From: Nitrosopumilus sp.
GTDB lineage: Archaea > Thermoproteota > Nitrososphaeria > Nitrososphaerales > Nitrosopumilaceae
Direction of reading: 5' to 3'
Length of the DNA stretch: 64,000 nucleotides
NCBI GenBank assembly: GCA_965205425.1
Contig: CBDBGZ010000009.1
Location: forward strand, 768,001-832,000
Each line of letters begins with the position of its first letter. Position 1 is the stretch's first letter. The translations under genes and the position numbers were made by a program. A model generated the notes under the pieces. That model had not been told where the DNA came from. It saw nothing but the letters and a program-made list of their open reading frames with translations, and ran no database searches. Of this stretch, positions 1 to 64,000 are shown one piece after another.

Positions 1-629
1 AATTCAAGCTTTTTGATTATGGTTCTCAAATCTCTAGACAGTATTCTTCTTTCACCATTTCCAGCCTTTGCAATATCATCCAATGTTCTTGGAATGTTGT
101 TTTCTCTACAGGCTGCATATAACGAGGCTGAAATCAAAGAATTCATTGTTCTTCCTCTAGTTAGCTTTGCACCAACTACCTTTCTGTAAATGTAGGCTGC
201 ATTTTCTACAACATTATTTGGGATTCCTAGTTTGGTTTTCATTCCGTGAAGCTTTGTGAATGCTTTGCTTAAACTAGCAGTTTTTCTTGATTTGCTTCGT
301 TGATCCCAAGTTCGTAGTCTATTGAATTCATATTTTGTTTTGCTAGATAATGAATTTCCAGAAGAATCTTTATTCGTACCAATTACAGTTGAAAGTCCTT
401 TGTCATGCATTGTTAGTGATGTAGCAGGACCTGTTCTTGCTAGCTTCATAAAGTCTTCAGAGTTGTAACCGTTGTTCTCATATGATGCGTCAGCCATATT
501 TTGCAATAGGATAAGACCGCAACCCCCACAAACAATTTCTCCTCTTTCAGAATCTGTAATTGCAGGGTAGGTTTTGCAAGCATCTAGTTGACACTTGGCA
601 TCATAATCGTTTGAATAATTTTCTACCAC
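1..629 (-). CDS. tfb: Transcription initiation factor IIB (TFB), 3' end runs off the window
   Basis: Manual translation from GTG at 629 gives MVENYSNDYDAKCQLDACKTYPAITDSERGEIVCGGCGL (Zn ribbon), then RTGPATSLTMHDKGLST and a cyclin repeat with RGRT...YAACRE. Confidence 0.93.
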   Translation of the reverse strand, partial: MVENYSNDYDAKCQLDACKTYPAITDSERGEIVCGGCGLILLQNMADASYENNGYNSEDFMKLARTGPATSLTMHDKGLSTVIGTNKDSSGNSLSSKTKYEFNRLRTWDQRSKSRKTASLSKAFTKLHGMKTKLGIPNNVVENAAYIYRKVVGAKLTRGRTMNSLISASLYAACRENNIPRTLDDIAKAGNGERRILSRDLRTIIKKLE

Positions 630-809
630 TATTAACTACTATAGGCAATTATAAAATAAAAATAATGTGATTCAGGTAATTTTGTATTCAAAACTAAACT
701 TCGTAAACGAAAAATTCCTAATTTTTTGTTAAAATTGAATTCTTATCTTCAATACAACACACATTGTAATAAATGTTAAAAATGAAAATAATTTTTTGAA
801 AGAAAATAT

Positions 810-1001
810 CTATTTCTTAATTGATTCTAAAGAATGTCCACGATTTGTAATCATTTGAGTAACTGCTTCAACAGTATAATCAATTCCATGTTCTTCTTCA
901 AAATGATTTCTTAATTTTTCAATCAGACCTATAGTTTTTTCTTCATCTAGAATGTAATCACATTCAAAACCATAATCTTCACATCTCAATTTTAATGTCA
1001 T
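810..1001 (-). CDS. DUF1059-like small metal-binding protein
   Basis: LRCEDYGFECDY...HFEEEHG motif. Confidence 0.7.
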   Translation of the reverse strand: MTLKLRCEDYGFECDYILDEEKTIGLIEKLRNHFEEEHGIDYTVEAVTQMITNRGHSLESIKK

Positions 1002-1134
1002 TCAGTCTGGCAAAAATATTGAACCTATAAAAACCATAGACACATCTTTCTTTATCAATACAAAATTAGGCACAAATTGGGCTTAATCCCTCTCCAAATA
1101 GCACTAATAATGTCAAATTGTCACTATTGGATAG

Positions 1135-1515
1135 ATGAAAGGTTTAGAGTTTGTTTTTCTTGCAGCAGGTTCAGTATTAGGAGCATTTCTAAGATACAAA
1201 GTAACTGAATCACCATTACTATTCAATACATTACCACTCAACGTTTTGATAGTTAATGTATTAGGAGCATTCATTCTAGGAGCATTCATTGTTTTATCTC
1301 AACATTGGCAAATTGATGGAAGATATTCTCTATTTGCAGCTGTAGGATTTTGTGGTTCACTCACTACAATGTCATCGTTTGCACTTGATTCAAGTAATCT
1401 TTTAGAGAATAATCATTATGGTACACTAGCTATCAATATTTTAACTAATGTTGGTTTATCCATTGCTGCGTTAATTGGTGGAAAGTCATTAATGAGTGCA
1501 GTTGTTAATAATTAG
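1135..1515 (+). CDS. crcB: Fluoride efflux channel CrcB/Fluc
   Basis: GAFLRY, NVLGAFILG and GFCGSLTTMSSF motifs; 4 TM. Confidence 0.93.
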   Translation: MKGLEFVFLAAGSVLGAFLRYKVTESPLLFNTLPLNVLIVNVLGAFILGAFIVLSQHWQIDGRYSLFAAVGFCGSLTTMSSFALDSSNLLENNHYGTLAINILTNVGLSIAALIGGKSLMSAVVNN

Positions 1516-1520
1516 TAGAA

Positions 1521-1751
1521 ATGGTCTATTCATATCAGGTTGTAAAATTTCAAACAATTTCTTTTGTTCAAGGAAATCACTGGTCTCAATCAGTTGGAGA
1601 TAAAGGAATTCTTTACAAATCACTTAAAGATCCATATTCAAAACTGATTGTCCAATCATCTAACGGTTCAAAAAAATTATATCATGTCCCAAAAGATAGA
1701 ACCGTCGTAGTAACAAATGACACAATTCATTTTCTTGGAGAATTAGCTTAA
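1521..1751 (+). CDS. Hypothetical protein
   Basis: 76-aa ORF directly following crcB. Confidence 0.6.
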   Translation: MVYSYQVVKFQTISFVQGNHWSQSVGDKGILYKSLKDPYSKLIVQSSNGSKKLYHVPKDRTVVVTNDTIHFLGELA

Positions 1752-2024
1752 TTATTTAAAAAACTGATCAACTTGATCTCTATACTTTAGAGCAATTTTT
1801 CCAAAATCAGTAAAATCATCTGCAGTTGGATATTTCATTTTCATTGCAAATTGATTTACAAATACAGATAATGCACTACCAATAATTAGATTATACACTC
1901 CATCTGCAATATTATTAGAGTATGGAAATGCGACTCTGATAAATGGCAAGTATGTTTCAGTCTGTGAAATCATTAATTTAATGTGCTTCTCAACAAATTC
2001 TTCCACGTCTGCAGGAATTGCCAT
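1752..2024 (-). CDS. Hypothetical protein
   Basis: 90-aa ORF with normal composition. Confidence 0.65.
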   Translation of the reverse strand: MAIPADVEEFVEKHIKLMISQTETYLPFIRVAFPYSNNIADGVYNLIIGSALSVFVNQFAMKMKYPTADDFTDFGKIALKYRDQVDQFFK

Positions 2025-2081
2025 AACTATACTTGTCTTGATTTCTTATAAGTAGAACTTTAATTCTTAGGCATGATTTTT

Positions 2082-2291
2082 TTATCTTACAATTTGTGCC
2101 ATGTACTTTTCTTTACCTTTCCTACTTCTCGGCAAACATCTTAACTGTCTATTACAGCAAGGGCAAATAATTCCTTCATATTCTACAAATACTTCACAAT
2201 AATTACATCTTTTTTGTCCAGCTGCATACCTGCCAATCTCTGTTGGTTTTAGAGCCTTGTATTTTTTACATTTACCTATACAATAAGTCAT
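2082..2291 (-). CDS. Small Cys-rich Zn-finger protein
   Basis: CxGxC...GRY...KRCxxC...CPCC motif. Confidence 0.75.
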   Translation of the reverse strand: MTYCIGKCKKYKALKPTEIGRYAAGQKRCNYCEVFVEYEGIICPCCNRQLRCLPRSRKGKEKYMAQIVR

Positions 2292-2399
2292 GAAATAATG
2301 TAAAATTATCTAAAGATAAAACCTATGATTGCACTGCACTTCACTTTTACAAATTATATTAAAATGAAATTGAATTTATATCGCTAATTTTACATTTTA

Positions 2400-2702
2400 T
2401 TGTTGCTTGAATTAGATAAAAAAGTATTTGGAAATATTACTACTAAAGAAATCATAGGAGCTGATCCACCCGCAATTCCTGATACGAAAAATAATTTTGA
2501 AAAAGAGCTGAGCACTTTACTTACAGAGTTAGGATCTATTCCAAAAATGAATCTTGAAAAACTCTTAGATGAACAAAAAATTGCAGAATCACATATCAAT
2601 AGCAGACCTGGAGCAATGGCTTTAGCACAAAATAAAATTCAACTATTCAATGAATATAATCAAAAATATATTCAACTAATTAAAGAAAAATTAGAATCAT
2701 AA
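2400..2702 (+). CDS. Hypothetical protein
   Basis: 100-aa helical ORF. Confidence 0.6.
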   Translation: MLLELDKKVFGNITTKEIIGADPPAIPDTKNNFEKELSTLLTELGSIPKMNLEKLLDEQKIAESHINSRPGAMALAQNKIQLFNEYNQKYIQLIKEKLES

Positions 2703-2770
2703 TCTACAAATAAAACGATTTTCAAATTTTTTATGCCTATTTTTATAAAAAAATTGTTGATTTATAAAAT

Positions 2771-4243
2771 CTATTCTTTGATAGGTTCCTCATCTTTTTC
2801 TTTGATAAATCCACCTTCAATATTGTCATCTATAGGAACATCAGATATTTTTTCAACTATTATGGACCCATCATCTTTTGAATCATCTGCAGGTTTTACA
2901 AATCCACCTTCAACAGATTCTGGTGGAGGAATTTTCTTTGATTTTCCTAATCCGATCGTTGTAATTATTACTGATGATAAAATAATAAAGAAAATTAGTT
3001 GTGGATATGCTTCAGCATTTGGTAATCCCATAGTAATTGGATATGTTGCAAGTACTGCAGCAGCTAATCCTCTGGGAATCATGGAATTTGTTACTGCTCT
3101 ATCCAAAAGTGAAAATCTTTTTGTTAATGTAATCTTTCCAACTAATATTCTTCCAAAGTAAACAGCAATTGTCATCAAAACTCCAAATATCAGATATTCT
3201 ATTTGTCCAAAACTTGCCATTAATCCTACAAACACAAAGAAAAATGATCTTACCAAAAATGTCAATTGGTTATGTGTCGGATCATCAAGCTCAATTCGTG
3301 GTAATTTGAATCTGAGAATTTTTGCAAGATGATTCTTGTTTCCAAGCATTAAACCAAATACTAATGCAGTTAATGCTCCTGATTCTCCAAATGAATTTGC
3401 CAAGAAGAATAAAACAAACAAAACACCTAATGTAAGCATGTAGGCGTGTTGGGCATTACCAAGTTTTGTAGAAACATACATCCAAGGAATTCCAACTCCA
3501 AATCCAAGTACTAGACCTACTACAACGGCACGTCCTATTGTTTCTTGTAATGTTTGAATATCAAAGTGTCCTGCTAGAACTGCTTCAAATAAAATAAATG
3601 CAACAATTGTTGCCAAAATATCAGTTAATGCAGATTCGAAACTAAGCATTGATTTAGTTTCTTCTGAAATTTTGATATTTCTAACCAGTCCAAAAACTAT
3701 TGCAGAACTACTTCCACCTACAATGGAAGCTAATAATATGCTGTCTAACCATGCCCACCCTAAAGCAAAATGAGCCGCAATAGATATCATTACTACAGAT
3801 AGAACAAAACCAAGAACAGCTAGTGTTACTGAAAAATGAGCAGTTTTGATTACATGTTTGATATCTAAATTCAATCCACCATCAAACATGATTATGATTA
3901 ATGCAAGTGCTGCAAAATACGGAACAACTTGAATTACAGCTTCTGGCTGAATCAAACCAAATACTGGTCCAATTATTACGCCAAGGATCATTAGAAAAGC
4001 TACATCTGGAATACCGGTTTTTTTGAAAAATGCTTCTCCTGCAACTCCTAGAAAAATTACTACACCTGCAGCAAGTAATATCACGTGAGCTTCAGCAATT
4101 GGTCCATCATGAATTGATAATGTTCCAATAGAATTCTGTAACTCTGTAAATTTATCTAAAATCATACTTACATCAAAATTGGACATTGTGTCACCAGTTT
4201 GTCCTTCAAACAAATTCAAAATTGATAAAATTATGAGATCCAT
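2771..4243 (-). CDS. Cation:proton antiporter (CPA1, NhaP-like)
   Basis: ~12 TM; FDGGL, ESALTD and PRGLAAAVLA motifs. Confidence 0.9.
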   Translation of the reverse strand: MDLIILSILNLFEGQTGDTMSNFDVSMILDKFTELQNSIGTLSIHDGPIAEAHVILLAAGVVIFLGVAGEAFFKKTGIPDVAFLMILGVIIGPVFGLIQPEAVIQVVPYFAALALIIIMFDGGLNLDIKHVIKTAHFSVTLAVLGFVLSVVMISIAAHFALGWAWLDSILLASIVGGSSSAIVFGLVRNIKISEETKSMLSFESALTDILATIVAFILFEAVLAGHFDIQTLQETIGRAVVVGLVLGFGVGIPWMYVSTKLGNAQHAYMLTLGVLFVLFFLANSFGESGALTALVFGLMLGNKNHLAKILRFKLPRIELDDPTHNQLTFLVRSFFFVFVGLMASFGQIEYLIFGVLMTIAVYFGRILVGKITLTKRFSLLDRAVTNSMIPRGLAAAVLATYPITMGLPNAEAYPQLIFFIILSSVIITTIGLGKSKKIPPPESVEGGFVKPADDSKDDGSIIVEKISDVPIDDNIEGGFIKEKDEEPIKE

Positions 4244-4344
4244 TTATGACTGAATGTAAATACATCTGGATAAAAGTTAAACTCGACAAATTAACAATTC
4301 TAGGCTCTTTACTGATTTTTAAATAACGTAATTGAGACTAGAAT

Positions 4345-4887
4345 ATGAGTGCCACAAATCAATTGCGTGCTGATCATGATCAAGTTCGCCGTCTAGAAAA
4401 AATAGTCTCAAAATGTGCTGATGAATTATACAACGGCACCAAAATCCCGTTCTCAGATCTTACAAAAATCACCATAGTGATTTCAGAATTTGTAGATACA
4501 ATTCATCATTCAAGAGAAGAAGATTCGTATTTTCCGTGTGTAGCAAGCTATGATAATCTAAAAGAAGAAATAAGAAAATTTATGATTGAACATGAATTTG
4601 GAAGAAATATTGCTAGACAAATATCCGATCATCTCAAAAGATGGAAAAATGGGGAAGATGCAAAAGAACCTGTATCAAGATATCTGAGAGCGTATGCAAT
4701 TTTTCTAAATGATCATCTTAACAAAGAAGACAGGTTCTTTGATACTGCAGAGGCTGAGGTTTTATCAAAAGAAGAAGAAATTGAAATGTATGAACAATAT
4801 AGATCAATTTTTACAATTGTAAAAAAAGTGGAAGAACTAATTGCAGAAATTGATTATTTAGAAAACCAACCTTGGGCTAAAAACTAA
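4345..4887 (+). CDS. Hemerythrin HHE domain protein
   Basis: HHSREE, EHE and HLNKED motifs. Confidence 0.85.
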   Translation: MSATNQLRADHDQVRRLEKIVSKCADELYNGTKIPFSDLTKITIVISEFVDTIHHSREEDSYFPCVASYDNLKEEIRKFMIEHEFGRNIARQISDHLKRWKNGEDAKEPVSRYLRAYAIFLNDHLNKEDRFFDTAEAEVLSKEEEIEMYEQYRSIFTIVKKVEELIAEIDYLENQPWAKN

Positions 4888-4923
4888 CGTAAGCTCTTTA
4901 TGGGTTATTTGGAAATTTTATTC

Positions 4924-5439
4924 ATGAAACCTTTCATTCTTTGGATGACTGGTCTTCCTTGTTCAGGAAAGACCACAATCGTAAAAGATTTGCAAAAAGA
5001 CATTCCAAATTTGGCAATGCTTGATGGTGATGAACTAAGAGAATGGTTCTCTCCAAAAGACTTTTCAAAAGCTGGCCGTGATGAGCATAACAAAAAAGTT
5101 GCTCATTTAGCAAAGCTTTTGTTAAAACATGGTGTTCCAAGTGCAGTATCTCTTGTATCTCCATATCTTGAGAACCGAGAAAATGCAAGGGAGATTGTTG
5201 ATACAGGTGATCAATTTGCAGAATGTTATGTAAAATGTTCACTTGAAAAATGTGAAGAAAGAGATGTCAAAGGTATGTATGCTAAAGCAAGAAAAGGAGA
5301 AATCAAAGGATTTACAGGAATTGATGATCCTTACGAGGCTCCAGAAAAAGCTGATTTAGTTGTTGATACAGAACATGACTCACTTTCAGACAGTGCAAAC
5401 AAAGTAAAGGACTTCCTTAAAGGAAGAAACCTACTCTAA
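4924..5439 (+). CDS. cysC: Adenylyl-sulfate kinase
   Basis: WMTGLPCSGKTT P-loop, LDGD, RDVKGMY, FTGIDDPYEAP; likely start at ATG 4924. Confidence 0.95.
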   Translation: MKPFILWMTGLPCSGKTTIVKDLQKDIPNLAMLDGDELREWFSPKDFSKAGRDEHNKKVAHLAKLLLKHGVPSAVSLVSPYLENRENAREIVDTGDQFAECYVKCSLEKCEERDVKGMYAKARKGEIKGFTGIDDPYEAPEKADLVVDTEHDSLSDSANKVKDFLKGRNLL

Positions 5440-6246
5440 TTTTTTAAATTCTTCAACTATTTTTTCATGAATTAATCCATTAGTTACAAGAATTCCATTT
5501 TGGTGATACACATCTTCATTATTGTATGTGAGATCATTTCCTAACATGTCAGTCATTTTTCCACCTGCTTCAGAAATTATACAATACGAAGCAGCTGAAT
5601 CCCACTCTTTCATTTTATTTGTTGTTGTAATGTATGCTTCAGCTTCACCAGAACTTATCTTTCCAACTTTTAATGAACTACCTATACTTGTAAAATCTTC
5701 AATACCTAATTTTTTAATAAATGATTTTTCTTTATCTGATAAATGATGTCTTGAACCAACAGTTCTACATTTAGGAATTTCTGAAACTTGTGTTACAGTT
5801 ATTTTTCCCCATTTATTATTTGAAAATCTAAATGCACCATTTCCTTTTTGTGCAACAAACATTGTTTTTTCTGTTGGCCATCCAATTACTCCAAGAATTG
5901 GTTTTTTATTTTTGATTAATGAAATCATTACTGTAAATTCACCAGTTTTGTCAATAAAATCAGAAGTTCCATCTAATGGATCCACAATCCAAATTATTTC
6001 CTGTGACAATCTACTCAAGTCATCTTTGTCTTCTTCAGATAGAATTTGGTGTGTAGTTTGTGAGAGGATTTTTTTAATAATTTCATTACTTTTTAGATCA
6101 GCATCTGTTATAGGAGAATCGTCATTTTTTGTAGATGTTTCATATTCTGCATGATAAATCTCTAGAATTGCTTCACCTGCTTCTCTTGCAGCCTTGATAG
6201 CAATTTCTAACTCTGGAATTTTATCAGAAATAGGTATGTCTTTCAA
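5431..6246 (-). CDS. cysQ: 3'(2'),5'-bisphosphate nucleotidase (inositol monophosphatase family)
   Basis: SEE, WIVDPLDGT and EWDSAA motifs; adjacent to cysC. Confidence 0.9.
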   Translation of the reverse strand: MKDIPISDKIPELEIAIKAAREAGEAILEIYHAEYETSTKNDDSPITDADLKSNEIIKKILSQTTHQILSEEDKDDLSRLSQEIIWIVDPLDGTSDFIDKTGEFTVMISLIKNKKPILGVIGWPTEKTMFVAQKGNGAFRFSNNKWGKITVTQVSEIPKCRTVGSRHHLSDKEKSFIKKLGIEDFTSIGSSLKVGKISSGEAEAYITTTNKMKEWDSAASYCIISEAGGKMTDMLGNDLTYNNEDVYHQNGILVTNGLIHEKIVEEFKKLE

Positions 6247-6256
6247 TTGAAATTAC

Positions 6257-6499
6257 CTAAGTTGTAAGTTCTGGTTTTAGTGTCCAAGCAACTCCAAGAA
6301 CAATAAATGGAATTGACATTACTCCTATGATAGCTAATATTGTATTAAATTGGGTTTCTGACACTTCTGGATTATTTACTATCCATGGAAGTGGTAATGT
6401 GATAATTATCCAAATAATTCCTAAAAGTATGATTAATTTTGCTTTAGATTTTTTATCATTCATCATATTTGTTCTCCTCCGGAGTTGTATTAAATTCAT
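6257..6499 (-). CDS. Small 2-TM membrane protein
   Basis: Two hydrophobic segments. Confidence 0.6.
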   Translation of the reverse strand: MNLIQLRRRTNMMNDKKSKAKLIILLGIIWIIITLPLPWIVNNPEVSETQFNTILAIIGVMSIPFIVLGVAWTLKPELTT

Positions 6500-6505
6500 G
6501 TGAAT

Positions 6506-7249
6506 TCATTTGATTGATTCCCCTCCATCTACAGTAAGAATCGCACCTGTAGTCCAAGATGCATCATTTGAGGCAAAATACAGCACTGCTCTTCCTATCT
6601 CATCAGGCTGTCCAATTCTACCTAATGGATGTTCGTTATCCATGAATTCTTTATCTTTCTGAGTTTTCAAAAATGGTTTTGTCATATCTGTATCAACTAC
6701 TCCAGGACAAATACAATTCACTCTAATCTTATCTTTAGAATATTCTAATGCCCAACATTTTGTTAATAGGATTAATGCCGCCTTTGATGCAGAATATGCA
6801 TCTGCATTAAATCCTTCATAGGCCTTTATTCCTGCATCTGATGAAATATTAATTATTGAACCGAATGTTTTTTGTAAATGAGGAATTGCTTCTTTAGTAA
6901 ATCTATACTGTCCTGTAAGATTCACATCTAATACTTTGTTCCATTCATCTTCATCAATTTCATGCAATTTTTTAATTTGTGGAAAAACTCCTGCATTATT
7001 TACAAGAATATCTAATTTACCAAATTTCTCAATAATTTCTCTTATGACATTTTTTACCTCATTTGTTTTTCTAATGTCAGCTGTAATTGAAATTGCATTT
7101 GGAATTTCTTTTATTGCATTTTTCAATCGCTCTTTATCTTTTGCAGTAATGATTACTGTAGCTCCATTTTCTGCTAAAATTTTTGCGGTAGCTAACCCTA
7201 TACCACGACTTCCACCTGTAACTAGGGCAACCTTATCTGATAATTTCAA
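6506..7249 (-). CDS. SDR family oxidoreductase
   Basis: TGGSRGIG, NNAG, YSASK. Confidence 0.93.
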   Translation of the reverse strand: MKLSDKVALVTGGSRGIGLATAKILAENGATVIITAKDKERLKNAIKEIPNAISITADIRKTNEVKNVIREIIEKFGKLDILVNNAGVFPQIKKLHEIDEDEWNKVLDVNLTGQYRFTKEAIPHLQKTFGSIINISSDAGIKAYEGFNADAYSASKAALILLTKCWALEYSKDKIRVNCICPGVVDTDMTKPFLKTQKDKEFMDNEHPLGRIGQPDEIGRAVLYFASNDASWTTGAILTVDGGESIK

Positions 7250-7387
7250 TAATTTTTAGATGTGAATTTAGTAATTTATAGATCAATTAGCTAATAATGC
7301 AAATATTAGAAATTATACAAAAACTATTATTTTTATGTAAAATTTCATATTAAATGTTAAATACTTAAAGTTACTATAGTAATTAAT

Positions 7388-7518
7388 GTCGAAAGATATA
7401 ATTGCTATCGACTAAACCTGCGTAGCCCCGCAGAACGAACAAGGTGATCAGACGTTAAACGGCTGACAAAGAGAGGAAATCTCTCAGTGTTCTGTAACAA
7501 AGGGGTGTACGCCTTTTT
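7388..7518 (+). ncRNA. Candidate structured non-coding RNA (unidentified)
   Basis: GC-rich island in an AT-rich spacer with nested stems (GCGTA/TACGC, GCCCC/GGGGT, GCAGAAC/GTTCTGT), two inner hairpins and a 3' T-tract. Confidence 0.55.
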
Positions 7519-7960
7519 AATTTTCTAAAATGTCCACAGATACCGAACCTATTGTTTTACCATTTGGATTGATTGTAATTGAAATTTCTTGCATTTCCAA
7601 TATTGTAATATTTTTTTGTCCATCATAATCCCATGTATAATATTCTGATATCCCAGTTTGATGCGGTGTTCCAACTAGTTTGAAATCTTCGGTATATGCA
7701 AATGAATCTCCATCTAATGTAATTGACAAAACTTTTGGGCTACTGCCATTTGGAACAAATCTAAAATAATATTCTCCTTTTTCAATTGTGAATGTATTTG
7801 TGTATATCCCATCAACGTAAAGTTTAGGATCTGCTAGCGTTACATGAAATTGTATATTCTTTTTTTCACTAGATTCTTCAAATGAAAAACTTGCTAAAAT
7901 AATTGCCAAAATGATAACTATTGGTACGATTTTTATTTTTTTATTCACTGAAATAAACAT
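7517..7960 (-). CDS. Membrane-anchored hypothetical protein
   Basis: N-terminal TM segment followed by a beta-rich domain. Confidence 0.7.
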   Translation of the reverse strand: MFISVNKKIKIVPIVIILAIILASFSFEESSEKKNIQFHVTLADPKLYVDGIYTNTFTIEKGEYYFRFVPNGSSPKVLSITLDGDSFAYTEDFKLVGTPHQTGISEYYTWDYDGQKNITILEMQEISITINPNGKTIGSVSVDILEN

Positions 7961-8033
7961 AAAATTCCATTATAAAAGTAAATTCCATATAATATCAATA
8001 TGCTTAAGTTCCTAATTTTATAAAAATTTGTAA

Positions 8034-8318
8034 ATGAGTTTTAATTGTAAGAGATGTAATTCAGTTTTCCAAATAGAGATAAAATCAATATGTAAAAATT
8101 GTAAAATTCAATTAGATTTACTAAATCAAGAGTTAAAAATTAATAATGAAAGAATCAAAAAACTCGAAGAACATAAAAAATCTGAATCAAATAATCCTAA
8201 ATCTACAAATCCTCACACAAGATCAGAAACAATGAAACGAATAGAGTATAACTTACAGCTTGAATACAAAAAACATGATGGAATTATTAAAATGATGAAT
8301 TCTACTGATTTATTCTAA
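8034..8318 (+). CDS. Hypothetical Zn-ribbon/coiled-coil protein
   Basis: Two CxxC at the N-terminus. Confidence 0.55.
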   Translation: MSFNCKRCNSVFQIEIKSICKNCKIQLDLLNQELKINNERIKKLEEHKKSESNNPKSTNPHTRSETMKRIEYNLQLEYKKHDGIIKMMNSTDLF

Positions 8319-8494
8319 ATCGTTCTTGTTTGGGTTATGATTATTTCTTAATTTGAAATTAATTTTTTATCTCTTTAATTATTTAATTTTTTAGGAAGAG
8401 ATTTTTGATATACTCACTTTTAGTTAGTAATTTTTTATGTTCTGTAAACCATTCTTTACACCGGAAATTAAGTACACATTCTAAAATCAAAGGC

Positions 8495-9142
8495 ATGCCT
8501 AGCGGTCTATCCAACAAATGGTCAAAGCAACCACAGCCTGGTATTACTGAAAAAATTGGTGATACAATAAAGCCAAAAGGTGCCCTAAAACCACGAGTTC
8601 AGGAAGGAATTAAAAAATTACAATTACAAATTAAAAAATTAGATACAATGCTTTCAAGTTTACAAGAGCGTGATGCAAAACTATTCCAAAGAATTGTTGA
8701 TGCAACACAAAAACATGATGTTCAAACTACCAAAGTTCTCGGAAATGAACTTGCTGAAGTACGAAAAGTTACGAAAATTTTAAGCAGTGCAAGAATTGCA
8801 CTAGAGCAAATTGAATTACGATTAACTACATGCAGTGATCTTGGAGATACTGTAGTAGCCATTATGCCAACAATGGGATTAATGAAGGGATTAAAGTCAT
8901 CACTTGGCAAAATAATGCCAGGAGCAGAACAAGAAATTGGTCAAATGGCAGAAATGCTTGGTGGATTTATGACTGAAAGTTTCTCAGGTGATGCAGCATT
9001 TGGTACAGATGAAACAATGAGTGCAGAATCTGAAAATATTCTAAAAGAAGCAGCAGCCGTTGCAGAAAGTTCAGCAGGACAAATGTTCCCATCTGTTCCT
9101 ACTGATACACAAGAAGAAGCTTCTACAAACAAATTCTTATAA
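8495..9142 (+). CDS. cdvB: ESCRT-III/Snf7 family cell division protein (CdvB paralog)
   Basis: LKPR...ERDAKLFQRIV...NELAEVRK...ALEQIELRL; similar to 54161..54811; probable start MPSGL at 8495. Confidence 0.9.
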   Translation: MPSGLSNKWSKQPQPGITEKIGDTIKPKGALKPRVQEGIKKLQLQIKKLDTMLSSLQERDAKLFQRIVDATQKHDVQTTKVLGNELAEVRKVTKILSSARIALEQIELRLTTCSDLGDTVVAIMPTMGLMKGLKSSLGKIMPGAEQEIGQMAEMLGGFMTESFSGDAAFGTDETMSAESENILKEAAAVAESSAGQMFPSVPTDTQEEASTNKFL

Positions 9143-9154
9143 TTTTAAAATCTT

Positions 9155-9625
9155 TTATTCATTCACAGAATCTCTAGATTCTTTAATTTTTCTAACTCTA
9201 CTACCTTCATCATCAATAACTCTATCAACACCAGAAAGTTTTTCTCTTAAAGTATTGATGATCGAACCTACTTCATCTGCCTCACTTTCTACTTGTTGTC
9301 TTTTATTAGCAAGTTCTGCAATTCCTCTATTTTCTTCTTCTATGTATTCACTAACTTTTTGAAGTTTTTCTTTGAGATTTTTAATATCAACTGATTCTTC
9401 TTCTATATCTTTTTCAAGTAATGTTCTTTTATCTTTGAGATTTTTAATCATTAAACCAACATAATCTATTGCTTCTTCTAATTTTGCCCGTTTTCCCATT
9501 AATTCACCAATTCCGATTTGACTGGATGATTCAGTTACTGAGCTAGATTCTACAGATTCTTCAACATTGGTATTTCTTTCTTCTACCATTTCTCCTCCCT
9601 CTTCATTTTTGAATTTATCAAACAT
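9155..9625 (-). CDS. Coiled-coil hypothetical protein
   Basis: Heptad-rich, acidic 156-aa ORF. Confidence 0.75.
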   Translation of the reverse strand: MFDKFKNEEGGEMVEERNTNVEESVESSSVTESSSQIGIGELMGKRAKLEEAIDYVGLMIKNLKDKRTLLEKDIEEESVDIKNLKEKLQKVSEYIEEENRGIAELANKRQQVESEADEVGSIINTLREKLSGVDRVIDDEGSRVRKIKESRDSVNE

Positions 9626-9723
9626 TTTATGATTTACTTTTCAAAATGGGAATAAAAAGTTACATTGCATCTCAAAGCTGACCTTGTGAATGATTTTTAG
9701 TCAATTAAAGAAAAAAGTGGTGA

Positions 9724-10282
9724 TTATCTCACCGGTGTTAAATTTCTGAATTCTTGGTTAGAACCAATTGATTTTTCTGAATTTATGGCAGAATCTACAT
9801 TATGTAACAGCTTGATATTTTGAGCCGTTTCCAGATTTTTCATCATAGAATTCACAAATGAGATCGCATAACCATTTTCCTCATCAGTTTCTGAGATTTT
9901 TCCAGAAAATACCACTTTGAAGACAAGATTCTCGTTTGTAGTATCTTCCTTTATTGAAATTTCCCATAGATTTTCACCAATTTTTAATGCTTTTCCATCA
10001 AAAAGAATGATTCCTGATTGAAATGCCTTGTAGTTTACGTATGCCCATGACATTTGATCATCAAATGATAAAGTTCTCTTCAGATATCTCTTCAGGAAGA
10101 ACATATTGATAGACTTCAAGCTTTCCATCAACCATTTTTTCTGTGAGTATTGCTTTGAGTTCTCTATTTTCTATCTGTTTACCTTCATTTTCTGCAAATG
10201 CATAGGTTACAGATAGGGGTGAAGCACCAAGCATCAAGAGGATGGCTAATGCTCCAATAATACGAATTTGGGTTTTTACCAT
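9724..10282 (-). pseudogene. Frameshifted secreted protein gene (two overlapping ORFs)
   Basis: Signal-peptide ORF 10061..10282 overlaps 9724..10131 in another frame; the switch lies near a tandem CTGAAGAGA repeat. Confidence 0.55.
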
Positions 10283-10596
10283 GTCAAGATACAGTCTAAA
10301 TGATAGATTAGGAACAGCGAGGAATTGTCCTGTTCCTTATATACAAAATTTTGTCAAAGTCATCCAAATTTTAGAAAAAAGAATCATTTTCTTCAAAATG
10401 CTTCAAAAGACTGTTTTTTGATAAAAATAATATTTTTTTAGATTAATTCTTAGGCATGTTTTTCACCAATCTTTTTCCTATATTTTGAAAATCATCAAAA
10501 ACAAGGTATTTTTTTGGCGAAACTGGTGTTCCGCTTTGTGTTCCGCTGTGAAGTTTCAAAATGTTCCTCATAAACTACATTGTTCTATACTAGAGC

Positions 10597-10884
10597 ATGT
10601 CAAAACAACAATACAGGTCCGAAATGGGCATAATGGGTGATATCTTAGACGTAACCGCTGATGGCGGTCGTGGTGGAGTCATTGTATCTGCAATCTCTCG
10701 CAAAGCCAACCTATCTCACTATGCAGTACTAGACAAATGTGAGAAACTGGTAGAAGCAGGCTTAGTCGAATCCGTCAAAAACGACAGAAATAGAGTCTTT
10801 TTGATAACTGAAAAAGGACTTCAGTTTTTCCAGGAATTCAAGAGATTTCAGGGACTCGTCGAAAGCATGAATCTAAGGTATTGA
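10597..10884 (+). CDS. Winged-helix transcription regulator (archaeal HTH_45 type)
   Basis: YRSEMGIMGDIL...ANLSH...ITEKG pattern. Confidence 0.85.
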   Translation: MSKQQYRSEMGIMGDILDVTADGGRGGVIVSAISRKANLSHYAVLDKCEKLVEAGLVESVKNDRNRVFLITEKGLQFFQEFKRFQGLVESMNLRY

Positions 10885-10888
10885 ACAT

Positions 10889-11929
10889 ATGAATCCCGTA
10901 ATCATACCAATTCATAGGAAAGAGTCTCTTCGAGAAGATGGAATGCTTTTTGTAAGGACTGATGGTATCCTCGATACAATGGTCAAAATACCTCTTTTGG
11001 TAGCAAGTATAATCATTGTTGCAGCCATTATGCCAATTCAGTCTTCATTCAGTTCTCCTAGAGTTTTAGATCTAATCGTTTATCCAGATGGAACAACTCA
11101 TGTTTCTGCAGAAATTGATATGGATCCATTAACTACTGATTACGAACTTGAATTATTCGGTAGTACAATTGATAATTTTGTTGCCGTAAGTGAAAATGAT
11201 TTTTTACTTGAGTCTGACGTTATTGGTAACTCAGCATTGATTGAAACTTTTGGTTCGTCTGTTATTTCTATACAATATGATATTCATGATTTAGTATCTA
11301 AACAAGGTAAAATTTGGACATTTTCTTTAGATACACCTTCTGATTTTACATTACTTTTACCAACAAATTCTGTAATAGTTAGCATGACAAATATTCCACT
11401 AAATTCTGAAATCATAAATCATCAAAATCGATTGACATTGTCTGGTGGTAATACCGAAATCGATTATCTTTTCAGTACAATACAAAATCCCCCAATCATT
11501 GTTGATCCAATTATCCCATCCGTTACGACTAATCCAACTGATCCAAATTATATAATCTATGCTGCAATTGCTGGTGTTGCAATTGCTGGTGCAGTTGGAA
11601 TTCTAGTAATTGCTAAAACAAAACAAAAAAATGAAACCCTTGAAGAAAAACAAACAATTCAAATTTCTTCAAATACTGAAACAATAGATACTGATACAAT
11701 TTTCAAACTAAAACCAGATATTCGTGAAGATGATAAAGAGATAGTGAAGTTTATCTCTGATAATGGAGGAGAAGTACTTGAAAGTGATTTGCGTAAAAAA
11801 TTCTTACAGCCAAGAACTACAATGTGGCGTGCAGTTAAACGATTAGAACGTCATGGTATTATTGAAATTGAAAAGAAAGACATGCAGAACCTAGTAAAAC
11901 TACGCAAGGATATGGAGCAAGAAGAATGA
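10889..11929 (+). CDS. Membrane-anchored protein with C-terminal wHTH
   Basis: Signal/TM, extracellular beta domain, TM, then ESDLRKK..PRTTMWRAVKRLE HTH. Confidence 0.8.
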   Translation: MNPVIIPIHRKESLREDGMLFVRTDGILDTMVKIPLLVASIIIVAAIMPIQSSFSSPRVLDLIVYPDGTTHVSAEIDMDPLTTDYELELFGSTIDNFVAVSENDFLLESDVIGNSALIETFGSSVISIQYDIHDLVSKQGKIWTFSLDTPSDFTLLLPTNSVIVSMTNIPLNSEIINHQNRLTLSGGNTEIDYLFSTIQNPPIIVDPIIPSVTTNPTDPNYIIYAAIAGVAIAGAVGILVIAKTKQKNETLEEKQTIQISSNTETIDTDTIFKLKPDIREDDKEIVKFISDNGGEVLESDLRKKFLQPRTTMWRAVKRLERHGIIEIEKKDMQNLVKLRKDMEQEE

Positions 11930-12741
11930 AAGCATTAGCATTATTTACAATATTTGTATTAATTTTTGGAACAGGATCTATTTCACTTACAAGTACTGCA
12001 TATGCACAAAATGATCCTTACATTTTATTACGTATTGCTACACAAGCTGATAATCAAATCTTTAAGCAATTAGATAGAATCTATGGTGATTCAATTCCTT
12101 CTGATATAGAAACATTATATCAAACAGGTCACATTGCAGTAGAATCATTAGAAAATTCTTTGCCTGATGATGTAGAAAATGCCAAAGAAAATTTCCTTAT
12201 CGCTATGAAAGCATTTAAACAAATTACAAGAATGATTTCTGAACCTACTGGAGAAACAAGAAATATTTCATCTGATGTACATGATAGAGATCTTCAAAGT
12301 GAACTAAAGAGATTACACAAATATTTTGAAAATATAAAGAAAATATCAGAAAAACATGATACAGGAATTGACTTATCTGATATTGAACAATTGTTTATTC
12401 AAGCACGTCAACAAATAAACAATGATGAAATTGAAGCAGCAAGTCAAACCATTGAACAATTAGAATCTCTTATTGAAATAATCAAACAAGATATTCGTGA
12501 TCATGCATCACATTCAACTTCTGATAGAAGTAAGAATTTTGCTTTAAAGCAATTAGACAGAATCAAGGATACATTAGATGAAGCTACATCTGTCAATCCT
12601 GATATGCCTGAAATTGAAGAGGCAAATTCTTTGATTCAAGAAATTGAAACTTTGCTTTCCGAAGACAATATTTCTGATGCAAAGAAAGAATTTAGAAAAT
12701 TGATTAAATTGGTAAATATTATCAAAGAATCGATTAGTTAG
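11926..12741 (+). CDS. Secreted helical hypothetical protein
   Basis: Signal peptide (AYA-Q) and helical repeats; ATGA overlap with the upstream gene. Confidence 0.75.
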   Translation: MKALALFTIFVLIFGTGSISLTSTAYAQNDPYILLRIATQADNQIFKQLDRIYGDSIPSDIETLYQTGHIAVESLENSLPDDVENAKENFLIAMKAFKQITRMISEPTGETRNISSDVHDRDLQSELKRLHKYFENIKKISEKHDTGIDLSDIEQLFIQARQQINNDEIEAASQTIEQLESLIEIIKQDIRDHASHSTSDRSKNFALKQLDRIKDTLDEATSVNPDMPEIEEANSLIQEIETLLSEDNISDAKKEFRKLIKLVNIIKESIS

Positions 12742-12775
12742 ATAGCATAAGCTTCATATACATTTTCTAAAGAAT

Positions 12776-12976
12776 TTGAACATGGCATCTAAAGCAATCA
12801 CTGTTTGTGTTGGGATACCCATGATTATTGTTGGTGCTTTGATGGCGTGGTTATGGGCTCCAATTGAAGGAGATCTTCAAAACCAAATAGAACTTGTAGG
12901 AAGTACAATTGGAATCTTAGGTGTGATATTCTTTATCTCTGGTTTGTTTTATACAAAAGAGCCAGTAATGCATTAG
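12776..12976 (+). CDS. Small 2-TM membrane protein
   Basis: Two hydrophobic helices. Confidence 0.65.
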   Translation: MNMASKAITVCVGIPMIIVGALMAWLWAPIEGDLQNQIELVGSTIGILGVIFFISGLFYTKEPVMH

Positions 12977-13017
12977 AAACTCATTGAATAAATAATGAAA
13001 AAAATTACGATTATTAC

Positions 13018-13731
13018 TTGAAAGTCAGATTATTTGAAATATTTACATCAGTTGAAGGTGAAGGGATTCTTTATGGAACAAAGACTCTTTTTGTGAGACT
13101 GGCAGGATGTCCGTTTACTTGTTTTTATTGTGATACAAAAGAATCTCTTCCACTTGATTCTGGAACAGAGTATTCTATTGATGATGCTAATCAGTTAATT
13201 GATTCTAATTTGAAAAATCAAACTTACAAAGTAAACTTTACAGGTGGTGATCCGCTAATCCAACATGAAGCAGTTGCATTACTTGCAAAACATATTCAAG
13301 ATAAAAAAATTCCAACATACCTTGAATCATCATGTTTTGATATTGACAGGTTTAATCATGTTTTACCTTTTATCGATATTGTTAAAATTGAATTTAAAAC
13401 AAAAGATTCAGATTTTGTTGATTCAAAACACTATGAAAAATTAATTGGTCACACAATGAAATGTTTAGAATCATCTGTAAAATCAAAGAAAACAACATAC
13501 ATCAAGATAGTAGTAAGTTCAAAAACTCAACCTAATGAATTTTCAAATTTAGTAAAAGAAATTTTCAATATTGTATCTAAAGATGACATTGATGGATTTA
13601 TCATCCAACCCACATATGGAATATCAGAACCATCATTAAATTTGTTATTGGAATTATACGATTTAGTATATCCTAATTACATTGATGTTAAAGTGGTACC
13701 ACAATTACACAAATTTATTGGTGCTCCATAA
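13018..13731 (+). CDS. queE: 7-carboxy-7-deazaguanine synthase (radical SAM)
   Basis: EIFTSVEGEG, CPFTCFYCDT, TGGDP, PQLHK. Confidence 0.92.
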   Translation: MKVRLFEIFTSVEGEGILYGTKTLFVRLAGCPFTCFYCDTKESLPLDSGTEYSIDDANQLIDSNLKNQTYKVNFTGGDPLIQHEAVALLAKHIQDKKIPTYLESSCFDIDRFNHVLPFIDIVKIEFKTKDSDFVDSKHYEKLIGHTMKCLESSVKSKKTTYIKIVVSSKTQPNEFSNLVKEIFNIVSKDDIDGFIIQPTYGISEPSLNLLLELYDLVYPNYIDVKVVPQLHKFIGAP

Positions 13732-13795
13732 AATTAACACCTGCCTAATAATCTGCTTAGGTTCAAATACTAGAAAACTTCTGTGAGATCATAAA

Positions 13796-14353
13796 ATGGA
13801 CCAAGAACGTGTAAAAAAACTTGTTAGAGAATTAATCATAGAAGTTGGAGAAGATCCTACACGTGAGGGTTTACGTGAAACTCCAGAAAGAATTGCAAAT
13901 ATGTACAAAGAAATCTTTGGAGGATATGATTCTGATTCAGAATTATCAGTACAATTCTCAGAAGACTCTGACGTAGTTATTGCTCGTGATATTCAGTTTT
14001 ATTCAATGTGTGAACACCACATGTTACCATTTTTTGGGAAAATTCACATCGCTTATTCACCAAATGGTAGAGTATTTGGTATTTCAAAACTTGTCAGACT
14101 AGTTGAAAAATATTCAAAAAGACTTCAAATCCAAGAACGATTAACCAAAAATATTGCTGATGAACTCCATTCTCAAGGAGTAAAGGGAGTTGTAGTTTTG
14201 GCTGATGCTGAACATCTTTGTATGAAAATGCGTGGTGTCAAAAATGACGCAAAACTTTCTTCATCAGCATTTAGAGGAATCTATGAAAATAAAGAGGAAA
14301 AAGCAGGAATAATGTCACTAATTAGACAACGTGGCTCAGATTTGTCGTTATAG
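13796..14353 (+). CDS. folE: GTP cyclohydrolase I
   Basis: TPERIA, SMCEHHMLPF, GISKLVR, QIQER, HLCMKMRG. Confidence 0.97.
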   Translation: MDQERVKKLVRELIIEVGEDPTREGLRETPERIANMYKEIFGGYDSDSELSVQFSEDSDVVIARDIQFYSMCEHHMLPFFGKIHIAYSPNGRVFGISKLVRLVEKYSKRLQIQERLTKNIADELHSQGVKGVVVLADAEHLCMKMRGVKNDAKLSSSAFRGIYENKEEKAGIMSLIRQRGSDLSL

Positions 14354-14396
14354 ACAATACTGAAAAATTAAATAATCAATATTTTTCATCACAATC

Positions 14397-14648
14397 ATGG
14401 GAGCAAATCCATACATCCACATTCCAAAAGAATCATTTCCAAATTGGATTTGGTATACAATTGAATGTGTTATAGTTATTGCAATTTCTATGCTCACATC
14501 AAGTAAAATCACTGATTCAATTGAAGGACTAAACCCTGAAGTACAAAACTATGTGTTTATGGGAATTGTAGGCGCATTCTTTTTAATTTGGTATATTGGA
14601 ATCAGAGGAATAATTCTAAAAAAGAAAATTCTAAAGAACAGCTACTAA
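14397..14648 (+). CDS. Small membrane protein
   Basis: 2 TM segments. Confidence 0.65.
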   Translation: MGANPYIHIPKESFPNWIWYTIECVIVIAISMLTSSKITDSIEGLNPEVQNYVFMGIVGAFFLIWYIGIRGIILKKKILKNSY

Positions 14649-14650
14649 AA

Positions 14651-15325
14651 TCATTTTAGATATTTTGTTTTATCTATAATTCCAGCTTTTTCAAATGCAA
14701 TTTTTCTGTTGTTACAGGATTCACAAACTCCACAATGATATTTTTTATTTGAATAACAACTCCATGTTTTGAATATAGAATCACCTAAAACTTTGATTCC
14801 TGATTTCAATAAATCACTTTTTGATAAACCTTTACGATATGGAGACCAAATTTCTATATTTTTTCGTAATTTTGATTTAATCCCGTCAATCTCTCCTTGA
14901 TTAAATGCAGTTTCTAGTTTTTTTGCAAAAGCTGGTCTGCAATCAGGATAGTATTTGTCTCCAGTATGGGCACCATATACTACCAATGATGCATTTAATG
15001 TAAAAGCCCAAGCTGATGCAATTGATAGAAAAACTGCATTTCTAATTGGTACAACAATTGAATATTCAAACTTGCTAGGAATTTTTCTCTTGGAACTTGT
15101 TAAAACATTAGAATTTCCGTATAATTCTTTCATAAAACCAATATCAATAATTCTATGTTGTTTTAATCCTAATTTTTTTGCAAACGATTTTGCAGCTGCA
15201 ATCTCGCTATTTGCTTTTTGTCCATATGAAAATGTAATTCCATACAACTCATATTTTGATTTCAAATATGATACAGCACAAACAGAATCAATTCCTCCAC
15301 TAAAAACAATGACTGCTTTTTTCAT
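14651..15325 (-). CDS. queC: 7-cyano-7-deazaguanine synthase
   Basis: FSGGIDS, YGQ, VPIRN, YPDCRP, TWSCY..CGVCESC; start MKKAVIV at 15325. Confidence 0.95.
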   Translation of the reverse strand: MKKAVIVFSGGIDSVCAVSYLKSKYELYGITFSYGQKANSEIAAAKSFAKKLGLKQHRIIDIGFMKELYGNSNVLTSSKRKIPSKFEYSIVVPIRNAVFLSIASAWAFTLNASLVVYGAHTGDKYYPDCRPAFAKKLETAFNQGEIDGIKSKLRKNIEIWSPYRKGLSKSDLLKSGIKVLGDSIFKTWSCYSNKKYHCGVCESCNNRKIAFEKAGIIDKTKYLK

Positions 15326-15335
15326 ACCATATTCT

Positions 15336-16259
15336 CTATTTTCTCTTATCTGCTGCACCTTTACTAGGTTTACAAATAACTGTTTGACATTTTGTATTTG
15401 CAGTTGCAAATCCTTTTGACATAGCCAAACTAATTTTTTTCAAATCAGATGTACTCTTTGAAAATGCTATGATTGATGGACCTGCACCACTAATCGTAAC
15501 TCCTAATGCGCCAGCCTTAATAGCATTTTTTTTAACTTTAGAAAAACTTGGAATCATATGTTTTCTGGCAGGCTCAACAATCACATCCTTTATTGAATTC
15601 CCTATCAATTCTGGATCTTTTTTCATAAATCCTGCTACAATTGTTGAAGCATTTGATAAATTCAAAATACTATCAGTTAACTTGATGTTTTTTGGAATTA
15701 CTCCTCTTGATACTTTGGTTTTTTTCTTTGGAACATCAATTGTTGGGACTGCAACACACATTCTAAGATTAGAAGGTGGTTCAATTCTAACAACATCCAA
15801 GGGATTTGTTCTTACTATTACAAAACCTCCTAGAACAGAAGCTGCAACATTATCATAATGAACTGTTCCTGCACTAGCTTTTTCTCCAGACCCTGCAAAT
15901 TCTACCAATGAATTTCCATCAAGTTTTAATCCAAATAGCTTATCAAATGCAACTGCAGCTGCTGCAGCTGATGCTGCACTACTCCCCATTCCAAATCCTG
16001 CGGGGATTCCCTTTTTAATTTTAATTTCTATTCCCTTTTTAATTTTTAATTTCTTTTTCATATTCTTTACAACTAATCCTGCTGTATTTTTTTCAGGATT
16101 TGTAGGAATGTTATCATCTGTAACTATCTTGATACCACTTTTTATCTTGGTTAGTGTAACTGTATCATAAAATGCATCTACTGCTAATCCAAATACATCA
16201 AAACCTGGACCAAGATTTGCAGTTGAAGAAGGCGCTTTTACTGTAACTTTTGATACCAT
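15336..16259 (-). CDS. thrB: Homoserine kinase
   Basis: SSTANLGPGFD, GMGSSAAS, HYDNVA, ISGAGPS. Confidence 0.96.
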   Translation of the reverse strand: MVSKVTVKAPSSTANLGPGFDVFGLAVDAFYDTVTLTKIKSGIKIVTDDNIPTNPEKNTAGLVVKNMKKKLKIKKGIEIKIKKGIPAGFGMGSSAASAAAAAVAFDKLFGLKLDGNSLVEFAGSGEKASAGTVHYDNVAASVLGGFVIVRTNPLDVVRIEPPSNLRMCVAVPTIDVPKKKTKVSRGVIPKNIKLTDSILNLSNASTIVAGFMKKDPELIGNSIKDVIVEPARKHMIPSFSKVKKNAIKAGALGVTISGAGPSIIAFSKSTSDLKKISLAMSKGFATANTKCQTVICKPSKGAADKRK

Positions 16260-17018
16260 CTAATCTTCTACCTCCTCGCCCAAATTAAGAATTCTACTCA
16301 AAGCACCTTCAAGATTCACAAGACCATCTCCAGTCACATTTGATATTGGAATTAATCCTTGTGCAAATCCCCCTAAATTCAATCCTCGTAAAATATTCGT
16401 AGTTAAAGTATACGTATCCCCATCTGTATCTTTGGAGATAGCATTCTCCAAAGTTTTCAAATTTGTAGACCATTGCAAAATATCTTTTAATTTATCACCA
16501 ATTAGATCTGTTTTAGTTAGCACATTAACTGTTGGCAAATTTAATCTCAATCTTATTGATGTTGCAAGTAGTGCAATTGAAACAAAATTCACTGGAGTAT
16601 TGATTAATGCACCATCAAAAAGAAATATGCTTGTTTTTTCTTCTGATGTAAGATTTTCTATAATAAAACGTCCACTAGAGCGATATGCAAATAATTCAAT
16701 TTGACCAGGTGTATCTACTATAAGATAATCGGGATTTACTTTGTTCACATCATTTTGAATTTCATCAATTTTTGATGCAATCAAATCATTTGCCATTACC
16801 ATGGCCCCATTTGGACCTAAATCATATTGTTGCATTATTGATACATAATCTACATAATCTCTAACATCCACATCACAAGTATACGCTAAATTTTCTACCC
16901 CTGGATCTAAATTCAATACAGCAGCAAATGTTCCATTCTTTGTATAATACTCGTGTAGCTTTGATGAAAGTAATGACTTTCCTGAACCTGCAGTACCTGA
17001 AACAAAAATTGTTTTCAA
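16260..17018 (-). CDS. GPN-loop GTPase
   Basis: GTAGSGKS, NLDP, LGPNGA, DTPGQIE. Confidence 0.93.
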   Translation of the reverse strand: MKTIFVSGTAGSGKSLLSSKLHEYYTKNGTFAAVLNLDPGVENLAYTCDVDVRDYVDYVSIMQQYDLGPNGAMVMANDLIASKIDEIQNDVNKVNPDYLIVDTPGQIELFAYRSSGRFIIENLTSEEKTSIFLFDGALINTPVNFVSIALLATSIRLRLNLPTVNVLTKTDLIGDKLKDILQWSTNLKTLENAISKDTDGDTYTLTTNILRGLNLGGFAQGLIPISNVTGDGLVNLEGALSRILNLGEEVED

Positions 17019-17156
17019 TCCGTCTAGTTTTCTCTATTTGCTTATATTTCAAACTAGCTCGTTTTATTAGATTTTTTCTTTGAAACTTCCAAATTGGCAT
17101 TCTAAATTAGAGAAAAATTCCACCTTATCTTTAATTGATTTACTTATACTTCATCT

Positions 17157-17351
17157 ATGAGTCAAAGCACATTAGAAAAAGAAGCTTATCTGAAAGACTT
17201 GGTAGAAAAACTGCTCAAAGATAGAAATCTTTCAGATTTTGAAATGCTAGATAATCTATTTGAAGAAATTAAACAAGAATTACAAAATATTAAAACTACA
17301 GATAAGAAATCATCACTCAGCACATTTTTTGAGGAGAATAAAACAAAATGA
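17157..17351 (+). CDS. Hypothetical protein
   Basis: 64-aa charged helical ORF. Confidence 0.5.
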   Translation: MSQSTLEKEAYLKDLVEKLLKDRNLSDFEMLDNLFEEIKQELQNIKTTDKKSSLSTFFEENKTK

Positions 17352-17558
17352 GTGCAGATCTTAGAGATACAGAACAAGAACTCATTTTTGAGCTTGCAGT
17401 AAAGACTGACAAGTTTATGAAAAAACTCAAGGAATCTGCAAAAAAGAATCGAGTACAAATGTGACTCAAATCAAATAAATCTACAAATCCTACCTAATTC
17501 CCATGCCTAAATCTAGGCATAAATTTTCTCTGACTGGAAATTTACTCAACTTTCATAT

Positions 17559-18599
17559 TTGATTCCTAAAAAAAATTATCAAATGAACTGGAGATTAATC
17601 GCTATTCCTATCACATTAATTCCTATTTTCATTATTGCTATTCAATTTGATATTCAAATTGAAGACGTACTTGCAATTGGACTATTTCCATTTGTTGGCG
17701 CAATTGTTGCCATGATGATCAAATTGGGTCTTCAAGGAGTTAAATTTGCATATATTACACGAAAATATCTTGGTAACTTTGATTCATTTTTTAAATTAGT
17801 TGGAGTTAGAGTTGGTAGTGAATTTATTAAATTTACAACTCCAATGTTTATTGGAGCCGAATTTGTTGTAATTTATTATCTGCATAAGAAAGGTGCAAAA
17901 CCTGCAAAATCTGCATGGATTGCAATAATGGATATTGTAACTGAAGTATTTGCAGCAGGTTTACTTTCTATTATGGCAGGAATAATTGCATTACTTAGTG
18001 GTGCATATGTGGTTGCAGCAGTTATCTTGGCTACTAGTATTATAATTACATCTTTGTGGATGGTAATGTTCTTCCTTTCCTCCAAACATACTTTCCAAGT
18101 TCCTAAAGTGTTAGAAAACCTTGCAACAAGATTTGGAAAAGAAAAGGGATCTAAAGCCATAGACAAAACAAACACTTGGATGGAAGAAGTATGTACTATG
18201 AGCCGAGAAAACCTAAAAACTTCTGAATCTAAAAAAATCTTTGTTGTTTCATTCTTGTTTTCATTAGTATCTTGGTCATTTTATGGAATCTCCTTTATGA
18301 TTATTGCAATGGGAACTGACTTTACAATTAATGCATTTGATTCTATCATGGCAGTTATGGGTGCAAATGCAATTGGAAATTTGCCAATTACTATAGGCGG
18401 ATCTGGTCTTGCAGAATTTGGAATCATTGCATATTTGAATAATTTAGATCCATTTGCATTTGAAATTACAGAGGGAGTTGTAGGTTGGGATGCAGTAATT
18501 GGTTGGAGAATTGCAACATATTATGTTCCAATTGTGATTACATGGTTACTTTTAGTTAAATTAGCCTTGAGTAAGATACCAAAATCCCAGTCTTCATAG
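17559..18599 (+). CDS. Lysylphosphatidylglycerol synthase TM-region (UPF0104, flippase-like) protein
   Basis: Multi-TM; TP..GAE, P.T.GGSGLAE and WRIATYY motifs. Confidence 0.85.
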   Translation: MIPKKNYQMNWRLIAIPITLIPIFIIAIQFDIQIEDVLAIGLFPFVGAIVAMMIKLGLQGVKFAYITRKYLGNFDSFFKLVGVRVGSEFIKFTTPMFIGAEFVVIYYLHKKGAKPAKSAWIAIMDIVTEVFAAGLLSIMAGIIALLSGAYVVAAVILATSIIITSLWMVMFFLSSKHTFQVPKVLENLATRFGKEKGSKAIDKTNTWMEEVCTMSRENLKTSESKKIFVVSFLFSLVSWSFYGISFMIIAMGTDFTINAFDSIMAVMGANAIGNLPITIGGSGLAEFGIIAYLNNLDPFAFEITEGVVGWDAVIGWRIATYYVPIVITWLLLVKLALSKIPKSQSS

Positions 18600-18611
18600 A
18601 AACCACTCTAT
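18596..18611 (+). repeat. attL candidate
   Basis: ATAGAAACCACTCTAT; overlaps the stop codon of the upstream gene; 15/16 identical to 43033..43048. Confidence 0.8.
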
Positions 18612-18671
18612 ATATAATATATATATCATATAAATTATAACTATTATATATGATGTGTAATAATATGGTCT

Positions 18672-19814
18672 ATGTCTCTTAAAGTTTTAGATAAATCATT
18701 AGAAGATTATTTAACATCAGTTTTCATCATATCTCACAGTCATAGTACAGTCAGTTCCTATCGTTTAGCTATTACAAATAAACACAAAACAGGATTTAGA
18801 GAATTTTTATCACAAAAATATTCTATTGATGAATTTGAATTTGTTGAGAAAGTAAATAATGAATCTCTAGATGTTTACAAAATTCTAAATGAATATGTTG
18901 TATTTCTTGATTCTAATAATTACAAACCAAAATCAATAATGAGTAGAATGGCTGCTGTTAAAGGATATCTTAGAAATTTGGGTTTAAGATTTAATTCTGA
19001 AGATTACAAACAAATGGTTCGTATTCCACGAATAATTAGACAGAGAGAAGAACCTGTAACCAAAGAATTAATTGCAAAATTACAAAGAAATCTACCTCCC
19101 AAACTACAAACCATTGTTTTAGTTCTTTCATCTAGTGGAATAAGATTAGATGAATTAGTACAATTAGAATTAGATGATATTGATTTCACAACTCATCCGA
19201 CTACAATTAGTTTACGAGCAGAAACTACAAAAACTAAAACTGAAAGAGAAACATTTCTTACAACAGAAGCTACCAATTCCCTAAGAGAATACCTCTCAAG
19301 ATCTTTTGAATGGAATGAAAATAGCAAAAATCTTCATCTAAAAGAAATCAAAATCTTTGGAAGAACATCAAAAATGAAGAATCTAAAACGAAAATCAAAT
19401 CCAAAACAACCTCCACATCTTCATGCCGAAAGTTTACTACATGGAAGTTTCAGATATTTCCTTGAAAAAAATCCTGAACTTGATTCTAGGAATAAAAATG
19501 GCAGAAAGGTAGTTCATTTTCATGCATTTAGAAAGTTTTTCAGAACTACAGTTGGAAATGTTTGTGGAAGAGACTTTGCTGAAGAATTAATGGGTCATGG
19601 ATTCTATATGGATACGTACTATCAACTATCTACTGAAAAAAGACAAAAAATGTATCTAGAAGCAGAACCTCATCTTACAATCTCTGATTTTAAAGAAGTT
19701 GAGAAGAATTTAAAAACACTATCCATGAAATATGCAGAATTAGAAGCAAAGTTCAACGAGTTTAAACTACAATCAAGAGATAACAGTCTTCAAGTTCCAG
19801 AATTTATGAAATGA
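18672..19814 (+). CDS. Tyrosine recombinase/integrase
   Basis: Catalytic residues present: SSGIR, TKTK, HAFRK, LMGH, DTYY. Confidence 0.95.
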   Translation: MSLKVLDKSLEDYLTSVFIISHSHSTVSSYRLAITNKHKTGFREFLSQKYSIDEFEFVEKVNNESLDVYKILNEYVVFLDSNNYKPKSIMSRMAAVKGYLRNLGLRFNSEDYKQMVRIPRIIRQREEPVTKELIAKLQRNLPPKLQTIVLVLSSSGIRLDELVQLELDDIDFTTHPTTISLRAETTKTKTERETFLTTEATNSLREYLSRSFEWNENSKNLHLKEIKIFGRTSKMKNLKRKSNPKQPPHLHAESLLHGSFRYFLEKNPELDSRNKNGRKVVHFHAFRKFFRTTVGNVCGRDFAEELMGHGFYMDTYYQLSTEKRQKMYLEAEPHLTISDFKEVEKNLKTLSMKYAELEAKFNEFKLQSRDNSLQVPEFMK

Positions 19815-20134
19815 TTACAAGAGAAGAGATTATTCAAATTCTTCGCAAGCGTGAAGCACGTCTTGAAAAATGGCTATCTGAAAAACCAGATAAAAAATCT
19901 GTATTACAATTAAAGCAAGATTTCAAAAAATGGAGTAAAGATATTGATGATTCAACTAGACTAGCTCAAGAAAATGATCCATTATTTCCTAAAGATAGCT
20001 TGAATTCATCATATACATTCATGAACATGTTTGGCGCTACATTTGCAAATTATGTGGTTGCAATACATTACATCAAAAAATTAGAAGAAGAATTAAAGAA
20101 ATTAAATAAAAAAACAAAAAAATCTAAATTTTAA
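19811..20134 (+). CDS. Hypothetical protein coupled to the integrase
   Basis: ATGA overlap with the integrase stop. Confidence 0.65.
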   Translation: MITREEIIQILRKREARLEKWLSEKPDKKSVLQLKQDFKKWSKDIDDSTRLAQENDPLFPKDSLNSSYTFMNMFGATFANYVVAIHYIKKLEEELKKLNKKTKKSKF

Positions 20135-20288
20135 AATCCTTTCTCCAATATTGATTCAGATTTGCTCCATTCCATGAAAACATCTCTAAAAGGAACAAAC
20201 ATCCTCTACAAACACCAAATTCTACCCAAATTCCATTCCTAGATGTGTTCTTGTGAGGAATTTCACAGATTTTACATCTCATTGCCAT
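20124..20288 (-). CDS. Zn-finger microprotein (54 aa)
   Basis: Manual translation MAMRCKICEIPH...GVCRGCLFLLE...; below the ORF-track length cutoff. Confidence 0.55.
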   Translation of the reverse strand: MAMRCKICEIPHKNTSRNGIWVEFGVCRGCLFLLEMFSWNGANLNQYWRKDFKI

Positions 20289-20416
20289 TCATTCCTACAA
20301 TTCTCACAATACCAACAAAAGATTGGTTTTGATTTTGGTTTAATTTGAGATACATTTGGTGCAATTAAAAATATACTAGTATCTTCACTGTTACAATTAG
20401 GACACACTTTACTCAT
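20279..20416 (-). CDS. Zn-ribbon microprotein (45 aa)
   Basis: MSKVCPNCNSEDTSIFLIAPNVSQIKPKSKPIFCWYCENCRNEWQ. Confidence 0.6.
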   Translation of the reverse strand: MSKVCPNCNSEDTSIFLIAPNVSQIKPKSKPIFCWYCENCRNEWQ

Positions 20417-20504
20417 TTTGATTTCTCCTACAATTATTACATAATTTATCACCTGTTCTGATCAGTACTTTTAGATTACATACTTTGCAATAACGTAGTG
20501 TCAT
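20409..20504 (-). CDS. Zn-finger microprotein (31 aa)
   Basis: MTLRYCKVCNLKVLIRTGDKLCNNCRRNQNE; AGGA upstream; overlaps the next start. Confidence 0.5.
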   Translation of the reverse strand: MTLRYCKVCNLKVLIRTGDKLCNNCRRNQNE

Positions 20505-20518
20505 CCATTCCTTTCTTC

Positions 20519-20722
20519 TTAACAATCTGAATCCTCCAGCATATGTTCATTGTATCTTTCTTGAAGTTTTGATAGAATATGTTGTTGTTCTAATATTGTT
20601 TCTTCAAAAATCCTGATTTTCCCTCTATAGCAATCTAATTCTGCTTCCATTTTTTGGATTTCATGTTCTACATTTGCAATATCAATACGTTTTGGTAATG
20701 TCTTTCTTAATTGACCATGCAT
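20519..20722 (-). CDS. Small coiled-coil protein
   Basis: 67-aa ORF in a tightly packed operon. Confidence 0.6.
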   Translation of the reverse strand: MHGQLRKTLPKRIDIANVEHEIQKMEAELDCYRGKIRIFEETILEQQHILSKLQERYNEHMLEDSDC

Positions 20723-20723
20723 C

Positions 20724-21170
20724 TCAGTATCTACCTCCTAGATTTGAAATCCAATCAGGTCTTCTTTCAGATAGTACTTGTTCAGAATCTCTGAGAATTT
20801 GTCTCGTTGATAGTTTTACTCCAAAGAGTAACAATATCATCTGTATTGAATTAGTCGCCATCATCATATCTTGATGTAGAAATGCTATTGCTTCTTTACA
20901 ATTTTCAGTACGTCTAGCATGTTGCTTTTTACAATTAACAATGGTTTTGATTGCACCTATTGTATTTCCATAAACATACTTGTTTACTCCTCTGTAGGAA
21001 TTTCCTAAACTAGACATTACATAATCATAATGTCTGTCAAGTGAATGATTTTCAATGACATAACTTTGTTCCAAATTTTGGAATACAAAGCTGTCATAAT
21101 TTTCAGGAATATTATATTCCTCATTGACGATATGGCCGTCACCCATTTGATAGAAAACTTGTTGTTTCAT
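20724..21170 (-). CDS. Hypothetical element protein, first gene of the small-ORF operon
   Basis: 148 aa; N-terminus resembles the ORF at 36312. Confidence 0.65.
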   Translation of the reverse strand: MKQQVFYQMGDGHIVNEEYNIPENYDSFVFQNLEQSYVIENHSLDRHYDYVMSSLGNSYRGVNKYVYGNTIGAIKTIVNCKKQHARRTENCKEAIAFLHQDMMMATNSIQMILLLFGVKLSTRQILRDSEQVLSERRPDWISNLGGRY

Positions 21171-21203
21171 ACATTATAATACAGATAGTATGATGTAGAT
21201 TCT

Positions 21204-21222
21204 TATTTGTATAATACAAATA
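21204..21222. promoter_or_regulatory. Palindromic operator candidate, copy 1
   Basis: TATTTGTAT-A-ATACAAATA; core TTGTATAATACAA recurs at 35322 and 36263. Confidence 0.6.
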
Positions 21223-21315
21223 TTATTTTTATTATATCTATTATTTACGCCTACGCCATTTTTTGAATTCAGAAAATTGAGACAAAAAAGCATCATTTAG
21301 GATTGTAGGTGGGTT

Positions 21316-22634
21316 CAGTAGATAGGAAAGTGCTCAATTCGGATCAAAAAATAACGATCATTTTCTCAAATTATTCAGATAGAAAAAGCTTGATGTAAGT
21401 ATGTCACTCCATCAAATATGCATTGTACTTCATTTGATACCATGACACACCAAGGTGTAGTACTATCAAAAGCATTTGATATTGTCGCTAAAATAATGTA
21501 CAATATCTTATTGTTTCCGTGTTCTGATAAAAATAACTCACGGTTCCACAATGCAGATGCACACAATTCTGTCATGTCATTGTGTCTTGGAAATTCGTAT
21601 GCAGAATCAGGATTGAAGAGACTGGCAATGGAATCCCAGAATCATTCTCCAACGGGTTTCATGGTTGAGAAAAATCATATCAAAAATATCACAAAAAACA
21701 ATGCAAATTCAATTACATCGTTCACTGGATAGTACCATATCAAAATTACAAGAATTGGGAGTATTGGAGCAACCAGTTACTGTGGCAATTGACAAACATC
21801 TAATCCCAAGATATGACAAATTGCCAAACCATTCTTTAATAAAATCAAAATCTAAAAACAGTACAAACTCTTTTGAGAGTTACTGTACCATGCAGTGCGT
21901 TGAAAAAAGAATCAGGGCTCAATTAGGTTGTTATCCTTTGTATGACAACAAATCAAATGCCGATTTTGTGCGTAAATTACTCTCTGATGGCATCAATAAT
22001 GGAATCAAGATTAAACTATTGCTAGTGGATAGGGAGTTTTTCACAGCTGGAACAATTTCAGAAATAAAACAAAAGAATTTAAAATTTCTAATGCCTGCAA
22101 AAAAGAATTCTCGAATCAAAGATGCCATTTTACAATACGTTAATGGAGATAGAAAGTCAATCTCGCCATACACGATAAAATCATCATCAGGACATGTAGA
22201 ATCATTTAATCTAGTTATTCTGCCAAACAAAAATGCAAGAAAAAAATCAAATATTATTGATCAGTATGCTGTGTTTGCAACAAATATTTCACCAAAAGAA
22301 ATATCTGAAAATATACAGGACATTCCAACTGATTACAAGAAACGTTGGGGAATTGAAACAGGCTATGCATGTGTGGGAAGGTTCAGACCAAAAACCACCA
22401 GTTCAAACCAATCCATAAGATTGTTGTATTTTTACTATTCATTGATTTTGTACAATGCATGGATAATTGCTAATTTGATTATCTCAGAAGAAACTAATGT
22501 ACAAAATCACAAACCAATAATATCAATTGAAATTCTCAAATATTTCTTTGTAAAGATAATTATTCATTACTTTAGAAATAACAAAAATAATTATTTCCTA
22601 GAATGTGTAATTTGATGTACTTTCCCATCTACTG
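21316..22634 (+). mobile_element. ISH3-family (IS4-like DDE) insertion sequence with frameshifted transposase
   Basis: TIR CAGTAGAT(A/G)GGAAAGT; 5-bp TSD GGGTT (21311-15 and 22635-39); AIDKH, DREF and YKKRWGIETGY motifs; ORFs 21418..21732 and 21665..22615 joined by an extra T near 21658. Confidence 0.88.
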
Positions 22635-22699
22635 GGGTTTTTCAATACTTTTAGTCCACGTGGAGTTATTTTATAAAATCCAGGTTTTGGATACTCGAT

Positions 22700-23849
22700 T
22701 ATAGTTAAGGCATTAAATATTTGAATATTTTAACAACTCGAACGTCTCCATTATCTAGTCTCTTCTGCATGTGTTTTCTCATCTCAGTTCCATTTGCAAA
22801 GAATGTATTGGCATTACCATTTTTCTCTTCTCTCCACTGTACCTCAATTGGATTGAGTTCTGGGGTGTATGCAGGAAAATATCTTATGATTACATTTCTT
22901 TTTGATTTCTTGAGAAATTCTTTTACTCTGACACTTTTGTGGTATGATGCATTGTCTGCAAATAATAACAGTTTCTTGCCAAATTGTTTCTGCAGTGATT
23001 CTAAAAAATCAAGAAATGAGTCTGTGTTTGATTTATCATAGAACCTACAAAAAAATACGCCGTCATCCCCCAATGCACCAAATGATTGAAATTTTTCTCG
23101 AGTGTAATTAATTGGTGTGGTAATGTTATTGCCTGCAAGATACCATCCGCGCTTTATGTTAGGTGCTATCTTGTTTGTTGACTCATCCAGACATAGTGTG
23201 GTGTATCCCAATTTGGAATATTTTTTGATACTCCTTTTTGCGTTTTTTTAAAACGGGTTTGTTCCTCTTTTGAGGCTGATTTGTGATGTGTGGGACGTGG
23301 TTTTTTTGATGAGAATCCAATTCTGTGCAGCAATTCACGCATTCCTCTTGCAGAGTATAGGGTGTTGTATTTTTTATTCACATGTGTAATTACCATTCTT
23401 GTACTCCACATGAATTGGTTAAATCCAAACTTTTCTGGACCTGAAATTAGATCATTTCTTAATGATACTAGCTGTTTTTCATTTAGAAAACATCTAGAAC
23501 CAGAATATTTCTTGCGGTGTGATGCAGATATTCCCTCTTCATCCATTCGATTTAGCCAGTAGGACAGAGTTGATGGTATGACATCCAGACTTGCACATAT
23601 CACAGAATACGGAATATTTTGTTTTCTTAGTATTGCAGCCTTTAATCTTATCTTTGCTTTTGCATTTTTTTCATTCTTGCATACTTTTCTTAAAAAATTA
23701 ATGCTTGTACCTTTCATGAATTGATTTCCAGAGGAAACCTTGGATTGTCTTGTACTCTTTGACATGGTTTCATGAATTGATTCTACGATCTAGATCTTTT
23801 GAGTTAAAATACTTGACAGTTTATTCAAAATTTATATGCCTAAACTATA
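22700..23849 (-). mobile_element. IS630-family element (two-ORF transposase)
   Basis: TIR TATAGTT(T/A)AGGCA with TA target; HTH ORF 23166..23765 plus DDE ORF 22705..23211 (DES, DNASYH, PELNPIE); poly-A slippery run at the ORF junction. Confidence 0.92.
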
Positions 23850-24105
23850 GTTTAGCATATTTTAGAATAGTTCTTGACCATCTCACTCGATGTAGAAACA
23901 ATCGTTCTCCTCCTGATTTTTTAATTCTAGTTTTTTCAGAATTAGTAAGTTTAAACTTTTTAGCAAGAACTTTTTCGATATCTAAAACAGAATGTTCTTT
24001 TCCATCTTTTGCTGATTTCAATAATGGAAGTCTTATTAGAGATTCAGCCGGATATGCTATGAACACAATACACATATGTAAGTTAAATCATTTTCTTGTA
24101 GATAA

Positions 24106-25527
24106 TTGAAAAATATAAAATCTAAATTACTATATGGTGACAAAATATCAAATTCTGATACTGACCCAAAAATCTATTCAACAATCTATGCTATGCATAA
24201 ATACTGGGCAAAAAAACCTCACAATCTAATTAATGAATATATTAAAAAATTTTCCAAGAAAAATGATATTGTATTAGATCCATTCTCAGGATCTGGAATT
24301 TCATTAATTGAATCATATAATTCAAAAAGAAAAGCAATTGGGATTGATATTAATCCCACAGCTTTTGCAATTACTAAAGGAATCTTAACTCCAGTAGATA
24401 TTGAAAAGTTTGAAAATGAATTTTCAAAAATTGAAAATCAATGTAAAGAAAAAATAAATTTATTTTATAAAATTAAAAGAAATAAAAAAACATATGTTGC
24501 TACACATTTTGTTTGGATAGATGGAAAACTAAATGAAATAAGATACAAAAATGGAAAAATGGTAAAATTAAAACCAACTCTATCTGATGTTCAATTAGCA
24601 AAATCATTTACATATGCAAAAATAAAACATTTCTATCCAAAAGACAAACTATTTGATAATCCTAGAATAAACGCTAATTCAAAATCTAGAGTTTGTGACC
24701 TTTTTACCCCTAGAAATACGACTGCACTAGCGATTTTACTTGATAAAATCAATAAAATTCGTGACAAAAATATTCGTGACATATTTCGATTATGTTTTTC
24801 ATCTATGTTGGGTCAAACTAGCAAAATGGTATTTGCAATAAATAATTCTATAATTAATGGTGAAAAAAAGAAATTAAGTACACGCAAGGTAGGAAGTTGG
24901 ATAATTGGATATTGGGTTCCAAATGAACATTTTGAATTGAATGTTTGGAATTGTTTTGTAACACGATATATGAAAATACTTTCAGCAAAAAAAATACAAC
25001 AAGAAAAATTTGGAAAACCTGAATTTGCAACAAATTTTAAAAAATTGAAAAAAACAGATATTTTTTTAATAAATAAATCTGCCATTCAAGGATTAAAGAA
25101 AATTCCTAACAATTCTATTGATTATATTATTACTGATCCACCTCATGGAGATAGAATTCCATATTTGGAATTAAGTCAGATGTGGAATAGTTGGTTAAAA
25201 AATAAAGTAAATTACAAAAATGAAATTATTATTAGTAATTCAAAAAGTAGGAATAAAAATATTGAAAACTATCTAAAATTATTAGAAGATACAGTATCAG
25301 AAATGATTAGAGTATTGAAACCCAATAAACGATTAACATTCATTTTCAATACTCATAGTGAAAGAACATGGCAAGAAATTTTTAAATTCACAAAAGATAT
25401 TGGTTTGAAAATAGATGATATTTCAACAATGAACTATTCTCGTAATTCTGTTGTTCAAGAGCATAAAGAAAATGGATTACGTTTTGATTTTGTATTGACA
25501 TTTAAAAAATTACAAAAAACGAATTAA
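24106..25527 (+). CDS. DNA amino-methyltransferase (N6A/N4C, alpha-type motif order)
   Basis: MHKYWAKKP, motif I DPFSGSG, motif IV TDPPHGD, RVLKPNK. Confidence 0.88.
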   Translation: MKNIKSKLLYGDKISNSDTDPKIYSTIYAMHKYWAKKPHNLINEYIKKFSKKNDIVLDPFSGSGISLIESYNSKRKAIGIDINPTAFAITKGILTPVDIEKFENEFSKIENQCKEKINLFYKIKRNKKTYVATHFVWIDGKLNEIRYKNGKMVKLKPTLSDVQLAKSFTYAKIKHFYPKDKLFDNPRINANSKSRVCDLFTPRNTTALAILLDKINKIRDKNIRDIFRLCFSSMLGQTSKMVFAINNSIINGEKKKLSTRKVGSWIIGYWVPNEHFELNVWNCFVTRYMKILSAKKIQQEKFGKPEFATNFKKLKKTDIFLINKSAIQGLKKIPNNSIDYIITDPPHGDRIPYLELSQMWNSWLKNKVNYKNEIIISNSKSRNKNIENYLKLLEDTVSEMIRVLKPNKRLTFIFNTHSERTWQEIFKFTKDIGLKIDDISTMNYSRNSVVQEHKENGLRFDFVLTFKKLQKTN

Positions 25528-27001
25528 TTTTTGAATTTATTTTTTAACCAATTGATTTCTATATCTCTATTATGAATATACTCTGGATTTTGTTGAACAC
25601 CCAAAATGAAGCGTTTTTCAGCTAATAGAAAACGAATAAAATGATATATGTAGTTTATTTTTCCAATTTCTTTTCTTGATGAAAATATACGATTTCCATT
25701 TTTTGTTAATAGTTCATTAGGATTTTCAGAAACACAGTCTATGTTTTTTTTGAAAAAGGCTTCATCACATCTTTGAATAATAAAATTTTTAATTTCAGGT
25801 TCAAGATTGTTATTTTCCATATGTTTCCTTAGAAGGGGAGGAACAAAGTAAAGATCATTTTCTATCCATCTTGTAAAAGTTCTTGTAAAACCAGGTTGTA
25901 TTGTAATCCAAGTTAAACTATCCATTGATGAAATTTCATCTATATTTTTTACACAAAATCTACATACTTGATTATACATATACAAAAATAATTTTTTAAA
26001 TTGTTTCTGATTAATCAGTTTAAGTCTTGATGTACCTAAATACAGTAAATGCATAGATTGTGATAAAAACATACCTAAAAGATCTGCTGGTTCTGCCTCT
26101 TCCATATGTTGAACGTGCGTTTCTAATTCAGATTCTCCTACAATTTTGTATATTTGAAAGAAATACAGTTTATTTTCTTGAAAATTTGTTTTATCAAGAC
26201 GTTTTGAAAATTCCCATTCAAAAGTTCTTTCTTTGTCATTTAAACATGGAATAGAAACTGTAATTATATTATTTTTAATTGAGATTAATCTTCCTATAGC
26301 TGTTCTAATTCCTACAAATGTTTCATCTTTTGTTTTTGAATCTAAATAAATTCTTTTAAAATTAATTGGAGAATTATGAGACATTATTGTTTTTCCATCA
26401 TCAAAAAGATAGTAAGCATATTTCCAATCGTATAAACTATCATACCATTTTTTTTCTACTAATTTTGAATTACGATCATGGTTTGGATGAATTTCATTTG
26501 GAAGATCTATACCACATTTTTCAGAAAACTCTAAGACTTTAGAATCATCACCTGTATTGATTAATTCTAAAATCTGCTCCCAAGCAATTAATGAGCTACT
26601 TTTTTTGTAGGATTTTCTTTATTTGGTTCTTGTAACCAAACATCTAATGAAATAAAATTCTCTAATTCTGGGCAAAGTCCATGATACACTAACAGATTTG
26701 TTTCTTGGCCACCCCAATTTTGAATTACTACCTTGCCTCCAGGAACTTTTTCTTTGTTAAGAATCTCTAATGTGATTGGAAATCTATGAAAATCCAACCA
26801 ACCCCGTCTACTGTTATCAGTGACACCAGCAAAGATTTTACTCATTTTTAATCTCTCAAAATTATTTAGATCTCTTGGTAATGTAGTTAAGAATTGATAT
26901 TCACCATCAATTTCATCTAAAATTTTTTTGATTTTTTCTCCAGAGAGTTTTTTTGCATCAAAATCTTTTTTAATTTTATTAACAGCCTCTTTTAGATTCA
27001 T
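25524..27001 (-). pseudogene. ~492-aa unknown protein split by a frameshift at an A7 run (~26600-26606)
   Basis: The 286-aa ORF frame stays open upstream to the A7 run at the end of the 137-aa ORF; adding one A fuses them; ATGA-coupled to the helicase gene. Confidence 0.7.
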
Positions 27002-30000
27002 GATTCACCTCTTGTATCAATTTTAGGTCGTTCTTTAATTCCTGAAATTGATGTATTATTGTAATTCCAATAATCATCAAATGTTTTTACATCTTCATCA
27101 ACTGTGTTTTTTGCTGAATGTATTTCGATTATTGTTTCATTATTAGCAGTACCAAAATTTTGATAATCAAATAGAAATCGTAGTCCTTTATCTAATCTAA
27201 TAGATTTTTGTTTATCTATAACAACAAATCTTCTATGAATAGGATTATCATATCCTTGCTCATCAAATGAAACAATTTGAATATTATATCCTGAAGAATT
27301 AAAGAACGATTGATCTCTAATTATTGAAGCATGATCATGTCCACAAGTAACAATTTGAATAACCACATTTTTGTTTAAATGTCTACAAAGATAACTAATA
27401 TAGAAACGCAAATTTTCATTTCCTCTAGGATTTCTCATATGCCCATCAAAAATTTTTATTTCATAATTTGCAGAATCTAGAATTTTATTAAAAACATTTA
27501 CTGCATCTTTTAAACTGTCTCGATCTCTTCTTTTTATTCTATAATTTTCAATTTTTTCTAAATTGGTAAGATCATTTAGATTAATTGTTTGCGAATTTGC
27601 TTCAATCTCTTCAATTTTTTTTAATGATTCCTTAATTGGTTGATCAGCAGATGTATAATGTATTGTTGATACTTCGTTCCATAATTTTTCAGTTAGTGCA
27701 CCAGAAATTTCTAAAACTTTTCTTGTTTCATTATATGGATCTACTATGAGAAGTGTATCTCCTAATTCGTCTTTTTTGGCTTCGAAATAATCATGTTTTA
27801 AAACTAAAACATCTACTCCAGCCTCAATCAATTTTCTTAGAATAGAATGATTAGTTAAATTGAGTTGTTTTAGGTAAACAGTAATTGAAACACTTTTTTC
27901 TCCAGTTCTAATTGATCCAAGAATATCTGCCCATTCTTTCAAACCTTCATCATTAAAATCAATTTGATTTGTAGAGATTAAAGGAGTAAAAATCACAATT
28001 TTCTTTTTAGCTGAACGAAGATTATTTTTGATTTCTATAACATTTTCTTTGTTTCCAGGTAAAGAAAGATTTTTTTTAAATTCGTCTTTAGATTTAATGT
28101 TCAGCTTTTTTTTTGAATCTTGATCCGGAACAACTAAGTTTGAACATTCTTGTAATAGTGGTAAAATTAACTGTTTGTCAATTAATTTAATATCACGTTT
28201 ATTTCGATATGACCACAAACATCTCAAACAACCATGATCACAATTTTCATGATATGTTTCATATTCATCTTCAACAATTCTATTTGCTCTACGTAATACT
28301 TCTTCAAATCTATCAAAAATTACATCAACATAGCCAGCACCACCATCAACATTATCGTATAGAATAATTTCACCATCTTTCACAATTCCAGAAATTTCTC
28401 CTTCACCTGACTCACAAATAGATTGTCCCGCAAAAATTATGGCATTTTTTAGAGTCGTTAAGAATGTTAAAGATGGATTCTTTGTCTGATTTTCTTTTAT
28501 TTTCTCATTTATTTTAATGGAAATTACATTTGTAGGCATTTCATGATGTAATGCTAAGTTTGTCCAAGAACCTGTACAACGTTGTTTTTTTCGATTGAAT
28601 TTTTGATTTAGTGGATAATGTGGTTTTTCAGCTTTTCTTTTTTTCTTATTAGGTTTTTTTGCTCTACCACACTTGCTACATATTTGCAATGTTGTTTCTT
28701 TTCTTTGATCAATTTCATCAGGATCTGCATAATCAGTATATACATCATTTACGATTAGTAACAGACGAATATTTCCATAATTTTTAAGGTCAAATGAGTA
28801 ATTTCCAACTTCAAATCTTGGTTTTTCTTCAGGATTTACTTCAGGTAGAAATATGTTAAATTGTGCTTCTCTATAGTCACTACTTTCACTAAGTGATTTT
28901 TGGGTTTTTTGAATAAAGATCTTTTTTGGTGAAATAGAACTGATTGAATCAGGAGTATGCATTATTTTTTTACATAATGGACATTCTTTTCCTGTTAGTG
29001 ATTGAGTGCTATAGAATTTTAAGCAATTATTACAAATGTAGAAAAAGTTTCTATCTGGATTAGTTAGATCTATTCCTATAGATTGATATTTTTTCTTTCG
29101 ATAAATGATTTCACAATTTGGTGCAAATTCTACAATAGCTAATTGTCTAGAACGACCACCATGCATTTGATTACCTTCCATATCCTCAATTGAAACAGAT
29201 AATCCTGGAAATGCAAATCTTGGAAGGAAATTAACATCAAATAGATGATTTTCTAAAGGTTTTCTCTCTAAACTCTTACGTTTTTCCCATAATTGGTTGA
29301 GTTTGTTCGAGTCATAGAAATCAGCTTGATCACCTTTTGTTGCAAAATCATTTATTCCATCTTTACAAGCTTGTAATTCTTGAATGAATACATCTAATGA
29401 ATCATTAAATGTAACTGTCTAGAGTTTTGAAGTACTTTCTTTAATATTTTTTATCTATATCTTTTCTGATCAGTGACAAATTACAATATACAATTGTCAG
29501 TATATGATGAGCTGGAATATTATCGTAACAGATGTCACTCGTTGGAGCAAGAAAACCGTCAGTTACGCAAAGATATTGAATCACTACACAGAGAAATTGC
29601 AGAACTAAAACAAACAGTGTCTACACTTGTTGCAAGAAATATCAAAGCAAAACCAAACCAGACTGAAACTGCAAAAAAGAAGAAAACATCAAGACATCCT
29701 AGAAAAAGCAGAAGCAGACGGGCACACATTGATGATGCCATTACAGTTGACCAAAAAGAGTGCAACACATGTGGCAAATCACTCTCAGAACCAACTGATT
29801 CATACACCAGAATAGTAGAAGACATCATTCCTGCAAAAGCAGTTGTGACAAAATATACGATAGTTAGACGATACTGCACAAACTGCAAAAAACAAATCTC
29901 GGGTAACATTCACACTGTACTGTCAAATGAAAGGTTTGGAATTAGGCTCATGGTGCTAATCACATCACTAAAAACTATCGGATTATCGTATGGTAAAATA

Positions 30001-33000
30001 TCTCATCTTTTGCAGATGCTCTTCTCACTGCACATTACAGAATCTGCAATTAATCATGCAGTATCAATAGTATCAAAAGCATTTGGGAGCAGATATGATA
30101 CAATGATTGTAGAGTTAAAAGAAGATCTAAACATACATGGTGATGAGACAAGTTGGAGGATAGATGGCCAGAACCACTGGTTGTGGGCATTTGTGAGTAA
30201 ATGGACTGTAATTTACGAGATTGACAAATCACGTTCAATGGATGTTCCCAAGAGAATTCTCAAGGAGTATAATGGCAACATTACAAGTGATTCGTACCCT
30301 GCATGGAACCATGTTGGAACAACTCACCAGAAATGTCACATCCATTATCTCAGAGAGGTTAATGATACCATTAATCACAAGAATCCCGGACCAGAATTTG
30401 CACCATTTGCCAAGAATCTCAAGAAAATAATTTATGACTCTCATGGTGTGGCAAAAATAAAATCAGAATCAGAAAGAATCCATGCAAAAAAGAATCTTGA
30501 AAGGAGAATTAATCACATCATATCAAAAAAATACACAGAGAAAAACTGTATCAGGTTTGTAAAAAGATTGAAACGTGAGAGAAAAATGCTTTTTACATTC
30601 CTAATTACTGGAACTGATTCACACAATAACACAGCAGAGAGGGCAATCAGACCAAATGTGATAATTCGTAAAATTACAAACGGTCATAGAACCATTCATG
30701 GTGCCGATTCTCATAAGATACTGATGAGTATAAAGGAGACATGCAGATTACGAGGATTAAACTTTCATGATTATTCTTTAGAATATCTTGGAGATTTTAC
30801 TTCAAAACTCTAGACAGTTACCATTAAATTCATTTTCAAAACTTTCTAATTTCTCATCAATATAGTTTGTGATATTTACATCATTAGGAAGATCTAATCC
30901 TGCTAAGACATTTCTAATACTACTAGTAATAGGATCTTTATTTTTCTGTATTTGTAATTCTATTTTTGCAATATTTTCTTCTCGTTCAGATAAAAATTCT
31001 ATTACAGATTTAGAAAGAATTTCTTTTGTTTCTGAAAAAACTAATTGTTCTATGATCAATGAATTAAGATGTCTGCTGATAAGTTCATTATTTTCAATTT
31101 TTATTGGTGGAGGATTAAAATGTCCTTTAATCAAATCTTGTGGATTTCTATAATGAAATTCATCGATTGGACTATTAAAGAAAAAAGTATTGATAAATGA
31201 AACACCGCTTCTTCTTCCTGCTCTACCAACTCTTTGTAGATAACTTGCAGGAGATGGAGGAGATTTGTAAAGACAAACTGTCGATAAATCCCCTATATCT
31301 ACACCTAATTCTAGAGTTGGGGTTGCAACAATAACATCAATTTTACGCTCATCTTGAGCATATGGCATAAACTGTACTTGTATTCTGTTTTTTTCTTCTT
31401 CAGGAATTGCTGCTGTATGTTCACGTACACTCATTCTTGACGGAGCAGTATCTTTGAATTGTTTGAAGAAATGATTATCCCCAACTTCTTCACAAAAATC
31501 TTCAAACGTTTTTTCATTAGTTTTTCCAGGACATATCTTTTGACGTGTATAATTCCTACATTGATTATGAGGAAGATTCATGTAATTATTTTTACATTCA
31601 GGACATTTCTGAATATGATTAGGAGTGGATACTAGTAATTTTGAAGTTGAAACCATAAAAGCAGTTTTAGGCTCTGCAAATCTGAATTTTTTTAATCCTC
31701 TAGGAATAATATATCCTCTTTTTTCCATAAAATTCCAAACTGTTTCTAAAATGAAACTTATATCATCATCATCATTTAATTCAAAAACTTTCTGAGTGTA
31801 TTTGATGTATTTGTTTTTATTTCTAATTATATTATGAATTTTTACTCCATCTTCAATTTTCTTTGAAGTACCAGAAACATCTCTCTCAAATCCATGAGCA
31901 TATGTTTTGCTCTCACCTCGTCGATCTTCTAATCCTTCTATTGCTTGTTCTGTTCTTATCATATTAAGAATTGTTGTAATGAATTTGTTAAACTCTTGAG
32001 ATGATGTAGAAGTAAGTTCAATAATATTTTCAATTTTTGAAGAAACTGTTCTATTTGGTTTAATTTTTGATAATAAAGACATCCATTGAGGTTTAAATTT
32101 CTCCCAAGAGTTTAAACCTCTATAATCATATTGAATTAATCCTAATCTTTCTAAGGAAAGTCTAAGTCTATTTGCATTTTCAAATAATATTTTAGTTTTA
32201 AATTCTTCTCTGGATCGATCAAATGATTCAAAATTAAATGAATACCATTCTTCTTCTATAGTTTCTATCACAATTTCCTGAAATCTATCAAAACCAATGG
32301 GCTCTTTTTCTAACAGAATAATTTCATTCAATTTTTGACTCATCAATTGTTTTATTGCAGTATCTTCATGAGCAAAATCTAACCAACCTGCAAGTTCTGC
32401 CGCATCTTGTCTGCTATCAGTAAAAGTCAAAAATTTTCTATTTTCAACATGATCATATATCATATTGAAAAGATTTACAGTTGCTTGTTTTTCTGCCATA
32501 TTAAATTTAGTTACAGCCCAACCACTACCATAACTATAATGACAAAATGGACAATCTCTTGGTCTCCAACTTGATGTTACATCTGATTTTGGAGGATATG
32601 TCTCAATTAGAATTAGATTTTCTGAATTACAAATATTTTCATGAATATTGTTTATACAAACTGATGATGATATAGGCGAAAAACTTCCACAATCAAGACA
32701 TTTCTTATATTTTCTAATTTTATGATCAACTTCTTCATCTTCTTCTTCAACTTCATTATTTTTAATCATTGAATACCATAATTCATCACTATCATTTTCT
32801 GACTCATCAAATGATATTCGTTTAATTGGGTTTGGTTCTTCTGGTTGTTGATTTTCTGCAAGTTCTAATATTTTATTTCTTTCAGGAACGTTTAATCCAT
32901 CTTCTAAGTCAGATTTGCTAACTTTTGAAACATAAAATTCATGTGAGCAATTTCTACAAACTCCTAATTCTTCTACAATTTTTTTACATTCATCACATTT

Positions 33001-34551
33001 TTCTTTATTTACAAAAAAGATTTTACTGCATTTTGGATTAGTACACATGAAAATTGGGGGTAATACTCTAAAGAAATTATGTATGCTTACTCTGAGTAAA
33101 GGTTCATCCAAATTTTGTGATGGATTTTTTGCTATACTTCCAGCTTTGAGGTAACTCCAGATCAAATCATCCAAAACTAAAGCATTTTCTGAATTTTTTA
33201 CTTTTGAAGAAATTATTTGTTCATTTTTTAATAATTTTTGAATTTCTTCTACGGAACGTGGTTCATCTAATTTTTTGATTAAAAATTGGAATAATTCATT
33301 CTGTAAAAGAATTTTTCCCAGAAATTTTCTTTTATCTTCTACAATTCCTTGATTGGAGCCTATGATAGAATTTTGTAATTTTATAAAATTTTCATCAGAA
33401 AAATTTTTCTCTAATTTATCGTCTATATTTAGTGGTTCAAGTTTATCAATTTGTTTTGTTGCTGGTAGTTCCCAAGGTTTTCTTTCACCTTCAAAAACAT
33501 CATCATTGGAAAATGTTACTCCGAATAATTTTTTTGCAAATTTTGCAATTTCTTGCTTACGCTCAGTAGGGTTTTTTGATTTTGACATAGTTGCACTTGT
33601 TCCAATGCACAAAAATTCAAGATTGTTAGGAGTAACAAAATCTAATCTACGTTTTAATCTTCTAAGAAGTAATGATACGTCTACACCTCTTGCTCCTTCA
33701 TATGTATGCATTTCATCTAAAATCAAATACTTGACTTTGTTATTTTCAAATAATGGAATATCTGAAGGTCGTAAAAGAATCCTATCTAACATAACATAAC
33801 TTGTAATTAGAATATCTGGAGGATTATCTCTTAATTCTTCTCTTGTTAATAATTGAAAATCTAATTCTACCTCTTTTTCTTCATTACAACGAAGAATACA
33901 ATTTGGATTTGAAGGTGTTTTTTCTACTACAAGAGAATCTTTCTTACAGTTTGGACATTGAAATTCTACATCTAATTTTGGATCTAATTTATTCCCACGA
34001 TATGCAGTTTCAGGAGTTGCACCATTGTATATTCCAAAAGTAATTTTTTTTAATCCTTTACTGTCTCTAATTTTATTTAATTTAAAAAGATAATCTCGTA
34101 ATCTAGTTACTTGATCTCCAGCTAAAGCATTCATGGGATAAACTATAATTGCTTTAATTCCTTCTACATTTGCTTTTGAACAAGTATCTAAAACTGGAAT
34201 TAAAAATGACTCTGTTTTTCCTGAACCAGTACCTGATGAAACAATTGTATTTTTTTCATTAAGAATAATATTTTTAATTGCCAGTTCTTGATGCTTGAAG
34301 AAATTTTCTACTCCAACAGCAGTTAGAACATCTTTATCAATATCTGCATCAGCCATTAATTCATAATCTTTTTGACCATGAAGATAATTTTGAGTGATTG
34401 AGATAAATGGAGATTTCCAAAGTCTATTATTGTTCTTTAATTCATCTAGTTTTTTAGCTAATTCTTTATTTCCTAATGCAAAGTTTGCTTTGTAAAAATC
34501 AACATAATTCTGTTGAATTTCTTTAGTTGCAGATAATGGATTAGTAATCAT
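26998..34551 (-). pseudogene. ~2044-aa SF2 DEAD/H helicase + Zn fingers + DUF1998 + tandem PLD-like domains (DruE/DrmAB/YprA-like), interrupted by IS66
   Basis: SGTGSGKTE, YPMNALAGDQ, DEMHTY, TSAT, FTDSRQDAA, ATPTLELGVDIG, QRVGRAGRR; after IS removal FLPRFAFP, YDNVDGGAGY, CDHGCLRCL, IHRRFVVID; removing 1419 bp keeps the frame. Confidence 0.9.
29411..30821 (+). mobile_element. IS66-family element, single-ORF type, intact transposase 29473..30813
   Basis: 24-bp perfect TIR GTAACTGTCTAGAGTTTTGAAGTA; 8-bp TSD CATTAAAT; Zn ribbon, HGDETSW, QKCHIHYLR, NNTAERAIR. Confidence 0.95.
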
Positions 34552-35285
34552 ATGATTGTCTCCTTTTTTGAGGTATTTAATGAAGATCCCTGAATATTAT
34601 TTATGATATTATTACTTTCATCTGGATTACATTGATTTAGAAATTTACAAAAATAACATAATTTTGAAAATTCTTTTTTAGGTGGATTTTTCTCTAACAG
34701 GGATTTTTCTAGTTCAAGAATTCTATCTTTTAACCACCATGTCTTATCCTCATTTTTTATTTGAAATGCAATCATGTCATTAAGATCAGCGTAAACAAGA
34801 ATTAAACGACTAACAGGGATAATATTTGAAAATATTGTTCCATAACATTGAATTTGTAAAATATCTTCTTTTTTAGGAATAGTTCCTTCTTCTGCTTGTG
34901 AATAGACATCTTTTGTAGTTTTTAGATCAATGATTGTTCTAGTTTTCCAATCATACATGTCTAGTCTACCTGAAATTGTTCTTAATTTCCCATTACCAAG
35001 TGGAATTTGAAAATCCATATCCAATTCATTCCAGTTGTATGCTGAAGTCATTTGATGTAATAGATCACCTCTTACTGTAGGCCACAAATTATCAAGTGTT
35101 TTTCTTGATTTTCTCTTCATCTTAGTTTTTTCATAATATGATTTTCTAAGGCAGCGAATTATCTCAGTTACTCCATATGATAGAGTTTTGTCATTTCTGA
35201 AAATCCCTGACTTTTTTTCTAAAAATGATGTAATCCCATCAGGAATGTCAACCTGCATGAATTGTTTGTTTTTTTCTTTTTGCAT
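34548..35285 (-). CDS. Cas4-like PD-(D/E)XK nuclease (Fe-S type)
   Basis: CLRKSYY, RGDLLH, SGRLD, IDLKT, QIQCY, CYFCKFLNQC; stop overlaps the helicase start. Confidence 0.85.
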   Translation of the reverse strand: MQKEKNKQFMQVDIPDGITSFLEKKSGIFRNDKTLSYGVTEIIRCLRKSYYEKTKMKRKSRKTLDNLWPTVRGDLLHQMTSAYNWNELDMDFQIPLGNGKLRTISGRLDMYDWKTRTIIDLKTTKDVYSQAEEGTIPKKEDILQIQCYGTIFSNIIPVSRLILVYADLNDMIAFQIKNEDKTWWLKDRILELEKSLLEKNPPKKEFSKLCYFCKFLNQCNPDESNNIINNIQGSSLNTSKKETII

Positions 35286-35321
35286 ACATTACATTACAGT
35301 ATCTTTCTTATCAAATAATTA

Positions 35322-35334
35322 TTGTATAATACAA
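35322..35334. promoter_or_regulatory. Palindromic operator candidate, copy 2
   Basis: TTGTATAATACAA 37-49 bp upstream of the Cas4-like start, the same spacing as copy 1. Confidence 0.6.
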
Positions 35335-35346
35335 AAAATATTTGTA

Positions 35347-36246
35347 TTAAATTATATCTCCGATAGCCTCAGGATTTGCCGCATGAAGGTGACCAAAATC
35401 TGTCAATTCTATAAAAGTACTTTTTCTATCGGTTTTACCTGATTTTGTTTTCTCAATTCCTTTTACTCTTACAATTAATCCAGCGTCTTCGAGTTTATTC
35501 AAATGAAAATTAAGTAATGTTGTTGTAATTGGTCTAAATTCAACTTTCTTTTTGAATTTTCCAGTTTTTTTATATTTACTAGTTTTAGAGTCTTTTTCCT
35601 TTTCTGCCTTTAATTTTTCAGTTGGCATTCCTTCTTTATCAAAACTTTTTAATAATTTTGTTCTACTAACAGGTGGATTTAATTCCCAAATTCTTGCTAA
35701 TATACGTGAAGTAGTACTTTCAGTAGAACCTGAAATTGTATTTCTACTCTTTACTCTAGGTGGAACAGGTAATTCTATTACTAGTTCTTTTCCTTTTGCT
35801 TCATGGTATTGTAACACATAGTACATTTTGGTTTGTGCAAGATAAGCAGAGCATGCAGCTCCTGCAACCATTGCCTTTGTGCCACCAGTTAAGTTAATCG
35901 CAAAATCCTTTCCTTGTAATTTTGCATTTTTCTTTTTCTCTTTGCTGATAATTCCCTGAATTTCACGGATTACATCATATGTATCATATTTTCCAACCTT
36001 AACTAATTCCACTTGAATTTCAAACTCTTTTACAATTTCTCTTCTTAATTTTTCAGCATTGTCTTTATATTGTTGAGTTTTTAGATGATCTTTTTCTTTT
36101 CCTTTGGCTTTTTCTAAAGCATCTTCAAATTCTGATTTTGTTTTTTCATTTTCAGTATGTAAAATGTATATCTTATCTGGTGGATTTTTTCGTAATCCTT
36201 CTTTAACAACAATTTGAGTATCTCCAACTGTGGCTATTTGTATCAT
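35347..36246 (-). CDS. CARF domain + winged HTH regulator (Csa3/DUF6293-like)
   Basis: IATVG, DKIYILHT, INLTGGTKAM, MYYV..ELP (CARF); C-terminal LNFHLNKLEDAGLI...IELTDFG (wHTH). Confidence 0.82.
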   Translation of the reverse strand: MIQIATVGDTQIVVKEGLRKNPPDKIYILHTENEKTKSEFEDALEKAKGKEKDHLKTQQYKDNAEKLRREIVKEFEIQVELVKVGKYDTYDVIREIQGIISKEKKKNAKLQGKDFAINLTGGTKAMVAGAACSAYLAQTKMYYVLQYHEAKGKELVIELPVPPRVKSRNTISGSTESTTSRILARIWELNPPVSRTKLLKSFDKEGMPTEKLKAEKEKDSKTSKYKKTGKFKKKVEFRPITTTLLNFHLNKLEDAGLIVRVKGIEKTKSGKTDRKSTFIELTDFGHLHAANPEAIGDII

Positions 36247-36262
36247 ATAGTAAAAATAATAT

Positions 36263-36275
36263 TTGTATAATACAA
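36263..36275. promoter_or_regulatory. Palindromic operator candidate, copy 3
   Basis: TTGTATAATACAA in the divergent promoter between the CARF gene and the 36312 operon. Confidence 0.6.
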
Positions 36276-36311
36276 TATAAAGTCTTCATCATTCAGGCAC
36301 TATTCTATTGT

Positions 36312-36455
36312 ATGAAACAAAAGATTTCAAAACTAATGGGTGACGACCATATCGTCAAGCAATTTGCTGAAAATACTAGACCTCTAAATCTAGTTCAAGC
36401 TTTTCTTTATGCTTGTTTTGGAGGATTCTCAGTTAGAGAAATTCTAGAGGTGTAG
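36312..36455 (+). CDS. 47-aa microprotein, paralogous to the 20724..21170 product
   Basis: MKQKISKLMGDDHIVK vs MKQQVFYQMGDGHIVN. Confidence 0.55.
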   Translation: MKQKISKLMGDDHIVKQFAENTRPLNLVQAFLYACFGGFSVREILEV

Positions 36456-36460
36456 CGAAA

Positions 36461-37207
36461 TTGAGTACTATTACTAAAGAAAAAATACCTAGTCTTACTG
36501 AAGAAATTGATACTCCTGAAGGTATAGTCAACTTTTTACAAAAAAGAAATGGATTATACTCTAAGGATTATACTTCAAGATATTCTGTAACTGAACTAGT
36601 TGGTTGTCAAAGAAAGTCTTTGTACAAACAACAAGAAGTATCTCAAGAAGAATTACTTGCAGATACAACTCTTGAAAGTATGTGGGCAACTGTTCGTGGT
36701 GATTTCCTACACAACATGACATATGCATACAAATGACGTGAGATGGATATTGAGCATTACATACCATTAGACAATGGTAAAGTAGCAACACTTGCAGGAA
36801 GGCTAGACATGTATGATTGGAAAACTAAAACAATCATTGATCTAAAAACTACAAAATTTGTTAGATGGCAAATAAAGCAAGGATTTTTGCCAAAACCTGA
36901 ACACATTCTTCAATTACAATGCTATGATACAATGTTTTCAGAATATGTGCCAGTAGAGAATCTAAACATTGTATATGCTGACATGTCTGATATTGTAACC
37001 TACAAGGTAGAAAAAAGAGACTTGACTGATTGGATAAAGACTAGAATCCAAGAAATTGAAACTGCTAAAACAGATAGTGTAATTCCAAATGGTGAAGTAT
37101 CTGGTTTATGCAAGTTTTGTAGGTATCAAACTAGATGTTCAGAGGCAGGAAATGGATTAACTGACAAACCATTATCTACTCCAAAACCAAATGAGGAATC
37201 TTCATGA
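36461..37207 (+). pseudogene. Second Cas4-like nuclease with one in-frame TGA (36734-36736)
   Basis: Two in-frame ORFs; TGA aligns to Trp of the paralog (AYK*REMD vs AYNWNELD); CQRK, RGDFLH, GRLD, DLKT, QLQCY, CKFCRYQTRC. Confidence 0.85.
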
Positions 37208-37302
37208 ATTGTGAATCACCATTTCATGATTGTTGGATTTTGTTATTTGGAGAGTGCAAAAAATGTTATTCAGATGTGTATCAATCTAAAATATTCAACT
37301 GA
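37204..37302 (+). CDS. Cys-rich microprotein (32 aa)
   Basis: MNCESPFHDCWILLFGECKKCYSDVYQSKIFN; ATGA overlap with the upstream stop. Confidence 0.45.
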   Translation: MNCESPFHDCWILLFGECKKCYSDVYQSKIFN

Positions 37303-37349
37303 GAAATATTGTTCAGGTAACAAAGATTACCAGAATTTATGCCTAGAAT

Positions 37350-37715
37350 CAAGTTCTAACCATTAATTGTAGAATTAGAAATGATTTCAAACCTAACTAA
37401 ATCCAAAAAATCACTAAAAATCTAGGTTGATACCCAAGAGAAAAGTAGTTCCTACTATTGTAGAAAACTAACTAAGATAGTTCCTCAACTCATACCTAAT
37501 TTTATAACATAATTTTGGAGAAAATCTAGGTTGATACCCAATCAGATAGTTTCGAACCATTAATTGTAGGAAACAAAACATTTTCGTTCCAGGATAAATC
37601 CCACAAATCCAATAAAATCTAGGTGTATACTCCCTGTAAAGATAGAAAATGATTACGGCTGTAAATCTCCACGTCATTAAGAGAAACTTAACATCCCTAA
37701 CCTCTAGGTGCGTAT
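37350..37715. repeat. Non-coding interspersed repeat region (candidate replication origin/iterons)
   Basis: AAAATCTAGGTTGATACCCAA at 37417 and 37521 (variants at 37614 and ~37702) alternating with AACCATTAATTGTAG at 37358 and 37555. Confidence 0.7.
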
Positions 37716-37783
37716 GGGGAATTGAAAGAATTTATCAAAACACCGTACCAAAACTAGTTGTCAAGGTTATCAAAGTGGTCTAA

Positions 37784-39148
37784 TTACCCAGATTTCATTA
37801 GACTACCTTGACTACTTCGACCACTTGTATCAATTCCATACTTTACTGCAAATGCAGTGATCAAATCTTTTGACAACACATAACTTGTAATTTTATGATA
37901 TTTGTTATTTTTTGAGACATAGTTGTGCTTCTTTTTTGCATGAAAGGTTTGCTCAAGAATACTTGCCAATTTATTCATAGTTATTTTTGTTCCAAATTCA
38001 TCAGGATAAAAAGTTCTTTGTGATTGATCTAATGTACCTGGCAGGTCAAGATTGTCATGAATGATAAGATTCCACAAATCAAGTGCTTTAATTTGATAAT
38101 TTTTATCAAGGTTTGATGAAATGATTTGAAAGAGTTTTGCAACTATGCTATTCTTTATTCCTTCTTGACGTTGTGATATATAGAATTGTGCAACCTGATT
38201 TGCTTTATCAAAGTATTTTGTATCAATAGTAGTAGAAATAAAATCATCCCACAACTCAGCATCTCTATTTTTTAATTTTGAATTAATGGGTGTAGGTATT
38301 TGCATTATGTTCTGTAATTTCCATACAAGTAGTTTGTTTCGTAACTGTTGAAGTGATTTCTTTTCTTCTGATGAAAGTTTCTTTATGTTTCCTTTAGGAA
38401 TACCTGACATCATATGAATGACGGCTAATCGTTCAACAAACCCTTTATCATTTGGAATTTTTTCTCCTGCAAACCATTTTTGACAAAATGTCTTGTAGAA
38501 AACTTGGTGTTTTCCTAGTGAATCTGTGCCTAAAATTCGTGCTTTTTTGGAACCTTTAGAATATGAACTCTTGTACATACGTAATTTTTCAGAGTTTGGA
38601 TGTAAACCTTGAGCCTCATCTTCAGCAATTGTTCCACATGCTTCTTCATCTTTTCCAAGAAAATTATACACATCAGCAGATGGAATGTCTTCACCTAGAT
38701 GACATCTATAACATAACCATGAAGCTAGATGAAGAATTGTGCTTTTACCAGATTCAGTATCACCTACACTAAATGGAAAGTGTAGTGTAGTAACCCATTC
38801 TTGACAATAACTTAACAAAATATCAATTTGAATTAGATGTCTTGTTAAATCATCAGTTACAACATATTTGTCAACCTGTGATTTTATTTCATCTAGTATC
38901 TTTTCTTTTGATATTGGTGTATTGATATAATCTAGTTCATCTTCAGTAAATGAATATGGAACATAACCACATTGGGATTCTTTGAGGGGTTTAACAAGAC
39001 CATCATATAGAATTGATTCCCTTACAACAAGTTTGTTTTCTGTTTTCTCATATGCAAGAAATTTTGGTTTCCCATTTACTAAAATTGATTCTACAAAGAA
39101 ATCACTTACATGACCTTTTGTCTTGGTTTGAGTAACTTGTTCAGACAT
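37784..39148 (-). CDS. P-loop ATPase, putative replication helicase of the element
   Basis: Walker A GDTESGKST, Walker B IAEDE, downstream ER motif; lies in the element backbone with RHH genes. Confidence 0.65.
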   Translation of the reverse strand: MSEQVTQTKTKGHVSDFFVESILVNGKPKFLAYEKTENKLVVRESILYDGLVKPLKESQCGYVPYSFTEDELDYINTPISKEKILDEIKSQVDKYVVTDDLTRHLIQIDILLSYCQEWVTTLHFPFSVGDTESGKSTILHLASWLCYRCHLGEDIPSADVYNFLGKDEEACGTIAEDEAQGLHPNSEKLRMYKSSYSKGSKKARILGTDSLGKHQVFYKTFCQKWFAGEKIPNDKGFVERLAVIHMMSGIPKGNIKKLSSEEKKSLQQLRNKLLVWKLQNIMQIPTPINSKLKNRDAELWDDFISTTIDTKYFDKANQVAQFYISQRQEGIKNSIVAKLFQIISSNLDKNYQIKALDLWNLIIHDNLDLPGTLDQSQRTFYPDEFGTKITMNKLASILEQTFHAKKKHNYVSKNNKYHKITSYVLSKDLITAFAVKYGIDTSGRSSQGSLMKSG

Positions 39149-39335
39149 TATTTTTCTCCTTTAATTTTGGACCTAGGAGAATCAATCGATTCTTTTCAAG
39201 AATGACTTTAAACTCTGGAGTTTTTCCAAACAATTCAATCCATTTTATATCAAAAGAAAGGAGAAGATGTTCATCCCACATTATCGGTGTAATAGTTGCA
39301 ATCTTAGTCATATCGCTTGTACCACCACATATCAC
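39141..39335 (-). CDS. Small hypothetical protein
   Basis: Overlapping operon ORF. Confidence 0.55.
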   Translation of the reverse strand: MICGGTSDMTKIATITPIMWDEHLLLSFDIKWIELFGKTPEFKVILEKNRLILLGPKLKEKNNV

Positions 39336-39501
39336 ATGTGTTTATGTGATCCATCAATTCATTGAGTAATTCATCATAGGTATTTCCAAGAAATCCAAAC
39401 TTTCGTAGTCTTTCTTTTGTTGGTTTTCTGACTGCAATTGTAGATTTATCGCTCATGTGGATCATCCTTCTTTTTGCTAGAATCAGTTGGGACTTTACCA
39501 T
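39304..39501 (-). CDS. Ribbon-helix-helix DNA-binding protein
   Basis: STIAVRKPTKERL...TYDELLNELM; real start probably MSDKST. Confidence 0.7.
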   Translation of the reverse strand: MVKSQLILAKRRMIHMSDKSTIAVRKPTKERLRKFGFLGNTYDELLNELMDHINTCDMWWYKRYD

Positions 39502-39652
39502 CTTGATTCTCTATCATTCTTTGAAGATACTTACTTCTAGGAATGTCCTTTCTGGCCTCATCGATTTGTCTAATCTGGTTTTTTGGAAGACAAATTGTTA
39601 TGCGTGACTGAGGCTGTTTTTTATGATTTTTCTCATTTTTCTTAATCATCAT
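39446..39652 (-). CDS. CopG/RHH DNA-binding protein
   Basis: RITICLPKNQIRQIDEARKDIPRSKYLQRMI. Confidence 0.72.
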   Translation of the reverse strand: MMIKKNEKNHKKQPQSRITICLPKNQIRQIDEARKDIPRSKYLQRMIENQDGKVPTDSSKKKDDPHER

Positions 39653-39818
39653 ATACTAGTAAACCAAAAAATGAGTGGGTGTATCTGGAATTGAGTGAAA
39701 AAATTTTCTTCTTACTCAATCTGAAAGTCAAAAAATAGATTACATTATACCTGTTGTAGATTATTTTATTGACTACAAAGAAGCTAGTATTCCAGAATTA
39801 GAACAGAAACTTGGAATT

Positions 39819-40466
39819 TTGAGAAAAAGTTTGGAAAGAACAATCAAACAATTAATTAACTTAGAATTAATTAAAATAAAAGAAATACAAGATAGAGGTA
39901 GAAGAAATTATTCTTATAAATCAAAAAATAAACTAAAACAATACAGGAAATTTTTGAGTAAAGAATATGATAGAAAATTTACAGGTTTAGAAATATTTGA
40001 AGAGAAGCGATTTAAAAAGAAGATAGATCATATTTGGTCAAAAATTATTAAAAAAATACATCATAATTCTACAAAATATAATAGATTTAACAGAAATAAT
40101 CTGAGAAAAAAATTTAAAATCAAATCAGCTAAATTACAGAAAAAAATCACAAAAATTCAATGGCCTAACGAAATTTCCATTAGAGATATAAAATATCATC
40201 ATGCAAAAAAAATTCAAAGAGATTATGGTGAAGGACGTATTTGTAATGTTTGTTTGAATGAAGATAGAATTTTAGATTATTTTAAAACAAATTATATGGA
40301 TTCTCAATTATTTTGTTCAAAGGGACATATTCTAAAAATTCCTCAAACACCTGAAACATTTATGGATTCATTACAAGTGAGTGATTCAGAAAAACAAATT
40401 TGGAACAATATGCTAAAATCAAAAAAAATTAATAAATACAAAAAGAATCATTTTCGCTTTCGATAA
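39819..40466 (+). CDS. Basic protein with N-terminal wHTH and a C-terminal CxxC motif; start uncertain
   Basis: Frame is open upstream (ASIPELEQKLGILRKSLERTIKQL, HTH-like); CNVC...CSKGH. Confidence 0.55.
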   Translation: MRKSLERTIKQLINLELIKIKEIQDRGRRNYSYKSKNKLKQYRKFLSKEYDRKFTGLEIFEEKRFKKKIDHIWSKIIKKIHHNSTKYNRFNRNNLRKKFKIKSAKLQKKITKIQWPNEISIRDIKYHHAKKIQRDYGEGRICNVCLNEDRILDYFKTNYMDSQLFCSKGHILKIPQTPETFMDSLQVSDSEKQIWNNMLKSKKINKYKKNHFRFR

Positions 40467-40590
40467 ATTTTCACTAATTCTGCAATAACATCATCCATTG
40501 AGGTAAATTCACCTGATTTGGATTGAATTTGGCCCTGAATCTTCAGCATTTCCTTGTGATTCTCGTCTGAGATACGGAGGGTTTTGACCA
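40448..40590 (-). CDS. RHH/antitoxin-like small protein
   Basis: MVKTLRISDENHKEM...SMDDVIAELV (C-terminal part of the listed 110-aa ORF). Confidence 0.65.
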
Positions 40591-40767
40591 TAATGTGGAT
40601 TCGATATATGCTGTATATAGAAGATACTTGAACTCTTTGAATAAACCACTTGTGCCTGTTTTTGGCATTTTTAAGGAAAAAATCCATTGAAAATTGATCG
40701 GCTAGAATGAAAAAGTAAAAATTCTTAAACCTGACACCGTTTTTACAGTTACAGGCGATCATATAGT

Positions 40768-41193
40768 ATGCAAATATCAATAAATGAACAAAAAATCAAT
40801 CAATTGGAAAAATCCGTTTTAACTTTACTCTATTTTACAAAAGATCATAAAATTCAAAGATACAATAGATTACAATTAGCACTTTACCATATGAAAGATG
40901 ATTTCCTTCCTTCATTTCAATTCAAGTCTAGCAACAAATGGGGACCAGCAGATGAAGAAATTAGAAACCTTCTTAATTTGTTATGTGGCGAAATCGATTC
41001 TGAAATTAGGAGACAACATGGAATACCTTATCTGATATACAATCTTACATCAAATGGCATGTGTCGCGCAGAACAACTTGTATCTGAATTATCTGAAAAA
41101 CAATTATCAATTTTAAAAAATATTTCAAATTGTGTCAACACTCACTATGATGAAATTTCCTTAAGACCATTAATTTCATGCTTAAATAACTAG
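40768..41193 (+). CDS. Panacea/DUF4065(YwgA)-like wHTH protein
   Basis: RLQLALY...F....WGP...I..LL...YNLTSNG pattern. Confidence 0.55.
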   Translation: MQISINEQKINQLEKSVLTLLYFTKDHKIQRYNRLQLALYHMKDDFLPSFQFKSSNKWGPADEEIRNLLNLLCGEIDSEIRRQHGIPYLIYNLTSNGMCRAEQLVSELSEKQLSILKNISNCVNTHYDEISLRPLISCLNN

Positions 41194-41202
41194 GACTACA
41201 CT

Positions 41203-42582
41203 ATGGTTGTTTCATATGGTAGTATTCTTATTGCAAGAATAAACCGAAATCCTCCATTTGTTAAAAAATTACTTTCCCGACTCTTCAAAACACCAGTTCA
41301 ATTCGTTGATAATCATGAATTTGTTTTTCATGTAAAATTTCCTGGAACTCATAACGAAGAGTTCCCACAACAATTAAAATCAAAATCCTCAAAACAATTT
41401 TTTGAAGTAAGACTCTGCTGGCATGGTTTTATCTTAATTAAATTTGAAAATAACACTGAATTAAATGACGATGAAAAACAATCACTTATTACCACAATTT
41501 ATGATTTTATAGAATTTCATATTCAAAGTGAAGAGGATTTATTTGAATATGATCTTACCATAACTCCAAAAGATGAAAGAAAAATATTTCCAACTAAAAC
41601 ATTTAAAGAAATAATTTTTGATAACACATCAGATTCGCAATTAATTCTTTCAAGTGTAAAAAACTTTGGAACAATTGTTAATCGATCATTACAAAAAAAC
41701 TTCAATGAACATAATGCCACTGTTTCTAATTCTATCAGAAAAAATTACGCACATACCATTCTATTGTCATTTATGATCTCACGAAGTCAATACTTGAGAC
41801 AATTTTACGCCTCAAAACGTTGTACTATAGTTCAAAATCCCCCTGTTTTTGATCAAATAACAAATGAATATGGCAATGTGATTACCGCCAACCGTGAAAT
41901 ATTTGATGTATTGGTAGATCCTAATCAAAAATTTGTGATTGAATCATCCCAAAAGGATCAGGTATCGGTAATTTCAATGGACATTGTTGGATTTAGTAAG
42001 AGTATTTCTCAAGATGGAGGTTCATCAATACAGGAACAAATTGATCAATTTAACCTGCTTTCTAAATGGATTTTTGATTGGCTAAGAGCAAAAAAAAGAT
42101 CGACCAGTCTACCAAAACCTGGAAATTCTGTATCGACCTCAAATTTCTGGATTAAATGTGTTGGTGATGGATATATTATCGCATTCAAGGATTTTGAGGA
42201 TGCGTTGAATTTGGCCAAATATCTCCAATCTAAAGAAAAACAAAAAGATCTTCCTCTTAGAGTTGGATTGGATCATGGAACGGTGCAATCTGTAAATGAT
42301 AGCGTGGGGAGGGAAGATTTGATTGGTTCAGCAATTACGTTGGCCGTTCGTATCATGTCTCAAGCTAATGAAGGAAACATATATTCTGCAAAATCATACG
42401 TACAAAAACTAAATGACGACAATGGTGCAAATTTTGTTAGTGGTGAAGATTTAGGAGTTCATCATGTTAAACATAAAATTCCATTAGAATTCTTTAATAT
42501 TTTTGATGATAACTGTGGAAATCCAATTCATCATAAATTTGATGATGAAGAACGAAAAAATTCCCCCTGCCCTAATTATTGA
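41203..42582 (+). CDS. Class III nucleotide (adenylate/guanylate) cyclase with an unknown N-terminal domain
   Basis: MDIVGFS, IKCVGDGYIIAF, LRVGLDHG, DLIGSAITLAVRIMSQA. Confidence 0.88.
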   Translation: MVVSYGSILIARINRNPPFVKKLLSRLFKTPVQFVDNHEFVFHVKFPGTHNEEFPQQLKSKSSKQFFEVRLCWHGFILIKFENNTELNDDEKQSLITTIYDFIEFHIQSEEDLFEYDLTITPKDERKIFPTKTFKEIIFDNTSDSQLILSSVKNFGTIVNRSLQKNFNEHNATVSNSIRKNYAHTILLSFMISRSQYLRQFYASKRCTIVQNPPVFDQITNEYGNVITANREIFDVLVDPNQKFVIESSQKDQVSVISMDIVGFSKSISQDGGSSIQEQIDQFNLLSKWIFDWLRAKKRSTSLPKPGNSVSTSNFWIKCVGDGYIIAFKDFEDALNLAKYLQSKEKQKDLPLRVGLDHGTVQSVNDSVGREDLIGSAITLAVRIMSQANEGNIYSAKSYVQKLNDDNGANFVSGEDLGVHHVKHKIPLEFFNIFDDNCGNPIHHKFDDEERKNSPCPNY

Positions 42583-42680
42583 TTATTTTTTTGATGTTGC
42601 CTTTTTCACATCTAGATTGAATCCATAATGATGATTTTTTTAAAAATGTGTTTTATTAACACGATTTAGTAACTGTTATT

Positions 42681-42998
42681 GTGAGTGATGAACTAGATCC
42701 TAGAATTGCAGGTGTAATAGGAGGTATAATCTTAATTATAATTTCTTTCATAATTCAAGATGAACGTGCACAAGCAGAAGAATATGTAAATAAAATCAAA
42801 GAAATTCCCTATCAAATAGACGCATGTAATGGAAATGTAGAATGTGAAAAAAATCTTGAACGAGTTTTAAGAACATATCAATCTGGTTTGAATACTATAG
42901 AACTTGCAAATTCAATTAAAACATTATTTTTCTGGTTTGGATTATTAGTTCTGGTGTCTCGATATTCACTCTATGGAAAGGAAATAACTAGTAAATGA
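42681..42998 (+). CDS. Small 2-TM membrane protein
   Basis: TM - helical loop with C-x4-C - TM. Confidence 0.6.
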   Translation: MSDELDPRIAGVIGGIILIIISFIIQDERAQAEEYVNKIKEIPYQIDACNGNVECEKNLERVLRTYQSGLNTIELANSIKTLFFWFGLLVLVSRYSLYGKEITSK

Positions 42999-43032
42999 GC
43001 CTAAATTCTGATTTCTATACAGTATTTTTCTA

Positions 43033-43048
43033 ATAGAAACCACTTTAT
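43033..43048 (+). repeat. attR candidate
   Basis: ATAGAAACCACTTTAT just upstream of the SDR gene. Confidence 0.8.
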
Positions 43049-43071
43049 CTTAAAATGATTTTTTTAAAATT

Positions 43072-43872
43072 GTGGATTTCAAAAACAAAGTTGTTCTCAT
43101 AACAGGTGCATCATCAGGAATTGGTAAAGAATCTGCTATAGAATTTGCAAAAAAAGGTGCCGACATAGTTCTAGTTTCAAGAACAAAAGAAAAGCTTGAA
43201 CAAGTTGCAGATGAATTAAAAAAATTCAATGTTACTACTATTACTTGTCAATGTGATGTATCTAAAAAAGATCAAGTTAAAGAAATGTCAAAAATAGTTT
43301 TAGAGAAATTTAATTCAGTTGATATTTTAGTAAATAACGCAGGTTTTGCAATCTATGGATCTGTATCTGATTTGAGTATTGATGATATAGAATCACAAAT
43401 GGAAACAAATTATTTTGGAATGATTTACTGCATCAAAAATTTTCTTCCATCAATGTTGGATAAAAAATCAGGTCACATAGTTAATGTTGCATCAGTAGCT
43501 GCAAGTTTTGGTTTACCCGGAATTGCCTCATATTGTGCATCAAAATTTGCAATGTTGGGTTTTTCAGAAGGACTAAAACATGAATTAAAAAATACTGGAG
43601 TTGGAATTACAATAGTTAGCCCTATTATGGTTAGGACAAATTTCTTTGAACATCCATCATTTGAAAAAATACCAAAATTTTCTCCAACTTCACTTAGTTC
43701 TAAAACCGTTGCAAAAGCAATTCTAAAGGCTGCAAATTCCCCTAGATTAGAAATTATAGTTCCATCTATAGTTAGAGGTGCAGTTTGGTTCAAAAACACA
43801 TTTCCATATTTAATTAATCCAATTATGGGAAAAGCTTTCAAAAAACAATTAGATTCTATGAAAAAAGATTAA
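43072..43872 (+). CDS. SDR family oxidoreductase
   Basis: TGASSGIG, NNAG, YCASK. Confidence 0.93.
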   Translation: MDFKNKVVLITGASSGIGKESAIEFAKKGADIVLVSRTKEKLEQVADELKKFNVTTITCQCDVSKKDQVKEMSKIVLEKFNSVDILVNNAGFAIYGSVSDLSIDDIESQMETNYFGMIYCIKNFLPSMLDKKSGHIVNVASVAASFGLPGIASYCASKFAMLGFSEGLKHELKNTGVGITIVSPIMVRTNFFEHPSFEKIPKFSPTSLSSKTVAKAILKAANSPRLEIIVPSIVRGAVWFKNTFPYLINPIMGKAFKKQLDSMKKD

Positions 43873-44276
43873 TCTTCTTCTGAAACATCATCTGTAGATT
43901 CACCATTAGAGCCTACATCTAACAATTCTAAAGATTTCAAATCAAATTGGTAAATTGCTTTCATATCAATTTCTTTTTCTTTTTCAAGAAATTCTGATAC
44001 TTTTTTACTTAATGGAGCTTTATGTTGATCAAATACAAATTCATAAACTTCACCTTTTAGTAAATCATCAATCTTTACTTTTTTTGGAACATCCATAGTT
44101 ACTATATGTCGTCCATCTTCTACTGCATCATACAATTGAACATCAATCTTGTTGTCCTCATAATAGAATTCTAAAATGTAACCTTGTTTTTTTTGTTCTT
44201 CAGGTTTCTTAAATTTAGCATTTTGAATTTCATCAGTAACCCATTCAGGAATTTCATCTTCTTTCTTTTTTACCAT
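43869..44276 (-). CDS. Hypothetical acidic protein
   Basis: 135-aa ORF. Confidence 0.7.
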   Translation of the reverse strand: MVKKKEDEIPEWVTDEIQNAKFKKPEEQKKQGYILEFYYEDNKIDVQLYDAVEDGRHIVTMDVPKKVKIDDLLKGEVYEFVFDQHKAPLSKKVSEFLEKEKEIDMKAIYQFDLKSLELLDVGSNGESTDDVSEED

Positions 44277-44283
44277 GGTAAAT

Positions 44284-44604
44284 CTACTCTACGGTTTCTG
44301 CTTTTTCTTTTTTACTTTTTGACCACCATTCAAGATAGTCATCGTGTTTGTCATCACGTGTTCTTTCTTTCTGATTTAACTTGAATCTAATATCTGAAAC
44401 TTCTTCTCTTGTTGCATACAAACCACACCGTTTACAAATGAAATGTCTTCTATTCTTCTCATCCATTTTCATTGGAATGTCAATTTCATCAAATAATTTG
44501 AATAAAGCGTCTCTACTTCTGTCTTCTTCTTCCGGAAAATCTTCTATGTATTTTGCTTCTATCTTCTTTTTTGCTCGTGATGTACATTCAGGACAGTTAG
44601 GCAC
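44284..44604 (-). CDS. Zn-ribbon hypothetical protein
   Basis: CPEC...CKRCG...YLEWW. Confidence 0.75.
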   Translation of the reverse strand: MPNCPECTSRAKKKIEAKYIEDFPEEEDRSRDALFKLFDEIDIPMKMDEKNRRHFICKRCGLYATREEVSDIRFKLNQKERTRDDKHDDYLEWWSKSKKEKAETVE

Positions 44605-44634
44605 TGATGATTTGGCTTAATTTTTTCCATAAAA

Positions 44635-44750
44635 GCGTTCCCACAATCTGAACTGATCGATATTGCCCGACACGCGGATTTTTTCATCATCCCTTTCGGT
44701 CCGTTCGCCCATCGAAATCCCGCGTGCCAGACGAACAAAATCATCAAAAT
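44635..44750 (-). ncRNA. Candidate structured RNA or leader
   Basis: GC-rich spacer; minus-strand stem GGCACGCGGGATTT/AAATCCGCGTGTC; two TGATGA motifs. Confidence 0.45.
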
Positions 44751-44756
44751 AATGTA

Positions 44757-45992
44757 TTATCTCTTTTCTTCTATGGTTTGAGCAGCAATTTTTGCTGAAT
44801 TTTCTGCTCCATTAGGAACAAAGTTCTTTGAAAATTCTTTCAAACTATCCTGAAATTCTTCATAATTTTCCTTAATTTTGGATATGCCTTGAGTCACTTG
44901 GTTAGTTTTAATCGCTAATACGCCTAGATTTTTCTCCTCTGCCCATCTGATATTGTTAGTATGTTCATCATAAATTGGAATTCCAATTATTGGTTTTGAT
45001 TTCCCACCCATTATTTCACCCATAACTGTATGAGATCCATTTACAACTGCATATTTGCATAAATTCAAAATTGTGTCTTTTTCTTGTTCAGAGAGAAAAC
45101 CAATATCAATTTGAATCCAATCAATTTTTCTTTCTAAAGCTTCTGTTATTGAATATTTTTTTCCATCTTTTCCAATTACTGAATCTATGTCAGGATTATT
45201 TCTTGCATGAGAAATAATTCTTTTTTCATCATTCATTTCATTTTGATGAAATACTTCTTCATATCTTTGACCAGTACCATCATTAGTTGATTTATTTCCA
45301 GTTCGCATCCAATACCCAAATTCATTATCTTTAACTAATTTTTCAAGATCTGATTCTTTTTCTTTTTTAATTTCTTTACTATTTGTAAAATGACCAACAT
45401 AAGTAATTTTTTCTTGTACTTCTTTAATAAAATTCAAATTATATTCACACATTGTATATGGTGGAGGTGAATCTGCAACAAGAATTTTTGATGCCTTGGC
45501 AATTTGTTTAGCAACAAAGATTAATGATGGATATAGATAAGATCTTGAATTATATAATTTAGGTCTAAATTGATTTGTTACAAACAAACTAGGAATATTT
45601 CGATTCTTTGCTAGAATGTTTGAACCCATATCCCCATCATTTATTACCAAATCAAATTTTTCTTTGTTGTAGAGCTTTCTCTCTTCTCTTAAATAATTTG
45701 CAATCTGTCTTACTAATGGTGGATTTTTTGATACTGGAAGTAACAAATTCATCAAAGACATCGAAACACTAGGACCAAATTTCCCATCAATAGGAGTAGG
45801 CATTAGGATTTCATGAATTTTTTCTTTTTGATCAGGAAATTTTTTTAATAATTTTTCATAAACATGATCTTTACTTGAAAAATGAACTTCAAATTCCTCT
45901 TTGATATGGTCTTCTAAAATCTCGTTTAACCTCATCATTCGTGAGTAATGTCCACTTCCCCATGGGTAGATGAATTCTCCTATTTTGAGCAC
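44757..45992 (-). CDS. Glycosyltransferase, GT-B fold (family 28-like)
   Basis: WGSGHYSR, DLVINDGD, C-terminal GSHT..E / DEH motifs. Confidence 0.8.
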   Translation of the reverse strand: MLKIGEFIYPWGSGHYSRMMRLNEILEDHIKEEFEVHFSSKDHVYEKLLKKFPDQKEKIHEILMPTPIDGKFGPSVSMSLMNLLLPVSKNPPLVRQIANYLREERKLYNKEKFDLVINDGDMGSNILAKNRNIPSLFVTNQFRPKLYNSRSYLYPSLIFVAKQIAKASKILVADSPPPYTMCEYNLNFIKEVQEKITYVGHFTNSKEIKKEKESDLEKLVKDNEFGYWMRTGNKSTNDGTGQRYEEVFHQNEMNDEKRIISHARNNPDIDSVIGKDGKKYSITEALERKIDWIQIDIGFLSEQEKDTILNLCKYAVVNGSHTVMGEIMGGKSKPIIGIPIYDEHTNNIRWAEEKNLGVLAIKTNQVTQGISKIKENYEEFQDSLKEFSKNFVPNGAENSAKIAAQTIEEKR

Positions 45993-46022
45993 AATATGAA
46001 ATCTAATATGCCGTTTAAATTC

Positions 46023-47135
46023 TCAATGATTTTCTAAGGAATCTAAAATATCGTGCACGTTATTAGGACCAATCCTAACTATGATCTTTTTCTTTGTCTT
46101 GAGAGCAAATTCTACTTCTTTTTTTACAAATGGAGGTATTTCATTTGATGTGGTGATAACCATTTTTTTCAATTTTTTCATATTTCTTTCCAATCCGATC
46201 TCTTTAGCTTCATCAAACAAATTGGAATCCACACCAGTTAATGGAAGAATTGGTATTTTCTTTTTCTCAAATACTTGTTTTACAGAATTATCGATGAATT
46301 CAGAAGAAAAAACAAGTGGAGATAATGCTAATGATACACGTTTTGTAGGATATTGTAATAATATCTCCAAAATAGAATTTACATAAATTAAGTAATTTTT
46401 AATTCCATTAGGATTAATTTTCAGCTGTAAAAATTCAATTTCAATTTTATCTTGTACCAATCTTGGAATTATTTGATTAATTATTTTTGCAAGATTCATC
46501 AATTCTGATTTTTGTCTATAACATACAATTATTTTTATCTCGTTTCCTTGCTTAATAGTTTCAAAACAAGATACAGCTGAAATTTCGTCATACACTGCAC
46601 AAATAGTTTTTTCATTTTGTGTTTGGTATGGTATTCCACCTTTACCTTCATCAGAAAAAATACAGATGTATGCATTGTTTTTTGTAAGATATGTATATAG
46701 TAACTTGTCAAAATTTTCATCTGTACCAGGATGTGCACCTAAATTTGATTTCTTATCTATAATATTTGATGTTGCAGCAATTTCTACATCTTTAGTTACA
46801 AATCCTTTTGAAATACCGTCTACTTTAACAAGGAATTTTTCTCCCTTTAAGAGTAAATTACCACTAATGGATGTTATTTCAGAAATAATATTTTGAAAAT
46901 CATTTTTAATTTGTCTAGCAATAGCAATTTTTTTAATTCCAAAAAGTAAATTAATTGCTGATGAGGCAAAAACAGGATCATTTGCGTGTACTAAAATTAT
47001 ATCTCCATCACGTTTGACAGATTTAAATTCTTGATTTTTTATCTTGAGAATTTTTTTGATATTTATTATTAATTGTGGAATTTTATTTTTTGAAAATATA
47101 GTTGGAAAAACTATAACATATGATATTTCATCCAT
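46023..47135 (-). CDS. THUMP-domain protein (ThiI-like, degenerate PP-loop)
   Basis: LFGI, FLVKV, GKGGIP; lacks SGGxDS. Confidence 0.7.
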   Translation of the reverse strand: MDEISYVIVFPTIFSKNKIPQLIINIKKILKIKNQEFKSVKRDGDIILVHANDPVFASSAINLLFGIKKIAIARQIKNDFQNIISEITSISGNLLLKGEKFLVKVDGISKGFVTKDVEIAATSNIIDKKSNLGAHPGTDENFDKLLYTYLTKNNAYICIFSDEGKGGIPYQTQNEKTICAVYDEISAVSCFETIKQGNEIKIIVCYRQKSELMNLAKIINQIIPRLVQDKIEIEFLQLKINPNGIKNYLIYVNSILEILLQYPTKRVSLALSPLVFSSEFIDNSVKQVFEKKKIPILPLTGVDSNLFDEAKEIGLERNMKKLKKMVITTSNEIPPFVKKEVEFALKTKKKIIVRIGPNNVHDILDSLENH

Positions 47136-47219
47136 ATTTTCTATTTTGAATTATACTTGTTTATAATTTAGGATAAAATTTCGGGTAATCAATATAAAAC
47201 AAATAATCTAACTGTAATT

Positions 47220-47945
47220 GTGACAAAATTCACTCAAGAACAAGTAGATGAACTAAACTCAAAAATAAAAACTACTGAAGAAGCATTACAATGGGTTTCA
47301 GACAATCTTCATCCCAAAGTTGCAAAAGCATCAAGCTTTGGCGCTGAAGATGCTATAGTTATGGATATTATGTTAAAAATTAATCCTGCATTTCGATTTT
47401 TTACTCTTGATACTGGTAGATTACCACAAGAAACCTATGATATCATAGATATTGTTTCTAAAAAATATGATATTGTTGTAGAAGTTCTATTTCCAGATAC
47501 ACGAGAAGTTGAAGATATGGTAAACGAAAAGGGAATGAATCTTTTCTATGAAAGTGTAGAGAATAGAAAATTGTGTTGTGAAATTCGTAAAGTTCATCCA
47601 ATGAACAAAATGTTGAGTACCTTAGATGGTTGGATTACTGGATTAAGACGTGATCAGACTAAAAATCGAGAAAATGTTACAATTTTTCAACTAGATCATG
47701 GGCATGGAGGAATTCTAAAAATTAATCCAATAATAGATTGGACTTGGGATCAAATTCAAGAATATATTAAAAAAAATAACTTACCCTATAACAGTCTCCT
47801 TGACAAAAATTATCCAAGTATTGGATGTGAACCATGTACAAGACCTATCAAACCTGGGGAAGATTTGAGATCAGGAAGATGGTGGTGGGAACAAGGAGGA
47901 AATAAAGAGTGTGGCCTTCATATAGAGCGTAAAAGAGAAGACTAG
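47220..47945 (+). CDS. cysH: APS/PAPS reductase (Fe-S type)
   Basis: [40 protein letters not shown]. Confidence 0.95.
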
Positions 47946-47946
47946 C

Positions 47947-49089
47947 ATGTCAGATAACAATTCAATCAACCCACACGGTGGAGTACTAGTTAACAGAATT
48001 ATCAAAACTGATCCTACTGGATTATTCTCAATTACAATTAGTGAAGATGTTGCAAATGATGTTGAAAATATAGCAGATGGGATTTTTAGCCCTCTGGAAG
48101 GATTTCTATGTAAAGAAGACTTTGAAAGTGTTGTTTCTCGTGGAAGACTATCAAATGATTTAGCTTGGACTATTCCAATTGTACTTGATGTTGATGAAGA
48201 TACTGCTACTAAAATGAAAGAAGCTAAAGACGTTTTATTAAAAAATCCAGATGGCATTGGTGTTGCAGTGTTACATGTTGATGAAACTTATTCTTTTGAT
48301 AAAGAAAAAACAGCTCAAGGAGTCTATGGAACTAATGATTCAGCACATCCAGGTGTTGCATATACAATGTCAATGAAAGATTTCTTGGTTGGCGGAAAAA
48401 TTGATTATATCCAAAGACCAAATGATACTGAAATTAGAAAAAATAGATTAACTCCAACTCAAACACGAGAAGCTTTTGCAAAATCTGGATGGAAAACCAT
48501 CTGTGCATTTCAAACTAGAAATCCACCTCATGTAGCACATGAAATGTTACAAAAAACATCAATCACTACTCGTGATGGCGTGTTTGTAAATCCAGTTATT
48601 GGAAAGAAAAAATCTGGTGATTTTGTAGATGAAGTTATTGTAAAATGCTATGAAACCATGATAAAATCATACTATCCTGAAAATCGATGTCAACTAGGAA
48701 CATTACATACACAAATGAAGTATGCTGGACCAAAAGAAGCAATTCATCATGCAATTATGAGACAAAATTATGGTTGTACACACATCATCATAGGACGTGA
48801 TCATGCAGGTGTTGGAAAATTCTATGATCCAATGGCAGCACAAAAAATCTTTGATGATTATCCAGAGTTAGATATTTCTCCGGTATTCTTCCCACCATTC
48901 TTCTATTGTAGAAAATGCCTTACATACACTACTCCTAAAGCATGTCCGCATGATAACGATGTTAAAGAGCAAATTAGTGGAACTGCATTAAGAGAAATGA
49001 TTCAAAATGGTCAGGCACCATCAGAATTCATTCTAAGACCAGAAGTAGCACAAGTAATTTTGGATCATCCAAAACCATTTGTTGATTAG
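47947..49089 (+). CDS. sat: Sulfate adenylyltransferase
   Basis: [33 protein letters not shown]. Confidence 0.97.
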
Positions 49090-49119
49090 ATTTTTATTCA
49101 ATCAAATTTACTCTAGCTT

Positions 49120-49788
49120 GTGAAGTATCTTTTTGCAATAATTTTATTTTTAGGAATTTCTGTATCTCCAGCCTTTGCTCAAGAAGAAAAGAATCCATCA
49201 TTAATTATTGATACATTAGAAATTCCTTCAAATGAATTCAATACAATATTACGTGAATCACCAATTAGAATTTTAGATGATGTTCATGCAGTTAGCTGGC
49301 AAGTAACCATTGATAACAATCTACTGTATGCAAATCCAAATGGAAATGCTGTTTTGAGATTATACGATCAAGCAACACATGATGAATTCATAGAAGTTGG
49401 GATGGGATCAAAACCTGACAACAAATTTTGGGTAGCAGTTCAAACTCCAAAAGAAGGTTACATTGTTGTCCACAGCGATTTAGATAGAGGTTGGTATCCT
49501 GAAGCAAAATCTATCATATCCTTTACTGATAGAGCAGGACTAACTGTGAATAACGGAGCTAGAATTGTAGTTACAAATTTGGATATAGGCGAATTTGCAG
49601 TTCATTCGTATTCAGTTCATGGAATGGAAGGCTCTACTGATCCTCCTGCAGTAAGTTCTGGAAGCATGATTATAGAATTTCTTTCAGGAGATCCTGCAAA
49701 AAACATCTTTGCACTATATCCATTTTACATGGCCGCAGCCGTGGGAGTTTTAGTTGGAGTTTTGTTTCTAACTAAAAAGCGATCATAG
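49120..49788 (+). CDS. Secreted/membrane-anchored hypothetical protein
   Basis: Signal peptide and C-terminal TM with KKR tail. Confidence 0.75.
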   Translation: MKYLFAIILFLGISVSPAFAQEEKNPSLIIDTLEIPSNEFNTILRESPIRILDDVHAVSWQVTIDNNLLYANPNGNAVLRLYDQATHDEFIEVGMGSKPDNKFWVAVQTPKEGYIVVHSDLDRGWYPEAKSIISFTDRAGLTVNNGARIVVTNLDIGEFAVHSYSVHGMEGSTDPPAVSSGSMIIEFLSGDPAKNIFALYPFYMAAAVGVLVGVLFLTKKRS

Positions 49789-49929
49789 ACATTGTATAGC
49801 GAGAAGCATAAGTTCGTGAGTTATTTTTTAGGTGTTTCAATTTGTTTATTCGTATTTACCTATAGGCAAGATCAACTGATTCCTAGTTTTTTGAAATTAT
49901 TTAGTTCACGAACTTTATCTTTTCGCTAT

Positions 49930-50326
49930 ATATGCAACATCTGGATGTGCTGAATCATTAGAAATTCAGCGTCAAATATTGGAGGGTCCTGATGAGGGTT
50001 TACAGCACGTAGAACTTGATGCACATTGCTCAGTGAGTATATCACAAATCATTGATACTGTTGCTGGAAAAAAATATGAATTAAGTTATGCATCAAAAGA
50101 AAGACCTAATACTTCTACTCAAACAAATGGATTATTAGTTAACTTGAATGGTGATGAGATTTCTGAAATTTCAAACATGTCCTCTGATTGGAAAACTAAA
50201 AAACATAAATTTACTGCAACTGGTCCTACTACAATTGAATTTATTGATATTGGAACATCAGATAGCTATAGTACATTCTTAGATGATGTCAAAGTTACAC
50301 TATATTCTGATAAACACAACGACTAA
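49930..50326 (+). pseudogene. DUF642-like carbohydrate-binding domain fragment
   Basis: VELDAH..SISQ..T..GKKYELS.A...FTATG...IGTSDSY..FLDDV; no clear N-terminus. Confidence 0.5.
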
Positions 50327-50369
50327 GAAAATTTCTAAATAAAATCCTATAATTAAAAACTAAATTATT

Positions 50370-50756
50370 CTAAAGAATTGTAATTTGTGTAGTAGCTTCA
50401 GTATCAATCAAAACTTTCATTTCTGTTTCTAATGCATCAAATTCTTTTTCTGAAATTATTATAAGTGGTATATTTGCTAAAGCACATCCGGTTGTAACTA
50501 TTAGATCAGCTTTTTTACAGATCATTGCAAGTGGAGCTGAATTATTTGATTTTATTGAATAGATTGTGTATGCACCAACACTACTTCCTATACCACTAGG
50601 AAAAACTAGAATGGAATCTTTAATTGATTTATTAAATAAATCATGATTTTTATCACTAATTATCCCCGATTTTTTTTCTACTGTACCCAAAAAATTAATT
50701 GCATTTTCAGATTTTAAAATTTTACCTTGAATTTTTCCTTTAACAAGAACTTTCAT
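50370..50756 (-). CDS. Aconitase X swivel subunit (DUF126; phosphomevalonate dehydratase small subunit)
   Basis: INFLG, GIGSSVGAY, APLAMIC; coupled to the DUF521 gene. Confidence 0.88.
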   Translation of the reverse strand: MKVLVKGKIQGKILKSENAINFLGTVEKKSGIISDKNHDLFNKSIKDSILVFPSGIGSSVGAYTIYSIKSNNSAPLAMICKKADLIVTTGCALANIPLIIISEKEFDALETEMKVLIDTEATTQITIL

Positions 50757-51907
50757 TGTGTTTCATCTTCAACTATTTGTGATAATGATTTTAAATTAAC
50801 ATCAACACCATTAGAATTTTTTAAATAAAATGCACCTTTGATACTATTCGTAGTAACTGCATCAACACTTTCTTTGTTAATTAATGGTGTCAAACAAGTA
50901 CAACAATCCGAAAGAATTTCACATCCAGCTCGTTCAAGCTCATTTGTATATCCAATCTTTCTAGCTTGTTCCTTAATTGTTCTTGGAGTAAACACCATAC
51001 ACCTTTTTTTAAATGATCTACCTTTGAGTCTGTTAGCTAAATCAAAAATTTCCTCTAATCCTAATTGAGGACTACCAAGTGTAATGATGTCACCTTTTTC
51101 TGTTGTATTTAGTTCATCATGAATATTTTGTACTTCTTTTTCATCAAATTCTATTTTTTCACAGTCTGATTCTCCTTTACCAAACAAAAATTTTGCACAT
51201 GTTCCTGAAGTGCCCATACCTCCACACATGGCTTTACACTGACGTGTATCCATTTCTTTCAACCCTGAAATGTTAATTGAAGTATCGCCAACTTTTCCTG
51301 CAAAAAATCCAAGCATACCATATGTTAGTTCATTTGGATTGTTGACTTTCATTCTAATTGTTATATTTGGAGAGTCTTCTTTCCTTAAAGAAGAATATGG
51401 ACTTGTACCAGTAATCGCACTAGCTAAAGCACTAAATGCACTTTCTTTGTTTGTTTTAAGATTATCATATGAATTTGCATAAATTGCAGCATTACTTTCT
51501 GCAAATGCTACTTGTGTACCATTTTCAGGAATGTCAAAAATTTCATATGGTATACAAGAAAATGATGGAGTTACACCCATTGTTTCATATGATTTTTTAA
51601 TTGACAATTGTTTTAAAATAAAATTATCATCTAAATTATAATTTGATACGTTATCAATATCAAATCCCATGGGATTCAAAGTTGTTTTTACTTTAACTCT
51701 TGCATTTTTACTAATACTTGATAAAAATTCTTCACCAGCATCTCCAATTGTATTATAATTTACTCCAGAAAGATGAACCCATTTTATAGGAACTAATTTT
51801 TCAGCATTAGTTGCTTCACCTGTAGCAGACAAAATTCTGTATGCCATTTCCATGATTTCACCTTGTTCACCTTTTAGAGCAGATTCTTCTTCTTTAGTTA
51901 ACTCCAA
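50753..51907 (-). CDS. Aconitase X catalytic subunit (DUF521; phosphomevalonate dehydratase large subunit)
   Basis: MELTKEE..L.GE.G, TTLNP, SCIPY, AESNA, GSPQ, TNSIK. Confidence 0.9.
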   Translation of the reverse strand: MELTKEEESALKGEQGEIMEMAYRILSATGEATNAEKLVPIKWVHLSGVNYNTIGDAGEEFLSSISKNARVKVKTTLNPMGFDIDNVSNYNLDDNFILKQLSIKKSYETMGVTPSFSCIPYEIFDIPENGTQVAFAESNAAIYANSYDNLKTNKESAFSALASAITGTSPYSSLRKEDSPNITIRMKVNNPNELTYGMLGFFAGKVGDTSINISGLKEMDTRQCKAMCGGMGTSGTCAKFLFGKGESDCEKIEFDEKEVQNIHDELNTTEKGDIITLGSPQLGLEEIFDLANRLKGRSFKKRCMVFTPRTIKEQARKIGYTNELERAGCEILSDCCTCLTPLINKESVDAVTTNSIKGAFYLKNSNGVDVNLKSLSQIVEDETQ

Positions 51908-51961
51908 TACTATTAGTTGAAAATTACAGATATAATACTTGTACGTAGAATCTCATGTAAT

Positions 51962-52609
51962 ATGAAAAAAATTCTTGTTGGTATGACAAACACAATGAAT
52001 TCTGTAAAACCACCAAGAATGACTGCTCTAAGAGAACTTCATGAAGTGGAAACTGGTGGCCCATTTAGTATACTGATTGGGACTATTTTATCTGCTAGAA
52101 CCAAGGATGAAAGTACAACAAAAGTTTGTAAAGTTTTATTTGCAAAATACAAAAATGCAAAATCACTAGCAAATGCGAAAGTAAAAGATATTGAAAAAAT
52201 CATAAAATCTATTGGATTCTATCATGTAAAATCTAAAAGAATAATTGAAGTAGCCAAAATTATAGATTCAAAATATCATGGAATTGTGCCTGATGACTTA
52301 GAAACTTTGGTTAAACTTCCTGGAGTAGGTAGAAAAACTGCTAATTGTGTTTTAGTATATGCATTTGAAAAACCTGCAATTCCAGTCGATATTCATGTTC
52401 ATCGAATATCAAATAGATTAGGTATAGTTGAAACAAAAAATCCTGAGGAAACAGAACAAGAACTGATGAAAAAAATACCTAAAAAATTCTGGATTGATAT
52501 TAATGATACATTTGTGATGTATGGACAAAATATTTGCAAGCCAATTTCTCCAATGTGTAATGTTTGTAAAATAAAAAAAGATTGCAAGTTTTACAAATCT
52601 AAAAACTAA
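51962..52609 (+). CDS. nth: Endonuclease III
   Basis: ILSARTKD, LPGVGRKTAN, VDIHVHR, C-x6-C-x2-C-x5-C. Confidence 0.93.
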   Translation: MKKILVGMTNTMNSVKPPRMTALRELHEVETGGPFSILIGTILSARTKDESTTKVCKVLFAKYKNAKSLANAKVKDIEKIIKSIGFYHVKSKRIIEVAKIIDSKYHGIVPDDLETLVKLPGVGRKTANCVLVYAFEKPAIPVDIHVHRISNRLGIVETKNPEETEQELMKKIPKKFWIDINDTFVMYGQNICKPISPMCNVCKIKKDCKFYKSKN

Positions 52610-52970
52610 ATTGCTATTTAGTTTATGTAAAAATAAATGAAAACAAGCTAATTCATAAAAAAATTAAATTAACTTATTGGATTGTAATGGTCCATTTGAC
52701 AGCTAAACTGTCACCGTCAGTTACGGCTACACCACGATCTTATCTCACCAGACAAGTCATTACCTGAATTACATTATCCAATCATGATTTTTGTTTTAAT
52801 GATTTTATCATTAATCATATTTCAATCAAAAATCAATATAACCAAATTTTAAAAATCTAAAATATTCTGATATTATCATTTTTCAACAAACTTAGGTTAA
52901 CATTTTTTATTTGAGCACAAATTTTATTATAAATTAATATTCATTTGATTCTGGTAAGACTAACGTAGGC

Positions 52971-54125
52971 ATGGTGCATAAAAATCCCCAGATCTCAATT
53001 ATTTTACCTACCTATAATGAGTCTCAAAATATTGTAAACATACTAAAATCAATTCATGCAAATATTCCAAAAGGAATCCTTACTGAGACAATTGTTGTTG
53101 ATGATAATTCTCCTGATGGAACTGGAAAAATTGTTGAAGAATATATATCAAATTTCAAAAAAATTGCCGAAAATACAATTAATGTAATTCACCGAAAAGC
53201 AAAGAATGGTCTTTCTTCTGCAATATTAAACGGAATTCAAAGTGCAAAGGGTGAAACGATCTTTGTAATGGATTCTGATTTTTCACATCCACCACAAATT
53301 ATTCCTAAAATGATAGAAGCATTCAAGCAATATCAATGTGATCTTGTTGTTGCATCAAGATACATCACTGGTGGAAGTATACAAGGTTGGACTACTAAAA
53401 GAAAACTAATGAGTAAAGTTGCAACAATGATTGCAAAGAAAGGACTTGATGTCAAAACAAAAGATCCAATGTCTGGCTTTTTTGCTTTTAAAAAAAATAT
53501 TATAAAAGAATTAAATTTTGATGCAATAGGTTACAAAATCCTTTTAGAAATCATTGTTAAAACAAAAGGAGTTAACATAAAAGAAGTTCCTTATACTTTT
53601 GAAAACAGAAAATTAGGTTCAAGTAAATTAGATAATTCAGTAATAATAGACTATTTCAAATCTGTATGGAAATTATACAAAAATGGAAAAATAGAAACAC
53701 CTAATGAGAAACGTAACTCAATTCATTTTATCTCAAAGGCTGCAAGATTTTTCACTGTAGGCGCATCAGGATTTCTTGTAAATTATATTGTTTCAATGAT
53801 TTTTACATCTGGCTTAACTGAAATGTGGTATCTTCATGCCAATATTTTTGGAATAATAGCATCTATCTCAACTAATTTCATCTTAAATAAAATTTGGACA
53901 TTTGAAGATCGAGACTTTTCAAGAAAGAAAACATTAACTCAGTATGGAAAGTTTAGTATATTCAGTTCTTTAGGAGCATTAGTGCAACTTGGATTAGTAT
54001 TCTTGTTAGTTGATTCCTATAATGTTACATATCCACTTGCATTAATTTCAGCTATTGGTGTTGCAGCATTCAGCAATTTTATTTTGAATAAAAAATTAAC
54101 TTTTAAGGAAAAACTTTGGAATTAA
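52971..54125 (+). CDS. Polyprenol-phosphate mannosyltransferase (DPM1-like GT2) fused to a GtrA flippase domain
   Basis: PTYNE, VDDNSPDGT, MDSDFSH, SRY; C-terminal RFFTVGA...NFILNKIWTF. Confidence 0.9.
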   Translation: MVHKNPQISIILPTYNESQNIVNILKSIHANIPKGILTETIVVDDNSPDGTGKIVEEYISNFKKIAENTINVIHRKAKNGLSSAILNGIQSAKGETIFVMDSDFSHPPQIIPKMIEAFKQYQCDLVVASRYITGGSIQGWTTKRKLMSKVATMIAKKGLDVKTKDPMSGFFAFKKNIIKELNFDAIGYKILLEIIVKTKGVNIKEVPYTFENRKLGSSKLDNSVIIDYFKSVWKLYKNGKIETPNEKRNSIHFISKAARFFTVGASGFLVNYIVSMIFTSGLTEMWYLHANIFGIIASISTNFILNKIWTFEDRDFSRKKTLTQYGKFSIFSSLGALVQLGLVFLLVDSYNVTYPLALISAIGVAAFSNFILNKKLTFKEKLWN

Positions 54126-54160
54126 ATAAAATAAAAAGAACTGACTAACGTCTTTCCTAA

Positions 54161-54811
54161 CTATTCAAAGGTAGAAGTAGAGGATTGTGACGAAAGTCCA
54201 GTTGAAGATGGTACAGATGGGAATTTATCTCCTATCTGTTGCTCAGCTACTGCAGATGCTTCTTGAAGAATCTTTTCGGTTTCTTCACTTGAAACATCAG
54301 ACTCCATACTAAATGAGTCTCCTGCAAGTGAATCCATCATCAGTCCATTAAGTGTCTGAGTCATAGTATTCAATTCTGAATCAGCTTCTGGCATGAATCT
54401 TCCAAGCGATGACTTCAATCCCTTCATTGTAGACATTGCTGGTCCAATTGCTACCATAGCATCACCAAGATCATGAATAGTTGTCAGTCTTAGTTGGACT
54501 TGTTCTAATGACATTCTTGCGTTGCCGAGCATCTTTGTAACTTTACGAATTTCAGCTAATTCGTTGGACAAAACTCTACTTGTGCTAGTATCATGTTGCT
54601 GCATTGCAGTCACGACTCTCTGAAAGAGTTGCGCATCTCTTTCGTGCAGTTTACCTAACATAGAGTCCATTTTTGAGATTTGGACTTGTAGTTTGTTTAC
54701 TGCAGTTTGAATTCGTGGTTTTAATGCACCTTGAGGCTTTACTGCTTCACGGAGTTTGCCAGTTACGCTTTGGGTCTCTTGTCGAGCCCAAGATTTATCG
54801 AAGTTTGGCAT
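54161..54811 (-). CDS. cdvB: ESCRT-III/Snf7 family cell division protein (CdvB paralog)
   Basis: Snf7 coiled coil; paralog of 8495..9142. Confidence 0.9.
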   Translation of the reverse strand: MPNFDKSWARQETQSVTGKLREAVKPQGALKPRIQTAVNKLQVQISKMDSMLGKLHERDAQLFQRVVTAMQQHDTSTSRVLSNELAEIRKVTKMLGNARMSLEQVQLRLTTIHDLGDAMVAIGPAMSTMKGLKSSLGRFMPEADSELNTMTQTLNGLMMDSLAGDSFSMESDVSSEETEKILQEASAVAEQQIGDKFPSVPSSTGLSSQSSTSTFE

Positions 54812-54902
54812 GACATGGAATTTAGAAATTTAGTCTTAATCGGCGGTGTGCATTTAGATCAACTTTAGAGTAAATTTAGCTAACAAACATTACCTTTGAT
54901 TT

Positions 54903-55679
54903 TTGATATTATTTGTGGCTAAAATTGCGGTCTTTGATTCAGGATTAGGCTCATTATCAATAATTAAAGCAATTCAAAAAACTACCAAGTCAGAAATTAT
55001 CTATTTTGCAGATCAGCAGAACTATCCTTATGGAACAAAATCCCAGACTCAATTATCTAAAATCATTCAAAATTCCATCCAATTATTAGAAGAAAATTTC
55101 TCTCCTAACATTATAGTTGTAGCATCAAATACGCCTAGCCTTATGCTAAATGTAGCAACAAAGAAGATTATTGATGTTAAACCACCACTAAAAGAAGCTA
55201 AAAAGAAATCTAAAACAAAACAAATTGGAATACTCGCAACAAATAGTGCAATTAACAGCAAAGGATTAACTCAATATATAAAAGAAAATAATTTTTCAAA
55301 AAATTTTAAAATTTTTAAAATAAATGGATCGGATCTTGTTGAACTAGTAGAATCTGGAAAATTTATTTTAAATAAAAAATATTCTCAAAAAATAATTAAA
55401 AAAACTCTAGATAAATTATTATCTCAAAATAATATTGATACCATAACACTTTCTAGTACACATTTACCATTTTTGAAAATATTATTAAAAAAACAATATC
55501 CAAAAATCAATTTTATTGATCCTGCAAACATAGTTGCAGAAAAGATTATACTAAAAATTAGTAATAATCAAAATAAAAAAAACTCATTAAAAATTTTCAC
55601 AACAGGTAATACAAAAATATTTCAAAATAAATTAAATAAAATAGGAATTAAAAATAAAGTTAAATCTTTTCCTTCTTAG
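54903..55679 (+). CDS. Glutamate racemase-like protein (Asp/Glu racemase family)
   Basis: VFDSGLG, PYGTK, ILAT; the catalytic CNT and CTH motifs read SNT and STH. Confidence 0.8.
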   Translation: MILFVAKIAVFDSGLGSLSIIKAIQKTTKSEIIYFADQQNYPYGTKSQTQLSKIIQNSIQLLEENFSPNIIVVASNTPSLMLNVATKKIIDVKPPLKEAKKKSKTKQIGILATNSAINSKGLTQYIKENNFSKNFKIFKINGSDLVELVESGKFILNKKYSQKIIKKTLDKLLSQNNIDTITLSSTHLPFLKILLKKQYPKINFIDPANIVAEKIILKISNNQNKKNSLKIFTTGNTKIFQNKLNKIGIKNKVKSFPS

Positions 55680-56430
55680 CTTTTCTATATCCATGACTGA
55701 ATTTTTTATCATATAGTTTAGAATATTCATATGTTTCAGGATTTATTACATCACTAATAATTACAATTGCAGTTCTTGTAATTTTTTCTTCTTTTACTTT
55801 TTTTGCAATATCTCCCAATGTCCCTTTAATTATTTTTTGATCTTTCCAACTTGCTCTATAAACAACTGCAACTGGCGTAGATTTTTTATATCCACCTGCA
55901 ATTGCTTCTGTTACTAAGTTAGAAATTAACTGAATACTAAGATAAAAAATCAATGTTGCTTTATGTTTTGCAAGCTCAGAAATTTTTTCACGTTTTGGAA
56001 CTTTAGTTCTAGATTCAGCCCTTGTAACAATAATTGTTTGAGTAACACCAGGAAGAGTTAATTGCATTCCAAGTGCAGCTGCTGAGGCTAAAAATGCTGT
56101 AACTCCTGGAACTACAATTGATTTTATTCTTTTTTTCTCAAGATTATCAATCTGTTCTTTGATAGCTCCATAAATCGAAGGATCACCATCATGCAATCTG
56201 ACAACAAGCTTGTCTTTTTTTGCATTCTTGTATAACAAATCAAAAATTTCCTCTCGAACTAATTTAGCTGCATCATGAAGCTTTCCTTTTTTACATAATT
56301 TTAAAATTGGTTCAGGAATCAAAGATCCTGAATATACCACAACATCTGCTTTTTGAATTAATTTTTTAGCTTTTACAGTAATTAGATCAGGATCACCTGG
56401 ACCACATCCAACAAAAAATACATCAGACAC
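55660..56430 (-). CDS. cbiF: Precorrin-4/cobalt-precorrin-4 C11-methyltransferase
   Basis: VGCGPGDPDLITVK, RLHDGDPSIYG, YRASW, SKLY. Confidence 0.93.
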   Translation of the reverse strand: MSDVFFVGCGPGDPDLITVKAKKLIQKADVVVYSGSLIPEPILKLCKKGKLHDAAKLVREEIFDLLYKNAKKDKLVVRLHDGDPSIYGAIKEQIDNLEKKRIKSIVVPGVTAFLASAAALGMQLTLPGVTQTIIVTRAESRTKVPKREKISELAKHKATLIFYLSIQLISNLVTEAIAGGYKKSTPVAVVYRASWKDQKIIKGTLGDIAKKVKEEKITRTAIVIISDVINPETYEYSKLYDKKFSHGYRKAKKEKI

Positions 56431-57145
56431 GTTTTACCACCAGTATTGAAAAATATTTTGTAGTTAACGATGAATCATTTACTTCACCTAAAGTCATTTT
56501 ACGAATAATTTCATTTTCTGTACCCAAATCTTGCCCAATTGCAAAAATAGAATCATCTGGAAATCCAGATTCTTTTAACACTTCAATAACTTTATCAAAG
56601 TATCTTCCATCTTTTAGGAATATCATTGATTCAGAATGCTTTGCAATTTCTTTTACACTTGACAAATCATAACAAGATGGAATGATTGCAACTTTTTCTG
56701 CACCTTCAGCAACACTTACCCCAACTTTAGCTGCAAATGTAAACATAGATACAATTCCAGGTATTATACTAATGTTCATATCGGGATAATTTTCTTTTAG
56801 ATCCTTGTGCATATAGATCCAAGTACTATACAAAAAAGGATCACCTACGGTAAGATAAACAACATTTTTTCCAGTCAAAACAGTTTCAGCCATTATTTTT
56901 GCATTTTTTTTCCACGAGGCTTCAAGAATGTCTTTGTCTTTAGTCATTGGAAAGATTAGTTTTATAATTTCTTGATTTTTTGATTTATCAATTATTGGGG
57001 AAACTACTGCAAGGGCAATACTGGGTCTATCTTCTTTAGAAGCAGGACACATTATGATATCTGCATTCTGAATTGCGTTTACTGCCTTGACAGTTAATAG
57101 TTCAACGTCTCCTGAACCTACTCCTATTCCAATTAATCCAGGCAT
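56423..57145 (-). CDS. cbiL: Precorrin-2/cobalt-factor II C20-methyltransferase
   Basis: GIGVG.GD.ELLTVKA, FPMTKD, GDPFLYST, YFS. Confidence 0.92.
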   Translation of the reverse strand: MPGLIGIGVGSGDVELLTVKAVNAIQNADIIMCPASKEDRPSIALAVVSPIIDKSKNQEIIKLIFPMTKDKDILEASWKKNAKIMAETVLTGKNVVYLTVGDPFLYSTWIYMHKDLKENYPDMNISIIPGIVSMFTFAAKVGVSVAEGAEKVAIIPSCYDLSSVKEIAKHSESMIFLKDGRYFDKVIEVLKESGFPDDSIFAIGQDLGTENEIIRKMTLGEVNDSSLTTKYFSILVVKRV

Positions 57146-57181
57146 GAAAAGTATAATTTTCTCCCTAATTAAAAATCTAGA

Positions 57182-57772
57182 TTAGATTTTAGTAGCAGAA
57201 ATGATAGTAACAGGATTTCTTGCAAGCATCATTGTTCCTGTACTGGTTTTTCTACTTTTAGATATGGTCACTTGAGTAATATCAACAGATTCAAACTGTA
57301 ACTTATCTAATACTTGCAATACTGAATAAAGTGTTTCAATTAATATTATTCCAATTACAATTCTACCTCTAGATTTTAGTTTATTTTCAGAAAGTTCAAC
57401 AATTTCTTTAGTATCCCCACCAGTTCCTCCGATAAAAATAGTGTCTGCTTCTTCTAATTCGAGAATTTTTTCTTTGGCATTACCATGAATTACAGAAATA
57501 TTTGATACATCGAATTTCTTCATATTTTTTTTTGTTAATTCTATAGCATTTTCATCATAATCAACTGCCAATACTTTTCCAGATGATTCTATTTGTAGTG
57601 CAGCCTCAATTGAAATAGAACCACTACCACATCCAATGTCATAAACAATTTGACCTGGTTTCAATCTGGCTTTACTAATTTGAACAACTCTTACTTCTTC
57701 TTTAGTAATAGGAACTTTTTCAGCTCTTTCAAATTCTTCATCAGGAATGCCAGGTGTTTTAAATTTCCACAT
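57182..57772 (-). CDS. cbiT: Cobalt-precorrin-6B C15-methyltransferase (decarboxylating)
   Basis: GIPDEEF, PITKEEVR, DIGCGSGS, FIGG, ARNPV. Confidence 0.93.
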   Translation of the reverse strand: MWKFKTPGIPDEEFERAEKVPITKEEVRVVQISKARLKPGQIVYDIGCGSGSISIEAALQIESSGKVLAVDYDENAIELTKKNMKKFDVSNISVIHGNAKEKILELEEADTIFIGGTGGDTKEIVELSENKLKSRGRIVIGIILIETLYSVLQVLDKLQFESVDITQVTISKSRKTSTGTMMLARNPVTIISATKI

Positions 57773-57799
57773 AAACGATTACCACTTTTAATTTCTAAA

Positions 57800-58279
57800 T
57801 TAGATGTTAATTCCGTTAGAAGTGCTTCCTAAATGAGTTAGTGTATAACTTACAATCCATGAAAATAAGTATAGAGAGACATAGCTACCAATTGCTTGTG
57901 TAACAACTTTTTTTCTGTCCGATGATGGTAATTGCATTTTCATTCCTTTTGCAACTATCACTGTTGCAAAAAAGATTCCAATCATAAATCCAATTGAAGC
58001 CCATCTTCTATCTTCACCTTCTATATCCTCAAAGATGAAAGTAGCTGCAGTTCCTGCAATTATAGCTAAAGTAACACGCATCCAAAATAATTTATTTAAT
58101 TTTTTATCTTTCTCACTTTTCTCAGCAGCACTAACTGATGGTTCTCCTGAAGGAGTTTCTGGTACTGATTCAGTTTTTTCTGTTTCTGGAACTTCAGCTG
58201 GAATATCTTTTACAGATTCTTTTTTGGAATCTTTAGGATCAACTGTGGGTTCAGATTTTTTCTTTTTGAATTTTGCCAA
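57800..58279 (-). CDS. Membrane protein (3 TM)
   Basis: Low-complexity N-terminus followed by hydrophobic helices. Confidence 0.7.
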   Translation of the reverse strand: MAKFKKKKSEPTVDPKDSKKESVKDIPAEVPETEKTESVPETPSGEPSVSAAEKSEKDKKLNKLFWMRVTLAIIAGTAATFIFEDIEGEDRRWASIGFMIGIFFATVIVAKGMKMQLPSSDRKKVVTQAIGSYVSLYLFSWIVSYTLTHLGSTSNGINI

Positions 58280-58373
58280 GTAAATTTCTAGTGTGATTCG
58301 AACAAACCATGTTTAATATCTTTGGTCAAATATGGTGCATATTAAAGCAAGAGTATAATTTTAGAGAAATATC

Positions 58374-60311
58374 ATGATGGTTATGACACTGGCAGGGATT
58401 GAATTAAGATATTTGGTTGACACGATTTCCGAGCAAGTTCAAGGATACTATGTCAGCAACATTTATGGAATTACAAAAGACAGTATTCTATTCAAACTTC
58501 ATCATACAGAAAAAAGTGATCTTTTTATGATGATTTCAACATCTGGTGTTTGGTTAACTGCAGTAAAAATAGATCAATTGGAACCAAACAGATTACTCAA
58601 AAGATTACGAAGTGATCTTTTACGATTAAAATTAAAAAAAATTGAACAAATCGGCGCAGAAAGAATTGCATATTTTACTTTTGAAGGATTTGGAAAAGAA
58701 TTTGTTTTAGTCGGGGAATTCTTTGGAGATGGAAATATTTTACTTTGTAATAATGAAAAAAAAATTCTTGCATTACAACATTCAATAGATGTTAGACATA
58801 GAAAATTAAGTGTAGGATTAGAATATGTTCAGCCACCAAATAGTGGTCTAGATATTTTTAACATTAAAGAATCTGATTTTGATGCCCTAAAAACAACTGA
58901 TTTAGTTGCAGCAAAATGGTTTGGAAGAACATTAGGTTTACCAAAAAAATATGTTGAAGCAGTTTTTGGAATTGCAGGAATAGATGGTAAAAAGATTGGA
59001 AATTTGTTAACTGGAGAAGAAATTAACTTAATTTTTGAAACAGCAAAAAAAATAATTTCAGATGTAGTATCAGGAAATCATGATGCTGTGATAGTCAGAA
59101 ATGAAAAAATTGAAGTTTTACCAATTAGATTAGCAAAATTAGAAGGAGAGGTTACACCATCTAATAGTTTCATTGAAGGACTAGATACTGTATTTACTGA
59201 AAATATTATTGAAACAGGAAAATCAATACAATCAAGTGGTTCAGACAAAAAAATAAAAGAACTACAAACTCAAATTTCTGAACAAGAAAAAGCTATTGAA
59301 ACTGTTAAGGAGAGATCAAAAAATATCACAGCAGTAGCAAATTCACTTTTTGAAATGGTATCAAAAGGAATTTTTTCTATTGAAGATACTTCTGCTCAAG
59401 AAATATTGGCTACTAACAATGCAAAATTAGTTAGTGAAAAAGGAATTTCGTTAATTGTTGTTCAAGATGAAAAAATAAAGATTAACACACAATCTCCGCT
59501 TCAATCAATTGCATCAGTGTTGTTCAATGAGGCAAAAAAACAATCTGGTGCAATCTCTTCAATCCAATCAATCAAAGAGAAAACAGAGAAAAAATTAGAA
59601 AAATTTCAAAATAAAACAGAATCTGAAAAAGATCTTTTTGTAGTAACAGAAATTAGAAAAAAGAATTGGTACGAAAGATACAGATGGTTCTTTACAACTG
59701 ATGGCTATCTTACTGTAGGTGGAAGAGATGCTGCATCAAATTCAGCTGTAGTAAGAAAACATTTAGTAAAAAATGACAAAATATTTCATGGTGATATTTT
59801 TGGTTCACCATTTTTTATCTTAAAAGATGCTGAACATGCACCTGATACAAGTATGAATGAAATTGCACATGCAACTGTTTGTTTTAGTAGAGCTTGGAGA
59901 GAAGGAATGTATGGTGTAAGTGCATATTGGATTCACCCTGATCAAGTAAAAAAATCTGCACCAAGTGGGGAATTTTTACCTAAAGGATCTTTTACTATTG
60001 AAGGACAAAGAAATTTTATCAAATCTGAAACTCTTAGACTAGCTGTAGGTATCATTAAACAAGATGATGATTATGTTTTAACATGTGGTCCTCCTGAACC
60101 AATTAAAAAATATTCTACATTATATGCAATTATTGAACCACATGGTTCAGAAATGGCTGAAACAGCTAAAAAGATTAGAATTGAATTTTCTAAGTTGGAA
60201 GAACAAATTGCAAAAAATATACCTATAGATGATTTTGTACGTGCATTACCAGCTGGAAAAAGTCAAATCATCAAAGTTGAATATGGAGATGCTTCTTTAC
60301 TTCCTTTATAG
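58374..60311 (+). CDS. rqcH: Ribosome quality control factor Rqc2/RqcH (NFACT family)
   Basis: ERI, EFFGDGNILL, WYERYRWF, GGRDA..N, FHGD..GSP, GSFTIEG. Confidence 0.92.
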   Translation: MMVMTLAGIELRYLVDTISEQVQGYYVSNIYGITKDSILFKLHHTEKSDLFMMISTSGVWLTAVKIDQLEPNRLLKRLRSDLLRLKLKKIEQIGAERIAYFTFEGFGKEFVLVGEFFGDGNILLCNNEKKILALQHSIDVRHRKLSVGLEYVQPPNSGLDIFNIKESDFDALKTTDLVAAKWFGRTLGLPKKYVEAVFGIAGIDGKKIGNLLTGEEINLIFETAKKIISDVVSGNHDAVIVRNEKIEVLPIRLAKLEGEVTPSNSFIEGLDTVFTENIIETGKSIQSSGSDKKIKELQTQISEQEKAIETVKERSKNITAVANSLFEMVSKGIFSIEDTSAQEILATNNAKLVSEKGISLIVVQDEKIKINTQSPLQSIASVLFNEAKKQSGAISSIQSIKEKTEKKLEKFQNKTESEKDLFVVTEIRKKNWYERYRWFFTTDGYLTVGGRDAASNSAVVRKHLVKNDKIFHGDIFGSPFFILKDAEHAPDTSMNEIAHATVCFSRAWREGMYGVSAYWIHPDQVKKSAPSGEFLPKGSFTIEGQRNFIKSETLRLAVGIIKQDDDYVLTCGPPEPIKKYSTLYAIIEPHGSEMAETAKKIRIEFSKLEEQIAKNIPIDDFVRALPAGKSQIIKVEYGDASLLPL

Positions 60312-60985
60312 TTATTTGAAGGGTGGGCAGAAGCTCAGCCAAAGAAGAGGAGAAGATGAAAGTGGGTTCGATATGAAAGGACATATTCAAACTCCATGTG
60401 GCATACTGACTGGAAGAAGCTAGACGATGGCAGGTGGTTTCTGTGTTACCAGGATGACACATCAAGGTTTATCGTCTCTCATGGAGTGTTTGCAGAAGCT
60501 ACTACAGATAACGCACTTGTGGTATTACATGAGGCAATTGCAAAGCACGGTAGGCCTGCATCAATTCTAACTGATCATGGCTCCCAGTTTTATGCAAACC
60601 AATCAGAATACAAGAGAAAAGGAGCATCCCAGTTTGAGCAGGAACTGGTAAAATTAGAGATAAAGCATATCATGGCAAGAGTGAACCATCCTCAAACCAA
60701 TGGAAAGTTAGAAAGATTTCACGGCGAGATTCAGAGAAAGCAGAAATGGTTTGGTACCATTGATGAGCTGGTCCACTGGTACAATCACATAAAGCCACAC
60801 ATGTCACTTGACTGGGATAATCTTGAGACCCCTGTAAAGGCATATGCAAGAAAGATGCCAGAGAAAGGAACAAGAGTTATTGATGAGCAGACAGGAGAAG
60901 AATACGATGTCAAATAAGGGACGAACTGATTTTGGGATACAACAATAATTTCCGGAAAAGATACTGATTTTGGGATACAACAACA
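60312..60985 (+). mobile_element. IS481-family remnant (5'-truncated rve transposase plus right end)
   Basis: WHTD, DD.SRF, TDHGSQF, PQTNGKLERFH, YNH.KPH; tandem ACTGATTTTGGGATACAACAA at 60925 and 60963, ending in ...ACA. Confidence 0.85.
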
Positions 60986-61034
60986 TTTCAAAGAAAGAAC
61001 AATCATAAAATAATGGATATTTTTAAAAAAATCA

Positions 61035-61556
61035 TTGAGCATGCGAAAAAGAATAGATCAACTGCATTCATATGTTTATGACCTTGAAAAGATTCAAGAC
61101 GAACAAAAGAATCACTCAAAACATGTATCAAAGATTAAAGAAGATCATATAAAAAATCCAACGAATGCAACATCTGCTACATATGCCATATTAGATACAA
61201 TTGAACAAAGTAAAATGTTTTTTAAAGAGCAGATTGACATAATCAAAAAAATATCTCCACTAATGTCTGAATATTTGGATTATCTTATGGAGGAATTTGA
61301 AGCGTTTCAGTTTGATATAAATTATGAACTCCAAGACAGTACCACTACACTTCAACAAAATCATCCAGATGCAATAAAAAAAATGCAAACAGTTGATGTA
61401 TTAATTGAGGAAATTGCAGATTGTTACAATCAACTACATCATACACTAATTATATCATATGATTCCTTTGGTGGAATGCTGAATTTTATAGAAAATATTA
61501 CACCAAAAAAGACAAAACAAAAACCAACTAAACAAAGGAAGAAAAATGTCAAATGA
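61035..61556 (+). CDS. Hypothetical helical protein
   Basis: 173-aa ORF. Confidence 0.6.
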   Translation: MSMRKRIDQLHSYVYDLEKIQDEQKNHSKHVSKIKEDHIKNPTNATSATYAILDTIEQSKMFFKEQIDIIKKISPLMSEYLDYLMEEFEAFQFDINYELQDSTTTLQQNHPDAIKKMQTVDVLIEEIADCYNQLHHTLIISYDSFGGMLNFIENITPKKTKQKPTKQRKKNVK

Positions 61557-61617
61557 GGCACCAGTCATAGTCCAAAAATTATGGAATTTCTGTAATGTAC
61601 TTGAGACTTGGGCATAA
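61546..61617 (+). pseudogene. N-terminal remnant of a type I RM methyltransferase (HsdM)
   Basis: MSNEAPVIVQKLWNFCNVL resembles the HsdM N-terminus, then is truncated. Confidence 0.55.
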
Positions 61618-61782
61618 TGATTTACAAAAATAAAATCTAATTTCATTCTAAATTCTCTAACAACAAAGCATTCTTTTCACAATTCTTGGATTCTCTACTC
61701 CAATAATACAGTTGTAGTAAACTGCCAACTGATACACCAACACACAAATCAGTATAAATGATTTGACATTGTGCAATCCTTT

Positions 61783-61963
61783 TATAGTTTAGGCAAATAA
61801 TTTTTGAACGAATTATTAACTATTTTAATCCAAAAGATCTAGATCACAGAATTCGTTTTAAAAAACCATGTCAAAGAGTACAAGACAATCCAAGGTTTCC
61901 TCTGGAAATCAATTCATGAAAGGTACAAGCATTAATTTTTTGAGAAAAGCATGTAAAAATGAA
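61783..61963 (+). mobile_element. Truncated left end of the IS630 found at 22700-23849
   Basis: TATAGTTTAGGCA TIR and a near-identical 5' coding sequence (MSKSTRQSKVSSGNQFMKGTSINFLRK). Confidence 0.88.
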
Positions 61964-61965
61964 CG

Positions 61966-63028
61966 TATACCTCGGAGCATAATTCTTTGCAATTTTTCAA
62001 AACAAATAGCAATACTTTTTGATCAGTAGTTAGAAATAATTTCATGGACATCACAAATGACGAGTTACTCCAGGTCTACAAAAAAGAAAAAAATATTCAC
62101 AAAAAAACAAGATTACATGCAATGTGCATTATTAAAATCAACGAATCCACAATTGCTGAAACTGTAAGCCAAATGTTTTGTACATGCAATTCTGTAATGA
62201 ACTGGCTTGATTCATTTGAAAAATATGGATTGGAGGACCCCCCCTCGTTCTGGCCGTCCGCCATTAATCTCACATAAAACATTACAAAAAATAGAGCGTA
62301 CATTTAAGAGAATTTCAGACGGCATGACTCCAAAGAAACTGATACAATTCATATTTTACAGAACACGCATTACATAGCAAATCACTCATGTGCGTCGTTT
62401 GATGCACAAATGGAATCTAAAACCAAAGGTTCGACAAAAGGTACATGTGCGAGCAGCATCCAAGTATACATGCCGCAAGTGGAATAGTCGCATCATTTCA
62501 CGCGTAGAAAAGGCAAAAAAGAATGGTTTTACAGTATTCATCCAAGACGAATCAGTATTTGTAGACGATGTGCGTCTTGGCAAAAAATACTGGACAGATG
62601 CACACCAAAGAATGATTGTACGTTGGAGAGGATCGCACCAAAGATTTTTGGTTTATGGAAATGATGATAATCAAAGTTTTTTTAGATCGTATGAAAAATT
62701 TAATTCAATTGCATTTATGGATTATTTGGAGGCAGCTCGTAAAAAATTTGGAAAAATATTTGTTATTGTTGATAGGGCACCGCAACACAAAGCTAATGAT
62801 GTGAAAAAATATTTGCACAAAAACAAAGATGTCAAACTGGCATATCTTCTGAGAGGCTCCCCGCATTTGAGTATGATTGAAGAGGTTTGGAGACAGTGCA
62901 AACATGTTAATGTTGAATCAGAATTTTATGAATCTATTCATGAGATGAGACATACAGTTATGGAATATTTTAGAACGCACAAATTTAATTTGAATATGTA
63001 TCAGTATTTTGCAAGAACAGTAAATTGA
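61966..63028 (+). mobile_element. Second IS630-family element, degraded
   Basis: HTH ORF 62044..62277 plus DDE ORF 62390..63028 (QDES, DRAPQH, SPHLSMIE); frameshifted. Confidence 0.8.
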
Positions 63029-63039
63029 AAAGACTTATG

Positions 63040-63762
63040 ATCTGGGGTATAAGATGCAAAGATTGCAAGACAGATTATAGACCGTTTGCTGGAACATGGT
63101 TTGATATCATCAACATTAATTTTACAAAATGGTTGGCCCTAGTCAAACTATTTGATATTGGGATTAGTGCAAGACGTGCAGCTATAGAAGCAGATGTCAG
63201 TTATCCAACTTGCACTAAATGCTTTTGATTGCATCAGATATTCAATACTGTATCACTTGGCAGAATCAGACAAGAAATTAAAAGGTAAAATTGAGGCTGA
63301 CGAGGCGACTATTTTGGAGGAAAAAGAAAGGGAAATCGTGGCAGAGGTGCCAAGAACAAGACCATCGTATTTGGCATACTGGAAAGAAAGGGAAAAGTTC
63401 ACATTGAGATTGTAAACAATGTCAAAGCTAAAACTCTTCTTGCAAGCACCATCAAAAAAATAAAGAAAGGAAGCATTGTGTATACGGACAAGTGGAGAGG
63501 ATATGATTCTCTAATTTTCAACGGTTACAAACATCTCTCAGTTGATCACAGCAAGATGTTTGGTAAAGGCGATGTTTACATAAATGGAATCGAAGGGTTT
63601 TGGAGTTTTGCAAAAGAGAACATGGCAAAGCATCACGGAGTAAGTCCAGGTAAATTCTTGTTGTACATCAAAGAGATGGAGTGGAGATACAACAACAGAG
63701 ATGGAAGATACTTTCTCATTATTGCTTGATTATATGTTGGGGGTAAATAATTGATAATCACC
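63040..63762 (+). mobile_element. IS1595-family transposase pseudogene
   Basis: IEADE, YTDKWRGY, VDH, INGIEGFWS, YIKEMEWRYNNR spread across three frames. Confidence 0.85.
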
Positions 63763-63778
63763 TAATTTTAATTATAAA

Positions 63779-64000
63779 GGTAGTAGATCTGCTGGCTCCA
63801 GTCTAGACGAATAGCCCCATTTCAAGGCGTACAAGATCCGCCACGTTGACGAGGAAGCGTGGATGCCCCACCTTAGGATTGCTCCCTCCCGGACCTCATC
63901 CCTTTCGATGGTTCGGTCTTAGAAGTTATCCCTTCGGATATTTCTAGTCCTGCAACCACCCGCCTCGGCGTGATTTCATTTCCGCACACCAAGCGGGAAT
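63779..64000 (-). ncRNA. ffs: Archaeal SRP (7S) RNA, 5' part beyond the window
   Basis: GC-rich; minus strand contains the helix-8-like GAGGTCCGGGAGGGAGCAATC preceded by a GAAA-loop hairpin. Confidence 0.8.

Follow-up and report, generated by a model that had tools for sequence, protein, structure and literature searches.

Introduction

Druantia type III-A (E. coli ATCC 8739 / EDL933) is a compact system on mobile islands. Its helicase, DruE, is a giant member of the YprA family that carries an MZB zinc module and ends in two PLD-fold domains; its single partner, which belongs to no annotated family, is the large Ig/Fn3-rich YjiT-family DruH, encoded upstream. According to the accessible text of one study (10.64898/2026.05.13.724758), E. 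coli DruE binds ssDNA and unwinds in the 3'-to-5' direction, and the action of Druantia III-A in E. coli does not depend on host methylation; its authors report that the PLD domains are dispensable and that they observed no nuclease activity. DruE is described as a helicase-nuclease by one group in the accessible part of its report (10.64898/2026.05.12.724681).

ARMADA type I, which is found in archaea too, consists of a YprA-like helicase, a BrxHII-like helicase and a PglX-like methyltransferase (MTase) (Bell et al. 2025, PMC12458937). Dpd and BRIGADE are 7-deazaguanine DNA modification systems with YprA-like helicases, two rather than one, and DISARM is a modification-linked defence that combines an MTase with a PLD nuclease and a DUF1998 helicase. 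A link between Cas4-like nucleases and COG1205 (YprA-like) helicases was noted by Hudaiberdiev et al. in 2017 (PMC5704561), in one paragraph and a figure; its accessible passages mention no partner family, CARF gene, exchange of MTase for Dpd genes, or name.

Here we analysed a 64,000-nt stretch of a Nitrosopumilus sp. genome (the window). It contains a locus that probably represents, in degenerate form, a rare and unnamed defence cassette from the YprA helicase superfamily (the clade with ARMADA and Druantia); the cassette is cargo of a 24.4-kb element that encodes an integrase. The conserved core of the cassette is a ~2050-aa DruE-like helicase (RecA1/RecA2, MZB, two C-terminal PLD-fold domains) and a ~478-aa OB-fold partner, whose genes overlap. 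In the marine thaumarchaeal version the core is joined by Cas4-like Fe-S nucleases (one or two), a regulator with a CARF domain, an amino-MTase encoded convergently and a small Mrr_N protein; in distant versions DpdA/DpdC-like 7-deazaguanine genes stand in place of the MTase. A defence role of the cassette is suggested by homology and gene context.

The cassette lies in a 24.4-kb integrated element

A first-pass annotation had placed the locus inside an integrated element, and our comparison with a 91% identical relative (G269) bore this out. The relative has the empty site: in a three-way alignment, window position 18611 is joined straight to 43033. The insert is bounded by a 16-nt direct repeat and encloses the cassette. 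The features of the element outside the cassette genes are as follows:

18596..18611, attL core, 16-nt direct repeat ATAGAAACCACTCTAT, left end of the 24.4-kb element (empty site in G269, three-way alignment)
18672..19814, plus strand, tyrosine integrase of the element (Pfam Phage_integrase 5.3e-11)
20724..21170, minus strand, conserved small soluble ORF of the cassette or the element, 148 aa (tblastn conservation)
43033..43048, attR core ATAGAAACCACTTTAT, right end of the element (empty-site comparison)

The integrase shares 46-48% identity with the integrases adjoining the same cassette in loci L007 and L014. The same integration site is occupied by another insert in another relative, and it is a hot spot. 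The 148-aa ORF has no hydrophobic segment and no Pfam family; tblastn located it next to the cassette, at its MTase end, in L007, L010, L012, L013, L014, L016 and L017. The reported absence of cas1, cas10 and a CRISPR array also holds: neither Cas1 nor the Cas10 palm domain was found in the whole 2.2-Mb genome (99.55% complete), and the 18-44 kb part of the window contains no array-like tandem repeat. Rfam gave no match at the gathering score anywhere in the window.

The DruE-like helicase is split by an insertion sequence

Four co-oriented genes had been described as converging on an intact amino-MTase, and this arrangement was confirmed, with the CARF, Cas4-like, helicase and unknown (here, partner) genes on the minus strand and the MTase on the plus strand. 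The ATGA overlaps of the helicase gene with the Cas4-like gene before it and the partner gene after it are both present. The helicase and partner genes are:

30822..34551, minus strand, YprA/DruE-like helicase, N-terminal part with RecA1, insertions and RecA2 (Pfam DEAD 3.1e-24, Helicase_C 3e-14)
29411..30821, plus strand, IS66-family insertion sequence of 1411 bp splitting the helicase, transposase 29473..30813 (Pfam DDE_Tnp_IS66 5.7e-32)
26998..29410, minus strand, helicase, C-terminal part with the OB-CON-MZB (DUF1998) module and two PLD-fold domains (Pfam MZB 3.4e-9, MIT_C 4.3e-4)
25524..27001, minus strand, partner gene of a ~478-aa family, OB-fold middle, frameshifted here (full-length homologs and AF2 model)

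The complete helicase gene spans 34551..26998. By coordinate arithmetic it forms one frame of 2044 codons without the insertion sequence, so the length proposed earlier was right, but the gene is split in the genome. The IS66-family element ends in perfect inverted repeats of 24 bp and has duplicated 8 bp of its target, CATTAAAT, at 29403-29410 and 30822-30829. Five identical full copies exist in the genome, and the read depth over the element is ~8-15x that of its flanks.

The helicase is a YprA-family protein with an architecture that, judged by profile matches, is DruE-like. The best PADLOC matches were DruE1 (1.6e-110) and DruE3 (6.6e-94) for the N-terminal part, DruE1 (5.8e-32) and DruE3 (1.7e-24) for the C-terminal part, and DruE1 (1.7e-142) and DruE3 (5.8e-115) for the intact ortholog in L014; the DrmA match (2.6e-26) was much weaker than that to DruE. 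The motifs GTGSGKT, DEMH and GRAGRR and the Cys cluster of MZB are conserved. The closest solved chain to the N-terminal part was 9tu7 (2108 aa, E 3.3e-48), which is presumably DruE given its DruE-like length. The proposed helicase-DUF1998-PLD fusion stood as to the MZB module and the PLD fold, which was matched by the last 387 aa (model pLDDT 85.5, PLD superfamily E 2.1e-14). The PLD-like motif is HxRxxxxD rather than the canonical HxK, and it occurs in the second PLD-fold domain only.

The partner belongs to a rare family with a predicted OB fold

The partner had been read as a single open frame of ~492 aa. Our results showed two frames instead, 27001..26588 and 26618..25524 (stop to stop), which meet at an A7 run (26600-26606). 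The 30 full-length homologs are single ORFs of 472-490 aa, and with 49 representatives among 1.84 billion the family is very rare. Sequence searches against Pfam, PADLOC, NCBIfam and PDB gave no match. The AF2 model of homolog P0002 (pLDDT 84.6) was compared by Foldseek and matched HIN-200/RPA-type OB folds (E 3.9e-6); the structural matches also include P. abyssi RPA (Z 7.6, VIA), Stn1/Ten1 and MCM. The scores behind this OB-fold assignment are moderate (Z 7.6, TM ~0.2-0.4) and cover ~200 of 478 residues. One family member carries an N-terminal PUA domain. Only P111, E114, W184 and P379 are invariant across the broad family, too few to point to a catalytic or binding site. From the predicted model, the partner is a putative DNA-binding protein of a previously undescribed family.

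Since the top PADLOC matches of the helicase are DruE models, we considered whether the locus is a type III-like Druantia variant, in which the downstream gene is a divergent stand-in for DruH, and Cas4, CARF and MTase share a defence island with it but are otherwise unrelated. The two C-terminal PLD-fold domains with the His motif in the last only mirror the PLDi/PLDa layout of III-A as far as it is given in the accessible text, and a compact helicase with one partner of no annotated family is also as described there for type III. However, the partner matches no PADLOC model (DruH included, if the release has any) and no Pfam family; it has ~478 aa and an OB-fold core, versus the ten-domain Ig/Fn3-like YjiT-family DruH of that description; and the order is helicase then partner, versus druH then druE. 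Bell et al. 2025 (PMC12458937) already tabulate the helicase ortholog KFM14388.1, without a name, in their Table S1 as 'ARMADA-like' and deep branching rather than Druantia. The Cas4-like gene and the MTase are linked to the core in 7/7 and 11/11 close loci and are therefore not casual neighbours. Taken together, we regard a Druantia variant as unlikely.

Nuclease, regulator and modification genes surround the core

The remaining cassette genes are:

35347..36246, minus strand, CARF-domain protein, intact, 299 aa, probable C-terminal winged helix (Pfam HFX_2341_N 1.9e-10; 41.6 bits, cut-off 30)
34548..35285, minus strand, Cas4a, intact Cas4-like PD-(D/E)XK nuclease, 245 aa (PADLOC Cas4 2.9e-12)
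36461..37207, plus strand, Cas4b, second Cas4-like paralog, a pseudogene here (in-frame TGA at 36737-36739 replacing a conserved Trp codon)
24106..25527, plus strand, amino-type DNA methyltransferase, intact, 473 aa (Pfam N6_N4_Mtase 1.3e-19)
21244..24069, minus strand, stand-alone Mrr_N gene remains in three pieces, 24069..23848, 22720..22634 and 21333..21244 (tblastn with the intact L014 gene)
22705..23765, transposase ORFs of an IS630-like element inside the Mrr_N gene, IS borders approximate (transposase domains)
21418..22615, insertion sequence with a DDE_Tnp_1 transposase inside the Mrr_N gene, borders approximate (transposase domain)

The CARF-wHTH annotation was upheld for its first half. 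The CARF domain was further matched by Pfam Cas_APE2256 (1.1e-5) and PADLOC CARF3 (3.8e-25), while the C-terminal HTH_20/HTH_27/MarR matches, all under the Pfam cut-offs, were weak but recurred in 5/6 CARF homologs (E 0.008-0.2); a winged helix at this end is weakly indicated. Cas4a scored 22.3 bits against Pfam Cas_Cas4, slightly below the 22.7 cut-off, and keeps the conserved residues C...D...DLK...QxxxY...CxxCx5C. Full-length orthologs of Cas4b are divergent from the CARF gene in L012, L013, L014 and L016; in L007, Cas4b lies downstream, at the opposite end of the cassette. The MTase (PADLOC MTase_II 8.5e-51, PglX|PglXI 2.7e-48) is convergent with the partner gene, and their 3' ends overlap by 4 nt. 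Intact Mrr_N genes of relatives match Pfam Mrr_N at 3.9e-21 (L014) and 9.2e-22 (L012). The Cas4b pseudogene, the Mrr_N gene cut by two insertion sequences and the 148-aa ORF had been overlooked in the first-pass annotation.

The gene set recurs in related and distant loci

Up to 11 loci from metagenomes or genomes show the same gene set and order, at 36-93% protein identity. In each of the 21 loci having upstream DNA, the helicase gene is followed immediately by the partner gene, with gene ends overlapping or nearly abutting. The genes form a conserved unit, and the first-pass proposal of one system withstands the objection that its homologs might be unlinked elsewhere. Among the close loci, which are related elements of one lineage so that their counts are not independent events, a Cas4-like gene precedes the helicase in 7/7 and the MTase is convergent in 11/11. 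The window MTase aligns near full length (51-80% identity) with the convergent MTase in ten of the eleven; the eleventh (L019) contains the gene end only. CARF was clear in five of seven close loci, weak in one and not found in one. Mrr_N was present in 6/8 close loci with DNA beyond the MTase, besides the fragments in the window.

The identities of helicase and partner correlate strongly (r = 0.98, 15 non-independent locus pairs). In L012, both drop to 44-50%, whereas Cas4a, Cas4b and MTase on the flanks retain identities of 68-87%. These comparisons suggest that helicase and partner co-evolve as one unit. Independent modules (an orphan MTase, a Csa3-like CARF regulator with a solo Cas4, and the helicase pair) might also have met by chance in a hot spot, as the integration site is; the differing conservation of the pieces and the position of Cas4b in L007 fit this. 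The recurrent set and order largely refute it, the ATGA overlaps couple Cas4a, helicase and partner, and a nuclease or modification module is kept around the same core in distant loci. We consider such a chance assembly very improbable.

A DNA-modification module adjoins the helicase-partner pair in 17/18 informative loci, including six of the seven informative distant ones. Five of these seven (L008, L009, L023, L024 and L027) have DpdA/TGT and/or DpdC/DUF6884-like genes, and L025 has an N6_N4 MTase. A PD-(D/E)XK gene stands at the place of Cas4 in L021, and a Vut_1 (YhhQ-type) transporter gene lies beside the pair in L023.

The cassette could instead serve the mobile element itself, in replication, recombination or competitor exclusion, with the MTase shielding element DNA from host restriction. 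In the window, in L007 and in L014 it is carried by elements that encode an integrase, a different insert occupies the same site in another relative, genes for HerA/TraG-like ATPases occur close to three distant loci (L009, L021, L025), and archaeal mobile elements often carry Cas4-like nucleases according to the accessible text of PMC5704561. Against this, the characterised YprA-family members of the ARMADA/Druantia/DISARM/Dpd branch are all defence systems, and the exchange of the MTase for DpdA/DpdC-like genes beside a nuclease-helicase follows restriction-modification logic. A pattern scan of IMG/VR contigs found no member of the partner family. The integrase is kept while the cassette has been freely inactivated, which argues that the cassette is not needed for element maintenance. 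A service function is thus quite unlikely, and we favour the defence cassette.

The cassette matches no complete known system

PADLOC models applied to the window island and the intact L014 locus gave no complete known system. Matches were limited to DruE, Cas4, CARF and MTase, plus an Mrr_N-type match in L014; DruA-D, DruF, DruG, DruH, DruM and separate BrxHII-like or DrmB/DrmC genes were not found. Unlike Druantia type III-A, the cassette has linked Cas4-like, CARF, MTase and Mrr_N genes, and its PLD motif is of the HxR form. Its MTase matches PglX as in ARMADA type I, but there is no BrxHII/RapA-like second helicase, the helicase C-terminus is PLD-like, and the cassette has an OB-fold partner, a CARF gene and Cas4-like genes in place of that second helicase. 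The distant loci resemble Dpd/BRIGADE in their DpdA-like TGT and DpdC-like genes, and PLD or PD-(D/E)XK nucleases accompany the helicase in both. In contrast, the window version has an MTase and one helicase, the cassette loci are not from halophilic archaea, and no DpdB or DpdD-K match was found at them. The cassette resembles DISARM in joining DUF1998 helicase, PLD and MTase, whereas helicase core, DUF1998 and PLD are fused here and form separate DrmA, DrmB and DrmC there.

The combination had been called unnamed. This agrees with the lack of a complete model, but it is not fully new, given the DruE architecture, the tabulated ortholog and the Cas4-YprA link in the 2017 paragraph. The cassette appears to be a genuine and conserved variant among the YprA-helicase defence systems, without a name so far and inactivated here.

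A possible mechanism and the state of the present copy

In an intact cassette, the MTase (or DpdA/C) would mark host DNA. The helicase, modelled on E. coli DruE, may load on invader DNA that exposes a single strand or a 3' tail and translocate, while the OB-fold partner might hold the displaced strand or sense its state. The DNA could be degraded by the Cas4-like nuclease, perhaps also by the PLD-like domain. The CARF-wHTH protein would set operon transcription on binding a putative nucleotide ligand.

Discrimination by DNA modification is suggested by the modification module in nearly all informative loci; Druantia III-A is methylation-independent in the account cited above, so the MTase link need not imply it. 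Control by a nucleotide-sensing CARF protein is likewise a proposal. The genome lacks Cas10 and Cas1, which we counted against the CARF-ligand part of the mechanism, and HxR in one domain only was counted against a nuclease role of the PLD-like region.

The restriction side is dead in the present genome, owing to the insertion in the helicase, the frameshift in the partner, the nonsense codon in Cas4b and two insertion sequences in Mrr_N, and in its current state this copy is unable to act as a restriction system. Contigs of four public runs from two studies show the TGA, the frameshift region and both IS junctions in the same form without gaps, a confirmation that is not fully independent because one run may be the source of the assembly. 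The reading frames of MTase, CARF and Cas4a are still open.

Gene layout and decay of the locus

The first-pass annotation had described four co-oriented genes converging on an amino-methyltransferase (MTase), and these genes, their order and the convergent MTase are in the sequence as claimed. ATGA overlaps are present between the Cas4-like and helicase genes, and between the helicase gene and the gene then called unknown, here named the partner gene. The features are:

18672..19814: tyrosine integrase at the left end of the element
20724..21170: conserved 148-aa ORF
21418..22615: insertion sequence (IS) with DDE_Tnp_1 transposase, in the Mrr_N gene
22705..23211 and 23166..23765: transposase, in two frames, of an IS630-like element in the Mrr_N gene
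24106..25527 (+): amino-MTase, 473 aa, convergent with the partner gene (4-nt overlap)
27001..25524 (-): partner gene
34551..30802 and, stop to stop, 29418..26998 (-): giant helicase gene, two pieces
29411-30821: IS66-family element in the helicase gene, 1411 bp; transposase 29473..30813 (Pfam DDE_Tnp_IS66, 5.7e-32)
35285..34548 (-): Cas4-like gene (Cas4a), 245 aa
36246..35347 (-): CARF gene, 299 aa
36461..37207 (+): second Cas4-like paralog (Cas4b), upstream of and divergent from the CARF gene, with 214 bp of intergenic DNA between the two

The window copy of this gene set is a pseudogenised relic. This decay was overlooked in the first reading, which was largely right in its observations and partly right in its interpretation. 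The helicase had been given as ~2044 aa. By coordinate arithmetic, the frame has 2044 codons when the IS66-family element is removed; in the window it is cut by this insertion. The IS66-family element ends in perfect 24-bp repeats and is flanked by an 8-bp target duplication, CATTAAAT. Five full copies, 100% identical, and several fragments exist in the 2.2-Mb genome (contigs C4, C5 and C9), the read depth over the element is ~8-15x that of its flanks, and it looks recently active.

The partner gene, described as ~492 aa long, was found as two overlapping frames meeting at an A7 run (26600-26606). These frames align to the N- and C-terminal parts of homologs that are single proteins (30 database homologs, 472-490 aa). 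A programmed frameshift was rejected, because all 29 full-length homologs aligned keep a single frame. Cas4b has a TGA (36737-36739) at a position where all orthologs have Trp. The stand-alone Mrr_N gene (21244-24069) is left as three fragments, split by the IS630-like element and the DDE_Tnp_1-transposase IS. Among the fetched loci with partner relatives, it is intact in L007, L012, L014, L016 and L017 (Pfam Mrr_N 3.9e-21 for L014 and 9.2e-22 for L012), and two adjoining pieces were matched in L010. Compared with orthologs, the CARF, Cas4a and MTase genes and the 148-aa ORF are of full length in the window. Assembly error was also considered as the origin of the defects: contigs from four public runs (two studies) all match the window without gaps at the frameshift, the two IS junctions and the TGA, at least one of these runs being possibly the source of the assembly. 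Since the window copy is pseudogenised, its value is that of a pointer to intact orthologs such as those of L012 and L014.

Three IS insertions, two in Mrr_N and one in the helicase gene, lie within ~10 kb of one island. A PADLOC match of the 148-aa ORF to a '4TM effector' (E 6.9e-4) was discarded because the protein has no hydrophobic segment.

The integrated element

The location in an integrated element, as first proposed, was borne out by an empty site, direct repeats and the integrase. In G269, a congeneric relative whose flanks are ~91% identical in nucleotides, window position 18611 is joined straight to 43033. A 16-nt direct repeat at 18596-18611 and 43033-43048 is present as a single copy in the empty site, which together define an element of 24.4 kb. 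In L007 and L014 the same cassette is likewise flanked by integrases homologous to that of the window. A second relative, another species of the genus (G412; locus L041, 6604-11055), carries an unrelated ~4.4-kb insert at the same point, which is therefore a hot spot of integration. Instead of a tRNA gene, it is the 3' end of an LPG_synthase_TM gene that the attachment site overlaps.

Four ORFs occupy the right third of the island (37784-39148 (-), 39819-40466 (+), 40768-41193 (+) and 41203-42582 (+)). None matched a PADLOC model, and none has a counterpart next to the cassette in the 22 related loci. The last ORF encodes a class III adenylate/guanylate cyclase domain (Pfam Guanylate_cyc 7.3e-8). 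That a cyclase shares its island with an orphan CARF protein is suggestive at most, and a link between the two genes was dropped on the grounds of these two negative results.

Conservation of the cassette in related loci

The context was analyzed in 22 loci with partner relatives (3 genomic and 19 metagenomic), whose genes were located by tblastn. Linkage in other genomes had been set as a test of the proposed system, and the genes are indeed linked elsewhere. In each of the 21 loci that extend upstream of the partner gene (L022 does not reach far enough), this gene directly follows a helicase homolog, with the gene ends overlapping or nearly abutting. In the close, thaumarchaeal-type loci, a Cas4-like gene precedes the helicase gene wherever upstream DNA is available (7/7), and the MTase is convergent in 11/11. 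The CARF gene is clear in five of seven close loci, weak in L013 and not found in L016. A second Cas4 paralog occurs in 5 loci, and Mrr_N in six of the eight close loci whose sequence continues past the MTase.

The distant loci (25-36% identity), an Oligoflexia MAG and an Archaeoglobus MAG among their sources, gave no match to the Cas4, CARF and MTase queries. TGT/DpdA-like and/or DUF6884/DpdC-like genes were found in 5/7 informative distant loci (L008, L009, L023, L024 and L027, the DUF6884 match in L027 being by Pfam only). In addition, a Vut_1 (YhhQ-type) transporter gene occurs in L023, an N6_N4 MTase in L025, and a PD-(D/E)XK gene at the Cas4 position together with a HerA-like gene in L021. 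Overall, a DNA-modification gene adjoins the cassette in 17 of 18 informative loci, but these cases are not 17 independent events, as the close loci represent related elements.

The helicase and the partner also diverged together. Among six complete loci, their pairwise identities correlated with r = 0.98 (15 non-independent pairs), and the correlation between helicase and MTase was 0.45. When L012 was compared with L007, L013, L014 and L016, the identity was 44-45% for the helicase and 48-50% for the partner, versus 68-87% for Cas4a, Cas4b and the MTase. The tracking identities and the divergent L012 core suggest that the helicase-partner pair is swapped as one unit in a conserved frame; judged from these sequences, the L012 core looks like an allelic replacement of both genes inside a conserved cassette. 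Such unit-wise exchange is expected for two proteins working together under viral selection.

The giant helicase

Pfam identified DEAD, Helicase_C and the MrfA zinc-binding domain MZB (formerly DUF1998; 3.4e-9) in the helicase, as well as a sub-threshold match to the PLD-like MIT_C. The best PADLOC models by far were those of DruE, with DruE1 at 1.6e-110 for the N half and 5.8e-32 for the C half, and at 1.7e-142 for the intact L014 ortholog; the DruE3 alignment extends to profile position 1940 of 2055. PADLOC 2.0 has no ARMADA models, so the DruE models may draw in members from anywhere in the broader clade. Thirteen relatives retain helicase motifs I, II and VI as well as the cysteines of the MZB domain. 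The helicase core, the DUF1998 module and the PLD region share one frame in the IS-free gene and 12 intact orthologs, and the helicases of L009 and L023-L027 are without the PLD region. Among solved structures, the nearest chains were 9tu7 (2108 aa, E 3.3e-48), 9wae and 6znp (B. subtilis YprA/MrfA).

The C-terminal 387 residues were modelled with AlphaFold2 (pLDDT 85.5), and in a Foldseek search the model matched two-lobed proteins of the PLD superfamily, first vaccinia F13 (E 2.1e-14), then PLD3/PLD4 and PLD1/2. The sole His motif of this region lies in the second lobe and reads HxRxxxxD, not HxK; its H and R are invariant in 12/12 aligned sequences.

The partner protein

Pfam, PADLOC, NCBIfam and PDB gave no sequence match for the partner. 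When 1.84 billion cluster representatives were searched with its profile, only 49 proteins reached E <=0.001. Six-frame searches of 401 sampled genomes from the phylum of the window found the centre genome only, plus one marginal match (E 0.007), and 401 sampled genomes from the phylum of the Archaeoglobus MAG gave the centre genome only. A scan of genome contigs with a single window partner fragment had no match, and the same scan with alignment A1 (31 rows: 29 homologs and the two window fragments) recovered 3 partner loci. In a scan of viral contigs with a second alignment (A2), 14 pattern matches appeared and 0 were confirmed as partner family.

The AlphaFold2 model of P0002, a homolog with 64% identity (pLDDT 84.6, pTM 0.89), shows beta-barrels flanked by helical N- and C-terminal parts. 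Foldseek returned tandem-OB proteins, with HIN-200 domains of p202/AIM2/IFI16 from E 3.9e-6, then Teb1, RPA, CST and LEF-3. The top VIA matches were RPA, Ten1/Stn1, RPA32 and MCM OB domains with Z of 7.6-6.5 over 96-117 aligned residues, a range (Z <8) that can reflect a common arrangement. Both sets of matches span mainly partner residues 67-320. With scores of this moderate size, an OB-fold, probably DNA-binding protein is the likely reading of the partner. P111, E114, W184 and P379, within a 'PELE' signature, are the only residues that never vary in the broad family. The distant member P0071 (532 aa) has an N-terminal PUA domain (Pfam 1.6e-9), a domain also found in archaeosine tRNA-guanine transglycosylases.

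Look-alikes of the partner in the ESM Atlas gave no lead (best feature score 0.77, structural TM <=0.31 on a poor Atlas model). The predicted complex of the L012 OB-CON-MZB module (498 aa, ~1/4 of the helicase) with its cognate partner scored 0.00 in two runs without controls, which speaks neither for nor against binding.

The Cas4-like, CARF and MTase proteins

In 6 loci and the window, Cas4a and Cas4b keep the D...(D/E)xK core, QxxxY, and one N-terminal and three C-terminal cysteines. Cas4a matched PADLOC Cas4 at 2.9e-12 and scored below the curated cut-offs of Pfam (22.3 vs 22.7 bits) and NCBIfam (37.9 vs 65 bits); it is therefore called Cas4-like rather than a bona fide cas4 product.

The CARF domain claimed at first is well supported, by Pfam HFX_2341_N (41.6 bits, cut-off 30), Cas_APE2256 (25.7, cut-off 24.8) and PADLOC CARF3 (3.8e-25). 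At the C-terminus, HTH_20, HTH_27, HTH_24, MarR and HTH_5 matched sub-threshold (E 0.008-0.2) at the same place in 5/6 homologs, and the match to TIGR01884 (Csa3; 5.2e-4) covers the CARF part only. For the MTase, PADLOC MTase_II (8.5e-51) was slightly better than PglX|PglXI (2.7e-48), and its 473 aa compare with 919 positions of the PglX model.

Comparison with named defence systems

YprA-family helicases are the engine common to DISARM, Dpd, Druantia and ARMADA. The DruE-type giant YprA-family helicase with MZB/DUF1998 of Druantia I-III is present here. However, DruA-D, DruF, DruG, DruH and DruM had no PADLOC match among 16 window ORFs (8 of the locus and 8 others on the island) and 11 L014 ORFs, and none of the 31 A1 rows matched a DruH model. 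DruE of Druantia III-A has two C-terminal PLD-fold domains; here the PLD fold is present with HxRxxxxD as its only His motif. According to Bell et al. 2025 (PMC12458937), Druantia III DruE has one inactive and one active PLD domain, and ARMADA comprises a YprA-like helicase, a BrxHII-like helicase and a PglX-like MTase. Two preprints describe 3'-to-5' unwinding by E. coli DruE, its dimers on ssDNA, and a Druantia III-A that is independent of host methylation and for which the PLD domains are dispensable (10.64898/2026.05.13.724758), as well as nuclease activity of DruE and a DruH that is both nuclease and sensor (10.64898/2026.05.12.724681).

The second, BrxHII/RapA-like helicase gene of ARMADA is absent here: the PADLOC BrxHI/II models match just the RecA2 region of the YprA helicase and no other ORF of the island or L014. 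The L007 helicase ortholog is exactly KFM14388.1, whose 'ARMADA-like' label in Table S1 is not discussed in the main text of PMC12458937. In DISARM, the DrmA core, the DrmB DUF1998 module and the DrmC PLD are separate genes, whereas all three are fused here. The helicase matched PADLOC DrmA at 2.6e-26 only, and no separate BrxHII, DrmB or DrmC was matched in the window island or L014. Dpd and BRIGADE use the TGT-like DpdA with 7-deazaguanine genes, and BRIGADE has two YprA helicases; the window island has one YprA helicase and no TGT or DpdC-like gene.

CRISPR-Cas systems have Cas1/Cas2, an effector such as Cas10 and an array, whereas the Cas4-like and CARF proteins stand here without Cas1, the Cas10 palm domain or an array. 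This agrees with the first reading of the window and extends it to the whole 2.2-Mb genome for PF01867 and PF22335 (Cas1 and the Cas10 palm domain), which had no match there while control genomes were positive. No array-like tandem repeats were found in 18-44 kb, and no Rfam family matched in the window.

The gene set had been proposed as an undescribed defence system. PADLOC matched it to no complete known system, with no hit to the Druantia partner genes or to a separate BrxHII, DrmB or DrmC in the island and L014, and a limited search of the open-access literature found no paper naming it. The cassette is real, conserved and unnamed, but it is a variant inside the known YprA-helicase defence superfamily rather than a new category of system. 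Both the link of Cas4 to YprA (Hudaiberdiev et al. 2017, PMC5704561) and the clade of the helicase had been published before. New, as far as searched, are the family of the partner, the complete gene set including CARF and Mrr_N, and the replacement of the MTase by DpdA/DpdC-like genes around the same core.

Proposed mechanism and its implications

The marking module (MTase or DpdA/C) would modify host DNA. By analogy with E. coli DruE, the helicase may engage exposed ssDNA or 3' tails and then unwind. The Cas4-like nuclease, coupled to the helicase, is most likely the cutting enzyme, a role favoured by this coupling and by the retention of all catalytic residues and the four Fe-S cluster motif cysteines. 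The HxR PLD-like domain may bind or regulate, and the OB-fold partner could hold the strand after unwinding or sense how it is modified. Reading of methylated DNA would fall to the Mrr_N protein, and control of transcription to the CARF protein.

Tentatively, and with more doubt than confidence, we propose that the helicase-partner pair may be the core of a distinct, unnamed immune class of the YprA family. This core would be a restriction engine indifferent to the type of self-mark, plugged into either amino-methylation (with the stand-alone Mrr_N reader) or 7-deazaguanine modification (DpdA/DpdC-like). Its OB-fold partner would read the state of the unwound strand, and in ammonia-oxidising archaea it would be wired to a CARF regulator sensing a nucleotide signal made without CRISPR type III.

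The clade is a natural experiment, in which the same helicase-partner core occurs with an MTase (plus the Mrr_N reader) or with DpdA/DpdC-like genes. The occurrence with either modification type and the exchange as a unit make the partner a concrete candidate for the missing sensing subunit, and what DNA modification does in these systems becomes directly testable. The cassette also provides a CARF protein without a CRISPR partner in the genome. In marine ammonia-oxidising archaea, where to our knowledge few defence systems seem to have been described, it would be an additional one.

At 13018-15409, 3-5 kb left of the island in DNA common to relatives and outside the element, lie a radical-SAM gene, GTP cyclohydrolase I (FolE) and QueC. 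Read from its context, the radical-SAM gene is QueE-like, and the three genes make up most of the preQ0 pathway, presumably for tRNA archaeosine. DpdA/DpdC-like genes require preQ0, and the position of this gene group is of note because distant relatives of the cassette use such genes.
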